Shown piece after piece: positions 1 to 64,000 of a stretch of 64,000 bases of DNA. Every line of letters starts with the position of its first letter. The first letter of the stretch is position 1. The notes under the pieces were generated by a model, which searched no databases, had not been told where the DNA came from, and saw nothing but the letters and a program-made list of their open reading frames with translations. The position numbers and the translations under genes are program-made. Origin of the DNA: a virus. Where the stretch lies: the IMG/VR virus record IMGVR_UViG_3300037067_018253. One strand, given 5' to 3'.

Positions 1-145
1 ACCCTCAGACCAGTCGCCGGAAGAATTAGACCAGCTTCCTAGCTATAGTTGTCCGGAATGTGGTGATACTGTAGCATGTAACCGTGATGATGCGGTTAGA
101 CTATTTGGCTTCATCCCAGTAAATACAAATTAAAAAGGGGGTAAC

Positions 146-427
146 ATGCCTAAAACAATTCAGGAATGGACATGGGAAGAGGCTTTCCAGAAGTTCGGAT
201 TCGGGGACGGAAACGAGACAATCCACACGGATGATATTGTTAGTTTATTGGCAAGCATGGGGTGGGGATATAATTACGCAGATAGCTCACATAACCAGTA
301 CATTTTTATGCTGGAAAAGGGTGGTGCCGTTATCGAGTTTGACGGTTATGATGATGAGGCTGCTATCCGCGCAAAGCTACCCATGAAATTAGTCGAGGCA
401 CTGGATAAAGAGTTCCCGGCAGAATAA
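146..427 (+). CDS. hypothetical small protein
   Basis: Complete 93-aa ORF preceded by strong RBS aaaagggggtaacATG; no recognisable motif. Confidence 0.45.
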   Translation: MPKTIQEWTWEEAFQKFGFGDGNETIHTDDIVSLLASMGWGYNYADSSHNQYIFMLEKGGAVIEFDGYDDEAAIRAKLPMKLVEALDKEFPAE

Positions 428-466
428 TAAGGGTAAATAATATATAAGGGGGCAAGGACAGGACTA

Positions 467-1150
467 ATGCAGAACTTCTATAATTCCTTCAGGCCACATC
501 AATTCGGACAAGTCATGGGACAAGATCAATCACTGACAATATTGAAGCGCCAGGCAATCAATCGCAACTTCTCACATAGCTATTTATTCCATGGGCCTAG
601 TGGTACCGGGAAAACGACTACAGCGAGAATACTGGCAATGGCACTATGTTGCGAACACATGGAGGCCGGGGAGCCTTGCGGTAAGTGCATAAACTGCGAG
701 CAAATTATCAAGGGAAGCTACTGGGATGTGGCTGAAATAAATGTGGCTAACTTCCGTGGGGTCGATGACGTGCGGAGCTTATGTTATAAAGCCTACTTAT
801 CGCCATTCGGACCGTATAAAGTGTTCATACTTGATGAAGTGCATATGCTCACCAAAGAGGCCGCTAATTGCCTTCTCAAGTTACTGGAGGAACCACCGGA
901 ACGGTGCGTGTTCATTCTCTGCACAACCGATATCTCAACATTACCAGAGACGCTTTTAAGCCGATGCGCACAGTTCAAATTCAATAAACTGGAGTCCGTG
1001 GATATCCGGCGCAAACTGGACTACGTATGTTCTCAAATCAAAATAGATGCTGATAAAAAGTACCTGGATTTCATAGCGGAAAGCGCACAGGGAAACTGTC
1101 GATCAGCCGAGGGATTACTAGAACAAGTTGTGTGTCTGCAAACAGTATAA
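467..1150 (+). CDS. DNA polymerase III gamma/tau-like clamp-loader AAA+ ATPase (short form)
   Basis: Walker A GPSGTGKTTTARILA, Zn module CGKCINCEQI, Walker B FILDEVHML, sensor/SRC-like LLSRCAQF; collinear with DnaX domains I-II. Confidence 0.8.
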   Translation: MQNFYNSFRPHQFGQVMGQDQSLTILKRQAINRNFSHSYLFHGPSGTGKTTTARILAMALCCEHMEAGEPCGKCINCEQIIKGSYWDVAEINVANFRGVDDVRSLCYKAYLSPFGPYKVFILDEVHMLTKEAANCLLKLLEEPPERCVFILCTTDISTLPETLLSRCAQFKFNKLESVDIRRKLDYVCSQIKIDADKKYLDFIAESAQGNCRSAEGLLEQVVCLQTV

Positions 1151-1209
1151 TCAATTTACGCTACCCGGTAAGCCACCTTGCCGGGGTGCGTTAGGGGATT
1201 ATTTCCAAT

Positions 1210-2124
1210 ATGGAGGTATTCATGGGTGAATTAGATGACTTTTTAATAAGCCGCGGATATGGGAAGCCTAAACCGTCCGAACAGCCGGCAACTTCAGTAC
1301 AAACCCAATCTACAAAGGATGATACCGTTAAATGGCTAGAGTTAATCCGCCCTACCACGGTCGATCTCATTCTCGGGCATAAGGGACGCGGGAAGTCCGG
1401 GCTAGGGTATTTTCTGCTGGACATGTGCGAGAAGCATTACAACCTCACTCCGCACGTAGTTAATCTACCGGATGATAAGCACCACCTGCTACCATGTAAT
1501 TATACCTTCGGTAATCTTGAGGATGTAAAGAAATTCAGAAATTCTGCGGTCTTAATAGACGAGGGAACGTGCGAACTGCCAACCGGATCAAAACTAGAAG
1601 TATTGCTCAAGGGGTATCAATCGCTTTCCAGGCAGCGTAACCAGATCATAATAATCATCTTTCACGCATCCAGTGATGTCGGCTCCCGAATACTGCGCGG
1701 TGTTGATACGGTGATGATAAAGGAGCCTTCCAAGAGGCAAATTCAGCATGGTAGTAAGGATAAGTGGTGGCATGATATCCTGATGGAGGCCAAGAGTAAG
1801 TTCAAGACTATCGCCGATATGGGGGATGATGTGCGTAAGTACACCTTCATTGACAGTGATGAGCCAGAGTTCCAGGGTATGCTTAGTAATTCAGTACCAT
1901 CGTACTGGAATGAAGAATTGAGCTGCGCCTTCGGGGAAACCGGGGATAGTGGGGATAGTGGGGATAGTGATGATGGTACGTTAATGTCCATCGACGGCCA
2001 GGCTGAGATCACGGCGGAAATGCGCGCCCGGGGTGTAGCCATGGAAACTGTTACCACGCCAAGCGGTAACTACAGGGTTTTCATGGATCCCTTTGATGCT
2101 AAAATAACATGGATGGAGAAATAA
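1210..2124 (+). CDS. P-loop NTPase (RecA/Zot-like fold) with acidic GDS tandem repeat
   Basis: Walker A GHKGRGKSGLG, Walker B AVLIDEG; 3x GGGGATAGT repeat encoding GDSGDSGDSDDG near the C-terminus. Confidence 0.5.
   Translation: MEVFMGELDDFLISRGYGKPKPSEQPATSVQTQSTKDDTVKWLELIRPTTVDLILGHKGRGKSGLGYFLLDMCEKHYNLTPHVVNLPDDKHHLLPCNYTFGNLEDVKKFRNSAVLIDEGTCELPTGSKLEVLLKGYQSLSRQRNQIIIIIFHASSDVGSRILRGVDTVMIKEPSKRQIQHGSKDKWWHDILMEAKSKFKTIADMGDDVRKYTFIDSDEPEFQGMLSNSVPSYWNEELSCAFGETGDSGDSGDSDDGTLMSIDGQAEITAEMRARGVAMETVTTPSGNYRVFMDPFDAKITWMEK
1941..1972 (+). repeat. 9-bp tandem repeat (ggggatagt x3) inside the NTPase CDS
   Basis: Direct reading of the sequence. Confidence 0.7.
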
Positions 2125-2399
2125 TGTCAGTCTGTATTCACTGCAGGAAACATTTACCCGGCCCGGATGGATATACAATTTGCCTGCCATGCGCCAGTGA
2201 ACTGATAGACCATTGCGCTACCAATGCTGAGATATGCGCTCTGGCTAAAGTGGGGATGGATGCACTGGTAGACGAAGCCACGGGGTATCAAAAGATTAGA
2301 CCGCGTTTTGACCTACAGGAACGCCTGCGGAAATATCATCAAAAACGCCTCGCCATATTCAGCGAAATAGAAGCGAGATTAACGGAGGGGAAACAATGA
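2109..2399 (+). CDS. small Zn-ribbon protein
   Basis: CIHCRKH...CLPCASE paired CxxC motifs; start overlaps the previous stop. Confidence 0.45.
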   Translation: MDGEIMSVCIHCRKHLPGPDGYTICLPCASELIDHCATNAEICALAKVGMDALVDEATGYQKIRPRFDLQERLRKYHQKRLAIFSEIEARLTEGKQ

Positions 2400-2677
2400 A
2401 AAGGCTAATTATCTTGGCAATCATGGCGGTAGTAGCCCTAGCCACACCCATCTTGGCTGATACATCGGAGGTGCAACCACCTTCGCCTACTCCAATTATC
2501 ATCCATGGTGATATCAATATGGATGGCAGGGTTGACGCTTGTGACATTACTAAATGTGAGCGTATTATGATTGGAATGGATAAGCCTACACCCGGCGCCG
2601 ATGTTAACCATGACGGACAGGTTAACTCTATAGACCTGACAAAAGTTGAAAGAATAATTTGCAGACTGGACTATTAA
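2396..2677 (+). CDS. secreted dockerin (type I)-domain protein
   Basis: N-terminal signal-like hydrophobic segment; two Ca-binding dockerin repeats DINMDGRVDACDITKCERIMIG and DVNHDGQVNSIDLTKVERIIC. Confidence 0.7.
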   Translation: MKRLIILAIMAVVALATPILADTSEVQPPSPTPIIIHGDINMDGRVDACDITKCERIMIGMDKPTPGADVNHDGQVNSIDLTKVERIICRLDY

Positions 2678-3020
2678 CCATGGTCAATAATCGAAGGACC
2701 AAGTGGAGAATTACTGCCAAAACGTGCCAATACAGAACTACTGATGCTTCCAGAAATGCGACCGGTAACCCTTTATGTTCGGTGTTACATCCACATATAA
2801 TGCGCTGCACGTTCTCAAAATGTCCCTTCGCGATGCGAGATAGAAATGAATAAAGCAATACAGAAGATCAGGGACTATGAAGACGAAGGTTATCGGTATG
2901 AATTGATGGACGTGGAGGAATCTCAATATACAGATATCGAAACCATGGAATCTGGCGACCGCGTTGTCATCCAAGTGGCCATGAAAAGGGTAAATAAAAG
3001 GGGGATTAAAGGGGGTAAAA

Positions 3021-3683
3021 ATGAGCTATCGTGTATTATTTAGTTTTTCGACTGGCATATCTAAGCCAATAGTCGTGCAAAAGGGCACACTGGAAAATAT
3101 AAAAGAGCGCGTTCATCTAACTGAAGAGGCATTAGGTCTTGAGGTCGAACAATACCGTGATAACCCTAAGTACTGGAAATCCACTGAACCCGAAGATGGT
3201 GTATCCGATAAACTGTATTGCCAGGTAGCCGAGGAACATAACAATTTTATCCGGTGGCTTTACCATCATTTTACGGACCATGCTGAAGTGCCATTTCCAG
3301 GTGATAGTGAGACGATAACGCCGGAGCAAATAGCACCTTTTTGGCATGGCTTAGTGGAAATAGATGTCCCCGTTGAGAGGTGGACCCGGGACTACTACGT
3401 TGCGCGCATGGAAGAGTTGTATGAATCAATGCGTGGCCGCGGTGAGGTTATAATATTCGATAGCAAGCCACTTACCGAAAGACAGGCAGCTGATGTAATT
3501 AATATATTTGCCGGCTATCTTGATAAACATGATGTTAGACTGGATTCCCCAGGGACAGATTCCCTAGCTGGTGAGGATGACGGCGGGTATTACTGGTGTG
3601 AAAAATGCGGGGCTGTTACCGAGCAACACGTCGTCGAATGCAAGAAGCGCAAATGCCCTATAAAAGCAGAGTGGGGAGACTAA
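3021..3683 (+). CDS. hypothetical protein with C-terminal Zn-ribbon
   Basis: RBS aaagggggtaaaaATG; C-terminal CEKCG...CKKRKC. Confidence 0.45.
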   Translation: MSYRVLFSFSTGISKPIVVQKGTLENIKERVHLTEEALGLEVEQYRDNPKYWKSTEPEDGVSDKLYCQVAEEHNNFIRWLYHHFTDHAEVPFPGDSETITPEQIAPFWHGLVEIDVPVERWTRDYYVARMEELYESMRGRGEVIIFDSKPLTERQAADVINIFAGYLDKHDVRLDSPGTDSLAGEDDGGYYWCEKCGAVTEQHVVECKKRKCPIKAEWGD

Positions 3684-4037
3684 GTGTTGAATCGAATCAA
3701 TCTCTGTAAATACTGTTTGAGCGACTGCAAGAAAAGCACGGTAGCCGGATGTAACCGGTACAACGAGGTCACAAAGGTAGACTTCTTCAGGGAAATGAAG
3801 CAAAAAGGAGGCAAAAAGAATGAAAATGGATGATATCAAGCGTCTTATCACGCTACAGCAAGCCGCTGATAACCTCATTATTAAAGAGAGGGAACTTATT
3901 ACTGTATTGGCAAAGGAATCAAAATGACAGACGGGCAACACACTGACTCTAAAATGCCACTCCGGTGTGGGGATTGCGGTAATGAATGGATTAAGTACTT
4001 TAAGTTGCCCATGGATATCAATGAATTTACTCATCAG

Positions 4038-4128
4038 CTTAATGTGACTGTTCCCCACGACTAAGGGACGAGACCCAGGCTATCCAGCCCGATGTGCCCG
4101 CACCGGGGTTTTAGACGGCGGGTATTGA
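4038..4128 (-). mobile_element. MITE-like miniature derivative of the IS200/IS605 element (RE end joined to LE end)
   Basis: About 50 nt match the RE of the full IS (ggctggatagcctgggtctcgtccc...gggaacagtca) fused via about 14 nt to 26 nt matching the LE terminus (tatcaatacccgccgtctaaaacccc); inverted orientation. Confidence 0.6.
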
Positions 4129-4412
4129 TAATACGTTGCCCTAAGTGTCGCGGCCAAAAAGCACTAATGCAGCCATCGGGAGATTTTTATGTCGCAGACT
4201 AGGGTTTTCAAGGGGGATAAGTTTACCCACGCTTTCGGTAGCCCGATTCCACATGGTTCCACTGTGTCAGTAGTTAAATTCTACCCACGCCGGCGTGTTA
4301 TCGTTGAGTATAATGGAGAACAATATTTGACGATGCTGTGGTGCCTAACTAAAATACCTCCATCCTAGAACTATTGCCAAAATTCCCCTGAAAGTGCTAC
4401 GCTTCTAATTAA

Positions 4413-6206
4413 ATGGAGGTGGACATCATGGCTAAATTTCCCAACATCAAGTATAGAGTTAATTACAATGCTTTCCCGGATATATCCTACATCCCCAATC
4501 AAGGTCCCTGTGAAGTAGTGTCCCCATTAGACTATTCATGGCTATCATGGTTCGGGGCGCCACTTCCAGACTTCAGCTTCGCTATTGAACCAGCGGTTAC
4601 TGGTGGTGAGCGTAAAATAGACCAGGCTATGGCCATGCTGAAGAACGGCGTTGAGTCTATTCAGAACAGTACCATCTTCAGGCAGTATCTGGAAACACTG
4701 GCCAAGTTCCATGACTATTCGATTGGCAATATCATGCTGATAATGCTACAAAGCAGGAATGCCACCAGGGTAGCCGGATTTAACACGTGGCGTGACCTGG
4801 GTAGGTTTGTTAAGGCTGGCGAAAAGGGCATCATGATACTAGCCCCCTGCTTGCCGCCAAAAGAGGTGTCTTGCCCATTATGTGGCACCAGTGGGCTGGT
4901 TGAGAAGTCTCTCCGTGAGCATGTCGCCGGCCAGCACCCGGGGGAGAATGTAGCGGCCATAGTTCGAACAGCTAAGGAAGGCGGCTTAACTGGTGGTGCT
5001 ATGTATTTCAAGGTTGTATATGTATTCGACATATCACAGACGGGCGGGAAGGACCTGCCTCAAATAGAGGTGCCAGCGTTATCCGGCGCAGCCAATGAAA
5101 CCCTGTTTTCACAGGCACTGGAGTTGGCACAAACACAGAATGTGGCGGTATCTTTTGAGGCAAGGCAGGCACAGGACCCGGAAATTAAGGGCATGTACTC
5201 TGGAATGGATATATGGGTGAAGGGCGATGAACCCCGGGCGCAGCAACTCAAGACATTACTTCATGAACTCTCCCATTATTACACTGAACGTGTGTTTGGC
5301 ATTGCCCGGGTTGATGCGGAAACCATAGCAGAAAGCTCCGCCTACGTAGTGGCTTCACGCTTTGGCTTCGACACTGGCACCAGGTCATTCCCTTATGTTG
5401 CCATATGGTCTCAGGATAAGAAGGTACTGGAAAAGAACCTGGCATCTATTCGCAGCGTGTCCGCACGGATAATCAGCGGATTAGAGGCTATTACAGTGGA
5501 GGTAAGTTTGCTAAAAGAATCGGACACAATTAATTACTATAACTATAAAGGTAAGAAGGTTGCTACCCCTGACGGAAATGGTGAGGTATTCCGAGCGGAA
5601 AAGGATGCCAAGGGATGGGCTTTCCTTGTGCGACTTGATAACCCGACTTCGCTTGAAAAAGCTAAATATTATCGAGTGGACGAGATTAATCTAGTGAGCC
5701 TGTTGAAAGAAACGGTGGTACCCACCGAGTGTTTCCTTTGTGGTAGAAAAATAAGAACACAACAATCACTTTATTACCGCTTCAATGATAAACTCTGGAA
5801 AGTAAGAGTATGTTCTATTTGTTATTCAGGTGCTAAAAACAATACACCTTCTACCGCTATTTCATGGAAATACGCGGACGAGGAAAGAGATAAAGCCAGA
5901 CGATTATTTGAGTCCGAAGGCAAGCCCGTTCCCGCCGAAGTCCTGAAGGATTATCCCGATTTAAAGCCAGTGAGTCTACTGAAAGAAAGCGCCATTAAAA
6001 CTCCATACCAGTACGGCAGAGAGGCTTTCGGCAAGGGACTTAAGGCAACCCCGCTGCACGATCCTGGTTTCATGAAGGCTTACCCGCTTAAGGGGTCCGT
6101 GGGTGAGAATACGGAATACTTTAAAGAGTGGAGCCAGGGATGGCATGAAGCCAATGCTAAATCAACTGAGGGACCGAGCCAATTGAAAGTCAAGGCCACC
6201 TATTGA
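4413..6206 (+). CDS. ArdC-like protein (N-terminal ssDNA-binding antirestriction domain plus zincin-like HExxH metalloprotease domain)
   Basis: N-terminal region (IFRQYLETLAKFHDYSIGNIMLIMLQ...GFNTWRDLGRFVKAGEKGIMILAP) typical of the ArdC-N/DUF1738 family; HELSH motif at LLHELSHYYTE. Confidence 0.65.
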   Translation: MEVDIMAKFPNIKYRVNYNAFPDISYIPNQGPCEVVSPLDYSWLSWFGAPLPDFSFAIEPAVTGGERKIDQAMAMLKNGVESIQNSTIFRQYLETLAKFHDYSIGNIMLIMLQSRNATRVAGFNTWRDLGRFVKAGEKGIMILAPCLPPKEVSCPLCGTSGLVEKSLREHVAGQHPGENVAAIVRTAKEGGLTGGAMYFKVVYVFDISQTGGKDLPQIEVPALSGAANETLFSQALELAQTQNVAVSFEARQAQDPEIKGMYSGMDIWVKGDEPRAQQLKTLLHELSHYYTERVFGIARVDAETIAESSAYVVASRFGFDTGTRSFPYVAIWSQDKKVLEKNLASIRSVSARIISGLEAITVEVSLLKESDTINYYNYKGKKVATPDGNGEVFRAEKDAKGWAFLVRLDNPTSLEKAKYYRVDEINLVSLLKETVVPTECFLCGRKIRTQQSLYYRFNDKLWKVRVCSICYSGAKNNTPSTAISWKYADEERDKARRLFESEGKPVPAEVLKDYPDLKPVSLLKESAIKTPYQYGREAFGKGLKATPLHDPGFMKAYPLKGSVGENTEYFKEWSQGWHEANAKSTEGPSQLKVKATY

Positions 6207-6224
6207 GATTTAAGGAGCAATCAA

Positions 6225-6563
6225 ATGCCTAAATCAATCGAGCCACGCCCAGATACTTTCAGTATTATTCCGCAGTATAGTTCAGTAAATAATCAACTAG
6301 TTGGTTTCACTGTTGAGGATCCTGAAGGCGGATTAATTGGGAAGCGTGATGACATTATCACCAAGATACATAAAAAGTTTCCCGAGGCCACACCTCGTAT
6401 CCTGAATCAAGCTGATTTTAAATACTTCCGCTATAGAGTGGTTATAAACCTAAAGAAAACAACAAAGGCCGGGGCTGATACTTCTGGAAAGCCCCGGCCT
6501 TTGACTGATGCTGAAATACTACGCCATGCCGATGAGATTATTAAGAGAATGAAATCCTCTTAA
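6225..6563 (+). CDS. hypothetical protein
   Basis: RBS aaggagcaatcaaATG; contains a perfect 11-bp inverted repeat (aaggccggggc/gccccggcctt) within the CDS. Confidence 0.45.
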   Translation: MPKSIEPRPDTFSIIPQYSSVNNQLVGFTVEDPEGGLIGKRDDIITKIHKKFPEATPRILNQADFKYFRYRVVINLKKTTKAGADTSGKPRPLTDAEILRHADEIIKRMKSS

Positions 6564-6802
6564 CGACCGGTGCCGGGGCGCTTTTTCGTGATGTTGAAGC
6601 CGCAGGCTTTACCGGCATCATACAGTGCCTGTTGAACCGCGATGTTATTGCGTCCGCCCATACCCTCGGGCGGTTTGGCGTAGGTCTTACCGGTGAGCTG
6701 ACCCTTGACGCAAATCTGTCCAGCTCCAGCCCGCCTGGCTTTAATACCGAGTGCGCGCCTCACTGTAACGGTAGGTACTGCCCCAAAACTTCTCTTGGCC
6801 AT
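6560..6802 (-). CDS. small basic protein, weak bL27-like resemblance
   Basis: 80 aa, Lys/Arg/Gly-rich; loose collinearity with ribosomal protein L27 (R-LG-K...GTK/GKTY...G-GR...A..DGK); solitary convergent gene followed by an AT-rich region. Confidence 0.3.
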   Translation of the reverse strand: MAKRSFGAVPTVTVRRALGIKARRAGAGQICVKGQLTGKTYAKPPEGMGGRNNIAVQQALYDAGKACGFNITKKRPGTGR

Positions 6803-7103
6803 TTTAATAAATCCTCCTATAAAAATTAAGAGCCACGCAAATTAATGCTGGCTCTTTGTTCCTACGTCCTCAAAGGCTCCTGAACTTTTGTCCTTCAGTT
6901 AGATACTATACCACCTTTTTAATAGTCTTGTCAAGAGTTTTTAAAGTTGGGTAGTGTAAAGTATTGTATTAACCGATACCGCTCAAGCATAATAAAGCTA
7001 AATTTCAAAACTTCGTGTTTAGTTTGCTTTTTTGCGCAGGTTGCACTTTGCCGCTTACATTTCCTGCAAAATTAGGGTGTTTATACCTCTATGGGAACAT
7101 CGC

Positions 7104-7727
7104 CTATTCTATTATAGGTTCAATGGTATATTCTTCCTCTTTCTCTTCCTCTTCCGCTTCACCTTGTTCCTCCCCACTACTATCATACACCGCCAATTGT
7201 GCGGCAAACTGCAATTTAACTACTTTGGGCACCTTTTTAACGAGTAGTAGTCGCCCCCCGGCGCCCGGTAAAAATTCATCCACTGTACCGGCAGTACTTA
7301 GCCCCCTCTCCCTTAACATACTCATAATTTTATTATCTGATAACATTAAATAAGTATCCATAAGTTCAAGTAGATCATCTGTGATTTCCTCGGCACCGGC
7401 CATCTTTAAGGCGTACTCCTTTGGGGACAACTGTGAGTAATCCTCTTTGGCCTTTACGTGGTTAGCCGCCTTGGCCTCCTGCCACTGTTTTCCCTTTTTA
7501 GATTGCTGTTGTTCTATGATGACAGAAAGGAGTATCTGTATCCTTTTACCAACACGCTTAGGTGAGTTTGATTCAATTATCTTGACCCACACCACTGGTT
7601 TAGTGCCCGGTTGCATCGGAGGTATGCTTTCTACCTCAACGATCTCGTCTTCGCCACTTCGGAACTTATCGCCTATTTTTATCGGCTTACGTGTTTTACC
7701 GGGTGGAAGCGCTTTATTCGGCTTCAT
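7104..7727 (-). CDS. hypothetical protein with poly-acidic C-terminal tail
   Basis: 207-aa ORF; C-terminus EEQGEAEEEEKEEEYTIEPIIE. Confidence 0.4.
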   Translation of the reverse strand: MKPNKALPPGKTRKPIKIGDKFRSGEDEIVEVESIPPMQPGTKPVVWVKIIESNSPKRVGKRIQILLSVIIEQQQSKKGKQWQEAKAANHVKAKEDYSQLSPKEYALKMAGAEEITDDLLELMDTYLMLSDNKIMSMLRERGLSTAGTVDEFLPGAGGRLLLVKKVPKVVKLQFAAQLAVYDSSGEEQGEAEEEEKEEEYTIEPIIE

Positions 7728-8074
7728 TGAATCTGCCTACCCTCCTGTACCTGTTGTTTGGCGAAGTTCTGCACCTCGCAATCAAACTCACGAAGCCTGG
7801 CTTTTAATTTATCATCGCCGGCCTTTTCTTTTATATCATCCAGTTTGGCGCAAATTGGCTCTATTTCCGTGTCGCCATGCTCATCCACTGTTTTCATCAG
7901 GTCATTAGCGAGGTCAGCCTTGCCGCGCTCTTCCAGTGTTTCCTTATACCACTGGACCACTGGACCAATCAGGCAAGGGTGACATACTTTATCATCCTTC
8001 TTTACCCATTCCGCCATCGGGACTGTGCAGGAACAGACATCTGTGTTTTCTACGGTGACCCCTTCATTGGACAT
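7724..8074 (-). CDS. hypothetical Cys-containing protein
   Basis: ORF in operon with 7104..7727; CSC...CHPC. Confidence 0.35.
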   Translation of the reverse strand: MSNEGVTVENTDVCSCTVPMAEWVKKDDKVCHPCLIGPVVQWYKETLEERGKADLANDLMKTVDEHGDTEIEPICAKLDDIKEKAGDDKLKARLREFDCEVQNFAKQQVQEGRQIQ

Positions 8075-8283
8075 CTTTACCCCCTTCGGCCTCTAATTTA
8101 TCTCCCAATTATTTACTATTTTCAATCACTAGCCGGACAACGCCGTTATGTAATTCGCAATCACGCTCGAACACCTTCTCTATATTATTTAACATCACTG
8201 GTGTAGGATTTTCAATTCCAATCGCACGCGCCAATTCATTCAAGGCTGCATCCTTTTGCCCCGCCTTATACTTTGTTTGGGCT

Positions 8284-8517
8284 TCAACGTAATGGTCGAG
8301 TGGAAGCATTTTTAATCCTCGCCGTCATCATTTCAGTGGTTAAAGTCTGTTCCTGTACCTTGCCAAGCACAGCCACGAATTGCTTGCATGCGTGACAACG
8401 GATATATATTTCAGCATCATTCACAATACCACGCAACCCTGTGAAGCGCCCGCAGTTAGAACACCGGATATTCTGTAAGCCATCAGGGTTAGCATCAGGA
8501 TGTTTAGGTACCATCAC
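8284..8517 (-). CDS. Zn-ribbon protein
   Basis: CSNCGRF...CHACKQF. Confidence 0.35.
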   Translation of the reverse strand: MMVPKHPDANPDGLQNIRCSNCGRFTGLRGIVNDAEIYIRCHACKQFVAVLGKVQEQTLTTEMMTARIKNASTRPLR

Positions 8518-9554
8518 TTATCCATCCTGGGCTTATAACTAATATCTGGAAAAGCCGTACTACCACCTTGTAGCAATACTCCGCTTTTGATATCGTCTAT
8601 GACTTTTATCATAATTTGCGCTGGGTCCACTATCCCGCGTCCCCTCATTTCCTGCATCACCTTACGATAGTAGGCGAAGTATTCCTTATTGCCTACAATT
8701 ACATCAGCAGTTACATCTTCGTGCGGGGTAGATTTCTTTGCCTTAACTGCCTCCGCCTTTTTAACTGTTTCAATCCCAAGTATTTTATCAATCTCATTCC
8801 TTTTGACCTGGAATGTTATGGACATCAAGGCGGCGGCATTCTGCACTGCCCGGGTGTGTTCCATTGTGCCATCAAGAGCATCTTCGCCACCAGCCCAGTG
8901 CCCCATTTCATGGTAGAAGGTGGATAGGGTGGATTCCTCATCTTCAAGAACATCCGGCACAAGATAAATTACGCCATCACTATAAGAGCATAGTCCTGAT
9001 ACCTGTGCCCCTGTACGTGGATCCGGTGGAATTGTCGCTGCCAGTATTTGAGGTTTGTTACCTCCATAAGTACACCGGTTGCACTGTTCGGATAAAAACC
9101 TTATAAGTTTTAAGTTGGTTTGTGCATTTTTAGACAGGTTTTTATCGAGGATAAACTTAGGTTTTTGCAACTCTTTTGCCCGCAGATCAGCGATGCTTTT
9201 ATCGGTAGGTACTATGTAGTATAGAAAACTTTTCACCGGATAAGTGAAGTCCTCGCCAACGGACTTATACCCGAATGCCTCCGCTATCCTGGATAGGTTA
9301 GGATCGCTCCTTAACACGGCACGCTTGCCATACAATGATTCCCACGCAGAAACCCACGCCGGTTTTTGCTCCTGTTCTTCCTGTAAATAGGCATTACCCC
9401 ACTGGGCGGTACTTTCAAAACTACCACGCTTCTCCATGGCCCTTAACGCCTTAACAGCTAAATCTTTGTCTGTTAAATTGGCCCATAATTTAGCTATAGC
9501 AGTGCGCATGGGCAGAGTTATCGATTTCACTGATACGGTCAGGGTTAAGCTCAA
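8514..9554 (-). CDS. HExxH (zincin-like) metallopeptidase-motif protein
   Basis: YHEMGHWAGGE motif; overlaps the upstream GHKL gene by 65 nt (possible single frameshifted gene). Confidence 0.45.
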   Translation of the reverse strand: MSLTLTVSVKSITLPMRTAIAKLWANLTDKDLAVKALRAMEKRGSFESTAQWGNAYLQEEQEQKPAWVSAWESLYGKRAVLRSDPNLSRIAEAFGYKSVGEDFTYPVKSFLYYIVPTDKSIADLRAKELQKPKFILDKNLSKNAQTNLKLIRFLSEQCNRCTYGGNKPQILAATIPPDPRTGAQVSGLCSYSDGVIYLVPDVLEDEESTLSTFYHEMGHWAGGEDALDGTMEHTRAVQNAAALMSITFQVKRNEIDKILGIETVKKAEAVKAKKSTPHEDVTADVIVGNKEYFAYYRKVMQEMRGRGIVDPAQIMIKVIDDIKSGVLLQGGSTAFPDISYKPRMDK

Positions 9555-10230
9555 GATTCCACAGATTATAGCTGTAATCAGATGGGCTCTCTAAGTCCCT
9601 TACATAGATATCGCCAACATATAACCTACCCTTGGGGCTAGTATATATTTGCTCTCTTCTGTCGAAGCGCCCGACTGATTCAGGATTACTATATATCGGC
9701 TTGCCCAGGAATGTAGTGAATCTATCTTTGTAAAGTTCGCCTGTATAACCCTCGATGGTCACTGTGGTGCCGGTACGTGTCTCATTCTGCTCTTTATATA
9801 TAAATGTGAGCAGGTTGGCCTCAATTCTACCCACGGTCATTGGGGATGCGTAAGCGCGGATAATCACACTGCCACTTTCAATTACAGGGATATACCCAAG
9901 CCGTACCGCCGTGATGCAGGCAAATTTAAGTCCCTCACCAAACCTACCACGCAGGTCCTTCTCCCCTTTAGACTCACGCAACAGCAGGCTTTCAGCGCCA
10001 AGCCCGCGCCCTTGGTCCTGAATAACTAAACCTTTTGTGGATAGTTTTATAGTTGGAGGTATGCTGATACCAGCGTCATCATGCTCATCGAGGGAATTCT
10101 GAAAAAATTCTCGTATAAAAAACCAAGGGGTATCCCAGTGACTTTTATAGGAGATGTCGAATCCCGGCTGAAATACCTTCCACCCCTTGCGCTTATAAGC
10201 GGTGAGTTGATCGGGGGAAAGGATATTCAT
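9490..10230 (-). CDS. GHKL (Hsp90/MORC/histidine-kinase-like) ATPase domain protein
   Basis: Bergerat-fold motifs: N-box FFQNSLDE, DxGxG as IQDQGRGLG, G-rich lid GRFGEGLKF. Confidence 0.6.
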   Translation of the reverse strand: MNILSPDQLTAYKRKGWKVFQPGFDISYKSHWDTPWFFIREFFQNSLDEHDDAGISIPPTIKLSTKGLVIQDQGRGLGAESLLLRESKGEKDLRGRFGEGLKFACITAVRLGYIPVIESGSVIIRAYASPMTVGRIEANLLTFIYKEQNETRTGTTVTIEGYTGELYKDRFTTFLGKPIYSNPESVGRFDRREQIYTSPKGRLYVGDIYVRDLESPSDYSYNLWNLELNPDRISEIDNSAHAHCYS

Positions 10231-10357
10231 TTTTTATCAGTGCCCTGCCCATTCTGTTTCCGGCGCCGGATTTCCTCAACCTGCTGCTTAACCAGCTTGT
10301 CTACACCTGATGTTTTCATGCTAGTATCGATTTCCTGTTTGGTATCACCTTTTTCCA

Positions 10358-10678
10358 TCATTCCACCATCCCTTTTACTTTGGCGAAACTATCATCAACA
10401 TTGGCAGCCGGGTTCTCCATGCGCCCAACCTCAACACCCTTTTTGAACACCACTGTTTCGCCGGCTTCTTTTACGCCCAGTTTATCGGCAATACCCTTAC
10501 ACGCATCGCAGTCCACGACATACACGGGTACCCCAGATTGTTCCAGGCTTTGCAGTTTTTCAAGGAAGTCGTTTAGCGGAGCTCCACCTTTTTCGGACCA
10601 GGTAGCGATAACCACCTTTTCCTCTTTATTCTTCAAGTCATCAACCCAACCCGGATTGCAGGTAAATATGTTAGGCAT
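10358..10678 (-). CDS. thioredoxin-fold protein (non-canonical active site)
   Basis: Collinear with thioredoxin, but WCGPC is replaced by WSEKGGAP; CDAC located later. Confidence 0.45.
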   Translation of the reverse strand: MPNIFTCNPGWVDDLKNKEEKVVIATWSEKGGAPLNDFLEKLQSLEQSGVPVYVVDCDACKGIADKLGVKEAGETVVFKKGVEVGRMENPAANVDDSFAKVKGMVE

Positions 10679-10679
10679 T

Positions 10680-11009
10680 TTACGCTTCGCTCCTTACTGG
10701 TACTCCCCCGGGTAGATATCTTATCTCCGGAAATTTCTTTTCTATTTCAGCGGCACCTTTTTCAAGTAATTTCGACTCCCCGGGGTCAAGGTAATCAATA
10801 AGACGGATAATCTCACCGGCGTGAACCTTTTCCTCATCGGCAATATCAAGTAATGCCCCGGCGACTATTTCGTTATCCGTTGCATCTGCGTGTGCCGTGT
10901 AAAGGTGTATCGCCTCTTCTTCCGCAGCCAGGTCAATCCGTAGTGCCCGCACAAGGTCAAGTGTGTTTAATGGTGTAGATAGACCCGGGAATGGATTTTG
11001 AAACGCCAT
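10680..11009 (-). CDS. ferritin-like / rubrerythrin-type di-iron mini-protein (EncFtn-like)
   Basis: Two ExxH motifs (EEEAIH, EEKVH) in a roughly 100-aa helical protein. Confidence 0.5.
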   Translation of the reverse strand: MAFQNPFPGLSTPLNTLDLVRALRIDLAAEEEAIHLYTAHADATDNEIVAGALLDIADEEKVHAGEIIRLIDYLDPGESKLLEKGAAEIEKKFPEIRYLPGGVPVRSEA

Positions 11010-11183
11010 AATTATACCTCCACCTTAATATCAATCATCCTGTCCAACCTATCCCATAACTGATAGGCGGTAGTTTGTCTCCATTTTGTTTTTCCGCCGT
11101 CCTTATGCGCCTGAATGATTGCCCACTTTTTAAATTCCTCGAGGCACTTAGGGCAAACCACTACTGGTTCTACTGTCATAACT

Positions 11184-11675
11184 TTACCCTAAATATCTCC
11201 CCGTAGCTTCATCAAAAGGTGCGAATAATTTAGGGTTTTCGTAGTAATCATTCAGTGCAGATTCTTTGGTCGGGAATGGTTCGGCATAAGTGGTCGCATA
11301 AACCCGTCCCCTTTTATAAATCTTGACTAATTTATGGTTCGTTCCCCAGTCTATAATTTCCACGTCAACACTGGGCAGTTGCTTACTTTGCCTCACCGAG
11401 CCAGTAAAGCTATTTATCTCTGGCCGTGTAGTGCGGACAGTATCGCCGATATACACCCCTTTTGTCTCAGGGTCATAGCCAAGCAGCCATGTGTTATCAT
11501 CGGATATCAATACACCGCGCTCGGCATCAAATTTACCCTTGCCGAAGGCACGTAAACTTTTGTCAGTCAACATACTACATCCTTGCCGTAGACGCGCCTC
11601 AAGTGACTCTTCGTCATCAACGACCTCTATGGGAGGTCCTTTGAAGGGTGCATTAAATTTCAACTTCTTGGTCAT
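11184..11675 (-). CDS. hypothetical protein
   Basis: 163-aa ORF in minus-strand operon. Confidence 0.4.
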   Translation of the reverse strand: MTKKLKFNAPFKGPPIEVVDDEESLEARLRQGCSMLTDKSLRAFGKGKFDAERGVLISDDNTWLLGYDPETKGVYIGDTVRTTRPEINSFTGSVRQSKQLPSVDVEIIDWGTNHKLVKIYKRGRVYATTYAEPFPTKESALNDYYENPKLFAPFDEATGRYLG

Positions 11676-11676
11676 G

Positions 11677-12360
11677 TTATCCCCCCTTTGATTTCATAAA
11701 ATCGGGTAGCCTCTTTGGTCCACCACAGGTAGTACAGGGCTTTCCGGCATCAACAGCCTTACGTAATTTCGAGCAGTTACCGCTTTCCTTCGGGTATCTC
11801 TCAGTGTATTGTCCCGATTCTACAGCCTCTTTACTGCCTATATCCTGAATACTCTTTGCCCAGGCAGCTAGTTGTGTGTAAATTTCCGTATTCTTACCCT
11901 GGCGCGATGCGATTGGAATTGACTCGACTGCCAGTTTCTTTATCAGCCGGGAGTGTTTCGCCAGGCAATCACATGCTTTCCCTGCAATTTTTCCGCCAGC
12001 GGCTAAGTGTGCCTCCAGTACCGTCATTTCGTCTACAATGCTATCTATCTGGTATTGTAATGTCTCTGCATCGCTTACTCCGGACTCGGTAATTATATCC
12101 TCTTGCTTTGCTACTTTCACCGGGGGCATTATGCTATCCAGCGGGGAAACCGTGATTGAATTAACCCGCTGTCTTGTACCCCTCAGACTGATAGCCTCCC
12201 CCAATGAGTGGATATCCTCAGCCATCCCATGTATCAGTTTCGTGGCATCCTCCATGGGACCATGGAGCGGGTTTGCGTCCGCGATTATCTTAGATAACCG
12301 TGGTGGGCGCGGTAACGACGGTGGCCTCGGCAGGCCAAGCCTTTCGAATATTGAGGTCAT
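11677..12360 (-). CDS. hypothetical protein
   Basis: 227-aa ORF; C-terminal CxxC pair (CTTCGG). Confidence 0.4.
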   Translation of the reverse strand: MTSIFERLGLPRPPSLPRPPRLSKIIADANPLHGPMEDATKLIHGMAEDIHSLGEAISLRGTRQRVNSITVSPLDSIMPPVKVAKQEDIITESGVSDAETLQYQIDSIVDEMTVLEAHLAAGGKIAGKACDCLAKHSRLIKKLAVESIPIASRQGKNTEIYTQLAAWAKSIQDIGSKEAVESGQYTERYPKESGNCSKLRKAVDAGKPCTTCGGPKRLPDFMKSKGG

Positions 12361-12533
12361 AATTATTCCCCCTTTATGTTAATGTAGTCCAAAATAATGG
12401 TTTTAGTCAATAGTTTTAGTGGCTTCAGGCCAATCTTTCTTAGCTTGTCTTAGCAATTCTTCCAGTTGATACGTGACCCCAGTGTAAGACTTGTCTCCAT
12501 TGAATAGTTGTTCCGCTAATTTGCACAGTGGGC

Positions 12534-12630
12534 AGAAGAGCACAAACGAAATAGAAAAGAAAGCCCAAAAGGGCTTTGCCGTCTGTATCCCCAGTATTGA
12601 AATACGGGGTTTTAGACGGTGGGTGTTGAT
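12534..12630 (-). mobile_element. solo left end (LE) copy of the IS200/IS605-family element
   Basis: About 95 nt at roughly 90% identity to the reverse complement of 56360-56457 (LE with hairpin ccccagtattgaaatacgggg). Confidence 0.65.
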
Positions 12631-12727
12631 AAATTTCATTTTCTTCAATCACCATACATCCTTCGATTTTATATCCACAGTTAGTACACTCGAATATTTC
12701 CGTCACGGATAATATACCCTGCCATTT

Positions 12728-13189
12728 TCAATCCTTCCTGCAACTCAGGCATTTCCACTCTATCCTATCTTCGCGCCTATTAAAACTAAATGTCCATGCG
12801 GTAGGTCCAGTGCCCAGATTTTCCGTCTTGCCACAAGTAACACAGGTAACTGAAACCGGAGACATTTTGGGAGATACGTAGCCGCGCCAATCAACCTGCT
12901 TACCGGATATTAACTCCAGTTTCTTCCACGCCTGAACGCAGTGCTGGCACAGTTTCTTACCCCTATATTCTATCAGTAAGCTATCAACGTGGTTATCGCC
13001 ACATACCACACCACAAGCCTGACACTCAGGATGTTTTTTAACCGGAGATCCGCAAACATCGCAAACCCTGGTAACCTTGCGATACTCGGTGTAATTAATA
13101 CACCGCGTGGTGCCGCAATCGCCGTTTTTATTCCAGTGACACCCTGATACTATGCATTGATGTGTAGTAGCGTACAAGGTTACCTCCAC
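12728..13189 (-). CDS. Cys-rich multi-Zn-ribbon protein
   Basis: Numerous CxxC pairs across 153 aa. Confidence 0.45.
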   Translation of the reverse strand: MEVTLYATTHQCIVSGCHWNKNGDCGTTRCINYTEYRKVTRVCDVCGSPVKKHPECQACGVVCGDNHVDSLLIEYRGKKLCQHCVQAWKKLELISGKQVDWRGYVSPKMSPVSVTCVTCGKTENLGTGPTAWTFSFNRREDRIEWKCLSCRKD

Positions 13190-13193
13190 GTGC

Positions 13194-13490
13194 CTAGCGG
13201 TACTGGTTAAATTTTATTCCTGGTCTCTTGGTAATTGGGTTATTATCATCGCCGCCCCCATAAATCTGTATACGGGCAGCCGGCGTTACTGTCCCCTTTT
13301 TACCCAACTCCTTCCGGCAAGTGTCGCAGATTTTTATCTTGGCATGGAAGGGGCGGTCACCCCGTGTAATATCGCTGACATTTTCGGAGTAGAAAATCCT
13401 CTGGCAAATATCACACTGGGAAACTACTTTTATATCATCGTCATCCTGGTTGCCTGGTTCTACTACCTGCCTCATGGGGGACTCCTTCAC
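13194..13490 (-). CDS. Zn-ribbon protein
   Basis: CDICQ...CDTC. Confidence 0.4.
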   Translation of the reverse strand: MKESPMRQVVEPGNQDDDDIKVVSQCDICQRIFYSENVSDITRGDRPFHAKIKICDTCRKELGKKGTVTPAARIQIYGGGDDNNPITKRPGIKFNQYR

Positions 13491-13804
13491 CTATTTACTA
13501 TTTTTGGGGAATCGTTTTGCGCATTTGCCGGTTTTAATCCGAATGACCTCCGGGGGTAGCCCATATTTCTTTTCAAATGGCCCCACCTTGACATCACTCC
13601 GGTCTTTTATTACGGGCATATCCACACTCCTTGGTTATTTTAAAACCCACTTTAGCGGAAATATTTCTGCATTTTTCGGTAAGTAGAGTGGGTGCCTGGG
13701 TTGACCTGACTTAGTTAGCCCAAATATGAAGGCATCGGTGAACATTTTCATCACAATGTCGCCACGTCCCATGTACTCCCCATCATTTCCCCAGCATAGT
13801 ATGG

Positions 13805-14074
13805 TTATCTGACCTCATTCTTTTTGTATGCGACGGCTATTCTATCTACCAACTTACCAAACGTGGTCATATTATCGCCCAGCCACTCCATTTTCATTCG
13901 CATGGTAACATCATATCCAACCTCAACACCCTCCGGTATTTCCCGCAGGCTAGTATATTTTTTAACCAACTGTGCCAGGATAAAAGCGCGGCTGAATCCC
14001 CGGTCCAACATCCACTCGATATATTCCCGCACCTCATCCTTGTGTCCGTTGCCAGGTATACCGTTTTCATCCAT
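13805..14074 (-). CDS. hypothetical protein
   Basis: 89-aa ORF. Confidence 0.35.
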   Translation of the reverse strand: MDENGIPGNGHKDEVREYIEWMLDRGFSRAFILAQLVKKYTSLREIPEGVEVGYDVTMRMKMEWLGDNMTTFGKLVDRIAVAYKKNEVR

Positions 14075-14103
14075 GCATTAAACTCCTTGCTTCTATTGAG
14101 GCG

Positions 14104-15063
14104 TTAAGCCCACAGTTTTAAAACCGGATGATGCTCTAATACCAGCTTGTCCACTGTCTCCGGCGACTTCGTGTAATATGTGTCTGCAATTTCACCGCTA
14201 CTGGATATTTTCCACCGCAGAAATATGTGGGCGGCCAGTACCGGCTCCATTTTCAACTGCGGTAGCCCTGCAAAGGTATCCCTGATTGTTTCCGCCAGGT
14301 ACCGGCGGAATGAGTGCCAGTTTTTATGATACTGGTTTTCTACACCAGCTTTTTTGCAAATCCTTTTGAACATGGCGAACATGTAGAGTTTATTATGCGG
14401 AGTGTCAAAGTCACAGGCTTTTAAATGTGGCACTAATTCTTTTGCCAGCACCTGCCCGCGCTTCTCTCCGCCTTTCTCTGTATCGACAAAAATAGACATC
14501 CCGTTGTAATCTATGTCCCCATTCCTAACCCGCCACAGCTCGCCGGCGCGCAGACCATATACAGATGCGAGACACAGGTACGCAGTTTCATCAGTAGTGA
14601 GTTTCCCCGACCGAGCAGCTATAACCATGCTCTTAATTTCCCCTGCCGTAATAGATGGCTTGGTTTTATCCGATTCATCCACCCGCGGCATGTCCCTTTT
14701 ACCCCAATCCCACACCGGGGCACGTGTATTAATAGCCTTCAGAATCTTTGCGGTGGCGCTGGGGTCGTCTGGATTTATCTGCCCTATGACTTCCTCCCTC
14801 TCCACCTCATGTGCCGTCCTGGCCGCGTCGTAGACCCTCTTAACAGCACCCATCGCAAATCTAACCGTGGTCGGCGCATAGCCCTCTTTTTCAATTTTCT
14901 TTTTAAAACTGGTGGCCAGCGCTCCATCCCATTTCGATACGGGTATTTTTTCAGTATATTTCAGAAATTTGTCCATCCAGAAGGTCTGCACATTCACAGT
15001 GTCGTGGCTGGAATTACCGAGGCTCTTCAAACGTTGTGCGCGTATTGCTTTAGTTGTAACCAT
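14104..15063 (-). CDS. tyrosine recombinase / phage integrase
   Basis: N-terminal SAM-like domain; LRAGELWRVR box, HSFRRYLAET (HxxR), C-terminal ...DTYYTKSP tyrosine region. Confidence 0.7.
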   Translation of the reverse strand: MVTTKAIRAQRLKSLGNSSHDTVNVQTFWMDKFLKYTEKIPVSKWDGALATSFKKKIEKEGYAPTTVRFAMGAVKRVYDAARTAHEVEREEVIGQINPDDPSATAKILKAINTRAPVWDWGKRDMPRVDESDKTKPSITAGEIKSMVIAARSGKLTTDETAYLCLASVYGLRAGELWRVRNGDIDYNGMSIFVDTEKGGEKRGQVLAKELVPHLKACDFDTPHNKLYMFAMFKRICKKAGVENQYHKNWHSFRRYLAETIRDTFAGLPQLKMEPVLAAHIFLRWKISSSGEIADTYYTKSPETVDKLVLEHHPVLKLWA

Positions 15064-15072
15064 TAATTACTC

Positions 15073-16035
15073 CTATATACCCGGTAATCTTGCTATATTT
15101 AATTGTTTTTTGGGCTTCTTGGCATCATTCTGAGGGCCGTATGTAACACTCAGGTGGATAATGCGCTTAACCTCTTCAATGGTCGGCGCTTTCATAAGCT
15201 GCCATATACCGCGCGCCTTACGCACATCCCCAAGCCCCATATCGTGTACCTGTATACCGATCATCTCCGCTATTTCAGATGGGCAATCTTCTGCGTGTGC
15301 CAACATACCAACGACCACATCAATAAATTCCTGGCGTGTGTACTCGGGAAAATGGGCGTGGAAAGCGAACCGAGATAGAAATTCCGGTGTCATTTTATCA
15401 GAACGATTACACCCTGCGATAACACTGGTATTCAAGGTTATGCCCCTCGTCCTGCCGCTTTTGGTTTCCAGTATCTCCCCCTTCTCCATCAATCCCAGCA
15501 TCACCGAATAACAGTAGCGGTCAAGTTTATCCGCCTCATCAAGTAAAAGCATGTTGGGTCTGAACTCGAATAATACATCGGATAATCCGGCTGCGCTGGT
15601 ACGGCTCCCGAAGGCCATATATGCGCTGGGCACTACTGAACGGATTGCATCAAGCATCAACGATTTTGCGCACGCCGGCGGGCCCTGCAAGAGTATGCAT
15701 ATTTTTCTCTGCGATGTTATTGCGTCCGCCATCATCTGCTTAAGGTCATCAAAACCAACAATTAAATCCATGGCCTGTAGAATTTCCTCGCGACTAACCC
15801 GTTCCATCTCCCTTTCCATTGCACATGGAAAGGCCAGCCCTTCGCCTTTCTCTGTGAGAAGATACCGGTTTGGTTCACTATAAACCAATTTAACCAGCCC
15901 CTCATTCATTAGCCGATTTATATCAGCTACCGTGGCGCCAACCGCATGATGCTGCCATGGCTTGAAACGTGTCGGTCGCCGCGGGTCATGTTCGCGCTCA
16001 TGCGCTTTCTGGAGTATTTCTGCATCGGAGTTCAT
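15073..16035 (-). CDS. AAA+ ATPase with N-terminal winged-helix domain
   Basis: Walker A GPPACAKS, Walker B LLLDEADKL, sensor-1 AGCN, Arg finger region SRF. Confidence 0.6.
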   Translation of the reverse strand: MNSDAEILQKAHEREHDPRRPTRFKPWQHHAVGATVADINRLMNEGLVKLVYSEPNRYLLTEKGEGLAFPCAMEREMERVSREEILQAMDLIVGFDDLKQMMADAITSQRKICILLQGPPACAKSLMLDAIRSVVPSAYMAFGSRTSAAGLSDVLFEFRPNMLLLDEADKLDRYCYSVMLGLMEKGEILETKSGRTRGITLNTSVIAGCNRSDKMTPEFLSRFAFHAHFPEYTRQEFIDVVVGMLAHAEDCPSEIAEMIGIQVHDMGLGDVRKARGIWQLMKAPTIEEVKRIIHLSVTYGPQNDAKKPKKQLNIARLPGI

Positions 16036-16811
16036 TTTACAGGAAGCTCCTTGCGTTCAACTGGCCATCCCACCTTCTGTAGCCTGCTTTTAATATATAC
16101 GGCTACGTTCACGATAGAAGCCGCTGTGATAATCTCCCTGACCCATTCTATGCGTGGCTGGGTATAGGCGCGCACCGGGGTCATGGTACCAATAACAAGC
16201 CATTTTATATTGGCAACCAGTAGGCCACCAGCCAAGTCGTCTATTTTACCGATATTCCAACTGATTAATGGCTCAAAGGACACCCATTTATGGCTTGCGT
16301 TTACATTGGCTAATGCATGTAGCACCTCGTCGTAATTCGTGCCTGTGCTGGTGCCGCCTACCCATGCGTTTTCCGGCCACTTCCCCCATTTGCGCCAGTT
16401 GCCAGGCGTTTTAGACAGGAATAAAAACTGGTGCTGCGGGCATTGTTCTATAACGCTAAATACCGCATCCCGTAGTTTTAAACCGGGCAATATCGACATA
16501 AAACAATCACTGCCTGGGTCCACCCATGAACCACCGAGATCGCCCATAAAAGCTACGCCAATCCTGGCAGGTATCTTTTGTTTTATCGGATCCATTAAAC
16601 GCTCAGGGTAAAAAGTTGGATTGAAGCCATTGGGATAATTGTCATGGAATCTGGTTATCACTGTGTTTGCCCAGCAACGTTCCCTACCAACAGCGCACAC
16701 CGGTTTTCCGTTAGCCCCCAGTATTGCGTACTGCTTGCAACCGGTGTAAAAGGACCATGTGTAATTCAGATATTCAATATTTGATTTTGTTAACCCATTT
16801 TTACTTGGCAT
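16032..16811 (-). CDS. phage Gp37/Gp68-family (DUF5131)-like protein
   Basis: N-terminal TKSNIEYLNYTWSFYTGC motif typical of that family; assignment by recall only. Confidence 0.35.
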   Translation of the reverse strand: MPSKNGLTKSNIEYLNYTWSFYTGCKQYAILGANGKPVCAVGRERCWANTVITRFHDNYPNGFNPTFYPERLMDPIKQKIPARIGVAFMGDLGGSWVDPGSDCFMSILPGLKLRDAVFSVIEQCPQHQFLFLSKTPGNWRKWGKWPENAWVGGTSTGTNYDEVLHALANVNASHKWVSFEPLISWNIGKIDDLAGGLLVANIKWLVIGTMTPVRAYTQPRIEWVREIITAASIVNVAVYIKSRLQKVGWPVERKELPVK

Positions 16812-17614
16812 TATTTCGCCGCCGTATTAAAAAATTCTATTCTCTTTAGCTCCACCACTGCGTTAAGCCATGCCACCTGTGTTTCGGGTTTCCAGTTATC
16901 ATTGAATGGCGGAAGCAACTGCGTTATTGGATTGTCTGATTCGTGTGGCAGGTATGCGTTTTTCCAACTCGCCAGTCTCCATCCCGGGATACCATACTTT
17001 TTTGTTGTTGCAGGGAAGCCGGAGGAAACAGCCTCCTTGATTATGGCTATGCGCTGCTCGCGGGTGTACTCCTTCACATCTGGTGTTTCTGCCTGCAAAG
17101 ATAGTGTCCGTTTTTCCTTTTTAGCCACAGGCACACCCTTGGATACAGTGTTCCTCTTCCGTGACAAGTCGATAACCATGGGTCTCAGGGAGCGCATCGG
17201 CACGTTATATTTCCCGGCTACTGTAACAACTCCACCCTTGCCAAGAGACAGTGCCTCTAGTGCTATTTCCATACGTCCTTCAATGGACATATCTATCCAA
17301 TTTTCCAGGGGACTCTTTTCCAGAACAGGAGATGAGTTATGTGCAGGTGGTACGGTGATATTCTTTTGCGTGGCTAGAACAGTTACTGGCCTATCGTTCA
17401 TTATTTCATCCACGTATTTAACAACATCGCCGCGCTTACCCAGTGTTTGGTTTAACTCTCTCACCCTGGCGCTTATTTTGGGGTCCATGATGTCTTTCGG
17501 ATGAAACTGCACCTCGCCGCAATAACAGGTGAGTTTATCAACACCAGGTTCATAAATGATATGTTCGAAAAAGTGTTCATGTTTCCTGCTTGTTTTAGTT
17601 GGCTGTGTGGTCAT
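16811..17614 (-). CDS. putative DNA-binding protein (two HTH-like segments)
   Basis: Helix-turn-helix-like stretches ALSLGKGGVVTVAGKYNVPMRSL and AVSSGFPATTKKYGIPGWRL. Confidence 0.35.
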   Translation of the reverse strand: MTTQPTKTSRKHEHFFEHIIYEPGVDKLTCYCGEVQFHPKDIMDPKISARVRELNQTLGKRGDVVKYVDEIMNDRPVTVLATQKNITVPPAHNSSPVLEKSPLENWIDMSIEGRMEIALEALSLGKGGVVTVAGKYNVPMRSLRPMVIDLSRKRNTVSKGVPVAKKEKRTLSLQAETPDVKEYTREQRIAIIKEAVSSGFPATTKKYGIPGWRLASWKNAYLPHESDNPITQLLPPFNDNWKPETQVAWLNAVVELKRIEFFNTAAK

Positions 17615-18506
17615 TTTTACCCCCGTCGTTTAATTTACTCTGCCTGAAACTCTTACCCTCCATCTGGATAAAACGTCCCTGTGTCATTTCCATCAGGCGA
17701 TCAAAAGAGGCTTGGTTCGCGCCGCCAAGATGATCTCTTAATTTGTCTATGCTCAGGTTGGTGGTCATTACTACCGGGCGTGGGCCGGCTTTGTAGCGAC
17801 CGTCAATGATGGTGAAAAGTGTGCGCTGGACAAATTTCAGGTCCGATACCTCGACCTTGCCGATATCATCAAGTACCAGCAATGGCGTGGCTATACACCG
17901 GTTTACTATCGCGAACTCACTCTCCTTGCTTTCCCTGTCACTGAAGCTATAGCTGTAAGTAGCACGTATTCTATCGAACAACTCCGGCTCTGAAATAAAA
18001 TGAGGGACTCCCTGCCACTCCCCATGCCACCTGTCTATAATCGCATTGCAAATTGCGCTGGCCAGGTGTGTTTTTCCGGTTCCCCAGCTCTTCTCTGAAA
18101 ACATAAGGAGTGAGGATGTTTTTTCGGAATGAATAATGTCGTAGTTATCTGCATATGCCTTGCACCGGTTAAATGCAGCCGGTTGCCGTGATTTATCAAA
18201 ATTCCCAAATGAGGCTTTTGTGTACTTGGGCGGTATCCCGCTATTTTGCCTCATTTTTTCTCTCTGGTCTTTAATTATCGCTTCATCCGCCGCTACTGCT
18301 TTGGCATATGCCTCCGCATTACACCTGGTGCATCTGCCACCGCCTTGGATATATTTAGTGCCAAAAAGCGGGCTAACTGTGGTTAGTTTTTTCCCGCGCT
18401 CTGTTAAATTAAGGTTGCCTTTTATTTCAATACCCTGTGCTTCGTATTCATTCCCGCATGTAATACATCTACGTTTTTCACTGATAGCCTTGATTTCTTT
18501 ACTCAA
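17595..18506 (-). CDS. DnaC/IstB-like helicase loader ATPase with N-terminal Zn finger
   Basis: CITCGNEY...CTRC; Walker A GTGKTHLASAICNAI; Walker B LLVLDDIGK. Confidence 0.75.
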   Translation of the reverse strand: MSKEIKAISEKRRCITCGNEYEAQGIEIKGNLNLTERGKKLTTVSPLFGTKYIQGGGRCTRCNAEAYAKAVAADEAIIKDQREKMRQNSGIPPKYTKASFGNFDKSRQPAAFNRCKAYADNYDIIHSEKTSSLLMFSEKSWGTGKTHLASAICNAIIDRWHGEWQGVPHFISEPELFDRIRATYSYSFSDRESKESEFAIVNRCIATPLLVLDDIGKVEVSDLKFVQRTLFTIIDGRYKAGPRPVVMTTNLSIDKLRDHLGGANQASFDRLMEMTQGRFIQMEGKSFRQSKLNDGGKNDHTAN

Positions 18507-19401
18507 TTATAACCCCCTCTAAAGGTTCCAGGTGTGTATTTGTTGTACCGCCGTTCTTGGATTTCATTTTCATGTATAGCCTATCGAACTTCTCACGGAG
18601 GCTGGATGCGCTGAGTATATTAGACATCCAGAAGCTGTCCGATTGGCAAAAATCTATCACATCATGTATTTCCTGCGGTGTCCTTTTATCAAGCCTTAAC
18701 ATCAACCCGATTTCCTTGGACCATTTGGCTAAATTGTCCGGTACTTTAGCCCCGGGGTTGTTAATTAGCACCCTCTCTTTTAAATAATTTGCCAGTAAAA
18801 CTGCCCTGTCCGGACAGGGTTCGGACGTAGATGTTTCTTTAAGAGATTTATTTAATATTTCTTTATATAATGTAGGATGTGAACTTTTGTTCACGTCCAC
18901 CCCTGAACTTTTGTTCACGTCCACCCCTGAACTTTTGTTCATGTCCGTAACTTCAGGGGGTGAACTTTCGTTCAGGGGTAGAACTATTTGTTCACCCCCA
19001 TCATTTTGTTCCAGACCTGAAAATTTCTTCAATAACCGCTGATTTATGGTACCACTATTCCAGTTAGAAATCCGGGTGTTCATCTGGTAAATGTACCCTT
19101 TCCCTTGACCTAAGTCTTTACGTAATATTATTTTTGCTTCAGCCAGGTGTTTTATGCACTTAAATATGGCACGTTCACTAACGCGCAGATATTCTGCTAT
19201 CTCAGGTCTATGCAGGCACGTTTCTTTTTGGCGCTCTCCGTTGACTACCCATCCATAGGTTTTACGCCACAGTAGCAACACTATGCTTTTTTCGGTCCCA
19301 CTCAGGTTAGACAGCGCCAGTGCCTCCAGTAATAAGTTTGATACCGGAGTGGTCCCGTCTTCTGGATCTGCTTTAAGTTTGAATTTATCGCCCTTTGGCA
19401 T
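18499..19401 (-). CDS. phage replisome organizer / replication initiator (DnaD-like, Phage_rep_org_N-type)
   Basis: N-terminal LSGTEKSIVLLLWRKTYGW motif; contains iteron array encoding KSSGVDVNKSSGVDVNKSS. Confidence 0.6.
   Translation of the reverse strand: MPKGDKFKLKADPEDGTTPVSNLLLEALALSNLSGTEKSIVLLLWRKTYGWVVNGERQKETCLHRPEIAEYLRVSERAIFKCIKHLAEAKIILRKDLGQGKGYIYQMNTRISNWNSGTINQRLLKKFSGLEQNDGGEQIVLPLNESSPPEVTDMNKSSGVDVNKSSGVDVNKSSHPTLYKEILNKSLKETSTSEPCPDRAVLLANYLKERVLINNPGAKVPDNLAKWSKEIGLMLRLDKRTPQEIHDVIDFCQSDSFWMSNILSASSLREKFDRLYMKMKSKNGGTTNTHLEPLEGVIIE
18880..19000. repeat. iteron-like array: three 24-bp direct repeats (tgaacttttgttcacgtccacccc) plus inverted partial copies
   Basis: Direct reading; located inside the initiator gene as in lambda O-type origins. 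Confidence 0.55.
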
Positions 19402-19610
19402 TAATTTACCCTCTGTGTGAACCTGTTATATTCAGACACAGGTATACGCCAGGTGTTTCCCACTCGAATGCCTTTCAATGTTCCCTTGTTAAGCCAGCGA
19501 TAAACTGTTTCTGTATCAACTCTCAGTTTAGCGGCTATTTCACTGACAGTGTAGTATTCTACTGTTTCCATAATTACCCATAACTTACCACTTTTAACCC
19601 ATATTGTCAA
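19401..19610 (-). CDS. HTH_17/excisionase-family DNA-binding protein
   Basis: YTVSEIAAKLRVDTETVYRWLNKGTLKGIRVGNTWRI. Confidence 0.55.
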   Translation of the reverse strand: MTIWVKSGKLWVIMETVEYYTVSEIAAKLRVDTETVYRWLNKGTLKGIRVGNTWRIPVSEYNRFTQRVN

Positions 19611-19615
19611 TGGCC

Positions 19616-20794
19616 CTATTTCAGCTTGTAGGTATCATTAACCTTACTGGCAAGTTGCTTGAATTGTTCGGGGGTAACTCTTTTTATTACCTCACCAAGG
19701 GTACCGTCAGTATTTACCACCTTCAGGCTTTTTAGGTACGATCTCCATGAAGCGCCATTATTACGGTCCCAATGGATGTCTGCAATCATGGTATTTAGGT
19801 CTGTTAGATTAACCCCAAGGTAGACTTCATCCGACTTTGATACCGGTGTACTTACGGATGTCGCCGGTGTTTTCTGGTCATCACGTTTTAAATCGTCCCA
19901 CATCGCAGCGGTTTTGTTTTCTGTATCCGGTGGTTGCATCGGCTTGCTTGTAGTGGTATCGGGAACAGGTGACTGCTCTTTGGCCAACGCATTATCTACC
20001 AGCTTCACACATTCAGCCGGGGTACGTCCATCCTTGATTAATTCAGTTAAAGAGGTTACCCCGAGCAGTGCATGTACTCTATCCCCGGATAGCCCGCGCT
20101 GTTTCATTTGCGCATAGAAAGAGCCCCACGGGTTATCTTTCTTTTGTTTTTGCCCCTTATCCATCCCCTCATTGAATTTTTCGGCGAGGGCACTGGATAC
20201 GCCTGGTAATGTTTTCGCAGCTGCTATCCTGGCCCTCTTGGCCGCCATCTTCCAAACCACGTTAAGGAGTTCCGCCCGGTTCGGGTTTATTATCTGGTAC
20301 TCAGTATCATTCCATTTTTTCCGGGTCTTTAGTGCCTTAATAGCCGCTTCGTCATGGTATCCCCAGTCAGCCAATTCATATTTCCTTAACCATCGGTACT
20401 TATGTTTGGTTTCCATGGTAGAGGCGGCCCCAATCCCGCATCCAACCTCTTGTCCGGTCTGGAAACTTATTAATGGCATTTCAAGGATGACTGAAATCGT
20501 GTCCTCGGTATTTGTCTCTTTAATAACCCGAACTGGCCCAGGCCGGCAGTTAAAAGAAGCTATAATCTGGTTGGCACCGGCATCCCAGAGAAATTCATCG
20601 GATATACCTGGCACAGTACCGTAATCAATCCCCTTGACCAGTGAACTATCAACCAGTTTTCGCAACAATGTCAGTGATTCCATGGTACGGTCTATATATT
20701 CCTGTGTCACCATTAACGCGGAACTGAATTGTTCCTGCTTTTGTTCTACTATCGCAGTCGTATTTTGTGTTACCAGCGCATTTTCATTTTCCAT
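19616..20794 (-). CDS. putative recombination (ssDNA-annealing-like) protein
   Basis: Position between the exonuclease and excisionase genes in the recombination module; no firm motif. Confidence 0.25.
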   Translation of the reverse strand: MENENALVTQNTTAIVEQKQEQFSSALMVTQEYIDRTMESLTLLRKLVDSSLVKGIDYGTVPGISDEFLWDAGANQIIASFNCRPGPVRVIKETNTEDTISVILEMPLISFQTGQEVGCGIGAASTMETKHKYRWLRKYELADWGYHDEAAIKALKTRKKWNDTEYQIINPNRAELLNVVWKMAAKRARIAAAKTLPGVSSALAEKFNEGMDKGQKQKKDNPWGSFYAQMKQRGLSGDRVHALLGVTSLTELIKDGRTPAECVKLVDNALAKEQSPVPDTTTSKPMQPPDTENKTAAMWDDLKRDDQKTPATSVSTPVSKSDEVYLGVNLTDLNTMIADIHWDRNNGASWRSYLKSLKVVNTDGTLGEVIKRVTPEQFKQLASKVNDTYKLK

Positions 20795-20796
20795 AA

Positions 20797-21306
20797 TTAT
20801 ACCCCCTTTTTAATTTGCTCCCATAGCTTCCGGTGCAACTCACGCAAATTAAAGACATCCTCCATATTGTAACGCAGAAGCATAGCCATGGAATCATTGT
20901 CCCCCTGTTGGTACTTTTGCCAGAGTTCGACAGCAACCTTCCCGTCTACATCCGGCAGGAGGCGTTTAATGCCAAACTGCTCCTGAATCTTCTTGAATCC
21001 GCCGTAAATGCCTTGGTTATGGCAGTAATCACACAGGTCTATATGCTTTACGTCCTCACCGGGAATGCTAAGATTGTATTTGGCATTTACAAATGGGATA
21101 TCGAAAGATGCGCCGTAATAGGTGTATATACGGGTTACCCCTTGAAGCCAATAGGTAATATTTTCCGTGGTTAAGGTCTTATCGTATAGTTGCACCAGGT
21201 TCTTGCCTTTATTACTGGATATCAACATCCCCAAAACTGTGATCAGGTTGTTTTCAGGATCAAGCCCGCTTGTTTCGATGTCTAAGTAGCAATCTACGTT
21301 CCACAT
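20797..21306 (-). CDS. DEDD-family 3'-5' exonuclease (DnaQ/epsilon-like)
   Basis: Exo I DIETSGLD, Exo III YNMEDVFNL. Confidence 0.65.
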   Translation of the reverse strand: MWNVDCYLDIETSGLDPENNLITVLGMLISSNKGKNLVQLYDKTLTTENITYWLQGVTRIYTYYGASFDIPFVNAKYNLSIPGEDVKHIDLCDYCHNQGIYGGFKKIQEQFGIKRLLPDVDGKVAVELWQKYQQGDNDSMAMLLRYNMEDVFNLRELHRKLWEQIKKGV

Positions 21307-21309
21307 GGT

Positions 21310-21540
21310 CTACCCCTTAACCTTTTCATTTAATTTATCCCCGGACCATACCGCCAGGCACTCTATGGAACAAAAATCCCGCTCCACCAGCTCTTCATTT
21401 TCAATATAGGTGGTACGGATCCATCCATCATCAGCGTACGGATACTTTTTAGGGTTCTCCAGATTGGGATATTGTGTTAATGCACGCGTCTCGCTCTTAC
21501 ATCCTTCGCGATCACATTTGTATACTTCTGAGTACGCCAT
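21310..21540 (-). CDS. small Cys-containing protein
   Basis: RBS aagggggtaacaaataATG; CDREGC...CSIEC. Confidence 0.4.
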   Translation of the reverse strand: MAYSEVYKCDREGCKSETRALTQYPNLENPKKYPYADDGWIRTTYIENEELVERDFCSIECLAVWSGDKLNEKVKG

Positions 21541-21566
21541 TATTTGTTACCCCCTTAAAAAAACTA

Positions 21567-21596
21567 TTGACAATTACAAACATTATCTGATAATAT
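21567..21596 (+). promoter_or_regulatory. sigma-70/sigma-A-type promoter (TTGACA-18 nt-TAATAT)
   Basis: Near-consensus hexamers read directly; divergent and partly overlapping the upstream region of 21310..21540. Confidence 0.4.
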
Positions 21597-21676
21597 AAAA
21601 GAGTCATCAGTTACCCTCGTCGGTTTTCCCTCTTATTAGACCTGAGCCGCTCGGACTTGTCCCCGGGCGGCTCAAA

Positions 21677-21865
21677 CTATTTCAATTCTTTTAAGCGGTT
21701 TATTTCAGATACGGGCACATACATAACGCCAGCAATACGTACCGGGATAAAAATACCATCCTTAGCCCATTGATATATTGTTTGGCGCGATACACTCATC
21801 TCCCCCGCGGCCTGCTGCACAGACATCAAATCATCAGTATTTACCTTGAACAATATTTCTACCAT
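21677..21865 (-). CDS. HTH_17 (excisionase/MerR-like) DNA-binding protein
   Basis: MSVSRQTIYQWAKDGIFIPVRIAG. Confidence 0.55.
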   Translation of the reverse strand: MVEILFKVNTDDLMSVQQAAGEMSVSRQTIYQWAKDGIFIPVRIAGVMYVPVSEINRLKELK

Positions 21866-22217
21866 CTAATACCCCTTGTTCCATTATCTTAATGCCTGCT
21901 TAACAGGCTGTCAAGTGGTTTTTATTGTCATTCGCAAACCTCATGATTTTAATTGGAGAACCTAGGAGAATTCGAAGCTAGAATAGCTCTTTGAACCAAG
22001 TCTACTTGTCACAAAGAATCTTGAGGAAAGTCGTAGTATCTTTACTTTCTTCTACCTGTTCTTATAATGTGGAAATACATCCAAGAGCGCGCAGGAAGGC
22101 ACACAGCGCAACCATAGGGATAAAACATAGAAAGATACTAGCCAGTGGTATATAGACCTGCTGGCGATGTTCTGTGGGGCTTAAGGTCTATTCCTTGCCA
22201 TGTTGGTGCCCAGTAGT

Positions 22218-22511
22218 TCAGGCTTTACCGTTTCCCTTGTCTTTGCCAAAGCAATTATCCATCCGGCGGTCCAGCCGGGCGATTCCCTCATTGACCTCTT
22301 GCTTTGTTTCCTTGATACCGTCATGGAACTCTCTTTTGGCGTTCGCCATCTCAGTCTGTAATACCAAGGTAGTGCCGGCCACTTCTTTTTCACAAGATGA
22401 AATGCGCCCTTCGAGTTTGCCCATACAGCCTGATATTTTCCAGACAGATCCAATAACGGTAAATATAATTCCGCTTCCAGTTCCGATAATGGCTATAGTT
22501 GCTGCGTCCAT
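22218..22511 (-). CDS. holin-like small membrane protein
   Basis: N-terminal TM segment TIAIIGTGSGIIFTVIGSVW followed by coiled-coil; immediately upstream of the peptidase. Confidence 0.35.
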   Translation of the reverse strand: MDAATIAIIGTGSGIIFTVIGSVWKISGCMGKLEGRISSCEKEVAGTTLVLQTEMANAKREFHDGIKETKQEVNEGIARLDRRMDNCFGKDKGNGKA

Positions 22512-22523
22512 GACTTTTCCTTT

Positions 22524-23222
22524 CTACTTGTCTACCATTTTCCAGATATCGCCGTTAGGTAGCACGTTCTTAGTGAACATCTTGTATGGCATGGTTGATA
22601 TTCCGTTCACACCCCACAGCAACCTACCCCATGAGTTAGCTACAAGCCACCCTATCTCATCCCACCCAATAATTCTGAAGGCATGACCGCCGGCATTATT
22701 ACCATGTGGTTCAGGGAACATAGCCTTGGCATTATTCCAACTTTCAAACCACAGGCAAGCCGCGACAATACTGCCGTACTGGTACAGCACCTGTTTTATC
22801 GCTTCATCAGTACTCTCCGGCCCCATCCGGTAGTAAGCCTGGATCGCCCAGTATGAATCAGGCTTTTTCTGGAAACACAGTGATCCCTTCTGCCGGCACC
22901 CTTGTTCCTGAAGTATTTTCATCACTACACGCGGATATGTGCCCGGGGTATCAGGTATGCCGTCTATCTTCTTGCATTCGTTGTATAGCCACAACCCGTC
23001 GAAATTAACACGTTGCTTCGATTGCAAGAACTCCTGGTCAGTCTTACATCCGGTTGCGGCAAAAGCGCTGCACGCCGGATCCCCATTCTGGTCGTATATA
23101 ACCGTGTCCGGCCAGACAGTGTACTTTTTGGGAAGAGGCAGCGCCTGGTAGATTAGCCGCCTTGCCTCAAAATCACGGCTATCGGGGATATCCTTGATCC
23201 ATCCAAATAATCTTTCAACCAT
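22524..23222 (-). CDS. papain-like (C1-type) cysteine peptidase, candidate lysin
   Basis: Q...C block YDQNGDPACSAFAATGC; His block GGHAFRIIGWD; Asn block ANSWG. Confidence 0.5.
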   Translation of the reverse strand: MVERLFGWIKDIPDSRDFEARRLIYQALPLPKKYTVWPDTVIYDQNGDPACSAFAATGCKTDQEFLQSKQRVNFDGLWLYNECKKIDGIPDTPGTYPRVVMKILQEQGCRQKGSLCFQKKPDSYWAIQAYYRMGPESTDEAIKQVLYQYGSIVAACLWFESWNNAKAMFPEPHGNNAGGHAFRIIGWDEIGWLVANSWGRLLWGVNGISTMPYKMFTKNVLPNGDIWKMVDK

Positions 23223-23902
23223 TATATTGCAAAATACTTTCTTTCTGATTGAAACACTTTATATAGTTGATTTACTGTGGTGGTTACTGACATGCGAAGC
23301 ATAACGATGTAACCATCAAAGGTTCTATTGAGTGTTGCAGTTCCAACTCTTGCCAATGCTCCAACATTTGGAGGCGAAGTGACTGCACCTACTACTGAGG
23401 TTACATCAGTAAAACCATTCTTATTACCAATGTAAAGCTTCCTGGCGACTGTATTTATATGTGCTACCACAAATTGCCAGGAATTCATAACAACAGAGTT
23501 GCCAGACGACTCTGTTGCTGAGTCGTGGTCAACCAAAACTCTTAGAATATTACCAGTAGAAACATAGAATGCATAACCATCATACGCAGTTGTTGCAGTG
23601 CTTTTTTCTATAATGCGACCTGATGAAGCTGCTCCTAATGTTCTCGGATAAATCCACCCATAGATAAAGCCACCTCGTGTGAATCTCATTGATGGTGAAT
23701 CAGGAATTTCACAGTAAGAAGTAGCACCATTGAAATCTCGTACAAATAATCCCGATGGCAGCCTCACCCATGTAACATTGCTGTGTGTGCCATTATTGTG
23801 CCACCGAGAATTATCTTCATAGGCTGAGGCTGGTGTCGCTATACCAGTGTAGACTCGCTCGTTTAAGACCAAATTTGTTACACTCATATAATTCCAAACC
23901 AC
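23222..23902 (-). CDS. LamG/ConA-like lectin-domain protein (paralog 4)
   Basis: DNSRWHNNGTHSNVTWVRLPSG...FDGYI; conserved C-terminus SERKYFAI. Confidence 0.55.
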   Translation of the reverse strand: MVWNYMSVTNLVLNERVYTGIATPASAYEDNSRWHNNGTHSNVTWVRLPSGLFVRDFNGATSYCEIPDSPSMRFTRGGFIYGWIYPRTLGAASSGRIIEKSTATTAYDGYAFYVSTGNILRVLVDHDSATESSGNSVVMNSWQFVVAHINTVARKLYIGNKNGFTDVTSVVGAVTSPPNVGALARVGTATLNRTFDGYIVMLRMSVTTTVNQLYKVFQSERKYFAI

Positions 23903-24708
23903 CGCTTTTCAGATTCAAAGTTATTGCGAATTTCTCCAACAGATAATACTCTTTTAGATACCTTTAATGGATGTAAAAATCCATCAAAACTAGCTGCACT
24001 AGCAGTATTATCACCGATGCGTAAATTTTCACTTGCATCAGATATAATAGCCCCTACTGGAGCTAAGGTCTCAGTGACTGTAATAGAATTTCCATTCAAT
24101 GTAAAAATAGGATTATTCGCAACATTAGAGCCATTATATGTAATCCCAATATGAGAATATTTATTTAATGGAATAACTCTATCGGATTCCCAAGTTGCCC
24201 ATCCACCTGTCCATAATACTGCAAGACCTAGTTTTACATATCCAGCAACTTCATCATAAACATAAGAATAAAATCCCAATGTTGCTAAATCACTTTTATC
24301 TATGATTCTACCAACGTCATTTTCTCCATCACTTAATGGATTTATCCATATAAGAATTGTTCCTCCAGTGATAAAAATATTCTGAATTGATGGTGAATCA
24401 GTTATTGTTATTCGACTCGAAGCTCCATTAAATGAATATAACCATTTTCCACTAGGTAGTCTTACTTGTGTTACATTAGTAAAGACGCCATTATTATGAT
24501 AACGACTTCTATCCACTAGACTCGCTGGTGGAGTAGAGTTACTATTATACCTAGCTGGATTTAGAACAATATTATCAGACATTGAACCACCTACGCTCAG
24601 ACTCATAACTTTTACCAGCATCATCAGAATTAAATAGATAATTATGTATCTCAGGTAATGCCATATACCCAGGAAGTCTCCTTGGGGTAGCTCCACCTCT
24701 AGCTCCAA
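23884..24708 (-). CDS. LamG/ConA-like lectin-domain protein (paralog 3)
   Basis: DRSRYHNNGVFTNVTQVRLPSG...FDGFL...SEKRWFGII; true start probably internal, around 24582-24606. Confidence 0.55.
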   Translation of the reverse strand: MELEVELPQGDFLGIWHYLRYIIIYLILMMLVKVMSLSVGGSMSDNIVLNPARYNSNSTPPASLVDRSRYHNNGVFTNVTQVRLPSGKWLYSFNGASSRITITDSPSIQNIFITGGTILIWINPLSDGENDVGRIIDKSDLATLGFYSYVYDEVAGYVKLGLAVLWTGGWATWESDRVIPLNKYSHIGITYNGSNVANNPIFTLNGNSITVTETLAPVGAIISDASENLRIGDNTASAASFDGFLHPLKVSKRVLSVGEIRNNFESEKRWFGII

Positions 24709-25276
24709 GCATGACTGTATTACCGACTGGATTCAGAATGTCCACAATGTTTACCAGAGTCATAACTACACCATTTAGATAAAATTCAATAGTTGAAGTC
24801 GCTATGTTCCAGACATGAATCCACTGGTTCCAACGAGTAGATAGTAATGCTGACCCTCCCAATATACCGACCGTATTGGCACCAATGCCGAGGTAAACTG
24901 CATCAAGAGTTTGACCATATCCTATAGTTATGTCTGCTGTGGTAGGAGTATTAAGGTCTTTATTAAATACCACATAATTATTTGCAAAGTTATTGAACTT
25001 TACCCAGGCTTTAAATGTCTGTTGGGTATTTAAGTATAAACTTGCTCCTGTTCCTAAAGTTATTTGGCTGGTTACACCGTCAAACGATATAGCGAAAAGA
25101 TCGGATGGTAATTGGCTCCATGTAGTACCTGCTGTAAATACTCCGTTGTTGTTATAACGAGAAGAATCAGACAATTCCAACGCAGGTGAAGTACTACCTG
25201 GAGGACTCCAGAATTTCTCACCTTGGAATACTATATTTGAGGCTTTAGACATTATAGAGCCTCCTCTCGGATTCAA
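24575..25276 (-). CDS. LamG/ConA-like lectin-domain protein (paralog 2)
   Basis: SDSSRYNNNGVFTAGTTWSQLPS...SERRWFNV. Confidence 0.55.
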   Translation of the reverse strand: MNPRGGSIMSKASNIVFQGEKFWSPPGSTSPALELSDSSRYNNNGVFTAGTTWSQLPSDLFAISFDGVTSQITLGTGASLYLNTQQTFKAWVKFNNFANNYVVFNKDLNTPTTADITIGYGQTLDAVYLGIGANTVGILGGSALLSTRWNQWIHVWNIATSTIEFYLNGVVMTLVNIVDILNPVGNTVMLGARGGATPRRLPGYMALPEIHNYLFNSDDAGKSYESERRWFNV

Positions 25277-25964
25277 AAATATGGAGTAACTGCGCTAAAT
25301 CTAATGCGTAGGTAAATATGCGTAATTTAGAGATGTAACCATCAAAGCCTCGGTCTACTGCAGCAGTTTGATTTCCAATTCTCGTTATCGAAGATACATT
25401 AGGGGGTAAAGATAATCCACCTGCGATGTTAGTAACATCACTAAAACCTTTAGCATTACCAGAATATATTTTACGGGCGGTACTATTAATATATACTACA
25501 CAAAACTGCCAAGAGTTAAGTATGATTGAATTTGCATTACTGATTGTTACCGCATCGTTATTTACTGATACTATCAAACTCCTTACATTGGTTACATTAT
25601 TAACTTGAAATCTATATCCATTTGTACCAAGTACATCACTGCCTTTATGGATAATGCGACCACCATTAGACCCTCCAAGAGTTCGTGGATAAATCCACCC
25701 TAGTATCATTCCACCACGTGTAAATCGCATACTTGGTGAATCAGGTATTTCTGCATACGCATCTAATGCACCGCCATTGCCATAGTCAGGAATCCATAAG
25801 TCGTTATTCGGAAATCCATTTAACTTATTTTGCTGGCTCCATGTGACATTAGTAAGCGCACCATTGTTACCCATCCTCGATGCGTCATATAAAGTAACAG
25901 CAGATGGGGATGCCCCACCTGCTCTACTGGCGACATCTAATATTTCACTTGAACTTAGCTTCAT
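25245..25964 (-). CDS. LamG/ConA-like lectin-domain protein (paralog 1)
   Basis: DASRMGNNGALTNVTWSQ...FDGYI...SERRLYNV. Confidence 0.55.
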   Translation of the reverse strand: MKLSSSEILDVASRAGGASPSAVTLYDASRMGNNGALTNVTWSQQNKLNGFPNNDLWIPDYGNGGALDAYAEIPDSPSMRFTRGGMILGWIYPRTLGGSNGGRIIHKGSDVLGTNGYRFQVNNVTNVRSLIVSVNNDAVTISNANSIILNSWQFCVVYINSTARKIYSGNAKGFSDVTNIAGGLSLPPNVSSITRIGNQTAAVDRGFDGYISKLRIFTYALDLAQLLHIFESERRLYNV

Positions 25965-26164
25965 TTTGTCTCGCTTGAAATATCTTTTAACTCCGGTACA
26001 TCGATATCAATGGTATCTTTGGTATTAGTCAGATAATTAAGAGCCCCGTTAACACGCTGTAATTCTGATTCAAGAGATGCCTTTTCCCTCGAGAGTTGTT
26101 TTATCTGAGATTCAATGCCTTCTCGATATTTTGAAATCGCATTTTTAGTTACATCCGATAACAT
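25961..26164 (-). CDS. small coiled-coil protein
   Basis: 67-aa heptad-rich ORF. Confidence 0.35.
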   Translation of the reverse strand: MLSDVTKNAISKYREGIESQIKQLSREKASLESELQRVNGALNYLTNTKDTIDIDVPELKDISSETK

Positions 26165-26175
26165 CTCAATACTCC

Positions 26176-26604
26176 TTAATATGTAATGGCATCATATGTA
26201 TGATACAAAACTTTGACTATTGCAGCAGAACCACCTACTGAATCCATGATTTTTGCTCTCAGCCTGCTATTGCGTGGAATTATTATTGTCTGCATCGGCA
26301 TTGAGTGTGAGCCTAATAATAAATTTGTTCTAGCAAAAGTAAGGCGACCGCACTCAGTATCAGCAGCTCCATAGTACAACACAAGTTCATAATCAGCATT
26401 TACACTCTCTCCTGATACCACTATCCAGTGAATATCGAATGGCAATGCCACTGCATTGGCTGCAATTATATCGTTGCTAAAGTTACCGAGTGTCCACGCT
26501 GCGACATTTGATGTGACTGTAATACCAGCTGCCCCACTGGGCGCAACCATTTGTGGAGAATGAATATGGTCACATAGTTCATGCAAATTACCTATCGGTG
26601 ACAT
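26176..26604 (-). CDS. structural-module hypothetical protein
   Basis: Operon context. Confidence 0.4.
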   Translation of the reverse strand: MSPIGNLHELCDHIHSPQMVAPSGAAGITVTSNVAAWTLGNFSNDIIAANAVALPFDIHWIVVSGESVNADYELVLYYGAADTECGRLTFARTNLLLGSHSMPMQTIIIPRNSRLRAKIMDSVGGSAAIVKVLYHTYDAITY

Positions 26605-26607
26605 ATT

Positions 26608-27096
26608 TTACCTCTTTGCGTCAAAGATTTCATAAGTTAAAGTATTCCAACCGCCACCAATGGCAGCTTGTTGGGTAGTAACCCGTACCCCGTAGACGCT
26701 AAATAATCTACCTGGCGTCACATCTGTATTCGTATTGCGCGGGAATGGGACGAGTATTGGTACTGGCAATGCTGCAGCTAAGAATGTTTCAGTATATAGT
26801 AATCTCAATGTGCCCGCTGGTACTATTGAGCCATAGACTCGTATCGTAGTGTCCTCACCAGCGCCAAAGTTAAGTCCTGTCCAATCGATGTAGCCACCAT
26901 AAAACTCAAATGGAGTGGTGCTAGTCTCAAGATAGAGTTGCTGTTCTGCACCAGTCATTAGCAATGTGCCTGATTGCGGCGAGCGAGCTAAATCAAGCTG
27001 TTGGTCGAGCCTGTCTGCTATAGATTGGAGAGTTTCAGCCCCGCCTTGTATTAGCAACTCAAGCCAGTAAATACGCTGCAAGTTAGTTTCTGACAT
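26608..27096 (-). CDS. structural-module hypothetical protein
   Basis: Operon context. Confidence 0.4.
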   Translation of the reverse strand: MSETNLQRIYWLELLIQGGAETLQSIADRLDQQLDLARSPQSGTLLMTGAEQQLYLETSTTPFEFYGGYIDWTGLNFGAGEDTTIRVYGSIVPAGTLRLLYTETFLAAALPVPILVPFPRNTNTDVTPGRLFSVYGVRVTTQQAAIGGGWNTLTYEIFDAKR

Positions 27097-27106
27097 ATCC
27101 CTCTCC

Positions 27107-27793
27107 CTAATTTCTCACTATGAACTCGGGGTATATTTTCACCACGCCGATCGCCGGTGTAGACGCACCCCCGGCGCCATTTAAAATATAAAAGTTCGGG
27201 AACATCGCCTGGTCCGGTAGGTTTGCAACATGGTCCGCTATCTGTGTTCCGTTCAGGAAGAATACCACGTGCCCACGGTATATCTCCATCCTGAAATTAT
27301 TTCTATTTGTAAGAGTTTCACCAAACCCGGTATTAACGGTTTCCACACCACCAAGGTCCGTGACAGTTTGAAGCGCATTTCCAGCGCCGATGAGGGCAAC
27401 CCCGATTATATCATTAGTCGTTCTCGTGCTTACCACTGTCGGCGTGAAACCGAAGAATGTTGACACATTACTCATGTTGGCAACATTAGTAAGCTGCATA
27501 ACCCATTCAAATATAATCTTCTTGATTATCGTGCTGGTGTTGTATATTGTCGGCGCGACACTCCACGCATTATTACCAACGAGCCGGCAATTTTCACTGG
27601 CCGCTGGAACTGCCGTAGCCCGCTGCATGCCACTGCTTGCGCTAATAGCCCATGCGGCCCCAGTGAGTGGTTGTGTAAGCGTCCAGCGTAATTCAGAAAT
27701 ACCCACCGGGCTTTGCCATGTTTCGATAAGCTGCTCGGTGGGGGACTGAATGGTATTAAGAATATCCTTTAATGCCCCAATTTCATCTATCAT
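27107..27793 (-). CDS. structural-module hypothetical protein
   Basis: Operon context. Confidence 0.4.
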   Translation of the reverse strand: MIDEIGALKDILNTIQSPTEQLIETWQSPVGISELRWTLTQPLTGAAWAISASSGMQRATAVPAASENCRLVGNNAWSVAPTIYNTSTIIKKIIFEWVMQLTNVANMSNVSTFFGFTPTVVSTRTTNDIIGVALIGAGNALQTVTDLGGVETVNTGFGETLTNRNNFRMEIYRGHVVFFLNGTQIADHVANLPDQAMFPNFYILNGAGGASTPAIGVVKIYPEFIVRN

Positions 27794-27795
27794 TA

Positions 27796-28482
27796 CTAAA
27801 CCCCAAACAAATCACGTTCGAGTTGGAATAGCTGATATGCTTCTGCCGCACTCAACTGCCGTCCCCATATCCGAGGACGGTACATATAACCGGAGTACTG
27901 AGGCGCGCCACCGGCATTATTACATCCGAAGTACATATTTCTTACCGCGGCGGCTGGATTCACATGTACGCCTACGCTTGAATACGCTGGCTCCGCCCCG
28001 TTTATATAGATGTGACAACTTGCCCCGGAACGAGTCGCCATAATTAAATACCACTGGTTAATCAATATTACGTTTACAGTGAATGTGCTTTGCCCTGTTC
28101 CACCTTGGCGCGTGAGAAGAGATACCTTGCCTTCGACGCTAACATTCATTGACCAACCATCGGTAATCGTTGCGCCCCGGTTCATTAACGGGTATCCCAA
28201 CAGGGCGCCGGTATTTATCCACACCATGAGGCTGAAATCCCCAGCCGTAAAATTCAGGTCAGCCGTTGCAGCCGCCGGGCACTGCAAGTAATCCGGGTGA
28301 GCTGGATTGAAAGACAAATATGGCGTGCCGTTAGCCAGGGATGCCCATGACGGCGTGCCGGTTAGCGTATGCTGGTGATGCGGCTTGGCGTTATCGTTCG
28401 TCAATACCCCGGTTTCTTCCATGAAAGGAAGGTCCAGCAGTATTTGCGAGTATAGTGATTGTTTATCATATCCAATTGTCAT
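27796..28482 (-). CDS. LamG/ConA-like lectin-domain protein (paralog 5)
   Basis: HHQHTLTGTPSWASLANGTPYLSF...FSLMVWI...LERDLFGV. Confidence 0.5.
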   Translation of the reverse strand: MTIGYDKQSLYSQILLDLPFMEETGVLTNDNAKPHHQHTLTGTPSWASLANGTPYLSFNPAHPDYLQCPAAATADLNFTAGDFSLMVWINTGALLGYPLMNRGATITDGWSMNVSVEGKVSLLTRQGGTGQSTFTVNVILINQWYLIMATRSGASCHIYINGAEPAYSSVGVHVNPAAAVRNMYFGCNNAGGAPQYSGYMYRPRIWGRQLSAAEAYQLFQLERDLFGV

Positions 28483-28488
28483 GTAAAT

Positions 28489-29199
28489 TTAAACCCCGTA
28501 ATGCGAATGTTCTAATTGAAAGATGGTTTTCATTTCCATCGCATTTAGTTCCCGTCCCCATATCCTCAATTGCCCCATGTATCCATCCCACCCGTTAGTA
28601 ATCTCATTATTTTGTATGCCCACCAGCAGTTTGTTGCCACCGGCGCAGGATACAGGGTCAATCAATGTTCCGATGGTATCCGCCACATCACCATTGATGT
28701 AAAATTGCCCCGAAGCGCCATGGCGCGTTACGCCAGCAAGGTGCCACTGAGATGGAATAAATGCGCCTACCGCGCTAATTCCGGTATGGGACCCCAACTG
28801 GCTGGTCCGGAGTGCCAGTGTATTTACACCCGGGAACATATAGAACTCAAATCCATCGACATCAACAGCCCCCTGGCACACGATTTCCTGTGCCCCTCCG
28901 AGTGCATTATTGTATACCCATGCCAGGAAGGTAAAATCTCCATTAGTGAAATTAACATCAGCACTCTCAGCGCCAGGGCACTGTAAATACTTGGAACCAC
29001 CACTGAGGTCCAGATATGGCGCACCGCCTGGTAGTGAAGCCCACGCTGCGCCACCTGTAAGGGTTAATTCATGATGAGCCTTGGCGCGGTCATAAGTAAC
29101 CAGCCCGCTCATTTCCGTGAAGGGTAAGTCTACCAGCATCTGGTAGCCTATGCCGGTCTTGTCGTAGGCTATCTTCACGATCTCAATAGTACCTCCCAA
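28489..29199 (-). CDS. LamG/ConA-like lectin-domain protein (paralog 6)
   Basis: HHELTLTGGAAWASLPGGAPYLDL...FTFLAWV...LEHSHYGV. Confidence 0.5.
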   Translation of the reverse strand: MGGTIEIVKIAYDKTGIGYQMLVDLPFTEMSGLVTYDRAKAHHELTLTGGAAWASLPGGAPYLDLSGGSKYLQCPGAESADVNFTNGDFTFLAWVYNNALGGAQEIVCQGAVDVDGFEFYMFPGVNTLALRTSQLGSHTGISAVGAFIPSQWHLAGVTRHGASGQFYINGDVADTIGTLIDPVSCAGGNKLLVGIQNNEITNGWDGYMGQLRIWGRELNAMEMKTIFQLEHSHYGV

Positions 29200-29873
29200 T
29201 CGTAATCAAGCGCATTTCCAACCAGCCTGGTGAGAGTCACCTTGACACCAAAGCGGTTTGGCTCCAGCTCTACATTTTTAAGCGGCATAGATTGCGCGCC
29301 GATTAACGTAATCGTGTCTTTGAGTATGAAATTGCCGCCGGCTTTAATCCGGTAATATACTTTCAGCGCAATCGTTTCTGCCGCCGTATTATTAGTGAAA
29401 TCAATAAGAACCCTTAACGGCTCAAATACCCCAGCTGGGGCATTGTTGATATAAATATTTTGTTCTGTACCGTCTGTGGTTAAAGTGCCCCCGGTTTCAT
29501 TTAACACAAGGATAGAGGCAATCAAGTTGATCAGGTTGTTATATATATCAGTTAGCATGCCAGAGCTATTAGGGGAAGGTACGTTGACCTTGTATCTTAC
29601 GCCGGCTGGTACCTGTCCGCCCTTAAAGGCAGCGTCAACTGTTATTTCACCAGTGAGGTTATTAAATGCAGTAGCCGAATGAACATCGATTCTAGTCGGG
29701 TCATCGTAATATATTTCTATTGAGAAACCAACGAATGTATTAGCGCCATATCCAATTAAATTGGCATCAATAATACTCATTCCGCCAATGGCGCCAGCCA
29801 CAGTGGTTAAACCCTGGTATGCAACCGTGGAATGAAAAACGCTAACTAACTCATCTATAGGTGGTCTTTGCAT
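29175..29873 (-). CDS. structural-module hypothetical protein
   Basis: Operon context. Confidence 0.4.
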   Translation of the reverse strand: MQRPPIDELVSVFHSTVAYQGLTTVAGAIGGMSIIDANLIGYGANTFVGFSIEIYYDDPTRIDVHSATAFNNLTGEITVDAAFKGGQVPAGVRYKVNVPSPNSSGMLTDIYNNLINLIASILVLNETGGTLTTDGTEQNIYINNAPAGVFEPLRVLIDFTNNTAAETIALKVYYRIKAGGNFILKDTITLIGAQSMPLKNVELEPNRFGVKVTLTRLVGNALDYDWEVLLRS

Positions 29874-29878
29874 ATTTT

Positions 29879-30526
29879 CTAATTCCCCAGCGCACTTATA
29901 ACTTCAAGGTCAGTTATAGCCTGTGCAGCATCAAGATTTTCAATTCTTACCTTGGCATACATTGGCGCCGTGTCATAATGCCGTGTTTCCCTTAAAACAC
30001 CCCCAGCCGCAAATCCACAATCAAATGAATCCCAGTCATAATTATCATAGTCAGCGCCAGGTATCGAGTATACATCACCAAGATTCCACCTGTTGGTAGT
30101 ACCACCTAGCAGTGCCGCTACAGTCACGGTAGTCTCAGTATTCCCAGTGATAACGCCAGAACTGCCATCGGTAACATTCTGGATTGTCAAGCCGATTAAT
30201 TCATTGGCGACAAAATGTGCAGCTGCATCCGTCATAACGGTAAGGTTCATAGCGGCCGTATGTGTTCCGGCACTGGCGTTGGTGGTAGACGTTACCACGT
30301 GTACCCTTGCGCCCCGGGTGGCCGCAGCATTATATCTGCCCTTTATGGTCAATGTTAACGTGCGCTTACCTGCCTGCATGTTAATAGCAGTACAGTTAGC
30401 TAAAGTAGTAATGGCAGTAGCCGCAAGTGGGGTTAAATCAATTACCGTTGTTGCGGTTTTTACCCCGGGTATGCCACCGCCACCAAATACAGCCAGTAGT
30501 ACTCTGGTTAATACAGATTCCAACAT
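29879..30526 (-). CDS. Thr/Ala-rich beta-type structural protein
   Basis: Composition; operon context. Confidence 0.4.
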   Translation of the reverse strand: MLESVLTRVLLAVFGGGGIPGVKTATTVIDLTPLAATAITTLANCTAINMQAGKRTLTLTIKGRYNAAATRGARVHVVTSTTNASAGTHTAAMNLTVMTDAAAHFVANELIGLTIQNVTDGSSGVITGNTETTVTVAALLGGTTNRWNLGDVYSIPGADYDNYDWDSFDCGFAAGGVLRETRHYDTAPMYAKVRIENLDAAQAITDLEVISALGN

Positions 30527-30530
30527 AGCT

Positions 30531-30701
30531 TATTTATCCTTATCTTTTATCCACGGCCAAAAAATACCGAGTCCGCATGGCAGTGGAGGGCCACTCCACG
30601 GCGGCATGGGTATTAGCTTCTGTATACCCACGGGTTTTTCCGACTTGAATATATTAGCCACGACTTTTTCGGTGTCAACCACACCATATGGGGTTACTAT
30701 T
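30531..30701 (-). CDS. 56-aa protein ending in PPWSGPPLP...WPWIK motif (absent from the ORF track)
   Basis: Manual translation MSIIVTPYGVVDTEKVVANIFKSEKPVGIQKLIPMPPWSGPPLPCGLGIFWPWIKDK; C-terminus is paralogous to that of 40456..41250. Confidence 0.4.
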
Positions 30702-30722
30702 ATACTCATGGATGCACCAACC

Positions 30723-31409
30723 TTAATTGTATTTCTTTTTACCCCGACCTAATCGAGTGGTATCGTAAACATAATACTTTCTTCCGCAGGAATGGCACGT
30801 CACTATAGTAGTGATAACCGGCTCGATCTGCTTGTTATTACAGAACGGGCATATAGTCTCTTTATTATCTGGAAATGGCGGAGTGCCTATTGCTTCGAGT
30901 ATTGCTGCGTATGCGAAAGCACCCTCTAAGGCGCCGCCACCCCTATTTAACACCACTATATCTATGGTATGAGGTAAGGCTGCTGTGGGGTCCAGTGTCA
31001 AGGTGCTGTAAGTATAGACTGGATTGGAATATACATCACTGCCACTCTCAGTAATTCCAGGTATAGCGACAAGCAGGCCATCGAAATATAAAAATTGCTC
31101 ACAATCTTCCGATGAGTTCCAGTCTTTTTGCACCATAGTAAGTGCATATCCAGCTGGTATGTTATATGGCATTACAATACCAGTATCTTGTGCGTAAAGA
31201 TGCGCGTTTGCTCCTATGGCTAGTTGTGGTCGTACCCATGTAATCGGATATGGGAATGGAACAGAGTTTGTGAATAATATTCCAAACAGCACTAACTGCT
31301 GGTTGAATTTAAGACTAATACCAGACCTCATTTGGCCTAAACTTATTTCGCGCGTGTAGTCTGGCTTGCCAATTCCCCTGGTAGTTACAGTAATCGGTTG
31401 TTCAGCCAT
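30723..31409 (-). CDS. structural-module protein with C-terminal Zn-ribbon
   Basis: CPFCNNK...CHSCGRKYY. Confidence 0.4.
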   Translation of the reverse strand: MAEQPITVTTRGIGKPDYTREISLGQMRSGISLKFNQQLVLFGILFTNSVPFPYPITWVRPQLAIGANAHLYAQDTGIVMPYNIPAGYALTMVQKDWNSSEDCEQFLYFDGLLVAIPGITESGSDVYSNPVYTYSTLTLDPTAALPHTIDIVVLNRGGGALEGAFAYAAILEAIGTPPFPDNKETICPFCNNKQIEPVITTIVTCHSCGRKYYVYDTTRLGRGKKKYN

Positions 31410-31875
31410 TTATCTTACCTTCCAAGACGAAAGTTACTGCCAGGTAGTGGTTATTTACCGCATCCGCATTTCTGAATATGACCCAGAGCTCACCCCCAAG
31501 GCTTATTTCCTCTTCTACATTAACAACCGGCGTGGCATCATTAAGAGACACGTAAATATCTACCTCACTGGGTAACAGCCAGATATCCTGAGATAGAGTT
31601 TTGTGCCCGACGGCAATATCGGCCAGCCCATTTGTTCCATCCGGCCAATGGCGTATTATTTGCTTTATATGTCCCGCCAAAGGCGATGGTTTGGATAAAC
31701 GCATACCGGTTCCAGGTAGCATCACCCTTTGGAATATGACCTCTCTGCTTACAGTCATAAATACCCCCAATTCCTTTTTACCCCATATCCGGAGGGTCAT
31801 CCTCAAAGTGGTATATGAAACTAACAACGCAGTTAGCGTCAATCCCACCGCCGCGTACCACCTGAACAAGACCAA
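31402..31875 (-). CDS. structural-module hypothetical protein
   Basis: Operon context. Confidence 0.35.
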   Translation of the reverse strand: MVLFRWYAAVGLTLTALLVSYTTLRMTLRIWGKKELGVFMTVSREVIFQRVMLPGTGMRLSKPSPLAGHIKQIIRHWPDGTNGLADIAVGHKTLSQDIWLLPSEVDIYVSLNDATPVVNVEEEISLGGELWVIFRNADAVNNHYLAVTFVLEGKING

Positions 31876-32191
31876 CGAAGCTGATGTTTTTCATCCAGTC
31901 CATTGTGGACGGTGCCGTCCCCATGCCGATATTAAGCTGAAGGCGCGGGACAGTTTGCAGGACTGGCACCGCCACGCCGTTACTTACGGATGGGGTGAAC
32001 ACATCATTGAACACCAGCACTGCATCAGCAGCCCCATTCACGTTGTCAACGAAGATACTATCCGGGCGTATTTTGGCATTGCGCCTCTCGGTTACAAGTG
32101 TGCGAGTGGCAACCGCCATGGTTACTACAGAACTAGGCATTTTTAACAGCCTCCTGATATATTTATTGCTAAATTAATATTTTATTTAAAA

Positions 32192-32854
32192 TTACCAGCG
32201 CTCGTCGAGATAGTACTCGATTTTAAGAGAACGGGACCTCATTTCATCGGTTACCTTATCCGGGTCTATTACATTCATGTAGCATTTATTTATTGTCAGT
32301 CCCATGACCACCTTTTCAAAGTCCACGCCGTTGTCCACGAACAAGCGAAGAATAAAAGGCTCCATGTTATACACGGAGTAGAAGTAGAACCTTTTGTCAT
32401 AGTAGGGACTGTCCTGCCACTTTATTGCACCCAGGTATCGTAGCGTGGCGCTGGTTACATTAGGTACCATGTTTGCCTGCTCAAGACGGCTCACGTACTC
32501 ACCAGCCGGTATGTAGCGTATCGCAAGGAAATTACCGCGCTTGAAGCCGATCTGCGTCTGATAGAGGGTAATAGGATTCTGCGGATAAAGGTTTTCGTTA
32601 AAAGTGGATAAAAGATTACTGAAATCCACATCACGGAAGTCCCCGGACGGTATGATATAGGACAAATCATACGGGACCTGGTTTGTACGGCTAATCTGCG
32701 CGAATATTCCGCGAGTAGCGCCTTTTTTGTCTTGGTATGTGACGGATAGGTTACCCGGCCAGCTATCTGAAAACTGGACGTAATATCCTGGTTGTAACAG
32801 CGCGGGTACGCCCGGTGTTACAGTCGCCTGCGGCATGGCTTTTATTTGGAACAT
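32192..32854 (-). CDS. structural-module hypothetical protein
   Basis: Operon context. Confidence 0.4.
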   Translation of the reverse strand: MFQIKAMPQATVTPGVPALLQPGYYVQFSDSWPGNLSVTYQDKKGATRGIFAQISRTNQVPYDLSYIIPSGDFRDVDFSNLLSTFNENLYPQNPITLYQTQIGFKRGNFLAIRYIPAGEYVSRLEQANMVPNVTSATLRYLGAIKWQDSPYYDKRFYFYSVYNMEPFILRLFVDNGVDFEKVVMGLTINKCYMNVIDPDKVTDEMRSRSLKIEYYLDERW

Positions 32855-32938
32855 TGCTTAGAACCTCCTCAAGTTCTCTCTTCTCTCCTTAGAGAAAGTA
32901 TCTTTAAATGTCTTATGTATAAACTTATTCAGTTTTAA

Positions 32939-33724
32939 TTAACAAATTTTAATCGCATCTTCCAGTCCAGTGTTTTTAACATAGCTATCGACTTCCTCTT
33001 TGGTTAATATCCAGAGTAATTCAACGCCTTCATATTGCGCTATTTTAATTTCCTGCACCATGTTTTCTATCGCGAGCCACTCTACGGGACAAAGTATCCT
33101 GTATAATAGTGTAGGTAACCATCCCTTGCGTAATTGCTGCGGAAGATACTCACGTAGCAATCCTTTCAATGCCGCCGTCTGGTAGCCTATCTCTTTTACT
33201 ATTGGGTCACCGGATCCAATGTAATTACGCAATTGTTCCGTTTCACTTGGGTATGCCGGCCTAGGGCACTTACCCCCAGGTGGTCTGGTTATGCCCCAGG
33301 CACGACAAGTCACATCCCTCCATGGGTAAATCAGGCACTTGCCGGTTTCATCCACCAAGGGGCACCATAGCTTTCCTGTAATCTCGTACTCATTTTGGCG
33401 TAGTCGTGTTTCTATATCATTAGTATCATTGGAGAAATTCAGGCGAACCCCCGGTACATTAAACAGCAACCATTTCCTGAGCCGGTCCGTAATGAATCCT
33501 TGTCTTTCCGCCGGCAACACGGATTTTATATTAGCCGCCATGTACTGTGCCGAAATCTCCGTTATAACCAAGCTCTGGTGGCAACACTGCCCGCCACACT
33601 GCTCTACACAGACCGGACCGCCGAGTAAGTAGGATAGGGTGGTCTCGGCATAGTCCAGGTCTTTGTGTATAGAGTTAAGCAGGCTAAAGGCGCGCCCGAC
33701 TACTACGGCGCTATCCTCTGCCAC
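32939..33724 (-). CDS. Cys-rich UPF0153/YkgJ-like (FliB-type zinc/iron-chelating) protein
   Basis: CVEQCGGQCCHQ matches the CxxxCGxxCC signature of that family. Confidence 0.35.
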   Translation of the reverse strand: MAEDSAVVVGRAFSLLNSIHKDLDYAETTLSYLLGGPVCVEQCGGQCCHQSLVITEISAQYMAANIKSVLPAERQGFITDRLRKWLLFNVPGVRLNFSNDTNDIETRLRQNEYEITGKLWCPLVDETGKCLIYPWRDVTCRAWGITRPPGGKCPRPAYPSETEQLRNYIGSGDPIVKEIGYQTAALKGLLREYLPQQLRKGWLPTLLYRILCPVEWLAIENMVQEIKIAQYEGVELLWILTKEEVDSYVKNTGLEDAIKIC

Positions 33725-34163
33725 GGCTGATTATTACCGAAACGCTTATTTTCTTGCCGCCAGCGGCGACATCATAACAAGCTGCGCGTATGCCGGTCCC
33801 AGACGGGAAGTAAACCGGCGGCTCCAGTTTAACTGTCTCATGGAAATCGGCTGCAACCGTTGTATTGACGCACTGTGTGACTTGAGCCTCGATTGCAGCA
33901 GGCGCACCGCCGGCCACCTCGCGAGACAAGCAAACCCCGTAAGTAGCCGCAGCCGTATCCGGGCTGTTCATTACTATATGGGTTACCCATGCGTCGCTGG
34001 CATTCCCCACATCAGACAGAAGCTCAACCAGGTTGCCATAGGTAGCAGCGGCTCCACCCGTAAGCTGTTTACTGACAGCTCCAGCAGGAGCGAATGAAAT
34101 GGGCAACCCCTGTGCGGCTGGTTTGGGAACCAGGGTATTTACAATACTATTCCACCATGCCAT
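33711..34163 (-). CDS. Ala/Gly/Thr-rich beta-type structural protein
   Basis: Composition similar to 34245..34712. Confidence 0.35.
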   Translation of the reverse strand: MAWWNSIVNTLVPKPAAQGLPISFAPAGAVSKQLTGGAAATYGNLVELLSDVGNASDAWVTHIVMNSPDTAAATYGVCLSREVAGGAPAAIEAQVTQCVNTTVAADFHETVKLEPPVYFPSGTGIRAACYDVAAGGKKISVSVIISRGRG

Positions 34164-34244
34164 ATTAAAATTCCTCCTTGATTATTAAAAATATAAATAT
34201 GAAATCAATGGGCGGGAATTTCACCCGCCCCGGTTTATTCACTT

Positions 34245-34712
34245 TTAGGCAGGAGCAACTGAGGCAGCCGCGTCAAACGGGAACCACTTGAGGGTCCAGC
34301 GGACACGACCTGTTACCTGGCCCGCAACAGCGATAGCCATATCAATGGTACCAGCCTGCACTATCCAGAATACTGTTTGCGCCGGAATACCGCCGCCGGT
34401 TGCAGCCGGCAATAGTGCATCGGTCGGGATACCGGTAATGCCGAGTACATCACCAATCGCATAACTGGCGATATTAGTGCCCAGGCACATTGCCACAGTC
34501 GTACCCACGGTGGGATTAGCGTTCAGGCTGGTTACAGTGGCGTTGACATCACAAGCTGCCGTAAGTGTGCCGACTATGCTGGTCACACAAATCTTGCCAC
34601 CGGATACAGTGAAAAGACTCCCGGTAGCAGGTAACGCGGTAACCCTCTCGGTTGTCTGCCCATATATTCTCTTCCCGAGATAGAGGGATTGAAGCCATCT
34701 GAAATCAAGCAT
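34245..34712 (-). CDS. Ala/Gly/Thr-rich beta-type structural protein
   Basis: Composition. Confidence 0.35.
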   Translation of the reverse strand: MLDFRWLQSLYLGKRIYGQTTERVTALPATGSLFTVSGGKICVTSIVGTLTAACDVNATVTSLNANPTVGTTVAMCLGTNIASYAIGDVLGITGIPTDALLPAATGGGIPAQTVFWIVQAGTIDMAIAVAGQVTGRVRWTLKWFPFDAAASVAPA

Positions 34713-34846
34713 TTTCTCTAATACCTCCTTAATGTATTAGGTTAATCGACAGCACTATACAAGTATTTAAGTGCTGTTTACTCGGGCACCTATATTTCAT
34801 AAGTGCCCGGTGACATACATAGTTATATTATTTTTTCCGGATGCCG

Positions 34847-35680
34847 TTAGCTGGTTGCCAGAGCTCTCAGGTTGCCGCTGGTCTTAACCCACAGACCGAT
34901 AGGCTGGAGTTCGTCGGAACCATTGGTGTAATACCTTACACTGATAGAGGTATTCTCGCCGGGATAGACGAACAACGGCTGTTTTAGTTCCATGACCGGA
35001 TCTCCGAAAATATTGGTGGCCTTCTGGAAGTCCAGGTTCTGGATGTTGTAGGTTACGCCCAGATAGGTGACCTGAACGGCACTGGTAACAGGGGCGCCAG
35101 CCGGGTTGCTGAATCCCAGGATTGCGATTGCTTCGTTCAGGGAGCCAGCGGGCACACCGTTCATGGTAAGCGCGCCATGCAGGTTGGCACCAAGGGCATC
35201 CTGAGCGATGATAAACTGTAGGGTACTGGCGGCGGCTACTGCTCTAACCCACGAAGTCCTCAGTGTGGCTGAGTTAGCCTGGTCGGGGTCGCCGAACTGC
35301 TCTGAGCGGAACATAATAGCATCAAGCTGGTTGCCGGAACCAATCGAACCCTTGAAGCCGGAACGCGTCTGGTAATTGACCACCCTGATCAACTGTGAGA
35401 GACTCAGGATATTTTTGGCGAACAGGTTTTGAATCAAAGGATTCTCAAGCCGCAACGCCACGTCCAGTTCGTCGCAAAACGCCTTGAGGTCGCGGAAGCT
35501 GATCTGTCCCATGATATGGGTAGCTTCCTGCTGGTCCGGTCTCTTGGTAATAAGGTCCTGTTGCTCAATTATCTGGTCGGAATCCTGATACAGGGGCACC
35601 ATAGTCCCGCCGACCTGTATTCTGGTCATCTTGGCTGCCTCTACGCAGCTAATGGGGAGGATTAGATTATCGTAAGCCAT
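34847..35680 (-). CDS. putative major structural (capsid-like) protein
   Basis: 277 aa, first large gene after the intergenic terminator region near 36450-36700; no motif-level support. Confidence 0.3.
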   Translation of the reverse strand: MAYDNLILPISCVEAAKMTRIQVGGTMVPLYQDSDQIIEQQDLITKRPDQQEATHIMGQISFRDLKAFCDELDVALRLENPLIQNLFAKNILSLSQLIRVVNYQTRSGFKGSIGSGNQLDAIMFRSEQFGDPDQANSATLRTSWVRAVAAASTLQFIIAQDALGANLHGALTMNGVPAGSLNEAIAILGFSNPAGAPVTSAVQVTYLGVTYNIQNLDFQKATNIFGDPVMELKQPLFVYPGENTSISVRYYTNGSDELQPIGLWVKTSGNLRALATS

Positions 35681-35725
35681 GTCTTTTTATAGACCTCCTT
35701 AAAATATTTGCACCTTTAAAAACTT

Positions 35726-36046
35726 TTAGAATCCCCGGTGGGTAACGATCTGCTGTGTGACATTTCCAGCCGCCGGATTCGGCGCCGGGAAGTAAGTATT
35801 GCTATCCAGTCTGGCGCTGGTTTGCGCCGGGGTAGTTACCTGAAAGAAACTTGACAGAGGCTGCCCTGCGTCGGTGGGGGCGGGAGGTTCCAGTACTTTT
35901 GTCAGCCATTCAGGGTAATTCGGGCCAGCGGGAAGCATTCCAGCGAATTTAGCCATGCCCTCGGATAGCTTGGGAAGTTTGAACTTGTTTTCTATGGCAG
36001 CCGGTATACGGGTATTAGTAGTGAGTATCTGTGGAAGTGTAGCCAT
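35726..36046 (-). CDS. hypothetical protein
   Basis: ORF. Confidence 0.35.
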   Translation of the reverse strand: MATLPQILTTNTRIPAAIENKFKLPKLSEGMAKFAGMLPAGPNYPEWLTKVLEPPAPTDAGQPLSSFFQVTTPAQTSARLDSNTYFPAPNPAAGNVTQQIVTHRGF

Positions 36047-36089
36047 GTTTTTTATTTCCTCCTCCTTAATAATAAGAAGCCTTCTCTAT

Positions 36090-36422
36090 TTATTTCTTGC
36101 CGAAGGGCATTTTAATGCCGCCGGCTATCTGGTCAATGGGGTGTTGCAGCGCGTTATTGATGCCATGTCCTACGTCCTGGAGGCTGCCGATGATGCCGTT
36201 ATCGATGAAATTTTCAGTACCATTTTTTACTCCATCCGCGGCGCGGTCTACAATATGGAGCGGTCCCTGCTTTTTAGTGATGGCGTAGAAGGGTTTATCA
36301 AGACCATTCACTACCGTTTTGCCCACTCCCTGAAAGGCTCCGAGTACACCATTGACGGCACCCTTTACACCGTTAGCCAGTCCATCGAGAACACCATTGA
36401 CAACATTGTTAGGGGATTCCAT
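36090..36422 (-). CDS. repetitive Gly/Asn/Val-rich small protein
   Basis: Degenerate repeats VNGVLDGLANGVKGAVNGVLGAFQGVGKTVVNGL. Confidence 0.4.
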   Translation of the reverse strand: MESPNNVVNGVLDGLANGVKGAVNGVLGAFQGVGKTVVNGLDKPFYAITKKQGPLHIVDRAADGVKNGTENFIDNGIIGSLQDVGHGINNALQHPIDQIAGGIKMPFGKK

Positions 36423-36444
36423 ATACTGACGACCTCCTTAATTT

Positions 36445-36600
36445 AGTTGGGTAACGGCCCTAATAAAAAGGAAAGGGGGTAACCTGACCTTCTTAAGGCC
36501 GTTACCCCCTTTCAGTTCTGACTGTCCAGAACCCCGGTTTATAAGCAAAAAGGCTGGTAAGCCCGGATTTGCCTATTCCGGAGTTCTTACCAGCCTTGTA
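36445..36600. terminator. compound GC-rich stem-loops in the intergenic region (terminator-like)
   Basis: gggtaacggcc...ggccgttaccc (11 bp) and aaggctggtaag...cttaccagcctt (12 bp) with nested ccgg hairpin. Confidence 0.35.
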
Positions 36601-36696
36601 AGGTCTCTACCCGTCGGCTTCAACCTACTGTTATAATAGTCTAATATTATTTTCAACTTTTTGTCAATAGTTTTTGGGATATTATTCTAATTTAAT

Positions 36697-37335
36697 TCAA
36701 AATATTAATGGAGGTGGAGGTGGAAGTACCACCCTTGGCCTTGCCCTGATAGTAGCGTTGCCATCACCAAGCAGGACTATGTGCGCCGCATCAAATTCAA
36801 GGCAAGCCCGAGATAACTCAAAATCACTGTTCGCCGCATTTTTAAGTAATCCGTTCTTTTGAATTAAATAGCTTTCATAAATAGTTCTGCCGTCAAGCAG
36901 GTTATTTAATCCGTCCACTATTGGCTGTAGCGCTTCTCTGGTATATTTATCGTTCCACGGGTCTGGCCAGTTATCGCTGCAAACGATCCAATTTAAATCG
37001 TCATCGAATCCAATGACTGCCTTAGCACCTTGCTTTACTAATTCAGGGCCAAGTTCTTTGCCACAGTTACAGCTTATTAATTCGATAACCTTATCATTCA
37101 CCTGGTTGCGGTCTATGCCGCCAACTTTCCAAATTCCCTTTAATTCATCCGGGTCGCCATGGCCAGTTGCAACTATCAAGTCTGATTGTGGTGCGGTAAA
37201 ACCAAACATGAATTTTCTTGCCATAGGACCATAAAGCTGAAATGGCTCTACACGCGCACCTATCCCGCGTAAGACCATTCCAGAGCTAAAGTGGCTCGGT
37301 ATATCCGTTGAGGGGAGCAGGAGAGTACAGGTCAC
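36697..37335 (-). CDS. possible caspase-like (His-Gly / Cys dyad) peptidase
   Basis: ATGHGDPDELKG and ISCNCGKEL resemble caspase/CHAT HG and xSCxG blocks. Confidence 0.3.
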   Translation of the reverse strand: MTCTLLLPSTDIPSHFSSGMVLRGIGARVEPFQLYGPMARKFMFGFTAPQSDLIVATGHGDPDELKGIWKVGGIDRNQVNDKVIELISCNCGKELGPELVKQGAKAVIGFDDDLNWIVCSDNWPDPWNDKYTREALQPIVDGLNNLLDGRTIYESYLIQKNGLLKNAANSDFELSRACLEFDAAHIVLLGDGNATIRARPRVVLPPPPPLIF

Positions 37336-37571
37336 TACTTTCCGCTTACCATCTTTTTGATGCGGTCAAACACACTGGGGTTCTTAACCATCTCGTTGCC
37401 GAGGTTGCCCAGGTTTACTGCGGTAACGCCATTGGCCTGCATAGTCACCAGATGGTTATTGTTAGCTCTATTACTATTAATATACTCCTGTACGGCCCTC
37501 GATGCCTCCGCTTTTTCAGCAGACGTATTCGCTGTTGTAACCATTCTCCTTACTTCATCCCATGTATACAT
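37335..37571 (-). CDS. hypothetical small protein
   Basis: ORF. Confidence 0.35.
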   Translation of the reverse strand: MYTWDEVRRMVTTANTSAEKAEASRAVQEYINSNRANNNHLVTMQANGVTAVNLGNLGNEMVKNPSVFDRIKKMVSGK

Positions 37572-37583
37572 ATCGGCCTCCTT

Positions 37584-39389
37584 CTATTCCACTCTCACTA
37601 GGTGGTCGGTCCAGAATTGGTAACTACACCCGGGTTGCAATAATGCCCCTGGTGCCGTAAACTGGCCAAGGTATTCTTCGCCATTAGCGCCACCATAGAA
37701 GTTTATAGCGAATATATCCCCGAAATACCCATTGGCATTAAGTTTACTGGCTGGCCCCTGATATACCCATGGGTTGGGGACTTTAATTGTATATGCTGGT
37801 GCAATAGCACTAGGGATAAAATAAGGGTACCAGTAAGTCACTCCAGGTGGTACTGAACCAATGAAAACGCCCAGGCTAACACCAGCAGTTTTGGTTTGGA
37901 ATGAAACCGTTACGCCACTAGATATAATCTCATTCATCAGCTTCTCAGTGGTCGAGTGAATGGCTTTATTGGCCGAGGCCACAGCGCGGAACTGGCATGA
38001 TTTATCAGGAGATAGTCCGGTTATAATAACCTGAAATTGCTGCGGTTCATATAGTAACTGCGATGCCGTTTTATTCCACATCTGTGAATCCGCCTGCTTC
38101 CACTCAAAGTAACAGGATGGATATGAATACACGCCGCCCGCCGCCCATCCCATAGCATCTAGTTTTCCCCTTAACTCAGCGCTTACACCGGTTATATTAC
38201 CGGCTGGCAATGTTATCACGGTCGGTAAAACCACATCCTCCGGTTCAAATATAGGTATCCCTCCGCCTCCGCCACCAGCCCCGCTGATGGTAATTACATT
38301 GGCTACTACCGGACTAACCACATTAACCCCATCTACTATCTTGGCATAGACAGAGTAAGTCCCGGGGTCAACCGCAGATGTAATTGGTATAGTTATAGTG
38401 GACGTTCTTTGTGTCCATGTGCTGGATGCTTCGTTATTCATCCCCACCTTTCTACTTAGAACCTCGTCGAAGCCAAAAATACCACTGTTACCGATAGCAG
38501 CGTACAGGCTTTGCCCGGTTGAAGTAGGTCCCATGTATTCATATCTAACCGTGATATTCAGATTCCCGCCAACGGCCACATTGCCAGTTTGCCCAATCAC
38601 GGATAGATTCCTATACTGCGGATTACCAGATGGCGTTCCTCCGCCTCCGCCACCAGCCCCGCTGATGGTAAAAATATCATCATCCTGCCTGCTGGCAACC
38701 TTCTCGCTGTTTACCCATGCCTCCACCCCGACATCATACCTATCCTTAATAGCCCCGGTCGTATCATGTTCAACCACGGCATTTATAGTCTGGTCCGTGT
38801 TGACCCTGATTGTCTTTGAGTAGCTTTTTATAAGGTCACCGGCCCCAGGTAATATCGAGCCTTCATACACGCCCACCTTAACAGTAACATCAACCGGTGA
38901 TCCTGTATTTGTAATCGGGGTAGTGATAGTTGTTTTCTGTCCAGCTGTAACTGAACTTGGACTTGCGTATGGAGCTGCCAGTTTAATGCCACCCCCGCCA
39001 GATGGTAATGATGCGCCTGCAACCGTCATGGTTTTTATCTCGCTTGCAACCGGTGGAAATGGAGGTAGCACCACTGACCCAACTGGAATAGATGGACCGA
39101 TATATACCCTCGGTATCACCTTATAATCCCCGGTACGGCTAAACCCCTGGTCATAGGTCACATTGAATTTACCCCCGATTACAGTAGACAGTTCGCGTAC
39201 CTCGGGACTACCGAGCAATGGTATTATTTCCTCCCATAACGACTGGGGATATTCCACGGTCACGATTAGCCATACTGGAAGCAAGAAGGACAATCCGAAC
39301 AAGTCTATCTCACCGGATATGGCTACTGGTTGGTCCGGACGCGGTGTTTCCGGTGTTATCTTTAGGTTCTTAATTTCAAATAAAGCCAT
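37584..39389 (-). CDS. large beta-rich (Ig-like) structural protein with duplicated GAGGGGGG module
   Basis: Internal repeat ISGAGGGGGG occurs twice; roughly 40-nt nucleotide repeats at about 38263 and 38638. Confidence 0.45.
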   Translation of the reverse strand: MALFEIKNLKITPETPRPDQPVAISGEIDLFGLSFLLPVWLIVTVEYPQSLWEEIIPLLGSPEVRELSTVIGGKFNVTYDQGFSRTGDYKVIPRVYIGPSIPVGSVVLPPFPPVASEIKTMTVAGASLPSGGGGIKLAAPYASPSSVTAGQKTTITTPITNTGSPVDVTVKVGVYEGSILPGAGDLIKSYSKTIRVNTDQTINAVVEHDTTGAIKDRYDVGVEAWVNSEKVASRQDDDIFTISGAGGGGGGTPSGNPQYRNLSVIGQTGNVAVGGNLNITVRYEYMGPTSTGQSLYAAIGNSGIFGFDEVLSRKVGMNNEASSTWTQRTSTITIPITSAVDPGTYSVYAKIVDGVNVVSPVVANVITISGAGGGGGGIPIFEPEDVVLPTVITLPAGNITGVSAELRGKLDAMGWAAGGVYSYPSCYFEWKQADSQMWNKTASQLLYEPQQFQVIITGLSPDKSCQFRAVASANKAIHSTTEKLMNEIISSGVTVSFQTKTAGVSLGVFIGSVPPGVTYWYPYFIPSAIAPAYTIKVPNPWVYQGPASKLNANGYFGDIFAINFYGGANGEEYLGQFTAPGALLQPGCSYQFWTDHLVRVE

Positions 39390-39402
39390 TATTCATCCCT
39401 CC

Positions 39403-40446
39403 CTATAATTGGTAGGTGGTATATGTCTGCGATTCCCCGCTCATATATTGTATTTCAACCTGCGCATTTCCAGGCTGTAGTGTTCCATAGGTACCTACAT
39501 CTATGGTGTTTTGCCCAACTCCGCCCGGTCCAGTCGCAGAACCCAGTGTAAATCCATCAGATCTGCGAGATATAATCACGGCTACCGTCTCCGCGGCCTT
39601 TCCACTGATGGTATAATTAACCCTTACCTTTCCATTGTCAGCCAGTGCCGGTACTACGATTGATGCAGACGTGATATTTACCTGTGTGGGGGCGCCTTCA
39701 CCCCTGGCTGGTATATATACCTCAGACTCCACCCAATTAGAATATACAGGGCTGCCATAGGCATTAGGTACGCCCGCTATGGGTTTATATACAACCACTC
39801 TGAATTTGATTGCATGCATACCTTCAGGCACATCGCTTGAAACCGCCTGATACCCGTTGATAGAAAATTTTTGTTCCGGTTCTGGCACGGGCCAACCATA
39901 ATCAAGCTCCTGAACCTGTGGGCTGTAATCAGGGATGTTCATTTGCAATCTTGCTACACCAGGCTTCTCGCCGGTATAATACCACGTTCCCTGTATCAAT
40001 AATCCGGGCGGTACCGTTGTAAATGTCATCCATCCGGCCCCGCATCGCTCAAGGTATACAATGGTAGATGGTGAAGTCGGCGGCGGTTCAGTTTCTGGTG
40101 GTGCCTCCGGTGGAGTAAATGCATTGGTATAATTCTGTGCCAGTAACGACAGGTCGAGTGAATCTATGACACCATCATTATTAAAATCAGCCTGCGGATT
40201 CCATATACCGAGTGTCGGCGTAGCCATGTAGGACTCCAGTAATATATTCGTGTCCTCGTCATCCACTACACCATCATGGTCAAGGTCAAAATCTGGCTTA
40301 CCCGGTATTATCTCCGGGGGTAACTCCACGGATTCTTTATACCACGGCCACCGACCTTTCCATGGAAGATAATCCTCCAGTATTTTTGGCAGTGGCGGCC
40401 CCTCTTTAATGCCGACAGGCAACCAATCTATTATTTTAAAAGACAT
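39403..40446 (-). CDS. structural protein carrying a type I dockerin module and Pro/Thr linker
   Basis: DLDHDGVVDDEDTNILLESYM and DFNNDGVIDSLDLSLLAQNY repeats; PPEAPPETEPPPTSPS linker; N-terminal GPPLP...WPW motif. Confidence 0.6.
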   Translation of the reverse strand: MSFKIIDWLPVGIKEGPPLPKILEDYLPWKGRWPWYKESVELPPEIIPGKPDFDLDHDGVVDDEDTNILLESYMATPTLGIWNPQADFNNDGVIDSLDLSLLAQNYTNAFTPPEAPPETEPPPTSPSTIVYLERCGAGWMTFTTVPPGLLIQGTWYYTGEKPGVARLQMNIPDYSPQVQELDYGWPVPEPEQKFSINGYQAVSSDVPEGMHAIKFRVVVYKPIAGVPNAYGSPVYSNWVESEVYIPARGEGAPTQVNITSASIVVPALADNGKVRVNYTISGKAAETVAVIISRRSDGFTLGSATGPGGVGQNTIDVGTYGTLQPGNAQVEIQYMSGESQTYTTYQL

Positions 40447-40455
40447 TTAAACCTC

Positions 40456-41250
40456 CTATTTTATCCACGGCCATTTTATATGAAGGAAATTTGGCAGTGG
40501 GGGTCCATTCCATGGCAGCATGGGCAACCACATGGAAAGAAGCGATGAGCCGCTTTCCAGAACAGGTGGTGTCGCCGCCTTTTCTCTAATTGTATTACTG
40601 TTCCAGTCATATACATAGATCTTATCGGTTTCAAGTTCCAGGAATGGAACCTGCCTGATTTCTTTTTGAATACTCCCATCTTCATCCATGCGGAAATTAA
40701 GGTACTGGTAGGTCTTTAGATTCCATATGGAAACAGGCTGGTCTACTGCCGCATCACCACTAGTATAATTACCGGTCACGAATCCATTTACCCACCAGTG
40801 GACAGTTCCAGCCGGCGGATTTTCCAAGTAGATAGTAGTGCGCGGCACCTCAACCGGAGGTGGTGGTGTAACTATCACTGCTGATGGTGTAACGGTTACA
40901 ATAGTACCATCACCACTAAGCGCAACGTCGAATGTATCATCAACAGTATTGATTATAAATGGTTGCGAATAGTAGTAATCATCCACCGGCAGGGGCTTTA
41001 TACCGGTGAAATCCAGCCATCTTATTCCTAATACCACCGGTCTATTCAAAAAGTCATTTATGTTAATCCAGTCTGGTGGGCTCGTATTCCACGTATATCC
41101 CTCTGCGGGGTAGCTAACTACGGATGGCCCAAATGCACTAGGCGATGATGCTGGATTAACTATCTGCAACGTGATACCCATAGCACTTGGTGTTCTGTTT
41201 AGAATCGGGCTTATGGGATTACCTGTCAGTAAGAATGTAGGCATTATCAT
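40456..41250 (-). CDS. structural protein with C-terminal PPW-GPPLP-WPWIK motif
   Basis: C-terminus LPMLPWNGPPLPNFLHIKWPWIK. Confidence 0.45.
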   Translation of the reverse strand: MIMPTFLLTGNPISPILNRTPSAMGITLQIVNPASSPSAFGPSVVSYPAEGYTWNTSPPDWININDFLNRPVVLGIRWLDFTGIKPLPVDDYYYSQPFIINTVDDTFDVALSGDGTIVTVTPSAVIVTPPPPVEVPRTTIYLENPPAGTVHWWVNGFVTGNYTSGDAAVDQPVSIWNLKTYQYLNFRMDEDGSIQKEIRQVPFLELETDKIYVYDWNSNTIREKAATPPVLESGSSLLSMWLPMLPWNGPPLPNFLHIKWPWIK

Positions 41251-41258
41251 GGCCTCCC

Positions 41259-41498
41259 CTAGATTATTTTTCTTCCGGTAAGTACCTCAAACTCACGGCG
41301 AAGTTCCTCGGTAAACCCGCGCTTCCTGATTGTCACCCATGGGGGCTCTTCCTGAATACGTCTGACTGCGCGGGTAAAGAAACCAGGCCATGAAATATCC
41401 CACGAATCCGGCAACGGGGGTCCTTTGGATGGTGAGGTCGGTTTTAGAAGTATCTCTGCAATTTGCAGTACAGTCGCCTGTTTATTTGTTACTGGCAT
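41259..41498 (-). CDS. small protein with GPPLP...W.WPG motif
   Basis: SKGPPLPDSWDISWPGFF. Confidence 0.35.
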   Translation of the reverse strand: MPVTNKQATVLQIAEILLKPTSPSKGPPLPDSWDISWPGFFTRAVRRIQEEPPWVTIRKRGFTEELRREFEVLTGRKII

Positions 41499-41826
41499 TA
41501 CTTTCCCCCTTGACCGCTTTTGCCACTACATTTGGTACCGGGGGCAACCACTTATTTACCAGTGCAGGGGCAAGAATGTCGTTCACCTTATCTCTTAATT
41601 GAGGAAGTCCGTCTATATTGGGAACAGGGGGAGCCATAACCTTAATGACCCCCGCAAACTTACTCTCGAAAGTACCGGGGCCATGTATAATAGCGGCACT
41701 TCTCTTTATGGCCTCTATTCCCTGACTAATGGGGTTGTCTGTTAGAATATTAAACATAACAACTACACCTCCCCTTATAGAGAAGTGTAGTTGAAAAATG
41801 GCAAAAATGTCAATAGTTTGATGCAT
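41482..41826 (-). CDS. hypothetical protein
   Basis: ORF. Confidence 0.3.
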   Translation of the reverse strand: MHQTIDIFAIFQLHFSIRGGVVVMFNILTDNPISQGIEAIKRSAAIIHGPGTFESKFAGVIKVMAPPVPNIDGLPQLRDKVNDILAPALVNKWLPPVPNVVAKAVKGESNASNK

Positions 41827-41838
41827 GAGGGTGCAAGA

Positions 41839-42063
41839 TTAGATTACAGGGGGCTCAAACATTCCAGCGAAGGGCATTTTAACGCGACCATGGCTAGGGC
41901 ACATTGCGTTAGGTTGATTAATAAGGCCAGATACGTTATCAAGTTCAATAGCCTCATCCGGTTCAACGGCTTCTCTGCAAATAGGACAAATAGCACGGAA
42001 CGTGTACTCCCCGTATCTCATTAATCTCAGCCGCAGTAATTTATTACCGAAATCTTTGGTCAC
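41839..42063 (-). CDS. Zn-ribbon protein
   Basis: CPICRE...CPSHG. Confidence 0.35.
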   Translation of the reverse strand: MTKDFGNKLLRLRLMRYGEYTFRAICPICREAVEPDEAIELDNVSGLINQPNAMCPSHGRVKMPFAGMFEPPVI

Positions 42064-42069
42064 TTTTTA

Positions 42070-42984
42070 TTATCCTTTTGGGTTAATTCCCAGTATTTCC
42101 CTGATTCTTTCCCTGATGTCATAGTCGTAAATACATCCATCAGTAAGATTACTGGGGAAATCTTGGCCTTGCAGATATGGCAAAAATGCACTAGCCAGCC
42201 GATTGAAGGCATATTCAGGTGGAGAAGGTGAATACTTGTCCTGCGTGCATTTAATGTTGAGCATGACCACTTGTCCAACCCACTCAGCGATCTGGTTCAT
42301 AGTTGGCGGAGATGGATTTGTAAGCCAGTACGTGCCTGGCTCTTTTATCCGCGCCATTGCATCCGTAACAGCCTCAACCTTGACGATATTAAGATGCCCG
42401 CATGGATTACCGTAAAGCCTGAAAGTAATCTCTAATGGTGGTAAATGTACCGCACCCTCGAATGCCCTGCGGATTAACTCTGCGCGCCGGTGTACCTTTA
42501 TTATTAAAGATATAAAGGTGGAAAAATGTTCTTCATTTGGACCAAACACAATCCCCGGCTTAAAAACGGTCACATTCGGAATGTCACTGTGGCTTACCAG
42601 CAGTTCGCAGACTGATTTTGATATTTCGTAGGTATTCATAGACTGGCAAAAGGCAGTGCTGCAATAATACAGGTGGGGTACTTTATGCTTTGCGCAGAAA
42701 TCTATGACGTTTTTAGTGCCTTCTACATTGGTACGCCATATTTCCCCGGATTTATCTTCTCCAAGGCGTAGAACTGCGGCCAGGTGGTATACTGCATCGA
42801 AATGTTTATCGTTCCATACCCTGCCGAAATCAGGCAATAGTATATCGCCGGAAACCTCTCCATTATCTGGATAAGCTGCACCATGATGTATGAGTTTTAC
42901 TACTTCGTTACCTTGTTTTACCAGCTTGGGTATCAGCGAACGTCCGATTGCCCCAGTACCACCGGTGACTAATATAGTTCCCAA
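42070..42984 (-). CDS. NAD-dependent epimerase/dehydratase (extended SDR)
   Basis: VTGGTGAIGRSL Rossmann motif; YxxxK at YEISK; probable TTG start. Confidence 0.7.
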   Translation of the reverse strand: MGTILVTGGTGAIGRSLIPKLVKQGNEVVKLIHHGAAYPDNGEVSGDILLPDFGRVWNDKHFDAVYHLAAVLRLGEDKSGEIWRTNVEGTKNVIDFCAKHKVPHLYYCSTAFCQSMNTYEISKSVCELLVSHSDIPNVTVFKPGIVFGPNEEHFSTFISLIIKVHRRAELIRRAFEGAVHLPPLEITFRLYGNPCGHLNIVKVEAVTDAMARIKEPGTYWLTNPSPPTMNQIAEWVGQVVMLNIKCTQDKYSPSPPEYAFNRLASAFLPYLQGQDFPSNLTDGCIYDYDIRERIREILGINPKG

Positions 42985-42999
42985 GATTTTACCTCTTAT

Positions 43000-43092
43000 C
43001 TACCGAGAATGACTGTTCCCCACGACTAAAGTCGGGGGCTTCTAGGGACGAGACCCAGGCTATCCAGCCCGATAGCCAGAATATTAAGTGAG
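43000..43092 (-). mobile_element. solo right-end (RE / tnpB 3' end) copy of the IS200/IS605 element
   Basis: Reverse complement matches 57520-57597 (cctcacttaatattctggctatcgggctggatagcctgggtct...gggaacagtca) with one indel; lies 25 nt upstream of the SDR gene start. Confidence 0.65.
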
Positions 43093-43134
43093 GCATGCGC
43101 TTACGGGAATATTTCTCTGCCATTTCAGTGTCCA

Positions 43135-43443
43135 TTAAAAAGGTATTTCCCCCTCATCTTCCGCACTCGCTCTCCCCGGTGGTAGTTGCAGGTCAAATAC
43201 ACTGATAGGCGCCGGTTCATGTGTAAAGGCAAAGCGCCGCGCAATATCCTCGGTACATGGAGTTAGGCTAAAGATATTCATTGGGTTATATAGCTGTGTA
43301 ACCATGGTATTATCCCGCTTGGGGATGTCCAGCCGGATGAACTGCGCGCCGGCTACCTTTGCCTCCGTTACTTTTGCCCCCAGTTTCCTGTAGCCCACGA
43401 TTTCCACGATGCACCACTGCTCAAACTTTTCTTCGGTTTCCAT
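43135..43443 (-). CDS. hypothetical protein
   Basis: ORF. Confidence 0.35.
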   Translation of the reverse strand: METEEKFEQWCIVEIVGYRKLGAKVTEAKVAGAQFIRLDIPKRDNTMVTQLYNPMNIFSLTPCTEDIARRFAFTHEPAPISVFDLQLPPGRASAEDEGEIPF

Positions 43444-43646
43444 TAGTTACCCTCCTTAAATTCAAGGATAGTATTACCATCAGGTCCAACCTGTATCACT
43501 TCTAGTGAAGCGTTATCAGGTACATTGGACATTGCTTCCTTAACAGCGAGGCCAGAATATCCGGCAGAAACGGTTACTATGTGCCTAGCTGGAATAATTT
43601 GCTGTTCTACTTTACGGTAGCTCACCTTATTCCCCCTTGATCCCAT
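43443..43646 (-). CDS. hypothetical small protein
   Basis: ORF. Confidence 0.3.
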   Translation of the reverse strand: MGSRGNKVSYRKVEQQIIPARHIVTVSAGYSGLAVKEAMSNVPDNASLEVIQVGPDGNTILEFKEGN

Positions 43647-43935
43647 TTTCCTTGTTACCTACATACCCTTCTTTAATAGTAGAGCCGGTCGAATACAGCC
43701 CGCTGGCCGCCATACCAGCGATAATACCATTAAATAGCGCGCCTACCCATTCTGAGGCTGTGCTTGCGCCAAGCGCCCATCCAGATATAAGGTTGATTGC
43801 CAGTCCGAAAGCCACGGCCAGCAGCGGGTAAAACCGGGTATCGGAGATGAAAGGCTTAAAAAGCTGGACTATACCCAGTATTAATGGGACGCCGCCAATA
43901 GCTACCAGGGATTTAGTTAAATCACTACTAATCAA
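43627..43935 (-). CDS. small membrane protein (3 TM)
   Basis: Hydrophobic segments. Confidence 0.35.
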   Translation of the reverse strand: MISSDLTKSLVAIGGVPLILGIVQLFKPFISDTRFYPLLAVAFGLAINLISGWALGASTASEWVGALFNGIIAGMAASGLYSTGSTIKEGYVGNKENGIKGE

Positions 43936-43972
43936 TTTACATGTTCCTCCTTGAATTTAGTATCACTAATCC

Positions 43973-44245
43973 TTACACCCCCACCTTTAACCTACCGGCC
44001 ATCTCCATTATATATTTTCCAGGCAATGCTATATAGTAATGGCGATTTCCATCTAAATTTGATTTCTTACTCAGGTAATTGGTGAAGCATGTAACAGAAC
44101 CAAAGTCTAATTCTTCAAATGGAGATGGTTCACCGGGATAATCAACTGTTATATGTATATGTTCTCCCTCGATTATCCTTTCACATTGGTCACAGGTTAA
44201 TATGGATTCCTCCGCCGTAATTATCTCTTTCATTATTTCCCCCAT
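43973..44245 (-). CDS. hypothetical protein (CDQCE Zn-like)
   Basis: ORF. Confidence 0.3.
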   Translation of the reverse strand: MGEIMKEIITAEESILTCDQCERIIEGEHIHITVDYPGEPSPFEELDFGSVTCFTNYLSKKSNLDGNRHYYIALPGKYIMEMAGRLKVGV

Positions 44246-45666
44246 ATCTTCGCCGCCTGCTGTTCGGCGGCGGTATCTTTATCCAGCGCAGTATTCAGGG
44301 CACCGTCAAGAAGTTTTTTCCTGTCATCGGTCATAGCCGGGGGCTTTTTCCCTGCGAAGGTTTTAACGGTATCCATAATATCTCCACCAGCTCGGTCTAT
44401 GGTACCCTTAAGTCCGCTTAGTCCCTCTTTAAGCACATCCATTTCGCTTGTGGATCCAGCCGCCGGTTGTTCCTTGAGTTTCTTTATCTCTTCGTAAAGG
44501 CCACCGATCATGCCATCCTGTTTAGCCAGCTTTTCCATTAGAGCCGCTTTTTCCTGGTCATCTAGTCGCCTCATCAACTCGGCGTTCTGCGCCTTCAGCA
44601 TGGCCATTTCAGGTGATTCGGCAGGCGCATTCAATTTAGTCTTGATAATTTCAAGCGTTTCCTTCAAGGCTGGGTCCGTACCACCGAAAACACCGAGCTC
44701 TTTCCACATCCTTATCCTGTCAAGCTCGCTCATTTCATTACCACTGGCCCCGGGTTGCTTTCCGGTAAGTTGGGCTATGGCTTGCTGTTTCCGTACCTCT
44801 TCTTCAAGGATATCGGTAACGCCACGATTATCACCCTGGTTACGGCGTGATTTTATGGCTTCCAGTATCATAAAGTCTTGCGCTGAATACCTCTCGCCCT
44901 CAACTGGTTCCGGTGTTCCGTCCTCACCCCTTACGAATTTACCGGATGGTGGGGTTGCAGACGAAATGGCCTGTTTTGCCGCCGCCTCCTTCTTTTCTAT
45001 GTTTGTTATATTCCTTGCCGATGCCCTTTCAGCCTCTGCGTATGTCATGCCTTTTTCACCCTCCGAGGCGTTCCTGATCGTTCCATCCAGGTCAACCGCG
45101 AAACGATAGCTGGCCTCGCTTTCTACTGCCTTTTGTTTGTCAATTTGAGACGGCATTAACGCCGCATTTTTAAGCAGTGCAGATTGAACAGGGATACCGC
45201 GGCTCTTAAACCACTGCTCGATAATCTGTGGCCGTTTGTATGCGGATATATTTTCATGCCAGGTACGTAATCTTTCCGCCAGTTGTTCCGGCTCCTCGAA
45301 AACAAATTCAGTGCCAGTCTCAGCGATATTAAGAGCAATAGCTTCAGCTGTTATTTTGGGCGTTCCAATACCATGCATTTTTAATAGATTAGCGAAGTCC
45401 TTTTGCACATCGGGCATTTCCCGCCTGAACTCCGGCTTTTGAGACACCGGCGCAGATGTCTGTGTTGGCGTAGATAGCATTACATCTTCAGGGCCTGTTT
45501 CTTCATCCCCGTCACCCTCGATTGATTCTATTACCGGTATTTGTTCCTCCACTGCCTGTCCCTTCCTTTTCTTTACTTCTTTGGGCATCTTTCCACTCCT
45601 CGTAATTGTGTAATCTGTACCATGTTTTATCGCCAAAGGGTGATAAAGAGACTTTCCCTTGCTCAA
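44233..45666 (-). CDS. acidic, coiled-coil-rich protein (scaffold-like?)
   Basis: Low-complexity E/K/A-rich sequence; no NTPase motif; true start may be internal (MPKEVKK). Confidence 0.4.
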   Translation of the reverse strand: MSKGKSLYHPLAIKHGTDYTITRSGKMPKEVKKRKGQAVEEQIPVIESIEGDGDEETGPEDVMLSTPTQTSAPVSQKPEFRREMPDVQKDFANLLKMHGIGTPKITAEAIALNIAETGTEFVFEEPEQLAERLRTWHENISAYKRPQIIEQWFKSRGIPVQSALLKNAALMPSQIDKQKAVESEASYRFAVDLDGTIRNASEGEKGMTYAEAERASARNITNIEKKEAAAKQAISSATPPSGKFVRGEDGTPEPVEGERYSAQDFMILEAIKSRRNQGDNRGVTDILEEEVRKQQAIAQLTGKQPGASGNEMSELDRIRMWKELGVFGGTDPALKETLEIIKTKLNAPAESPEMAMLKAQNAELMRRLDDQEKAALMEKLAKQDGMIGGLYEEIKKLKEQPAAGSTSEMDVLKEGLSGLKGTIDRAGGDIMDTVKTFAGKKPPAMTDDRKKLLDGALNTALDKDTAAEQQAAKIWGK

Positions 45667-45850
45667 CCCACTCCAATAGATTTATTTTAAGATAACGAAA
45701 TATACGGCGACGCGCAGCTACATATGTCATACCAAGGTAGTCGGCTACCATGATGCTATTAACAGCACCCATGTTTTTAATCGCGTCCAAATATTTATAT
45801 TTACTTACTCTCTGCATCTTCTCAGTTACAAGTGACAATAACAACGTCAC
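45512..45850 (-). CDS. small HTH-like DNA-binding protein
   Basis: Basic helical protein at the head of the operon; overlaps the next ORF. Confidence 0.3.
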   Translation of the reverse strand: MTLLLSLVTEKMQRVSKYKYLDAIKNMGAVNSIMVADYLGMTYVAARRRIFRYLKINLLEWVEQGKVSLSPFGDKTWYRLHNYEEWKDAQRSKEKEGTGSGGTNTGNRINRG

Positions 45851-45893
45851 CCACCTATCCGGTTTTAGGAAATTCTATCCGCCTGTATCCCCT

Positions 45894-46253
45894 TTATTTA
45901 ATCCTGACAGTAACATTGGCATTTTGGGTTTTACTGTATATATGCAAAGTGGTATCTGCCAGGTTAAGTACATAATTAATATATGACTGGAAAGTGGGTT
46001 CCGGGATAACATGAATCAGGTGGGCATACTGTATTAATTTTTCCAGGTGGTCGTTTTCTGCCGGGGTAAGACGGAACAACTTCTGTATCCTGGGTGGGGG
46101 GGGTGGTTTAATGGCGCCAGCATCACCCTGCGACCTGGATTGTTCCATGCCAGTATTCCCGCTATTTTCCTGTGCGGTATCATTTTGCGTGCTACTTTCC
46201 GGTAACTGGATATTTTCTGCTTGTCCCTGAAATTCTACCATTGTATCCATCAT
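45894..46253 (-). CDS. hypothetical protein (first gene of the minus-strand module)
   Basis: ORF; PPPPR stretch. Confidence 0.35.
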   Translation of the reverse strand: MMDTMVEFQGQAENIQLPESSTQNDTAQENSGNTGMEQSRSQGDAGAIKPPPPPRIQKLFRLTPAENDHLEKLIQYAHLIHVIPEPTFQSYINYVLNLADTTLHIYSKTQNANVTVRIK

Positions 46254-46575
46254 GGAATTATCCTCCTACTTCTGTTATATGCTATCATAAATAGAAAAAA
46301 GAGTCAATATGTGTTATCAATCCAATTATAAAAGGGCTTGTATTACTAAAATAGATATGCTATCATAGGGATAAAATAGAGTGACAAAGGCGGGCAAACA
46401 TGACACAGGACAATAATTCACAAAAGACAGAATTAACCGAAGAGCGTATCCGTGAAATAGTGCGGGAAGAAATAACCTTAGCCGCAGTAAGAAATATGGT
46501 AGAGCTCCTAGATGTGGATGTTCGGTTTGCCCATATCAAAGATAACCTTTTGCGTCATAAAAAGGTGGCGGATTA

Positions 46576-47436
46576 ATGACAACACGTAAGATATGCTCAT
46601 GGGCGCTCAAGGGGGGAGCTGGAAAAACATTTGTCGCCGCTAACCTCGGATATGCGCTTCAGCGAGTCGGACACAAAATTGGATTCACTGATGCAGATGT
46701 AACCGGACCAAAACTCCCCGGGTTTCTCGGTATGACAAGACCGTATCCATATCCAAAAGTGGATGTGGAGAAAGTCGAGAAGTACCCTGCGCTATGGAAT
46801 GGATTTGAAGTCTATAGTCTTGCGTTTGAGTTCGATGGCGCCGTGATGCTCAAGGGCGGCGAAGAAAAAATACGTGCGTTCGGTCATGAGTATGAAATCC
46901 ATGGTACAGGCATATATAATCTGGTAAAAAATACCCTTGAACACCTCAAGTATTCCGATGACCTGGATTATCTTATATACGACCTGCCTCCCTCGACCTC
47001 AGACAGTGTTCTGTCTCTCTTTGAAAATATCAAGGACCTTTACGGCGTTATATTGGTCTGCCAGCCGACCGGACAGGCCATTGATGATATGGAACGCGCC
47101 GTGGACCTGCTAATAAAAAGAAGGTTGCCTGTTATCGGCATGGTCGGCAATATGACACACGTATCCTGTCCGGCATGTAGCCATGAGTTCTACCCATTCG
47201 CTGAAAACTCTATCAACCTTATGCAGTTCTGTAAGGACAACGGAATACCGTATTTAATGGGTGTACCACTCACCCGCGATAAGTATGCTATCGATGTTCA
47301 ATTTGATCTGCTGGCTAAAATAGTGGATGTATCCAATCCAATTAAACTTAGTGATGTCCCCTTGCCAAAAAGACTGGGGCAAATGGTACTCAGGAAAGCC
47401 GTTGAATCAATGGTGAATAATACTGCGAATGAGTAA
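46576..47436 (+). CDS. Mrp/NBP35/ApbC-family Fe-S cluster carrier ATPase homolog
   Basis: KGGAGKT P-loop, LDYLIYDLPPSTSD, VILVCQPTGQAIDDM, CPACSHEF CxxC block; all collinear with Mrp/ApbC. Confidence 0.7.
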   Translation: MTTRKICSWALKGGAGKTFVAANLGYALQRVGHKIGFTDADVTGPKLPGFLGMTRPYPYPKVDVEKVEKYPALWNGFEVYSLAFEFDGAVMLKGGEEKIRAFGHEYEIHGTGIYNLVKNTLEHLKYSDDLDYLIYDLPPSTSDSVLSLFENIKDLYGVILVCQPTGQAIDDMERAVDLLIKRRLPVIGMVGNMTHVSCPACSHEFYPFAENSINLMQFCKDNGIPYLMGVPLTRDKYAIDVQFDLLAKIVDVSNPIKLSDVPLPKRLGQMVLRKAVESMVNNTANE

Positions 47437-48988
47437 CGAACCATTCTATCAAGATTCACAGTTCACGCAGTACGTGGGCGATGCCACGGAAGTGATAGAT
47501 AGCCTACCGGAACATTCCGTTGACAGTATTATGACGAGTCCGCCTTATTTCGGGCTGAGAGTTTACGATGCACCGGTAAGGATATTCGACAACCATAATA
47601 ATTGCGAACACGAGTGGGGAGAGAATATAATTACGGGCGATAATAGATTTAGGGGGGAACATTCTATTGACGGAAGGAACAAAAATCCCGAGGTTACCCT
47701 TCATGGGAAGTTTCGTTCTAAATTCTGTTCTAAATGTGGTGCTTGGCAAGGGGTGCTTGGCTCCGAAAGCCGTCCAGGTGATTATATCCATCACCTAGTA
47801 CAGATATTCGATTCATGTAAGCGTATACTAAAGCCTTCGGGAAGCCTTTGGGTAAACATTGCAGATACACGGTGGAATGCGAAGGGAAGTTGCTTTAACC
47901 CGGGTGGTGGTAATACATCCCTGCAAAACAACAAAAAGGAGGCCGGGGTCTTTCCTGTTCAGCGCGGAAATAAGTCCGATAATCCCAATATACCAGTAAA
48001 ATCCATGGTGGGGATACCGGAGAGATTCGCCATAGCGATGATAGACCGTGGTTGGATTTTACGTAATAAAATCATATGGCACAAGAATAACTGCCTACCA
48101 TCAAGTGCCCGGGACCGGTTCACCGATGATTACGAGTTGTTGTTTTTCTTTACCCTTAACGGCAAACCTCTTTATTGGATTAATGAAAAGACGATGCAGT
48201 GCGTAAATAAAAAGCCAGCCGGTATACACGGACAAGAAAATATCGACTGGAAATATATACCGTGCCCGAAATGCACTTCGTTTGAATCCCAGGTTAAAAC
48301 GGCTGATTGTAAGCGTTGTAATAGTACTGGTGTGGTAAGGGATAGTTTATGGGATAGCTATGATTATTACTTCGAGCAACAATTCGAGCCAATGAAGTAT
48401 CCTGAACGCCTCTTTAATCCAGATACCAGTGAACATAAAACTACTACATTAAAAGATGAGGGCAACCGAGTCACTGGCGGTTTGCATGATGGGCGAACAC
48501 AATACGGAAATCCGGCGCTGGGAAGAAATATGCGTACAGTTTGGACCATTAACACACGTGGTCTTGGCAAGGAATATAAACACTACGCAGCCTTTCCAGC
48601 AGAATTATGCACCACGCCAATTTTATCCACGATACCCGAGTTCATTTGCTCAAAGTGCGGGCTGCCCAAGACGAAGGTATACCAAAAGACCGGTGAGTTG
48701 ATCGGGGAAGATGGATATGGCTCTCGCACTGCGGAAGTACAAGGAGTGTCGGTAACAAGTTCATTATTAACAAAAAAGGTCATGGAGAAGGAGTTTTCCG
48801 GCTTATCCACTTGCTCATGCTCAGCATCGTTTGTACCCGGTGTAATCCTTGATCCGTTTGGTGGTACCGGGACAACTGCGCTGGAAGCCCGTAGATTGGG
48901 CAGAAGGGCTATATGTATAGACATTTCTGAGTCGTATGCTAAAATGGCGGTTAAGAGGGTTACTGGAATTCCTAACCCATTTGATTAA
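47429..48988 (+). CDS. beta-class DNA amino-methyltransferase (N6A/N4C) with Cys-rich Zn-ribbon insertions
   Basis: Motif IV SPPY (DSIMTSPPY) N-terminal, motif I DPFGGTGTT C-terminal; inserts CSKCGAWQG and CPKCTS...CKRCNSTG. Confidence 0.7.
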   Translation: MSNEPFYQDSQFTQYVGDATEVIDSLPEHSVDSIMTSPPYFGLRVYDAPVRIFDNHNNCEHEWGENIITGDNRFRGEHSIDGRNKNPEVTLHGKFRSKFCSKCGAWQGVLGSESRPGDYIHHLVQIFDSCKRILKPSGSLWVNIADTRWNAKGSCFNPGGGNTSLQNNKKEAGVFPVQRGNKSDNPNIPVKSMVGIPERFAIAMIDRGWILRNKIIWHKNNCLPSSARDRFTDDYELLFFFTLNGKPLYWINEKTMQCVNKKPAGIHGQENIDWKYIPCPKCTSFESQVKTADCKRCNSTGVVRDSLWDSYDYYFEQQFEPMKYPERLFNPDTSEHKTTTLKDEGNRVTGGLHDGRTQYGNPALGRNMRTVWTINTRGLGKEYKHYAAFPAELCTTPILSTIPEFICSKCGLPKTKVYQKTGELIGEDGYGSRTAEVQGVSVTSSLLTKKVMEKEFSGLSTCSCSASFVPGVILDPFGGTGTTALEARRLGRRAICIDISESYAKMAVKRVTGIPNPFD

Positions 48989-49604
48989 TCAACTATATAC
49001 AAAGGAAGGTAAGATGTCTCCTGATAATGACAATAAAGACAATTGGGCTGTAGTCGGCAAGGGCAGCACTGTTTATAAACTGCTTAACAAGTGCTTTGAT
49101 AGGCAGAAGGTGGTGGTAGACAGGTTGCCGGAAAAAGAACGCAAGAAGCTATATGGTTTCGCCTGCCAGTTCATTGTAAAAGGCAAGGAATCCGAAGGCG
49201 GAATATTTAACTTGTGGTTCTGTTCGGAGGGGATACAACCAAAGCCGCCGGACGCGCCACTGCGTAACTACGTTATCTTGTCCTATGATACCTTTCTAAA
49301 TCTATTTACGCCTGATTATGATAGTCTCAAGGCCATTACTCCTAATGGTGAAAGGCTGGCCGGCTTTGATGCGCTGTCATATTATATTGAGAACGGCATG
49401 TTTAAAGACATACTGCCTACTCTCAAGCCGGTACAAAGCTTCAATAATGCCATGGCCAATGGATCCATTGAGTTCGGGGGCGTTATGCCGGATATAGACA
49501 GTGCCAAATGGGGTGAAATGGTCAACGAGGTACTTTACGAGATAGCCTTCCCCATGGTTGTCGAGGGATTAATGGAAACAACGAAGTCAAAAAAGAAAAG
49601 GTAA
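48936..49604 (+). CDS. hypothetical protein
   Basis: ORF in tight operon. Confidence 0.45.
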   Translation: MLKWRLRGLLEFLTHLINQLYTKEGKMSPDNDNKDNWAVVGKGSTVYKLLNKCFDRQKVVVDRLPEKERKKLYGFACQFIVKGKESEGGIFNLWFCSEGIQPKPPDAPLRNYVILSYDTFLNLFTPDYDSLKAITPNGERLAGFDALSYYIENGMFKDILPTLKPVQSFNNAMANGSIEFGGVMPDIDSAKWGEMVNEVLYEIAFPMVVEGLMETTKSKKKR

Positions 49605-49606
49605 TA

Positions 49607-50032
49607 ATGGGCGACGGCGGGTGGAAGATTGTATCTAGTAAGGATTTTACGCCTGAATTTCTTGAGCGTAATCCTGAACTGGCTGGTGTAGTTGGTAAGA
49701 TTACCCACCGGAAGTATCGTAATGAGCCGGCTATTTCATTTGACCGTGTATTTGAATCTACCCTGGAAGCTGAACGGGCGGGAGAGTTGATGATACTCCT
49801 GAAAGAAGGTAAGATATTTAACCTGTACTTTCAAGTGCCGTTTGTACTGCAAGGCGGGGTGAAATACGTGGCTGATTTCGTGTATCTCGATGATAAACTT
49901 GATTGTGTGGTTGAGGATACCAAGGGAGTATGGACCCGGTCATCTAAAGATAAGGTAAAGCAATTCGAGGCTGCGTATAGGAAAAAGGTAAATGTAATCA
50001 AGAGAGAAAAATTTAATGCAATTAACACTTGA
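49607..50032 (+). CDS. PD-(D/E)xK-type nuclease-like protein (DUF1064/VRR-NUC-like)
   Basis: ADFVYLDD...VVEDTKG (D...E-x-K). Confidence 0.4.
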   Translation: MGDGGWKIVSSKDFTPEFLERNPELAGVVGKITHRKYRNEPAISFDRVFESTLEAERAGELMILLKEGKIFNLYFQVPFVLQGGVKYVADFVYLDDKLDCVVEDTKGVWTRSSKDKVKQFEAAYRKKVNVIKREKFNAINT

Positions 50033-50765
50033 TAATAAAACAATAGACCAACTTGCAATTGAATTAATACAATCTGTGGTTGGCAACAAAACAGCTTATG
50101 TGACCTTATCCGGTGGGAAGGATAGCATCGTCGAGGTTGATTTAGTTAGACGTTCTGGAGTACCCCATGAGTTGCATTATCACCGAACTGGCCTGGACGC
50201 TCCCGAAACAATAAGATTCATCAAGTTGGTTTACCCGGATTGTATTTGGGACATTCCTGACCGAACATTCTGGGAAGGTATGCTTTCCAACGGATTACCT
50301 CGGCGGTTGCAACGATGGTGTTGCGGGGAATTGAAAGAATGTTTTGGCCGAGGCCAAAACAATATTATCATTGACGGCATTAGAGCGGGAGAATCTAATA
50401 GCCGTGAGGCTCGTAATTGCTTCGAGGCGTGTGATGAGGATGAGGGAACTACTTTTCTTCATCCTATTTTCAGGTGGTCTGTAGATGATGTTTGGCAGTA
50501 CATTGACGAACGCAAACTGCCACATAACCCTCTTTACTATTCAGGGGGAAAACGGGTTAAGAAACGTAGAATTGGCTGTATCTTATGCCCGATGGTGTCT
50601 AAGTTTGAAGCGGAAAGACAAATGGGAATGTTCCCTGGCTTCGTCAAATTGTATTTAGACTATTCTGAGCGATATGTACAAATTCGCCGAGACCGAGGTA
50701 CTCCGCTTACTCAACAAACGGGGCGTGAATATTTTGATTGGTGGATTAATGACCATGACAGCTAA
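50016..50765 (+). CDS. PAPS reductase-family PP-loop ATP pyrophosphatase (DndC/SspD/CysH-like)
   Basis: PP-loop SGGKDS, CCGELKE, GIRAGES, CILCP; all hallmarks of PF01507. Confidence 0.7.
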   Translation: MQLTLDNKTIDQLAIELIQSVVGNKTAYVTLSGGKDSIVEVDLVRRSGVPHELHYHRTGLDAPETIRFIKLVYPDCIWDIPDRTFWEGMLSNGLPRRLQRWCCGELKECFGRGQNNIIIDGIRAGESNSREARNCFEACDEDEGTTFLHPIFRWSVDDVWQYIDERKLPHNPLYYSGGKRVKKRRIGCILCPMVSKFEAERQMGMFPGFVKLYLDYSERYVQIRRDRGTPLTQQTGREYFDWWINDHDS

Positions 50766-50800
50766 ATTTATAATCAAGAGAGATAGGAGGTAAAAATAAC

Positions 50801-51166
50801 ATGGTAATGCACAGGATCGAAAAACTCGCGGGACTGCCTAGTTTTGACGAGGTAAGGCAGACTACGCAAGCAGTGAACAGCCTAATGACTGCGCTCAATG
50901 ACAAGAGGCTTAACTCGCTACGCCAGCTCACCGATAACCTGCTTAAACTACAGGAACAGGGCGGACCACAAGGTATGCAGAGCTTCATACAGATTCTCAA
51001 TGTCCTGGCAAATGTGCCGGAGACCAAATTCGACAAGATAGACAGTACACTGAGAGACGTGATGGGGATTATTAATTCCCTGCAACGCCTGGTCAAGTCC
51101 CTGCCGGAAGGCATGCTGAGTGGGCTATCTCTTAGTAATCTGATGGACGAAATTAAAAAGCAATAG
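50801..51166 (+). CDS. hypothetical protein
   Basis: ORF. Confidence 0.4.
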   Translation: MVMHRIEKLAGLPSFDEVRQTTQAVNSLMTALNDKRLNSLRQLTDNLLKLQEQGGPQGMQSFIQILNVLANVPETKFDKIDSTLRDVMGIINSLQRLVKSLPEGMLSGLSLSNLMDEIKKQ

Positions 51167-51176
51167 GAGGATTTAC

Positions 51177-51539
51177 ATGTCAGAAAAACCTGCCAACCAG
51201 AATAAAAACCAGATTCAGGATATCTCCGATGTGAAAGAGTGCCCGATATGCCACAGTACGGATACCGTGTATAGAAAAGCTAATGAGTTTGCTATCAAGG
51301 CCGGCAAGGCGCCTTTATACATCGAGGCGGCCCTGATACCACTGGACCAGCCCGGCATGGCGGTGTTAGTCAATCACACCTTGATAAAATACTTCGATGA
51401 CTGTGCCCAGTGCGGTATACGCTATTGCGTTCATTCCCAGGTAATTACCACTGCAATCGGCGGAAGCGCACAGCAGGCTATGGCGCAGATGCTCGGTAAA
51501 TCCAATGGGCCCATGGGTCCGCAGCAGTTGAAGGGGTAG
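51177..51539 (+). CDS. Zn-ribbon protein
   Basis: CPICHS...CAQCG. Confidence 0.4.
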   Translation: MSEKPANQNKNQIQDISDVKECPICHSTDTVYRKANEFAIKAGKAPLYIEAALIPLDQPGMAVLVNHTLIKYFDDCAQCGIRYCVHSQVITTAIGGSAQQAMAQMLGKSNGPMGPQQLKG

Positions 51540-51540
51540 A

Positions 51541-51753
51541 GTGCCCAATAAACCTGATTACCACGTCGTAGCGGCTATATCCGCTGAGATAATTGGCCAG
51601 CCCATGCGTGAGGATGCGCAACGGGCGCTGGCTGCATCAATATGCCGCGGACAGTGCGGTCAGGAACCATGCAGCCCTCTTTGTAATGTGATGGTGCATG
51701 ATATAAACGAGGTATTGAGGGTAAAATGGGCACAGTACGCAATGTTGAATTAA
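51541..51753 (+). CDS. small Cys-containing protein
   Basis: CRGQCGQEPCSPLC. Confidence 0.35.
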   Translation: MPNKPDYHVVAAISAEIIGQPMREDAQRALAASICRGQCGQEPCSPLCNVMVHDINEVLRVKWAQYAMLN

Positions 51754-51821
51754 GGTGTTCGCCGCCGAAGTCCAGAAGCGACTTGAAATAAGCAGGAAGT
51801 AATTAAGGAAAGGAGAAGATA

Positions 51822-52634
51822 GTGAACAGCATGAAATGGATTGGATTAGGAATTGGAATTATACTACTTATCATCACGCTTGTTGGTGGAACTGTAATAA
51901 CTCCAGCAGGACACGTTAATGTAGTATTGAGGTTCGGTAGGGCAATAGGGGTAAAAACCGATGGGCTGTCCTTCAGAATGCCTCTCATCGACAATCTACA
52001 GTTAATGAGTATTCAGACGCAATTATTCGAGGTAGAAAATGCAGAGGCGGCATCAAGGGATATGCAGGACGTTGCTGCCTCTATAGCTATCAACTATAAG
52101 ATAGAGCCTCAATACGCAAGCGATATTTACCGAACCTTGGGAACAGACTACATCAAAAAGATTGCATACCCAGTAGTTCAAGAGGTAGTAAAATCTGTAA
52201 CCGCCAACTACGATGCGCAAGATTTAATACTCAGACGTGAGGACGTAAAAAATGTAATATCGACAGAATTGGGTAGGCGACTGGGAGAACGGCACATAAT
52301 AACGGAAACAATCAATATAACCAATTTTAACTTTAGCGAAGAATTTACTAAATCTATTGAGGCAAAAATGGTAGCGGCACAGAAAGTTATAGAAGCAGAA
52401 AATACACTGCGCCGTATAGAAGTCGAGGCACGACAGGCAGAGCAAAAAGCTAAAGGTGAAGCAGCCGCCGCAATAGCCAGAGCCGAAGGACAATCAGAGG
52501 CTAATAGAATATTGGCTGATAGCCTTACTCCTGAATTGCTACAATATACTTTCATCGATAAGGTTGCCGATCAAGATGTTGACAAGATACTAGTAATACC
52601 TTACGGTTCGCCCATTACATTACCGGCAAACTAA
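51822..52634 (+). CDS. SPFH/Band-7 (HflK/C, prohibitin-like) membrane protein
   Basis: N-terminal TM; SPFH core followed by coiled-coil RIEVEARQAEQKAKGEAAAAIARAEGQSEA. Confidence 0.6.
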   Translation: MNSMKWIGLGIGIILLIITLVGGTVITPAGHVNVVLRFGRAIGVKTDGLSFRMPLIDNLQLMSIQTQLFEVENAEAASRDMQDVAASIAINYKIEPQYASDIYRTLGTDYIKKIAYPVVQEVVKSVTANYDAQDLILRREDVKNVISTELGRRLGERHIITETINITNFNFSEEFTKSIEAKMVAAQKVIEAENTLRRIEVEARQAEQKAKGEAAAAIARAEGQSEANRILADSLTPELLQYTFIDKVADQDVDKILVIPYGSPITLPAN

Positions 52635-52690
52635 AGGAAAGGAGGCAGCAGAAACAGTCCTGAGTAGAGTGGAAATAATGCTTAGTCCAA

Positions 52691-52860
52691 GGCAGAGGGA
52701 TTTTACCCTCCGCCTGATTCGGGGAAGCAAGATGTAGCCTTACCAAGTGTCACACCGACAAAAGAAACGGTCACAGCTTGGAACGCAGAGGAATGAAGGG
52801 TTAGCCCACCCAATGGAGTTTCCCTGAGTCAGATAGAGGGCAAAAGAATGAGAGAGAAAG
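52691..52860 (+). promoter_or_regulatory. structured 5' leader of cassette A (paralog of 60757..60982)
   Basis: Conserved 5' hairpin ggcagagggattttaccctccgcc, conserved 3' end cagatagaggg...agagagaaaATG; the long-range helix differs from copy B but pairing is retained. Confidence 0.4.
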
Positions 52861-53151
52861 ATGAACCATAAGATTGCCAGAGCAGAAGCACTACGCCTAT
52901 CTAAAGAAACAATGGTTAAGGCAGAGCAGGAACGCAAACAACCCGCAATCTCTCACTGGCAAGACAAGCCTGATAAAGTTGGATACTGGTGGCTATTCAA
53001 TGAACGTAAAAATGTTGTATTAGTTATTCATAATATTAATAATCATGGTTTCGAAGTTTTGAATAACATGGGTCTTTTTCCTGTAGAAAATTATGGTGCC
53101 AAGTGGCTTTACATCGAGCAACCAGAAGCTCCAGAAGTAGGAGGGAAATAA
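52861..53151 (+). CDS. cassette A gene 1: hypothetical protein with conserved C-terminal domain
   Basis: Shares HWQDKPDK.GYWW...KWLYIEQPEAPE.GG with 60983..61498. Confidence 0.5.
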   Translation: MNHKIARAEALRLSKETMVKAEQERKQPAISHWQDKPDKVGYWWLFNERKNVVLVIHNINNHGFEVLNNMGLFPVENYGAKWLYIEQPEAPEVGGK

Positions 53152-53417
53152 TGCCTAAAGTATGGAACAAAAGAGATAAAAATACTCCTGTTGATGTTGT
53201 CTATGTAGGCAGACCTAGTAAATGGGGAAATCCTTTTAAGATAGGCAAAGACGGAAACAGAACTGAGGTTATTAACAAATACAGAATGAGAGTTATTAAT
53301 ATTCTCCAATTTACAGATAGTCATTGGCTTGATGAACTTAAAAATAAAGATTTAGTTTGTTGGTGCGTTCCTGCACCTTGCCATGCTGATGTACTGTTAG
53401 AACTTGCTAACAGATAA
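53151..53417 (+). CDS. cassette A gene 2: DUF4326-like protein
   Basis: VVYVGRPSKWGNPF...CWCVPAPCHADVL; the track ORF (53103) is extended by the conserved upstream sequence; probable start is ATG 53151 after ggagggaaata. Confidence 0.5.
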   Translation: MPKVWNKRDKNTPVDVVYVGRPSKWGNPFKIGKDGNRTEVINKYRMRVINILQFTDSHWLDELKNKDLVCWCVPAPCHADVLLELANR

Positions 53418-53645
53418 CCTTGCCATGTGGAAGTGGCAAGCCTGTACCAGCCACCCGAAAGAGCTAGGCTAACCAGTTGGTGTCACCGAGGATTGAGTAG
53501 GGTAGTCCAAGCTGAGTAGTATGACTTGCGACGGCTACTGGCTGGTACAGGAATCAAGACTCAAGGTGCTGGTGTCATAAAGGTAGACCTGAGATAGACG
53601 CAAGCGTGGTTTGAAAAGTGAACCAGCCAGCACCTGGGTGAATAA
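53418..53645 (+). ncRNA. conserved structured element A (paralog of 62017..62235); unclassified
   Basis: Conserved hairpin cttgcca-tgtggaag-tggcaag; 12-bp helix cctgtaccagcc/ggctggtacagg with compensatory change in copy B; conserved aatcaagRctcaaggtgctggt and ccagccagcacc. Confidence 0.4.
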
Positions 53646-53658
53646 ACAAGGAGACAAA

Positions 53659-54087
53659 ATGGATACTACAGAATTATATATAACAATGTGTGAAAAGTCC
53701 CCAGAGATTCAGGGACTTCGCCCAAGGGATGACAACGAATTTATACCTGACTGTTATTTTGGATTGTTTATCTTTGAACGAACCAAGAAACGAGAGAACT
53801 TTCATCTATTTTGTGTTTCAGATGATAGAGTAGTACAGGAACAGTCTATTTGGCTCCCCAGGCAAGACGAGCTTCAGAAGATGATGAAATATTTAAAGTT
53901 AAATCTTCATCTTGAGTATGCTGTTGATTCTGTATGGCTGCTTTATAATGAAACTAGGCAGAATTTTAGGAATGAATACTATGAAAGTTTTCGATCAATG
54001 GAGCAACTCTGGCTTGCCTTTGTTATGAGAAAAAAGTATCACCAAGTATGGGATAATGATAAAAAAGACTGGTTTGAAGAAAAATGA
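53659..54087 (+). CDS. hypothetical protein
   Basis: RBS aaggagacaaaATG; the track ORF begins earlier at 53611. Confidence 0.45.
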   Translation: MDTTELYITMCEKSPEIQGLRPRDDNEFIPDCYFGLFIFERTKKRENFHLFCVSDDRVVQEQSIWLPRQDELQKMMKYLKLNLHLEYAVDSVWLLYNETRQNFRNEYYESFRSMEQLWLAFVMRKKYHQVWDNDKKDWFEEK

Positions 54088-54398
54088 AACTTATAGACAA
54101 AGTAGCAAATTTAGTATGCTGTGATTGCCCTGAAGGGAAAAAGCTCATCAAAAACTGGAGATGTATTCTTGGTTTTAATCCAGTTTTATCAGAGAAGCAT
54201 TGTACTCAGTGTGAAGCTGAAATGAAGAAATATCGCGAGAAAATAAAATGTAGATATTTTAATAGGATATTATCTCAGAAAGAAATTAAAGAGATGTATA
54301 ATGTTGAAAAATACATAATGAGAGAAGAAGATTGCCTGATAATGAAAAGGGGATCGCCGTCAATCATTATCCGGGGCGGTAATATGGAGGTTAAATGA
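54084..54398 (+). CDS. Cys-rich small protein
   Basis: CCDCPEG...CTQCE. Confidence 0.4.
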   Translation: MKLIDKVANLVCCDCPEGKKLIKNWRCILGFNPVLSEKHCTQCEAEMKKYREKIKCRYFNRILSQKEIKEMYNVEKYIMREEDCLIMKRGSPSIIIRGGNMEVK

Positions 54399-55078
54399 GC
54401 GAGTTAATGAGAGAAATACCGTACCTGTTATTAGTGGCCGGTGGCAGCCTGATTGGACTCTGGTGGGCAAACTACTTCTTCGACCACGGTATCAGCCATT
54501 GGAGAAGTCGTAAGGTTGCCCATGCTTTTGGCGGCGGGGCTAGTCTGTTAGCGGCTTTACTATTTGAGTCGTGGGTATTACCAGTGGCGCTTGCCACTAT
54601 GTTCGCACTGATATTGGGCATAGCAAACAGGCTTGCTCCAAAAACCTTCCGTGGTACCGGTGGCTCTGGGCGTAATACCCGGGCGATGTCTGAATTTTGG
54701 TTTGGTTTCTCTACTGCCTTAATCTGGGGTATCGGCTGGGGAGTATTTAATCGCCCCATTGAATCTACCGCCTGCATCCTTATGATGTCGTGGGGAGATG
54801 CTGTAGGGGGATGGGTTCGCGCTTTCCGCTATAATACAGCCACGAAGGGGTGGGAAGGCAGCATGGTTAATCTCTGTGTTTGCATGGTATTGGCGTGGGC
54901 ATTTCTATCACCTTTATGGCTGGGCGTTCTCGCCGCGGTTGGCGCTGCGGCCGCTGAATATGCGTGTGGAGATGTTAGCAAGATAAGGTTCCTGAGGTGG
55001 GCGGATGATAACTTGTTTATACCGGTAGTGGCAGCTTTAATTTACTTCGGTGGACTTTATGCGATAGGGGCACTGTAA
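54395..55078 (+). CDS. CTP-dependent polyprenol (dolichol/phytol) kinase / CdsA-like integral membrane protein
   Basis: Multi-TM; WGDAVGGWVRAFRYNTATKGWEGS matches the G-D-x-x-G...K-G-x-EGS signature of the DolK/DUF92 family. Confidence 0.45.
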   Translation: MSELMREIPYLLLVAGGSLIGLWWANYFFDHGISHWRSRKVAHAFGGGASLLAALLFESWVLPVALATMFALILGIANRLAPKTFRGTGGSGRNTRAMSEFWFGFSTALIWGIGWGVFNRPIESTACILMMSWGDAVGGWVRAFRYNTATKGWEGSMVNLCVCMVLAWAFLSPLWLGVLAAVGAAAAEYACGDVSKIRFLRWADDNLFIPVVAALIYFGGLYAIGAL

Positions 55079-56382
55079 TGCTCAATCCCTGTTATAGTGA
55101 TAATACCTCTGCCTTCTATGAAATGGACTGCCTAGATGGCCTAAAAGATATCCCTGATAATTCTATAGACCTTCTTTGTACGGACCCGCCATATGGACTC
55201 GCATTCATGGGATTAAAATGGGACAAGGCTGTTCCACCAGTAGATACATGGAAACAGTGCCTGCGTGTCCTTAAGCCCGGGGCATTTGGGTTTATAATGT
55301 GCATACCGCGCCAAGATTGTTTATCCCGGATGATTGTTAATCTGCAAGACGCTGGATTTGAAACGGGCTTTACGTCAATGTACCACACCTTTGCCCAAGG
55401 CTTTCCGAAGGCAGAGAATATATCGAAATCCATAGACCGTAAACTCGGGGTACAACGCACTGTGGTAGGCAAGAAAATGGTTGATATTGGTATCCAAAAG
55501 GGTTCTATGCACGCTGGACAGGATACTAATGTGGTTGAGGTTGATGATACCATAGCCACGTCTCCGCAGGCTAAGGCTTTAGACGGGAGCTATACTTATA
55601 ACCCTAAGCCAGCTATTGAAGTCATTTTGGTGGTGATGAAACCGCTTGAAAGGAAAACCTACGTAGAGCAAGCCATGGATAACCAGAAGGGTGTTGTTTG
55701 GTTTGATGATTGCAGGATACCGGTGGACCCGGACGTAGACGATCATCGGCTAGGCGGTAAAGGCACGTGGTCAACTGGAAAGATGTGCAAGAACACCTAT
55801 GAGGGCGGGTATGCAGGGGAAAGAGTTGGCTCATCGCCAGCAGGCAGGTTTACGGCTAATCTACTCGTTTCTAACGATATTCTTAATAATGGCATAGAGT
55901 GGAAATCTGGTAGTAATGTGACCGGGATAGAACCGTCAGTACCAACCAAGAATGTTTACGGTGAATACGAAAGACGTAGTTTCGTTTCCTATGGTGACAC
56001 CGGTTCATTTAGCCGCTTCTTCAGTCTGGATGCATGGTGGAGTAATAAGATAAAAAACTTACCGGAATCAGTACAAAAAACCTTTCCATTCTTTCTGGTG
56101 GCCAAGGCATCTGCAGGCGAGAGGAATAATGGTATTGAGCCAGGCTGTGAAAATCATCATCCATCAGTTAAACCCTTAACTCTTATGAGCTATCTTGTAA
56201 CATTAGGCAGCCGCCCCGGTGACACCATCCTTGAGCCATTCCTTGGTTCCGGTACTACTGCAATCGCATGTAAAATATTAAACCGGAAGTGCATTGCGTT
56301 TGAAATCAGCCACGAATATATTCAAATCGCTATATCCCGTCAGAATCTGATACAGACAAAATTATCAATACCCGCCGTCTAA
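55078..56382 (+). CDS. beta-class DNA amino-methyltransferase (N6A/N4C)
   Basis: Motif IV DPPY (LLCTDPPYGLAF); motif I EPFLGSGTTAIAC; last 7 codons and stop lie inside the IS left end. Confidence 0.7.
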   Translation: MLNPCYSDNTSAFYEMDCLDGLKDIPDNSIDLLCTDPPYGLAFMGLKWDKAVPPVDTWKQCLRVLKPGAFGFIMCIPRQDCLSRMIVNLQDAGFETGFTSMYHTFAQGFPKAENISKSIDRKLGVQRTVVGKKMVDIGIQKGSMHAGQDTNVVEVDDTIATSPQAKALDGSYTYNPKPAIEVILVVMKPLERKTYVEQAMDNQKGVVWFDDCRIPVDPDVDDHRLGGKGTWSTGKMCKNTYEGGYAGERVGSSPAGRFTANLLVSNDILNNGIEWKSGSNVTGIEPSVPTKNVYGEYERRSFVSYGDTGSFSRFFSLDAWWSNKIKNLPESVQKTFPFFLVAKASAGERNNGIEPGCENHHPSVKPLTLMSYLVTLGSRPGDTILEPFLGSGTTAIACKILNRKCIAFEISHEYIQIAISRQNLIQTKLSIPAV

Positions 56383-57597
56383 AACCCCGTATTTCAATAC
56401 TGGGGATACAGACGGCAAAACCCTTTTGGGATTTCTTTTCTATTTCGTTTGTGCTATAATGTAAATAATGCATAAAACTACTTTCCAGTATCGCATATAC
56501 CCGACCAAAAAGCAATTGGCGTTACTGCAAGGCACTCTTAACGAGTGTCGCTGGCTTTACAATCACTTTCTTGAAGAGCGCAAGAATTCCTGGGAACAGA
56601 AACAGGAATCCATTACAATGTACGACCAGATTAAAACATTGCCATCCCTTAAAAAGGATAATGCTTCTTTGGGTATGGTTCATAGCCAGGTACTGCAAGA
56701 TGTGGCAGTACGTATTGATCTGGCGTTTAAGGCTTTCTTCAGGCGTGTCAAGGCCGGAGATAAGCCCGGTTACCCGAGGTTTCGCGGTACCGGCTGGTAT
56801 GATAGTTTCACGTATCCACAAAGTGGCTATTCTATTAGCATGGATACGATCACACTGTCTAAGATTGGAGTAATTAAAGCCGTTATCCACCGACCCATCG
56901 AGGGTAAGATGAAAACCTGTATTGTAAGGCGCACGTCTACCGGTAAATGGTTCGTATCTTTCTCTTGTGAAGTGGAAGATAAACCGCTTCCAGAATCCAA
57001 CGAGGCTGTTGGCATCGATGTTGGATTGGAGTCTTTCGCTACTCTTTCCACCGGGGAATCTATCGCCAATCCACGCTTCTTTAGAACTGATGAAAAGGCG
57101 CTGGCCAAAGCACAAAAGAAAATGTCTAAATACGACAAAGGCACACCTGAGAGACGGAAAGCTCGTAAGGTAGTATCGCATATACATGAGCGAGTTGCCA
57201 ATAGACGTTCTAACTTTGCTCACCAGCTTAGTCGTAGAATCGTAAATAGCTATGGAGTTATCTGTGTAGAAGATATCCAAACCAACCGGATGCTTCATAA
57301 TCATTGTTTGGCTAAATCCATTTCGGATGCAGCTTGGGGTATGTTCTTCGCCTGCCTCGCGTACAAAGCTGAAAATGCTGGTCGCAGGTATAACGCTGGC
57401 AACCCCGCCTACACTACTCAGGATTGCTCCGGGTGCGGACACAGACAGAAGATGGAACTCTCTGAAAGAGTCTATCATTGTCCTTGTTGTCAGCTTACAT
57501 TGCCTCGCGACCATAATGCCTCACTTAATATTCTGGCTATCGGGCTGGATAGCCTGGGTCTTGTCCCTAGAAGCCCTAGTCATAGGGAACAGTCACT
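56360..57597 (+). mobile_element. IS200/IS605-family TnpB-only element (IS1341-like), about 1.24 kb
   Basis: LE with hairpin ccccgtatttcaatactgggg; tnpB; RE with terminal hairpin ccctagtcataggg; LE and RE homologs elsewhere in the window define the ends. Confidence 0.7.
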
Positions 57598-57601
57598 ATG
57601 A
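56468..57601 (+). CDS. tnpB: TnpB (IS605 OrfB) RuvC-like RNA-guided nuclease-family transposase accessory protein
   Basis: N-terminal YRIYPTKKQLALLQ; RuvC-like core; C-terminal Zn-ribbon CSGCGHRQK...CPCCQ. Confidence 0.8.
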   Translation: MHKTTFQYRIYPTKKQLALLQGTLNECRWLYNHFLEERKNSWEQKQESITMYDQIKTLPSLKKDNASLGMVHSQVLQDVAVRIDLAFKAFFRRVKAGDKPGYPRFRGTGWYDSFTYPQSGYSISMDTITLSKIGVIKAVIHRPIEGKMKTCIVRRTSTGKWFVSFSCEVEDKPLPESNEAVGIDVGLESFATLSTGESIANPRFFRTDEKALAKAQKKMSKYDKGTPERRKARKVVSHIHERVANRRSNFAHQLSRRIVNSYGVICVEDIQTNRMLHNHCLAKSISDAAWGMFFACLAYKAENAGRRYNAGNPAYTTQDCSGCGHRQKMELSERVYHCPCCQLTLPRDHNASLNILAIGLDSLGLVPRSPSHREQSL

Positions 57602-58488
57602 ACATCGGCTTGCTTAACCTGGAACCGAAATACAAAAACTTCGCCCTTGAAAAATTGCGCATCTATCATCAGTCTAAGGGTGATTACGCAGAAGATTACT
57701 TCGCCTTGAATCATTACGACAAGGTGTATGTTTCCAGTATATTTACATTCACCGGCAAGTCAATAGTGCCACAGGGGGCTGTGTGTGGTGGATCCGGCTT
57801 CGATTTGACCACTGTTTTGCCACCGGAAGTAGAAGATATACAGCCACATCTTAATTTTGGATTTACCACGCGCGGATGTCCCAATAATTGCCCATTTTGC
57901 ATCGTGAGGCGTAAAGAAGGGGATATTAAGATTGTATCTCGCCTGAAGGATTTATGGAACGGTGTGAAGGGTGCACTGATTACTCTTTATGATAACAATG
58001 TACTGGCGGTAATGGAGCACTTTCAAGAGGTTTGCCGTGATTCGGTAGAGTACCATGTCAAGCTGGATTTTAACCAGGGACTGGACCACCGGAAACTTAC
58101 ACCGGAGATAGTCGGGGTGATGAAGTCCATTAGCCACGTCGAGTATCGTTTCGCATTCGATAGCCCTGCCTATTACAATTCGGTAGAACGTGCCCTTAAA
58201 TTACTTCAAGATGGAGGTATTAACCGCAGCCTTTGGTATGTTTTGGTCGGATTTAACACCACATTTCAAGAGGATTTAGACCGGGTTAATTTCCTCCGGA
58301 GCCGCGGACAACAAGCCTATATCCAAAGATATCAACACCATGCCAACGATTACAAATACATTGCCCTGGCGCAATGGGTTAACCAGCACAATATCTTCTA
58401 TGGCATGACGTGGGAACAATTCCTTGCCACAGACCACAGTAGGAGAAGGGGATATGCTAAATTAGTCCTTGACAATACAGTGCAATAG
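57598..58488 (+). CDS. radical SAM-like protein
   Basis: CxxxCxxC at GCPNNCPFC; start codon abuts the IS right end. Confidence 0.45.
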   Translation: MNIGLLNLEPKYKNFALEKLRIYHQSKGDYAEDYFALNHYDKVYVSSIFTFTGKSIVPQGAVCGGSGFDLTTVLPPEVEDIQPHLNFGFTTRGCPNNCPFCIVRRKEGDIKIVSRLKDLWNGVKGALITLYDNNVLAVMEHFQEVCRDSVEYHVKLDFNQGLDHRKLTPEIVGVMKSISHVEYRFAFDSPAYYNSVERALKLLQDGGINRSLWYVLVGFNTTFQEDLDRVNFLRSRGQQAYIQRYQHHANDYKYIALAQWVNQHNIFYGMTWEQFLATDHSRRRGYAKLVLDNTVQ

Positions 58489-58524
58489 TTGTATGATTAG
58501 TACAAATCCACTCAGGAGTACACT

Positions 58525-58821
58525 TTGATTACGTTCGGGCAAAAACTTCGGCAAATCCGCAAGGAAAAACATCTAAACCAAACCGAAATGGCTAAAATAC
58601 TGGAATGGGATTTCACGTATTTATCCAGACTAGAGAATAATGTGAATCCTCCGTCGATGGAGACAGTTAATAACGTAGTTAATAAACTGAATATAGAACT
58701 ACCACTCTCCGATGAACTCTATGCCTTGGCGCATAAGCTCCCCCCGGACATATCTGAGAAGATTACCATAGAGGTTATCAACATCGTGAGGGAGTTCACA
58801 GAGGGGTCGGATGCAAACTAA
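58525..58821 (+). CDS. XRE-family HTH transcriptional regulator
   Basis: FGQKLRQIRKEKHLNQTEMAKILEWDFTYLSRLENN. Confidence 0.55.
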   Translation: MITFGQKLRQIRKEKHLNQTEMAKILEWDFTYLSRLENNVNPPSMETVNNVVNKLNIELPLSDELYALAHKLPPDISEKITIEVINIVREFTEGSDAN

Positions 58822-59209
58822 AATAATAATCATAGCCTTAATCACATGCGCCGCAATTATAGGAATGATAGTCGGTATAGTATATGGTTCAATTCCAATT
58901 CCAAATAAATATACCACGCAACAATATTTCGATGACCGCGAACAGATGTTCCAATACATTGCCACTCTTCCTATAGAGAATAGCAACATCACGATAACAA
59001 ACATAAATGATAAACTGCCAGCGGAAATCAGGGGTAAATACATCGCTGTACAAATCGATATATCTATTTTATATAACTCTGAAATTAAATTGGATTTACC
59101 GCGTATCAGAGGTGGGGTAAGTACCGGTGTTCCTATTGGAATCGGCACATTCCTATTGGCATTTGTCTTGTTTATGCTTGGTGCAGGGGCCTTTATGCGA
59201 TGGAAATGA
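58811..59209 (+). CDS. small membrane protein (2 TM)
   Basis: Hydrophobic N- and C-terminal segments. Confidence 0.4.
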   Translation: MQTKIIIIALITCAAIIGMIVGIVYGSIPIPNKYTTQQYFDDREQMFQYIATLPIENSNITITNINDKLPAEIRGKYIAVQIDISILYNSEIKLDLPRIRGGVSTGVPIGIGTFLLAFVLFMLGAGAFMRWK

Positions 59210-59421
59210 AAACCATGAAATTGCATACCTGCGCTAATTGCAAGGGGCATAGATTCTATATAGTGATGCTTGAAACACGCATCGCTGAGTTCAGGGAGAA
59301 GAATGATAAACCTGATATAGAAACCAACAAGCAATTTAGGAGTATTCACTGCACTAATTGCGGTGAGTCCGTAATGGGTAGACATCTTAGAATAATGATG
59401 GAGGAGTTGAAAATAAAGTGA
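59200..59421 (+). CDS. Zn-ribbon protein
   Basis: CANCKGH...CTNCGE. Confidence 0.4.
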   Translation: MEMKTMKLHTCANCKGHRFYIVMLETRIAEFREKNDKPDIETNKQFRSIHCTNCGESVMGRHLRIMMEELKIK

Positions 59422-60398
59422 AGATTGGCACAGTACCATTGGGGGTAAAATTAAAGGCGTGGTTTTGGACCCTTGAGAGATTCTTCGCGACACCATTCTT
59501 TGGAGCCGCCCTGTTTATCGGCGTGGCGCTTTCCGGTGGTTCCATGACAAGTCTGACAACGTGGTTGGCTTTTATCGCCGGCATATCCTTGATGTGCGCC
59601 GGACATTGCCACAACAGTTTCTTGGATTATTCATGGACTGGCCTGGACAAGGGTGAAGTCGAGGACCGGAGTGCCGAGAAATCTTACTGCGGCGGGCAGA
59701 ATCTTATTGAGGCCGGGGTAGTAAGTTCGCGGGAATGCGCTTTTGTGGGATTAGTATGGGATGCGATCGGGATAGGGATATTGGTGTGGATGACGATACA
59801 CTTCCATCTCTCTGTGATGATGATTTACCTGGCCATCATGAGCGCAATTATCCCAATTGCCTACTCCGCAGGGAAATTTACTACCTGGGGACACGAACTG
59901 TCATTAGGAATATCCTGTGGACCATTACCAGTCCTGATTGGAGCTTTTGCCGTTAATCCAAGTCCACCCGTGATTAATCTGTTGCTGGTTTCAATAATAC
60001 CGGCTGCTATACTAAGTTTCGCCGGACTGGCCATAGATGAGTTCCCGGACGCATTAGCGAATCTTAAAAAAGGTGTCAAGAGTTTGCCTTATAAAGTCTG
60101 GCAATATTCGACTATAGAGATAGGGATAATACCGGGGGGCATCGAGGGTTCAAAGTCAATGGAAACACTGCGCTGGTATGTGACCGGCTGGCTGTTGATG
60201 GTATTTATCTACCATGTATTCCTGATTAACATTGGAGTTCTGGCGCCGATGACTGGAATAGCTTTTATAACACTACCAATGTTGCTGGCTTCGCAGGTGT
60301 TCCTTAAGGCCAATTTCGACAAAGCCGCAGTGTGGATAGTGGCGCTAGGGGCAGCATATCTAATACTTCTGCTCGCCGGGCAAATAATCGGAGGATAA
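59418..60398 (+). CDS. UbiA-superfamily-like polytopic prenyltransferase
   Basis: 8-9 TM; Asp-rich segments NSFLDYSWTGLD and IDEFPDA in loop positions expected for UbiA motifs. Confidence 0.4.
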   Translation: MKIGTVPLGVKLKAWFWTLERFFATPFFGAALFIGVALSGGSMTSLTTWLAFIAGISLMCAGHCHNSFLDYSWTGLDKGEVEDRSAEKSYCGGQNLIEAGVVSSRECAFVGLVWDAIGIGILVWMTIHFHLSVMMIYLAIMSAIIPIAYSAGKFTTWGHELSLGISCGPLPVLIGAFAVNPSPPVINLLLVSIIPAAILSFAGLAIDEFPDALANLKKGVKSLPYKVWQYSTIEIGIIPGGIEGSKSMETLRWYVTGWLLMVFIYHVFLINIGVLAPMTGIAFITLPMLLASQVFLKANFDKAAVWIVALGAAYLILLLAGQIIGG

Positions 60399-60399
60399 G

Positions 60400-60747
60400 A
60401 TGAAACTATCTAAAGCTGCAATTGAGTTGATTGAAAAAGCGCTGGATACTGGACATGCTTGTCGGGTGCATAATGGGCGACCGGTTATAGGGGGCAATGG
60501 GGGAGTTGTAGAAATACAGGTACTGCCTAAAAATATGATAACGGCAAAAACTCCGTTTCCTTTATTTATGGCTGATGAGAACGAGCCAAGTATAATAAGA
60601 GTGCAAGTAGATAAAAGGGATTTTGAATTTATTACAGTAGCGGAGTTTCCTGCTCGATATAGTCATAAAATATGGCTTGATGGTCTGTTACTCCATAGCG
60701 AGGATAACAGTGAGATGAGTGGAATGACGGGCTATTTTCCAGGATAA
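60400..60747 (+). CDS. hypothetical protein
   Basis: ORF. Confidence 0.4.
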   Translation: MKLSKAAIELIEKALDTGHACRVHNGRPVIGGNGGVVEIQVLPKNMITAKTPFPLFMADENEPSIIRVQVDKRDFEFITVAEFPARYSHKIWLDGLLLHSEDNSEMSGMTGYFPG

Positions 60748-60756
60748 ATAATCGGT

Positions 60757-60982
60757 GGCAGAGGGATTTTACCCTCCGCCTGGTGGGTTGGAACTCGGGA
60801 GAGACTTTATATAAAGGGCTATCATCGTGGGAAACAAAGCGATTAACTATCGTGGCGTAGAACCACATAAGCACCGATAAAACTGGCGGTGACGCAGTTC
60901 GGGCGGAGGTACAGGTCATCCCCAATATATAGCCTGTACAGGGAGTCCAGCCTACCAGATAGAGGGTAAGAAGGAGAGAGAA
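60757..60982 (+). promoter_or_regulatory. structured 5' leader of cassette B
   Basis: Same conserved 5' hairpin and 3' end as leader A; 12-bp long-range helix ctggtgggttgg/ccagcctaccag (two G-U pairs). Confidence 0.4.
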
Positions 60983-61498
60983 ATGAAAGATTATCGAGTA
61001 AGTTGTTGGACAATCATAGGGGCGGAATCAGAAAAAGAGGCAAGAGAATCATTTTGTCGAGATATAGACGAAAGAAATGTTGATGTCGAACTTGAAGGAC
61101 AAACACTACATGATAATACATGGAACTGCAAAAATGACTGTATTTATATAACGCCTGATGGATGTTATATAGATGATAAGATGCCGAATCCCAGGGGTAC
61201 TTTGTCTTGTGAGTGTGAGAACGGTAGCTACCCCCTTTGCCCACGTTACGTACAGGCTGAAAAAGCCAATCAAAACAATCACTGGCAAGACAAGCCGGAC
61301 AAAGCTGGATACTGGTGGAGATACCATCCAGCGTATCGTATTCCTCAGCTAACAGAGATATTTGGGGAAAAGGAACTACTTGTTAATTACGCAGGCATTC
61401 TTATAGTTTCAGTAGACACAGATTTAAAAGAATATTATCCCGACTCCAAGTGGCTTTACATCGAGCAACCAGAAGCACCAGAAGCAGGAGGGGAATAG
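60983..61498 (+). CDS. cassette B gene 1 (paralog of 52861..53151)
   Basis: Shared C-terminal domain; distinct Cys-rich N-terminal half. Confidence 0.5.
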   Translation: MKDYRVSCWTIIGAESEKEARESFCRDIDERNVDVELEGQTLHDNTWNCKNDCIYITPDGCYIDDKMPNPRGTLSCECENGSYPLCPRYVQAEKANQNNHWQDKPDKAGYWWRYHPAYRIPQLTEIFGEKELLVNYAGILIVSVDTDLKEYYPDSKWLYIEQPEAPEAGGE

Positions 61499-61503
61499 TA
61501 AAT

Positions 61504-62007
61504 ATGAGAGCTGATATGCCAACTATTGTCTGTCTTTGTGGTTCTACACGCTTCGGTGAGGCGTTTAGGGAAGCACAGTTTCAGGAAACTATGAACGGTA
61601 AAATAGTGCTGACCATAGGTTGCAATATGAAATCTGATGCTGACTTATTTGGGCACATGGCAGAACCAGCCATACAGGTTATCAAGAAGCAACTGGATGA
61701 ACTTCATAAACGCAAGATAGACCTAGCCGATGAAATCTTAATCTTGAATGTGAATAGCTACATTGGAGAATCAACACTGAGTGAACTCGAATATGCAAAA
61801 GCACACGGTAAACGAATTAGATTTATTGAGGAAATAGGCGCACCTGGAATCCGTGACCCTGAAAGTATCTGTGATGATTTTAAACCCATTGGTGGAGTTT
61901 ACGGAAACTCTAACGTTGGGGAGTGCGAATCTGATGGTCATTACAAGTGTCTTGATTGTGTGTGTCGTGAGCCATTAACTAAGTATGATTTTCCAGAGGA
62001 AAGCTAA
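61504..62007 (+). CDS. cassette B gene 2: hypothetical protein
   Basis: MRADMPTIVCLCGSTRFGEAF...; the track ORF (61450) is extended by the conserved upstream sequence. Confidence 0.45.
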   Translation: MRADMPTIVCLCGSTRFGEAFREAQFQETMNGKIVLTIGCNMKSDADLFGHMAEPAIQVIKKQLDELHKRKIDLADEILILNVNSYIGESTLSELEYAKAHGKRIRFIEEIGAPGIRDPESICDDFKPIGGVYGNSNVGECESDGHYKCLDCVCREPLTKYDFPEES

Positions 62008-62016
62008 TTAACAATT

Positions 62017-62235
62017 AAATAACCTTGCCATGTGGAAGTGGCAAGCCTGTATCAGCCACCCTACGGGGCTTGTAGTAGCGATGGTTTTGACCTGACGTAA
62101 GACGAGGCTACTGGCTGATGCAGGAATCAAGGCTCAAGGTGCTGGTAACGTATACGCTTGTCTCGTGTAGTGTTTCAAGTGTCTACGGAAGTGGTTAAAA
62201 GCCAGCCAGCACCAAAGCCTAAAAGCATCGGGCGA
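62017..62235 (+). ncRNA. conserved structured element B
   Basis: See element A; cctgtatcagcc/ggctgatgcagg (C-G to U-A compensatory change plus G-U). Confidence 0.4.
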
Positions 62236-62370
62236 ATAGATGAAAAGTAAAGTCAGTGGTAGGTGAGGAGTACCACGCAGGAGAAATGGCGGGAACACCC
62301 TAACGTCACCTGCAATGCTAGTGCAAGACTAGCCACCCGACCAAAGCCTAAAGAGAGAGGGAAAAGCTAA

Positions 62371-62630
62371 ATGACTTCAACGGAATTATTCATGGCAGCA
62401 ATCGATAAGTGGGGGAGGGCGTTACAACTTGTGATGGTTTGCGAGGAAACAGCCGAACTTCAAAAAGAAGTCTGCAAAATCATACGGGGTGACTGGTCAA
62501 ACAACCGGATGTTAAAATTGCAGACGTTGAATTGACTCTCTCCCAACTCAAACTCATGACCGGAACCAGCGAAGAAGTAGAGCGTCAAAAGAAGGTTAAA
62601 CTTGAACGCCTGGGAGCAGAAGCTAAATGA
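62371..62630 (+). pseudogene. MazG-like NTP pyrophosphohydrolase, frameshifted
   Basis: Frame 1 gives AAIDKWGRALQL...EETAELQKEV and stops at 62535; the frame continuing IADVELTLSQLKLMTG...KLERLGAEAK completes the MazG pattern. Confidence 0.4.
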
Positions 62631-62791
62631 ACGCACGTAAGCGCATCATCAAGATTACTCGCAAGATGAAACGGGAAACTGAGGGGCTGAATGTAGCATA
62701 CCGCAAGCTGTGCCGGTTGCAGAAGAAATCAGAACTTGAAGCTCGGAGGATGATTTAGGAAGTTAAAACAGATTCAGCGATGGAGGGATAG

Positions 62792-63223
62792 ATGGAATTA
62801 ACACCAACTAAGGCACTATCTGGCTATGCCGAATATTTCTATTGCCTGGCGATGAACTGGAAGCCCGTGGAAAACAGGAACTGGCCACTTACCCGGTTCT
62901 TTAGGCGGTCACAGTTGCCAATCAGAATATACTTGCACGCCAGTAAGACGAAGGGAACACGCGAGGATAAGCTATTTATACAGTCCTGTTTACTCCCTAA
63001 CCAGTGGCAAGAGTTCATGGAGGTAGACTGGGACAGGATACGCGGGTGTATCATCGGGGAAATTACTCTTACGGATGAGGTAACGGATGATGATATCGGT
63101 CTACCGGCCGTTCAATCTCCGTGGTTCTTTGGACCCTATGGGTTTGTGTGCGAGGACGGTATATTGTATGATAAACCAATACCATGCCGCGGCAGAACGT
63201 TTTTCTTTAAGCCGGAGGTATAA
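62792..63223 (+). CDS. ASCH-domain (PUA-like) protein
   Basis: WKPVENRNW...IRIYLHASK matches the ASCH core. Confidence 0.5.
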   Translation: MELTPTKALSGYAEYFYCLAMNWKPVENRNWPLTRFFRRSQLPIRIYLHASKTKGTREDKLFIQSCLLPNQWQEFMEVDWDRIRGCIIGEITLTDEVTDDDIGLPAVQSPWFFGPYGFVCEDGILYDKPIPCRGRTFFFKPEV

Positions 63224-63224
63224 A

Positions 63225-63482
63225 GTGCCAGCTATTGAGCAGGAAATACGCAATACAATGCTAATTGGCTCCTGTTGTTGGTGGGATGATGAGAATGGCT
63301 GGCAATTCCACTATATTGAGCATGAGGATGTATTTGAGAGAATATTTTCCTCCAAACACCATGCATGCCTCGTGAAATTATTTGAAAGAACCCTGGATAC
63401 AACTGAGGTTAATAGGATTAGGGATAATGAGTCAAAGTGGTTAGAATATAGAATAGAAAGGGATAACGATGGTCACAAATAA
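63225..63482 (+). CDS. hypothetical protein
   Basis: The track ORF 63087..63482 overlaps the ASCH gene; probable start at GTG 63225 or ATG 63258. Confidence 0.3.
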   Translation: MPAIEQEIRNTMLIGSCCWWDDENGWQFHYIEHEDVFERIFSSKHHACLVKLFERTLDTTEVNRIRDNESKWLEYRIERDNDGHK

Positions 63483-64000
63483 ACCCAAGTTAATTAGCAT
63501 CGGTTTTCAGCCGGCCCCATATGAATATACGCAGGAAGAGATATTCAAGGTCATGGGATATCCGAGGCCATGGTTTCGTATATTCCGTGAAGCGCAGATA
63601 GACAGGAGGTATTTTTCGATACCACTAGAAAAAGTCAAGGCGTTGTCTTTCCAAGAACAGCAAGAGCAATACCTGAAAAGCGCCGTGGAAATATCGAAAC
63701 GGGCTGCGTTGAATTGTCTGGATGGAAGGGATCCCCATGAAATAGGGTGCCTTGTATATGCAAGTTGCACTGGAATAGCCCCTGGGCCCACTGTGGGGCA
63801 CTACCTGATGAGCGAGCTCGGCCTGAAGGATGATGTTTTTATCACAAATATAGGCGGCATGGGATGTGAGGGTGGGGGTACACCCGGGTTAAAGCGGGCT
63901 GTTGATTTTACCATGGCCAATCACAAACAGAGCCTGGTAATCGCCACTGAACTATCCAGCTTGTCTTATTTCCCCGAGATAGGTGGTTTGGATAGTAGCG
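63469..64000 (+). CDS. type III polyketide synthase (chalcone/stilbene synthase-like), 5' partial (runs off window)
   Basis: Manual translation with no stop to the window end; [27 protein letters not shown] aligns with the CHS active-site Cys region [35 protein letters not shown] aligns with GCFAGGTVL. Confidence 0.55.
   Translation, partial: [177 protein letters not shown]

Follow-up and report, generated by a model that had tools for sequence, protein, structure and literature searches.

Gene content of the locus

The window, a stretch of 64,000 nt, carries genes for a type III polyketide synthase (PKS), a UbiA-like prenyltransferase, a polyprenol kinase-like protein (KIN) and a radical SAM protein on its plus strand, where the first-pass annotation had placed them, together with an extended SDR on the minus strand. 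The features considered here are as follows.

42070–42984, minus strand: extended SDR, NAD(P)-dependent reductase/epimerase-like, 304 aa (PF01370, 64.7 bits)
54395–55078, plus strand: KIN, polyprenol (dolichol/phytol) kinase-like polytopic membrane protein, 227 aa
55078–56382, plus strand: N6/N4 DNA methyltransferase (Pfam), intervening, outside the module
56468–57601, plus strand: TnpB/OrfB_IS605 (Pfam), intervening, outside the module
57598–58488, plus strand: radical SAM protein, 296 aa (phrog_9298), outside the module
58525–58821, plus strand: HTH_3 regulator (Pfam, PADLOC), intervening, not kept with the module
58811–59209 and 59200–59421, plus strand: two small intervening ORFs, not kept with the module
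59418–60398, plus strand: UbiA-like intramembrane prenyltransferase, 326 aa, GTG start
63469–64000, plus strand: type III PKS, codons 1–177 of 351, running off the window

KIN, the UbiA-like protein, the PKS and the SDR, which we treat as one module, are spread over 22 kb and two strands, and their co-expression is therefore not assured. The full PKS gene was recovered from two contigs (L001 and L002) whose overlaps with the window, 11,209 nt and 1,381 nt long, match it at 100% identity. Past the PKS, these contigs encode an unknown protein of 146 aa, one resembling C5 DNA methylases and small unknown proteins, with no biosynthetic gene downstream. The cluster, proposed earlier to continue beyond the window, thus does so for the rest of the PKS gene but not for further biosynthetic genes.

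Linkage of the module in related loci

Using similarity to the UbiA-like protein, we collected 107 loci and searched them with the window proteins by tblastn. On the same strand as UbiA, KIN was detected in 91 loci, the SDR in 65 (directly downstream of UbiA or the PKS) and the PKS in 42. A long-flank subset, with at least 4 kb upstream and at least 5 kb downstream, comprised 17 loci, including two pairs of duplicate or near-identical contigs; all 17 had KIN, 15 had the SDR and 10 had the PKS. The genes run KIN–UbiA–SDR, KIN–UbiA–PKS–SDR or KIN–PKS–UbiA–SDR within about 3.6 kb, with compact examples in L007 and a 68.9-kb ENA contig. An ACP gene (PF00550) adjoins the PKS in several viral-type loci (e.g., L030, L010, L087 and L079), and in several lineages PKS and ACP are inserted in the interval that separates KIN from UbiA; the window itself has no recognized ACP gene. 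Large tail-fibre-like and dockerin-domain genes also adjoin the module in relatives.

This tight, same-strand string supports a functional link among the four genes. The SDR, displaced in the window, nevertheless belongs to the module, as the relatives show; the extended-SDR epimerase at 42070 that had been tied to the cluster is a real extended SDR and the fourth gene of the string. About 40% of the long-flank loci lack the PKS, so KIN, UbiA and the SDR must be capable of acting in its absence, and the acceptor could be something other than a polyketide.

In 11 cell-type loci, KIN–UbiA is followed by a class I methyltransferase (PF01209, UbiE/COQ5, 72 bits) and a second methyltransferase, with chromosomal flanks encoding MutS2, an OYE-like oxidoreductase and an ABC transporter. 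In cellular Dehalococcoidales the partners of the pair are UbiE/COQ5-like methyltransferases, where the module has a PKS and an SDR, and the KIN–UbiA pair of the module appears to derive from this cellular operon.

The radical SAM protein, by contrast, was wrongly counted as a pathway member: its gene co-occurred with the module in 0 of the 107 related loci. The protein carries CxxxCxxC and matches phrog_9298 (E 4e-56), with a radical SAM Pfam score below the cut-off (24.8 versus 29.5 bits). Viruses of Bacteroides, Clostridium and Methanomassiliicoccales, all without the module, carry relatives at 30–34% identity in their early regions, and relatives occupy DNA-metabolism regions of unrelated phages; it is a generic phage early-region family. 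In most relatives of the module KIN abuts UbiA, with no DNA methyltransferase or TnpB gene between the two, and the HTH_3 regulator and the two small ORFs (58525–59421) gave no tblastn match in the related loci. Between the module genes of the window, the genes for radical SAM, DNA methyltransferase, TnpB and HTH proteins are unrelated insertions.

Assignment of the module enzymes

The 177-codon PKS fragment by itself passes PF00195 (32.2 bits; cut-off 27), and the complete 351-aa protein passes both PF00195 (40.5 bits) and PF02797 (50.3 bits). Among NCBIfam models, the type III model DpgA scored 125 bits and FabH 43 bits. The best 60 PDB matches are all type III PKSs, led by Mycobacterium tuberculosis Pks11 (E 5e-22), and the Cys133–His274–Asn307 triad is invariant in 25 homologs. 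Judged by its sequence, the partial gene of the window is that of a genuine, complete type III PKS, as the first-pass annotation had held in calling it CHS-like. With type III PKSs alone among its closest matches of known structure, and with both domains passing over 351 aa, a truncated FabH paralog is ruled out.

The 326-aa UbiA-like protein does not match PF01040 even at E ≤ 10, the Pfam family under which it had been proposed, and reaches only E 0.034 with TIGR01475; its superfamily assignment stands on other evidence. The protein has more than 339 homologs, many of which, at 45–57% identity, carry PF01040. Residues N66, D70 and D77 and D207, E208 and D211 are invariant. A profile search by sequence retrieved no solved UbiA, whereas Foldseek with the AlphaFold 2 model (pLDDT 94) placed the DGGGP synthases 6m31 and 7bpu, AfUbiA, ApUbiA (TM 0.64/0.74) and UBIAD1 at the top. 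The nearest folds are DGGGP synthases, not aromatic prenyltransferases, though the scores barely separate UbiA subfamilies. By fold, Asp motifs and PF01040-bearing homologs, the protein is a divergent member of the UbiA superfamily.

KIN followed a similar pattern: neither PF01148 nor PF01940 matched the 227-aa protein, but profile searches connect it with the dolichol/phytol-kinase family of the CdsA/CTP-transferase superfamily, which upholds the polyprenol-kinase-like label at family level. The KIN-family profile matched proteins named dolichol kinase and DUF92 fusions, not CarS or CdsA. Distant KIN relatives are fused to DUF92, and a COG0170–COG1836 fusion has been described (PMC5898192).

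The SDR has the TGxxGxxG motif and invariant S109, Y119 and K123. Its matches to solved structures cover only the Rossmann, cofactor-binding half. CapD, GalE and other sugar-nucleotide enzymes are among the best of them, and CCR, DFR and thioester reductases also match.

A proposed prenylated phenolic lipid and its alternatives

Our leading interpretation, to which we give an even chance of being right, is that the window holds a scattered copy of a conserved lipid module (KIN, UbiA-like, PKS and SDR) that makes a prenylated phenolic lipid. The PKS would join an acyl starter, probably a fatty acyl-CoA or acyl-ACP, with malonyl-CoA to form a small alkyl-substituted ring, either phenolic or a pyrone, and the SDR would reduce a carbonyl on this polyketide or its prenylated derivative. 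KIN would phosphorylate a free prenol with CTP to supply the prenyl donor pool, on which the UbiA-like enzyme, working within the membrane, would draw to prenylate the ring. Pks11, the closest solved PKS, is a long-chain alkylpyrone synthase; this resemblance, the ACP gene beside the PKS in several viral-type loci and the known type III PKS systems compared below count toward an aromatic acceptor. A prenyltransferase paired with a UbiE-like methyltransferase is the logic of prenylquinone pathways, and the cellular KIN–UbiA operons therefore point to a prenylated aromatic compound more than to a lipid-linked sugar. Of the two products suggested earlier, the prenylated phenolic lipid is the better supported and the lipid-linked glycan the less so. 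The expected product of KIN, a prenyl monophosphate, counts against the phenolic lipid, as aromatic UbiA enzymes use diphosphates; a DUF92/VTE6-type second kinase is absent from the module. The half-length structural matches of the SDR, with sugar-nucleotide enzymes among them, and the DGGGP synthases as nearest folds of the UbiA-like protein also weigh against it.

A lipid-linked sugar is unlikely. KIN would here yield polyprenyl phosphate, the UbiA-like enzyme would add phosphoribosyl or another sugar phosphate, as the mycobacterial decaprenyl-phosphate phosphoribosyltransferase does, and the SDR would convert the sugar, with the PKS an optional add-on. The decaprenyl-phospho-arabinose pathway of mycobacteria uses a UbiA-family phosphoribosyltransferase, of a subclass that takes polyprenyl monophosphate as acceptor, and the DprE1/DprE2 epimerase pair. 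A UbiA-family enzyme on the monophosphate expected from KIN, followed by SDR-dependent epimerization, would fit the most conserved core (KIN–UbiA–SDR, PKS optional), the NDP-sugar enzymes among the best SDR matches and the adjoining tail-fibre-like and dockerin-domain genes. However, we found no sequence-level link to that pathway; no DprE1-like oxidase, phosphatase, arabinosyltransferase or other glycosyltransferase, or flippase was seen in the module, and its SDR is extended, not classical, and matched only in the cofactor-binding half. The cellular partners of KIN–UbiA are methyltransferases, not sugar enzymes, and PKS and ACP sit inside the string in several lineages. If this reading were true, a polyprenyl-phospho-sugar donor would alter a host envelope or S-layer glycan, for example in superinfection exclusion.

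It is rather improbable that the lipid tail is non-aromatic, with the PKS and ACP condensing in the manner of FabH or OleA, the SDR acting as a ketoreductase to yield an unusual hydroxy or branched acyl chain, and the UbiA-like enzyme prenylating a non-aromatic acceptor. The ACP gene beside the PKS in some relatives, a match of the PKS to PF08541 (ACP_syn_III_C) and the ketoreductase, CCR and thioester-reductase relatives of the SDR are consistent with such chemistry, but the PKS passes the cut-offs of both CHS domains, scores far above FabH with the type III model and finds only type III PKSs among its best 60 PDB matches, and the window has no recognized ACP gene.

We regard archaeal-type chemistry, in which a DGGGP-synthase-like ether-lipid prenyltransferase would act with a CarS/CdsA-like cytidylyltransferase (the 227-aa protein) to give a CDP-activated lipid, as very improbable: it draws on the top Foldseek matches, whose scores barely tell UbiA subfamilies apart, while the KIN-family profile points elsewhere and the neighbourhood showed neither a GGGP synthase nor a glycerol-1-phosphate dehydrogenase. 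That unrelated accessory genes lie by chance within 22 kb is the correct reading for the radical SAM gene and suits module genes parted by methyltransferase, TnpB, radical SAM and HTH genes, one on the other strand, but for the four module genes it is scarcely credible, being already contradicted by their contiguous, co-oriented occurrence in dozens of related contigs, variable in order and constant in association.

Comparison with known systems

The agqABCD cluster presumably combines a type III PKS and a UbiA-family prenyltransferase with a methyltransferase and a monooxygenase or acyl-CoA dehydrogenase. With the losA neighbourhood, it resembles the module in joining a type III PKS to a membrane UbiA-family prenyltransferase in one cluster and in the expected product class, a prenyl-bearing alkyl-phenol or hydroquinone. 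These actinomycete clusters differ in their methyltransferase and oxidizing enzymes, in having no polyprenol kinase or extended SDR, and in lying on chromosomes of Actinomycetota, whereas the carrier of the module is a mobile or viral element from anaerobic Chloroflexota; the UbiA-like protein of the window falls short of PF01040 by sequence. The pairing is known from agqABCD of Actinoplanes missouriensis (Awakawa 2011, as cited in PMC10896814) and from the losA neighbourhood (PMC7587189, Table 1).

Membrane alkylquinones made by a type III PKS and tailoring enzymes are likewise known (PMC9927152). In the pkqABC and srsABC operons of Mycobacterium and Streptomyces, as summarized there (citing Anand 2015), the PKS builds the ring of a redox-active lipid of the membrane, which offers another route for electrons when oxygen is low (PMC9927152). 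The likeness lies in the type III PKS, ours being nearest Pks11 among solved structures. PkQ synthesis depends on a methyltransferase and an O2-dependent oxidoreductase, and the alkyl starter, not a prenyl group, forms the tail; the viral module has no methyltransferase or hydroxylase, but a prenyltransferase and a kinase.

In the tocopherol route, VTE5 is a phytol kinase, VTE2 a UbiA-family enzyme, and VTE3 and VTE4 methyltransferases. The logic is similar in that a UbiA-family aromatic prenyltransferase draws on the output of a CTP-dependent prenol kinase, with UbiE-like methylation afterwards; at the class level, the cellular Dehalococcoidales operon (KIN, UbiA and two methyltransferases) has the same enzymes, and in the virus PKS and SDR replace the methyltransferases. 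The route in cyanobacteria and plants also includes VTE6 (DUF92) beside VTE5, VTE2 and VTE3/VTE4 (PMC9782597). DUF92 fusion in distant KIN relatives is a shared trait, whereas the module has no DUF92 kinase, cyclase or homogentisate pathway and its hosts are anaerobes.

Carrier and rarity

The carrier is a mobile element, probably a virus that infects Dehalococcoidales of the subsurface. Virus-like features of the window are Phage_rep_O, an integrase and PHROG matches, and related contigs are listed in IMG/VR; no capsid, portal or terminase gene was recognized, so the label "phage-borne" is only plausible. The supposed rarity on phages is borne out: among 50,697 GenBank phage records, the UbiA-like and KIN proteins are absent, the PKS has only two doubtful matches at 24% identity, and no genome holds the four-gene module. 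In IMG/VR, the module occurs in only five contigs, all of one lineage.

Like phage auxiliary metabolic genes in general, the module consists of apparently host-derived metabolic genes in an accessory or early region amid methyltransferases and small unknown ORFs. Unlike the deposited phage records, this element has a multi-gene membrane-lipid or polyketide module, which in the infected cell would yield a prenylated lipid of phenolic or quinol-like type.

Organization of the module

We assembled 107 loci in which a relative of the UbiA-like protein is encoded, drawn from IMG/VR (4), metagenomes (80) and species-representative genomes (22) together with contig L007, and searched them with the proteins of the window. 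The kinase-like protein (KIN) was found in 91, an extended SDR in 65, and a type III polyketide synthase (PKS) in 42 of these loci, every one on the strand of the UbiA-like gene. In the 17 loci with long flanks, which include two pairs of duplicate contigs, the frequencies were 17/17, 15/17 and 10/17, respectively. The gene orders KIN>UbiA>SDR, KIN>UbiA>PKS>SDR and KIN>PKS>UbiA>SDR were recovered within a span of about 3.6 kb, and the compact arrangement was seen directly in L007 and in a 68.9-kb contig. An ACP gene adjoins the PKS gene in several viral-type loci. This co-occurrence, together with the same-strand gene strings, identifies KIN, UbiA-like, PKS and SDR as a conserved module.

In the window, the module is pulled apart. 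Methyltransferase, TnpB, radical SAM and HTH genes separate KIN from the UbiA-like gene, and the SDR gene lies 12 kb away on the opposite strand. All four genes of the module are small and intact.

Features of the module region in the window
42070-42984 (-), extended SDR (PF01370)
54395-55078 (+), KIN, 227-aa polytopic membrane protein
55078-56382 (+), N6/N4 DNA methyltransferase
56468-57601 (+), TnpB (OrfB_IS605) protein
57598-58488 (+), radical SAM protein, 296 aa
58525-58821 (+), HTH_3 regulator
58811-59421 (+), two small ORFs
59418-60398 (+), UbiA-like protein, 326-aa polytopic membrane protein
Between the UbiA-like and PKS genes (+), several ORFs without assigned function
63469 to the window end (+), type III PKS, first 177 codons

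The composition of the region is even, with no foreign-island signature. Rfam and tRNA scans of the window gave no match, shuffled sequence performed equally well in a promoter/terminator scan, and megablast of 54-64 kb against deposited phages returned zero matches. Among PADLOC defence models, the HTH protein was the sole match and no module protein was hit.

Two further features of this region were observed. A TnpB 42% identical to that between KIN and the UbiA-like gene occurs in opposite orientation in a second lineage (contigs L008, ~3988, and L017, ~83, - strand), a pattern that suggests a recurrent insertion site. Separately, duplicated repeats flank the 8-kb segment running from the kinase-like to the UbiA-like gene. 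A non-coding element of 130-160 nt with no Rfam match is present twice (53414-53573 and 62019-62146, +), in each case just downstream of a paralogous gene pair (52861-53417 and 60983-62007). It consists of an 8-bp hairpin followed by a 12-13 bp closing helix bearing one compensatory C-G to U-A change; its interior is variable and its 3' tail conserved. Apart from this element, a 26-nt hairpin occurs in two exact copies (52691-52716 and 60757-60782).

Assignment of the module enzymes

The complete PKS (351 aa) was recovered from two contigs that share the sequence of the window at 100% identity, L001 over 11,209 nt and L002 over 1,381 nt. Both CHS-type domains passed the cut-off of 27 bits in the full-length protein (PF00195, 40.5 bits; PF02797, 50.3 bits), and the window fragment by itself scored 32.2 bits against PF00195. 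The NCBIfam model for DpgA, a type III enzyme, scored 125 bits versus 43 bits for the best FabH model, both far under their equivalog cut-offs. The 60 best PDB matches were type III PKSs throughout, led by Mycobacterium tuberculosis Pks11 and followed by THNS, 2-pyrone synthase and CylI. Cys133, His274 and Asn307 are in register with the Pks11 triad motifs and invariant in 25 homologs. The first-pass annotation, which had called a partial CHS-like type III PKS, was thus correct, and the alternative it raised, a truncated FabH paralog, is rejected on the full length, domain content, model scores, PDB matches and invariant triad. Its expectation that the cluster continues beyond the window was not borne out: the PKS gene is followed by genes for a 146-aa protein of unknown function and a C5 DNA methylase-like protein, as well as by small ORFs without assigned function, and a longer biosynthetic cluster downstream was therefore rejected. 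In one relative (L090, 11139-13331), the PKS gene encodes 730 aa with a LAGLIDADG_3 match mid-protein, probably an inserted intein or homing endonuclease.

The UbiA-like protein was more divergent. PF01040 gave no match to the window protein even at E<=10, TIGR01475 was the only, weak, family match (E 0.034), and the family sequence profile found no relevant match among PDB sequences. More than 339 homologs were identified, and many of those at 45-57% identity have a precomputed PF01040 match. Two Asp-rich motifs, comprising N66, D70 and D77 and D207, E208 and D211, are invariant in 38 sequences, the first with an atypical NxxxDx6D spacing in place of the NDxxDxxxD-like pattern of the superfamily. 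An AlphaFold (AF2) model was obtained with pLDDT 94 and pTM 0.92, and Foldseek matched it at E<=1e-3 to UbiA-family structures only (6m31, 7bpu, 4tq4, 4od4 and 8djk), representing DGGGP synthase, AfUbiA, ApUbiA (TM 0.64/0.74) and UBIAD1. Because PF01040-bearing homologs, invariant motifs and the predicted all-helical fold of roughly nine TM segments agree, we assign the 326-aa protein as a divergent member of the UbiA superfamily. The original call of a UbiA-type prenyltransferase therefore stands at the superfamily level, but the proposed PF01040 check failed for the window protein.

KIN had no Pfam, NCBIfam or PHROG match, with PF01148 and PF01940/DUF92 absent even at E<=10; Foldseek of its model against the PDB returned noise only, and its family sequence profile found nothing relevant among PDB sequences. 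By annotation, several of 28 close homologs are named dolichol or phytol kinase by JGI. When its profile was run against 1.84 billion representatives, 334 matches were obtained, among them the distant relative P0240 (E 2e-10), whose cluster is named dolichol kinase by NCBI, again by annotation. Among 53 distant relatives, one carries PF01148 (E 0.007) and three carry DUF92 as a separate C-terminal domain. In these three long proteins, the KIN profile covers the N-terminal half and PF01940/DUF92 the C-terminal half, as in P0252 (residues 42-224 and 247-483, respectively). The same layout was described by Makarova et al. as a COG0170-COG1836 fusion with a Sec59-like N-domain (PMC5898192), COG1836 being the VTE6 phytyl-phosphate kinase family (PMC9782597). 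The acidic residues D135, E188 and D205 do not vary among close relatives; in the 53 distant relatives, aligned separately, two Asp and one Glu are likewise invariant and are probably their counterparts. On this profile-level homology, we accept KIN as a putative polyprenol-kinase-like protein of the dolichol/phytol kinase family (COG0170; CTP-transferase superfamily), with cytidylyltransferase activity as the alternative. The polyprenol-kinase-like call thus holds by homology, but not by the PF01148 and DUF92 HMMs suggested for checking it.

The extended SDR called at 42070 was confirmed by PF01370 (64.7 bits versus a cut-off of 20.9) and by its conserved residues. T7, G8 and G11 of the TGxxGxxG cofactor motif and the catalytic residues S109, Y119 and K123 are invariant, and G14 is conserved in at least 90% of sequences. 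Matches to solved structures are confined to the Rossmann half and include sugar-nucleotide enzymes and polyketide/thioester reductases alike. Since the SDR profile likewise did not separate these classes in the PDB, it is of no help in choosing between a prenylated aromatic and a lipid-linked sugar as the product.

The radical SAM protein, which had been counted as a cluster member, does not belong to the module. It contains a CxxxCxxC motif (GCPNNCPFC), scores 24.8 bits against PF04055 (cut-off 29.5), and matches phrog_9298 over its full length (E 4e-56). Its gene was found in 0 of 107 related loci. Relatives at 30-34% identity occur in viruses of Bacteroides, Clostridium and Methanomassiliicoccales that lack the module, where they neighbor PAPS-reductase, ASCH and DNA-methylase genes. 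A role as a tailoring enzyme of the pathway was rejected on the zero co-occurrence.

Viral-type and cellular contexts

Clustering of neighboring ORFs sorted the loci into 71 resembling the window and 11 of a cellular type, while 15 could not be classified. The 71 window-like loci share with the window a ParA/NUBPL-like ATPase, 145/147-aa proteins and large tail-fibre-like proteins. In the 11 cell-type loci, KIN and the UbiA-like gene are followed by a class I methyltransferase gene (PF01209 UbiE/COQ5, 72 bits) and a second, convergent methyltransferase gene, and the flanks hold chromosomal genes, for example those for MutS2, an OYE-like oxidoreductase and an ABC transporter. This four-gene operon was observed in cellular Dehalococcoidales and other Chloroflexota (L094 4151-7374, L107 6513-9758, L069, L064, L105, L108, L103 and L110); the UbiA gene of the 2-Mb Chloroflexia contig L110 is fragmented. 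In 51 related loci, the P-loop ATPase of the window (46576-47436, +; PF10609, 136 bits) is conserved upstream of the module, at a distance of a few genes, and is followed by the conserved 145/147-aa protein; it may act in partitioning or as an Fe-S carrier.

Sixteen of 22 genome-collection matches were binned as Dehalococcoidales or other Dehalococcoidia, and most others as other Chloroflexota. This binning and the distribution of homologs suggest Dehalococcoidales as the host of the element and a host operon as the source of its KIN-UbiA pair.

A viral nature of the element is plausible given its gene content and the listing of related contigs in IMG/VR. Phage-like genes of the window encode Phage_rep_O, a DnaC/IstB-like loader, a tyrosine integrase, ArdC, DUF1064, DUF4326, a PAPS-reductase-like protein and several DNA methyltransferases. 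IMG/VR contains five related contigs, 40-69 kb in length, and relatives turn up repeatedly on contigs some 65-70 kb long. No gene for a terminase, portal or major capsid protein was recognized, either in the roughly 30 ORFs compared with Pfam or PHROGs or in precomputed Pfam matches over ~0-13 kb and 19-40 kb. Searching five large or mid-region ORFs against phages by tblastn for structural genes gave four empty results and one with hypothetical proteins only. The element may be a very divergent virus or another type of mobile element. Between 22 and 40 kb, the window is made up of genes for six LamG paralogs, a C1 peptidase, dockerin-domain proteins and proteins of unknown function. The six Laminin_G_3 paralogs (~225-245 aa) stand in tandem at ~22500-29200 (-) beside the papain-like C1 peptidase (22524-23222), and together may serve receptor binding or lysis. 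Accessory domains unusual for a phage-like element were also noted, namely dockerin type I in two ORFs and a small rubrerythrin-like protein in one (39403-40446, -; 2109-2399, +; 10680-11009, -).

Proposed pathway

In the pathway we propose, the PKS would form an alkyl-phenol or pyrone ring and the SDR would reduce a carbonyl. KIN would salvage prenol into the prenyl donor pool, and the UbiA-like enzyme would prenylate the ring within the membrane. The gene context points to an aromatic acceptor, as the putative prenyltransferase is accompanied by UbiE-like methyltransferases in cells and by a ring-forming PKS, sometimes with an ACP, on the mobile element. The same aromatic-acceptor logic is found in prenylquinone and tocopherol pathways and in actinomycete clusters combining a type III PKS with UbiA (PMC7587189, PMC10896814, PMC9927152). 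Phenolic-lipid clusters of the Agq/PkQ type differ in coupling the type III PKS to a dedicated methyltransferase and a hydroxylase/oxidoreductase. Such genes are absent from the viral-type loci, and the window encodes no methyltransferase of the cellular type.

Three observations weaken an aromatic lipid as the product: the PKS is optional in the lineage, the kinase product would be a monophosphate with no DUF92-type second kinase present, and the structural matches of the SDR fall in the Rossmann half only and span both enzyme classes. These make a polyprenyl-phospho-sugar pathway, analogous to decaprenyl-phospho-arabinose synthesis, the chief rival; we consider it rather unlikely.

The pathway proposed above is our preferred, if tentative, reading. 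In a more far-reaching and less likely one, a large, undescribed lineage of viruses of about 65-70 kb, infecting subsurface and peat Dehalococcoidales, might make its own prenylated polyketide membrane lipid during infection, using a KIN-UbiA pair captured from a likewise uncharacterized operon of the host, in which the kinase and UbiA genes are joined by two methyltransferase genes. The molecule might resemble a quinol or tocopherol and serve a redox or protective role.

Novelty and implications

The enzyme superfamilies and the pairing of a PKS with UbiA are already known. Three things appear new: that a prenol kinase and an SDR accompany this pair, that a mobile or viral element of anaerobic Chloroflexota carries the set, and that a related operon exists in cells. 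The UbiA-like and kinase-like proteins are encoded by 0 of 50,697 deposited phage records, and the PKS gave two doubtful matches only (24% identity, in Staphylococcus phage records), in agreement with the earlier view that such auxiliary metabolism is rare on phages. Within IMG/VR, the module is confined to this lineage, and literature searches gave no pertinent description of virus-borne type III PKS/UbiA modules or of Dehalococcoidia phages with prenyltransferases. Aquifer, sediment and peat metagenomes yielded over 330 UbiA-like and about 300 PKS proteins, so the module is common and ecologically relevant rather than a one-off.

Viral auxiliary genes usually tune pathways that the host already has. 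A self-contained, multi-gene pathway to a membrane polyketide/prenyl lipid on a virus would widen known viral synthesis and, if the proposal is true, would be the first type III PKS pathway encoded by a virus. It would also imply that a prenyl-lipid has gone unrecognized in bacteria of which the cultured representatives reportedly have no quinones (PMC10772276). In this context, the module points to an unstudied cellular operon of kinase, UbiA and methyltransferase genes in Dehalococcoidales.
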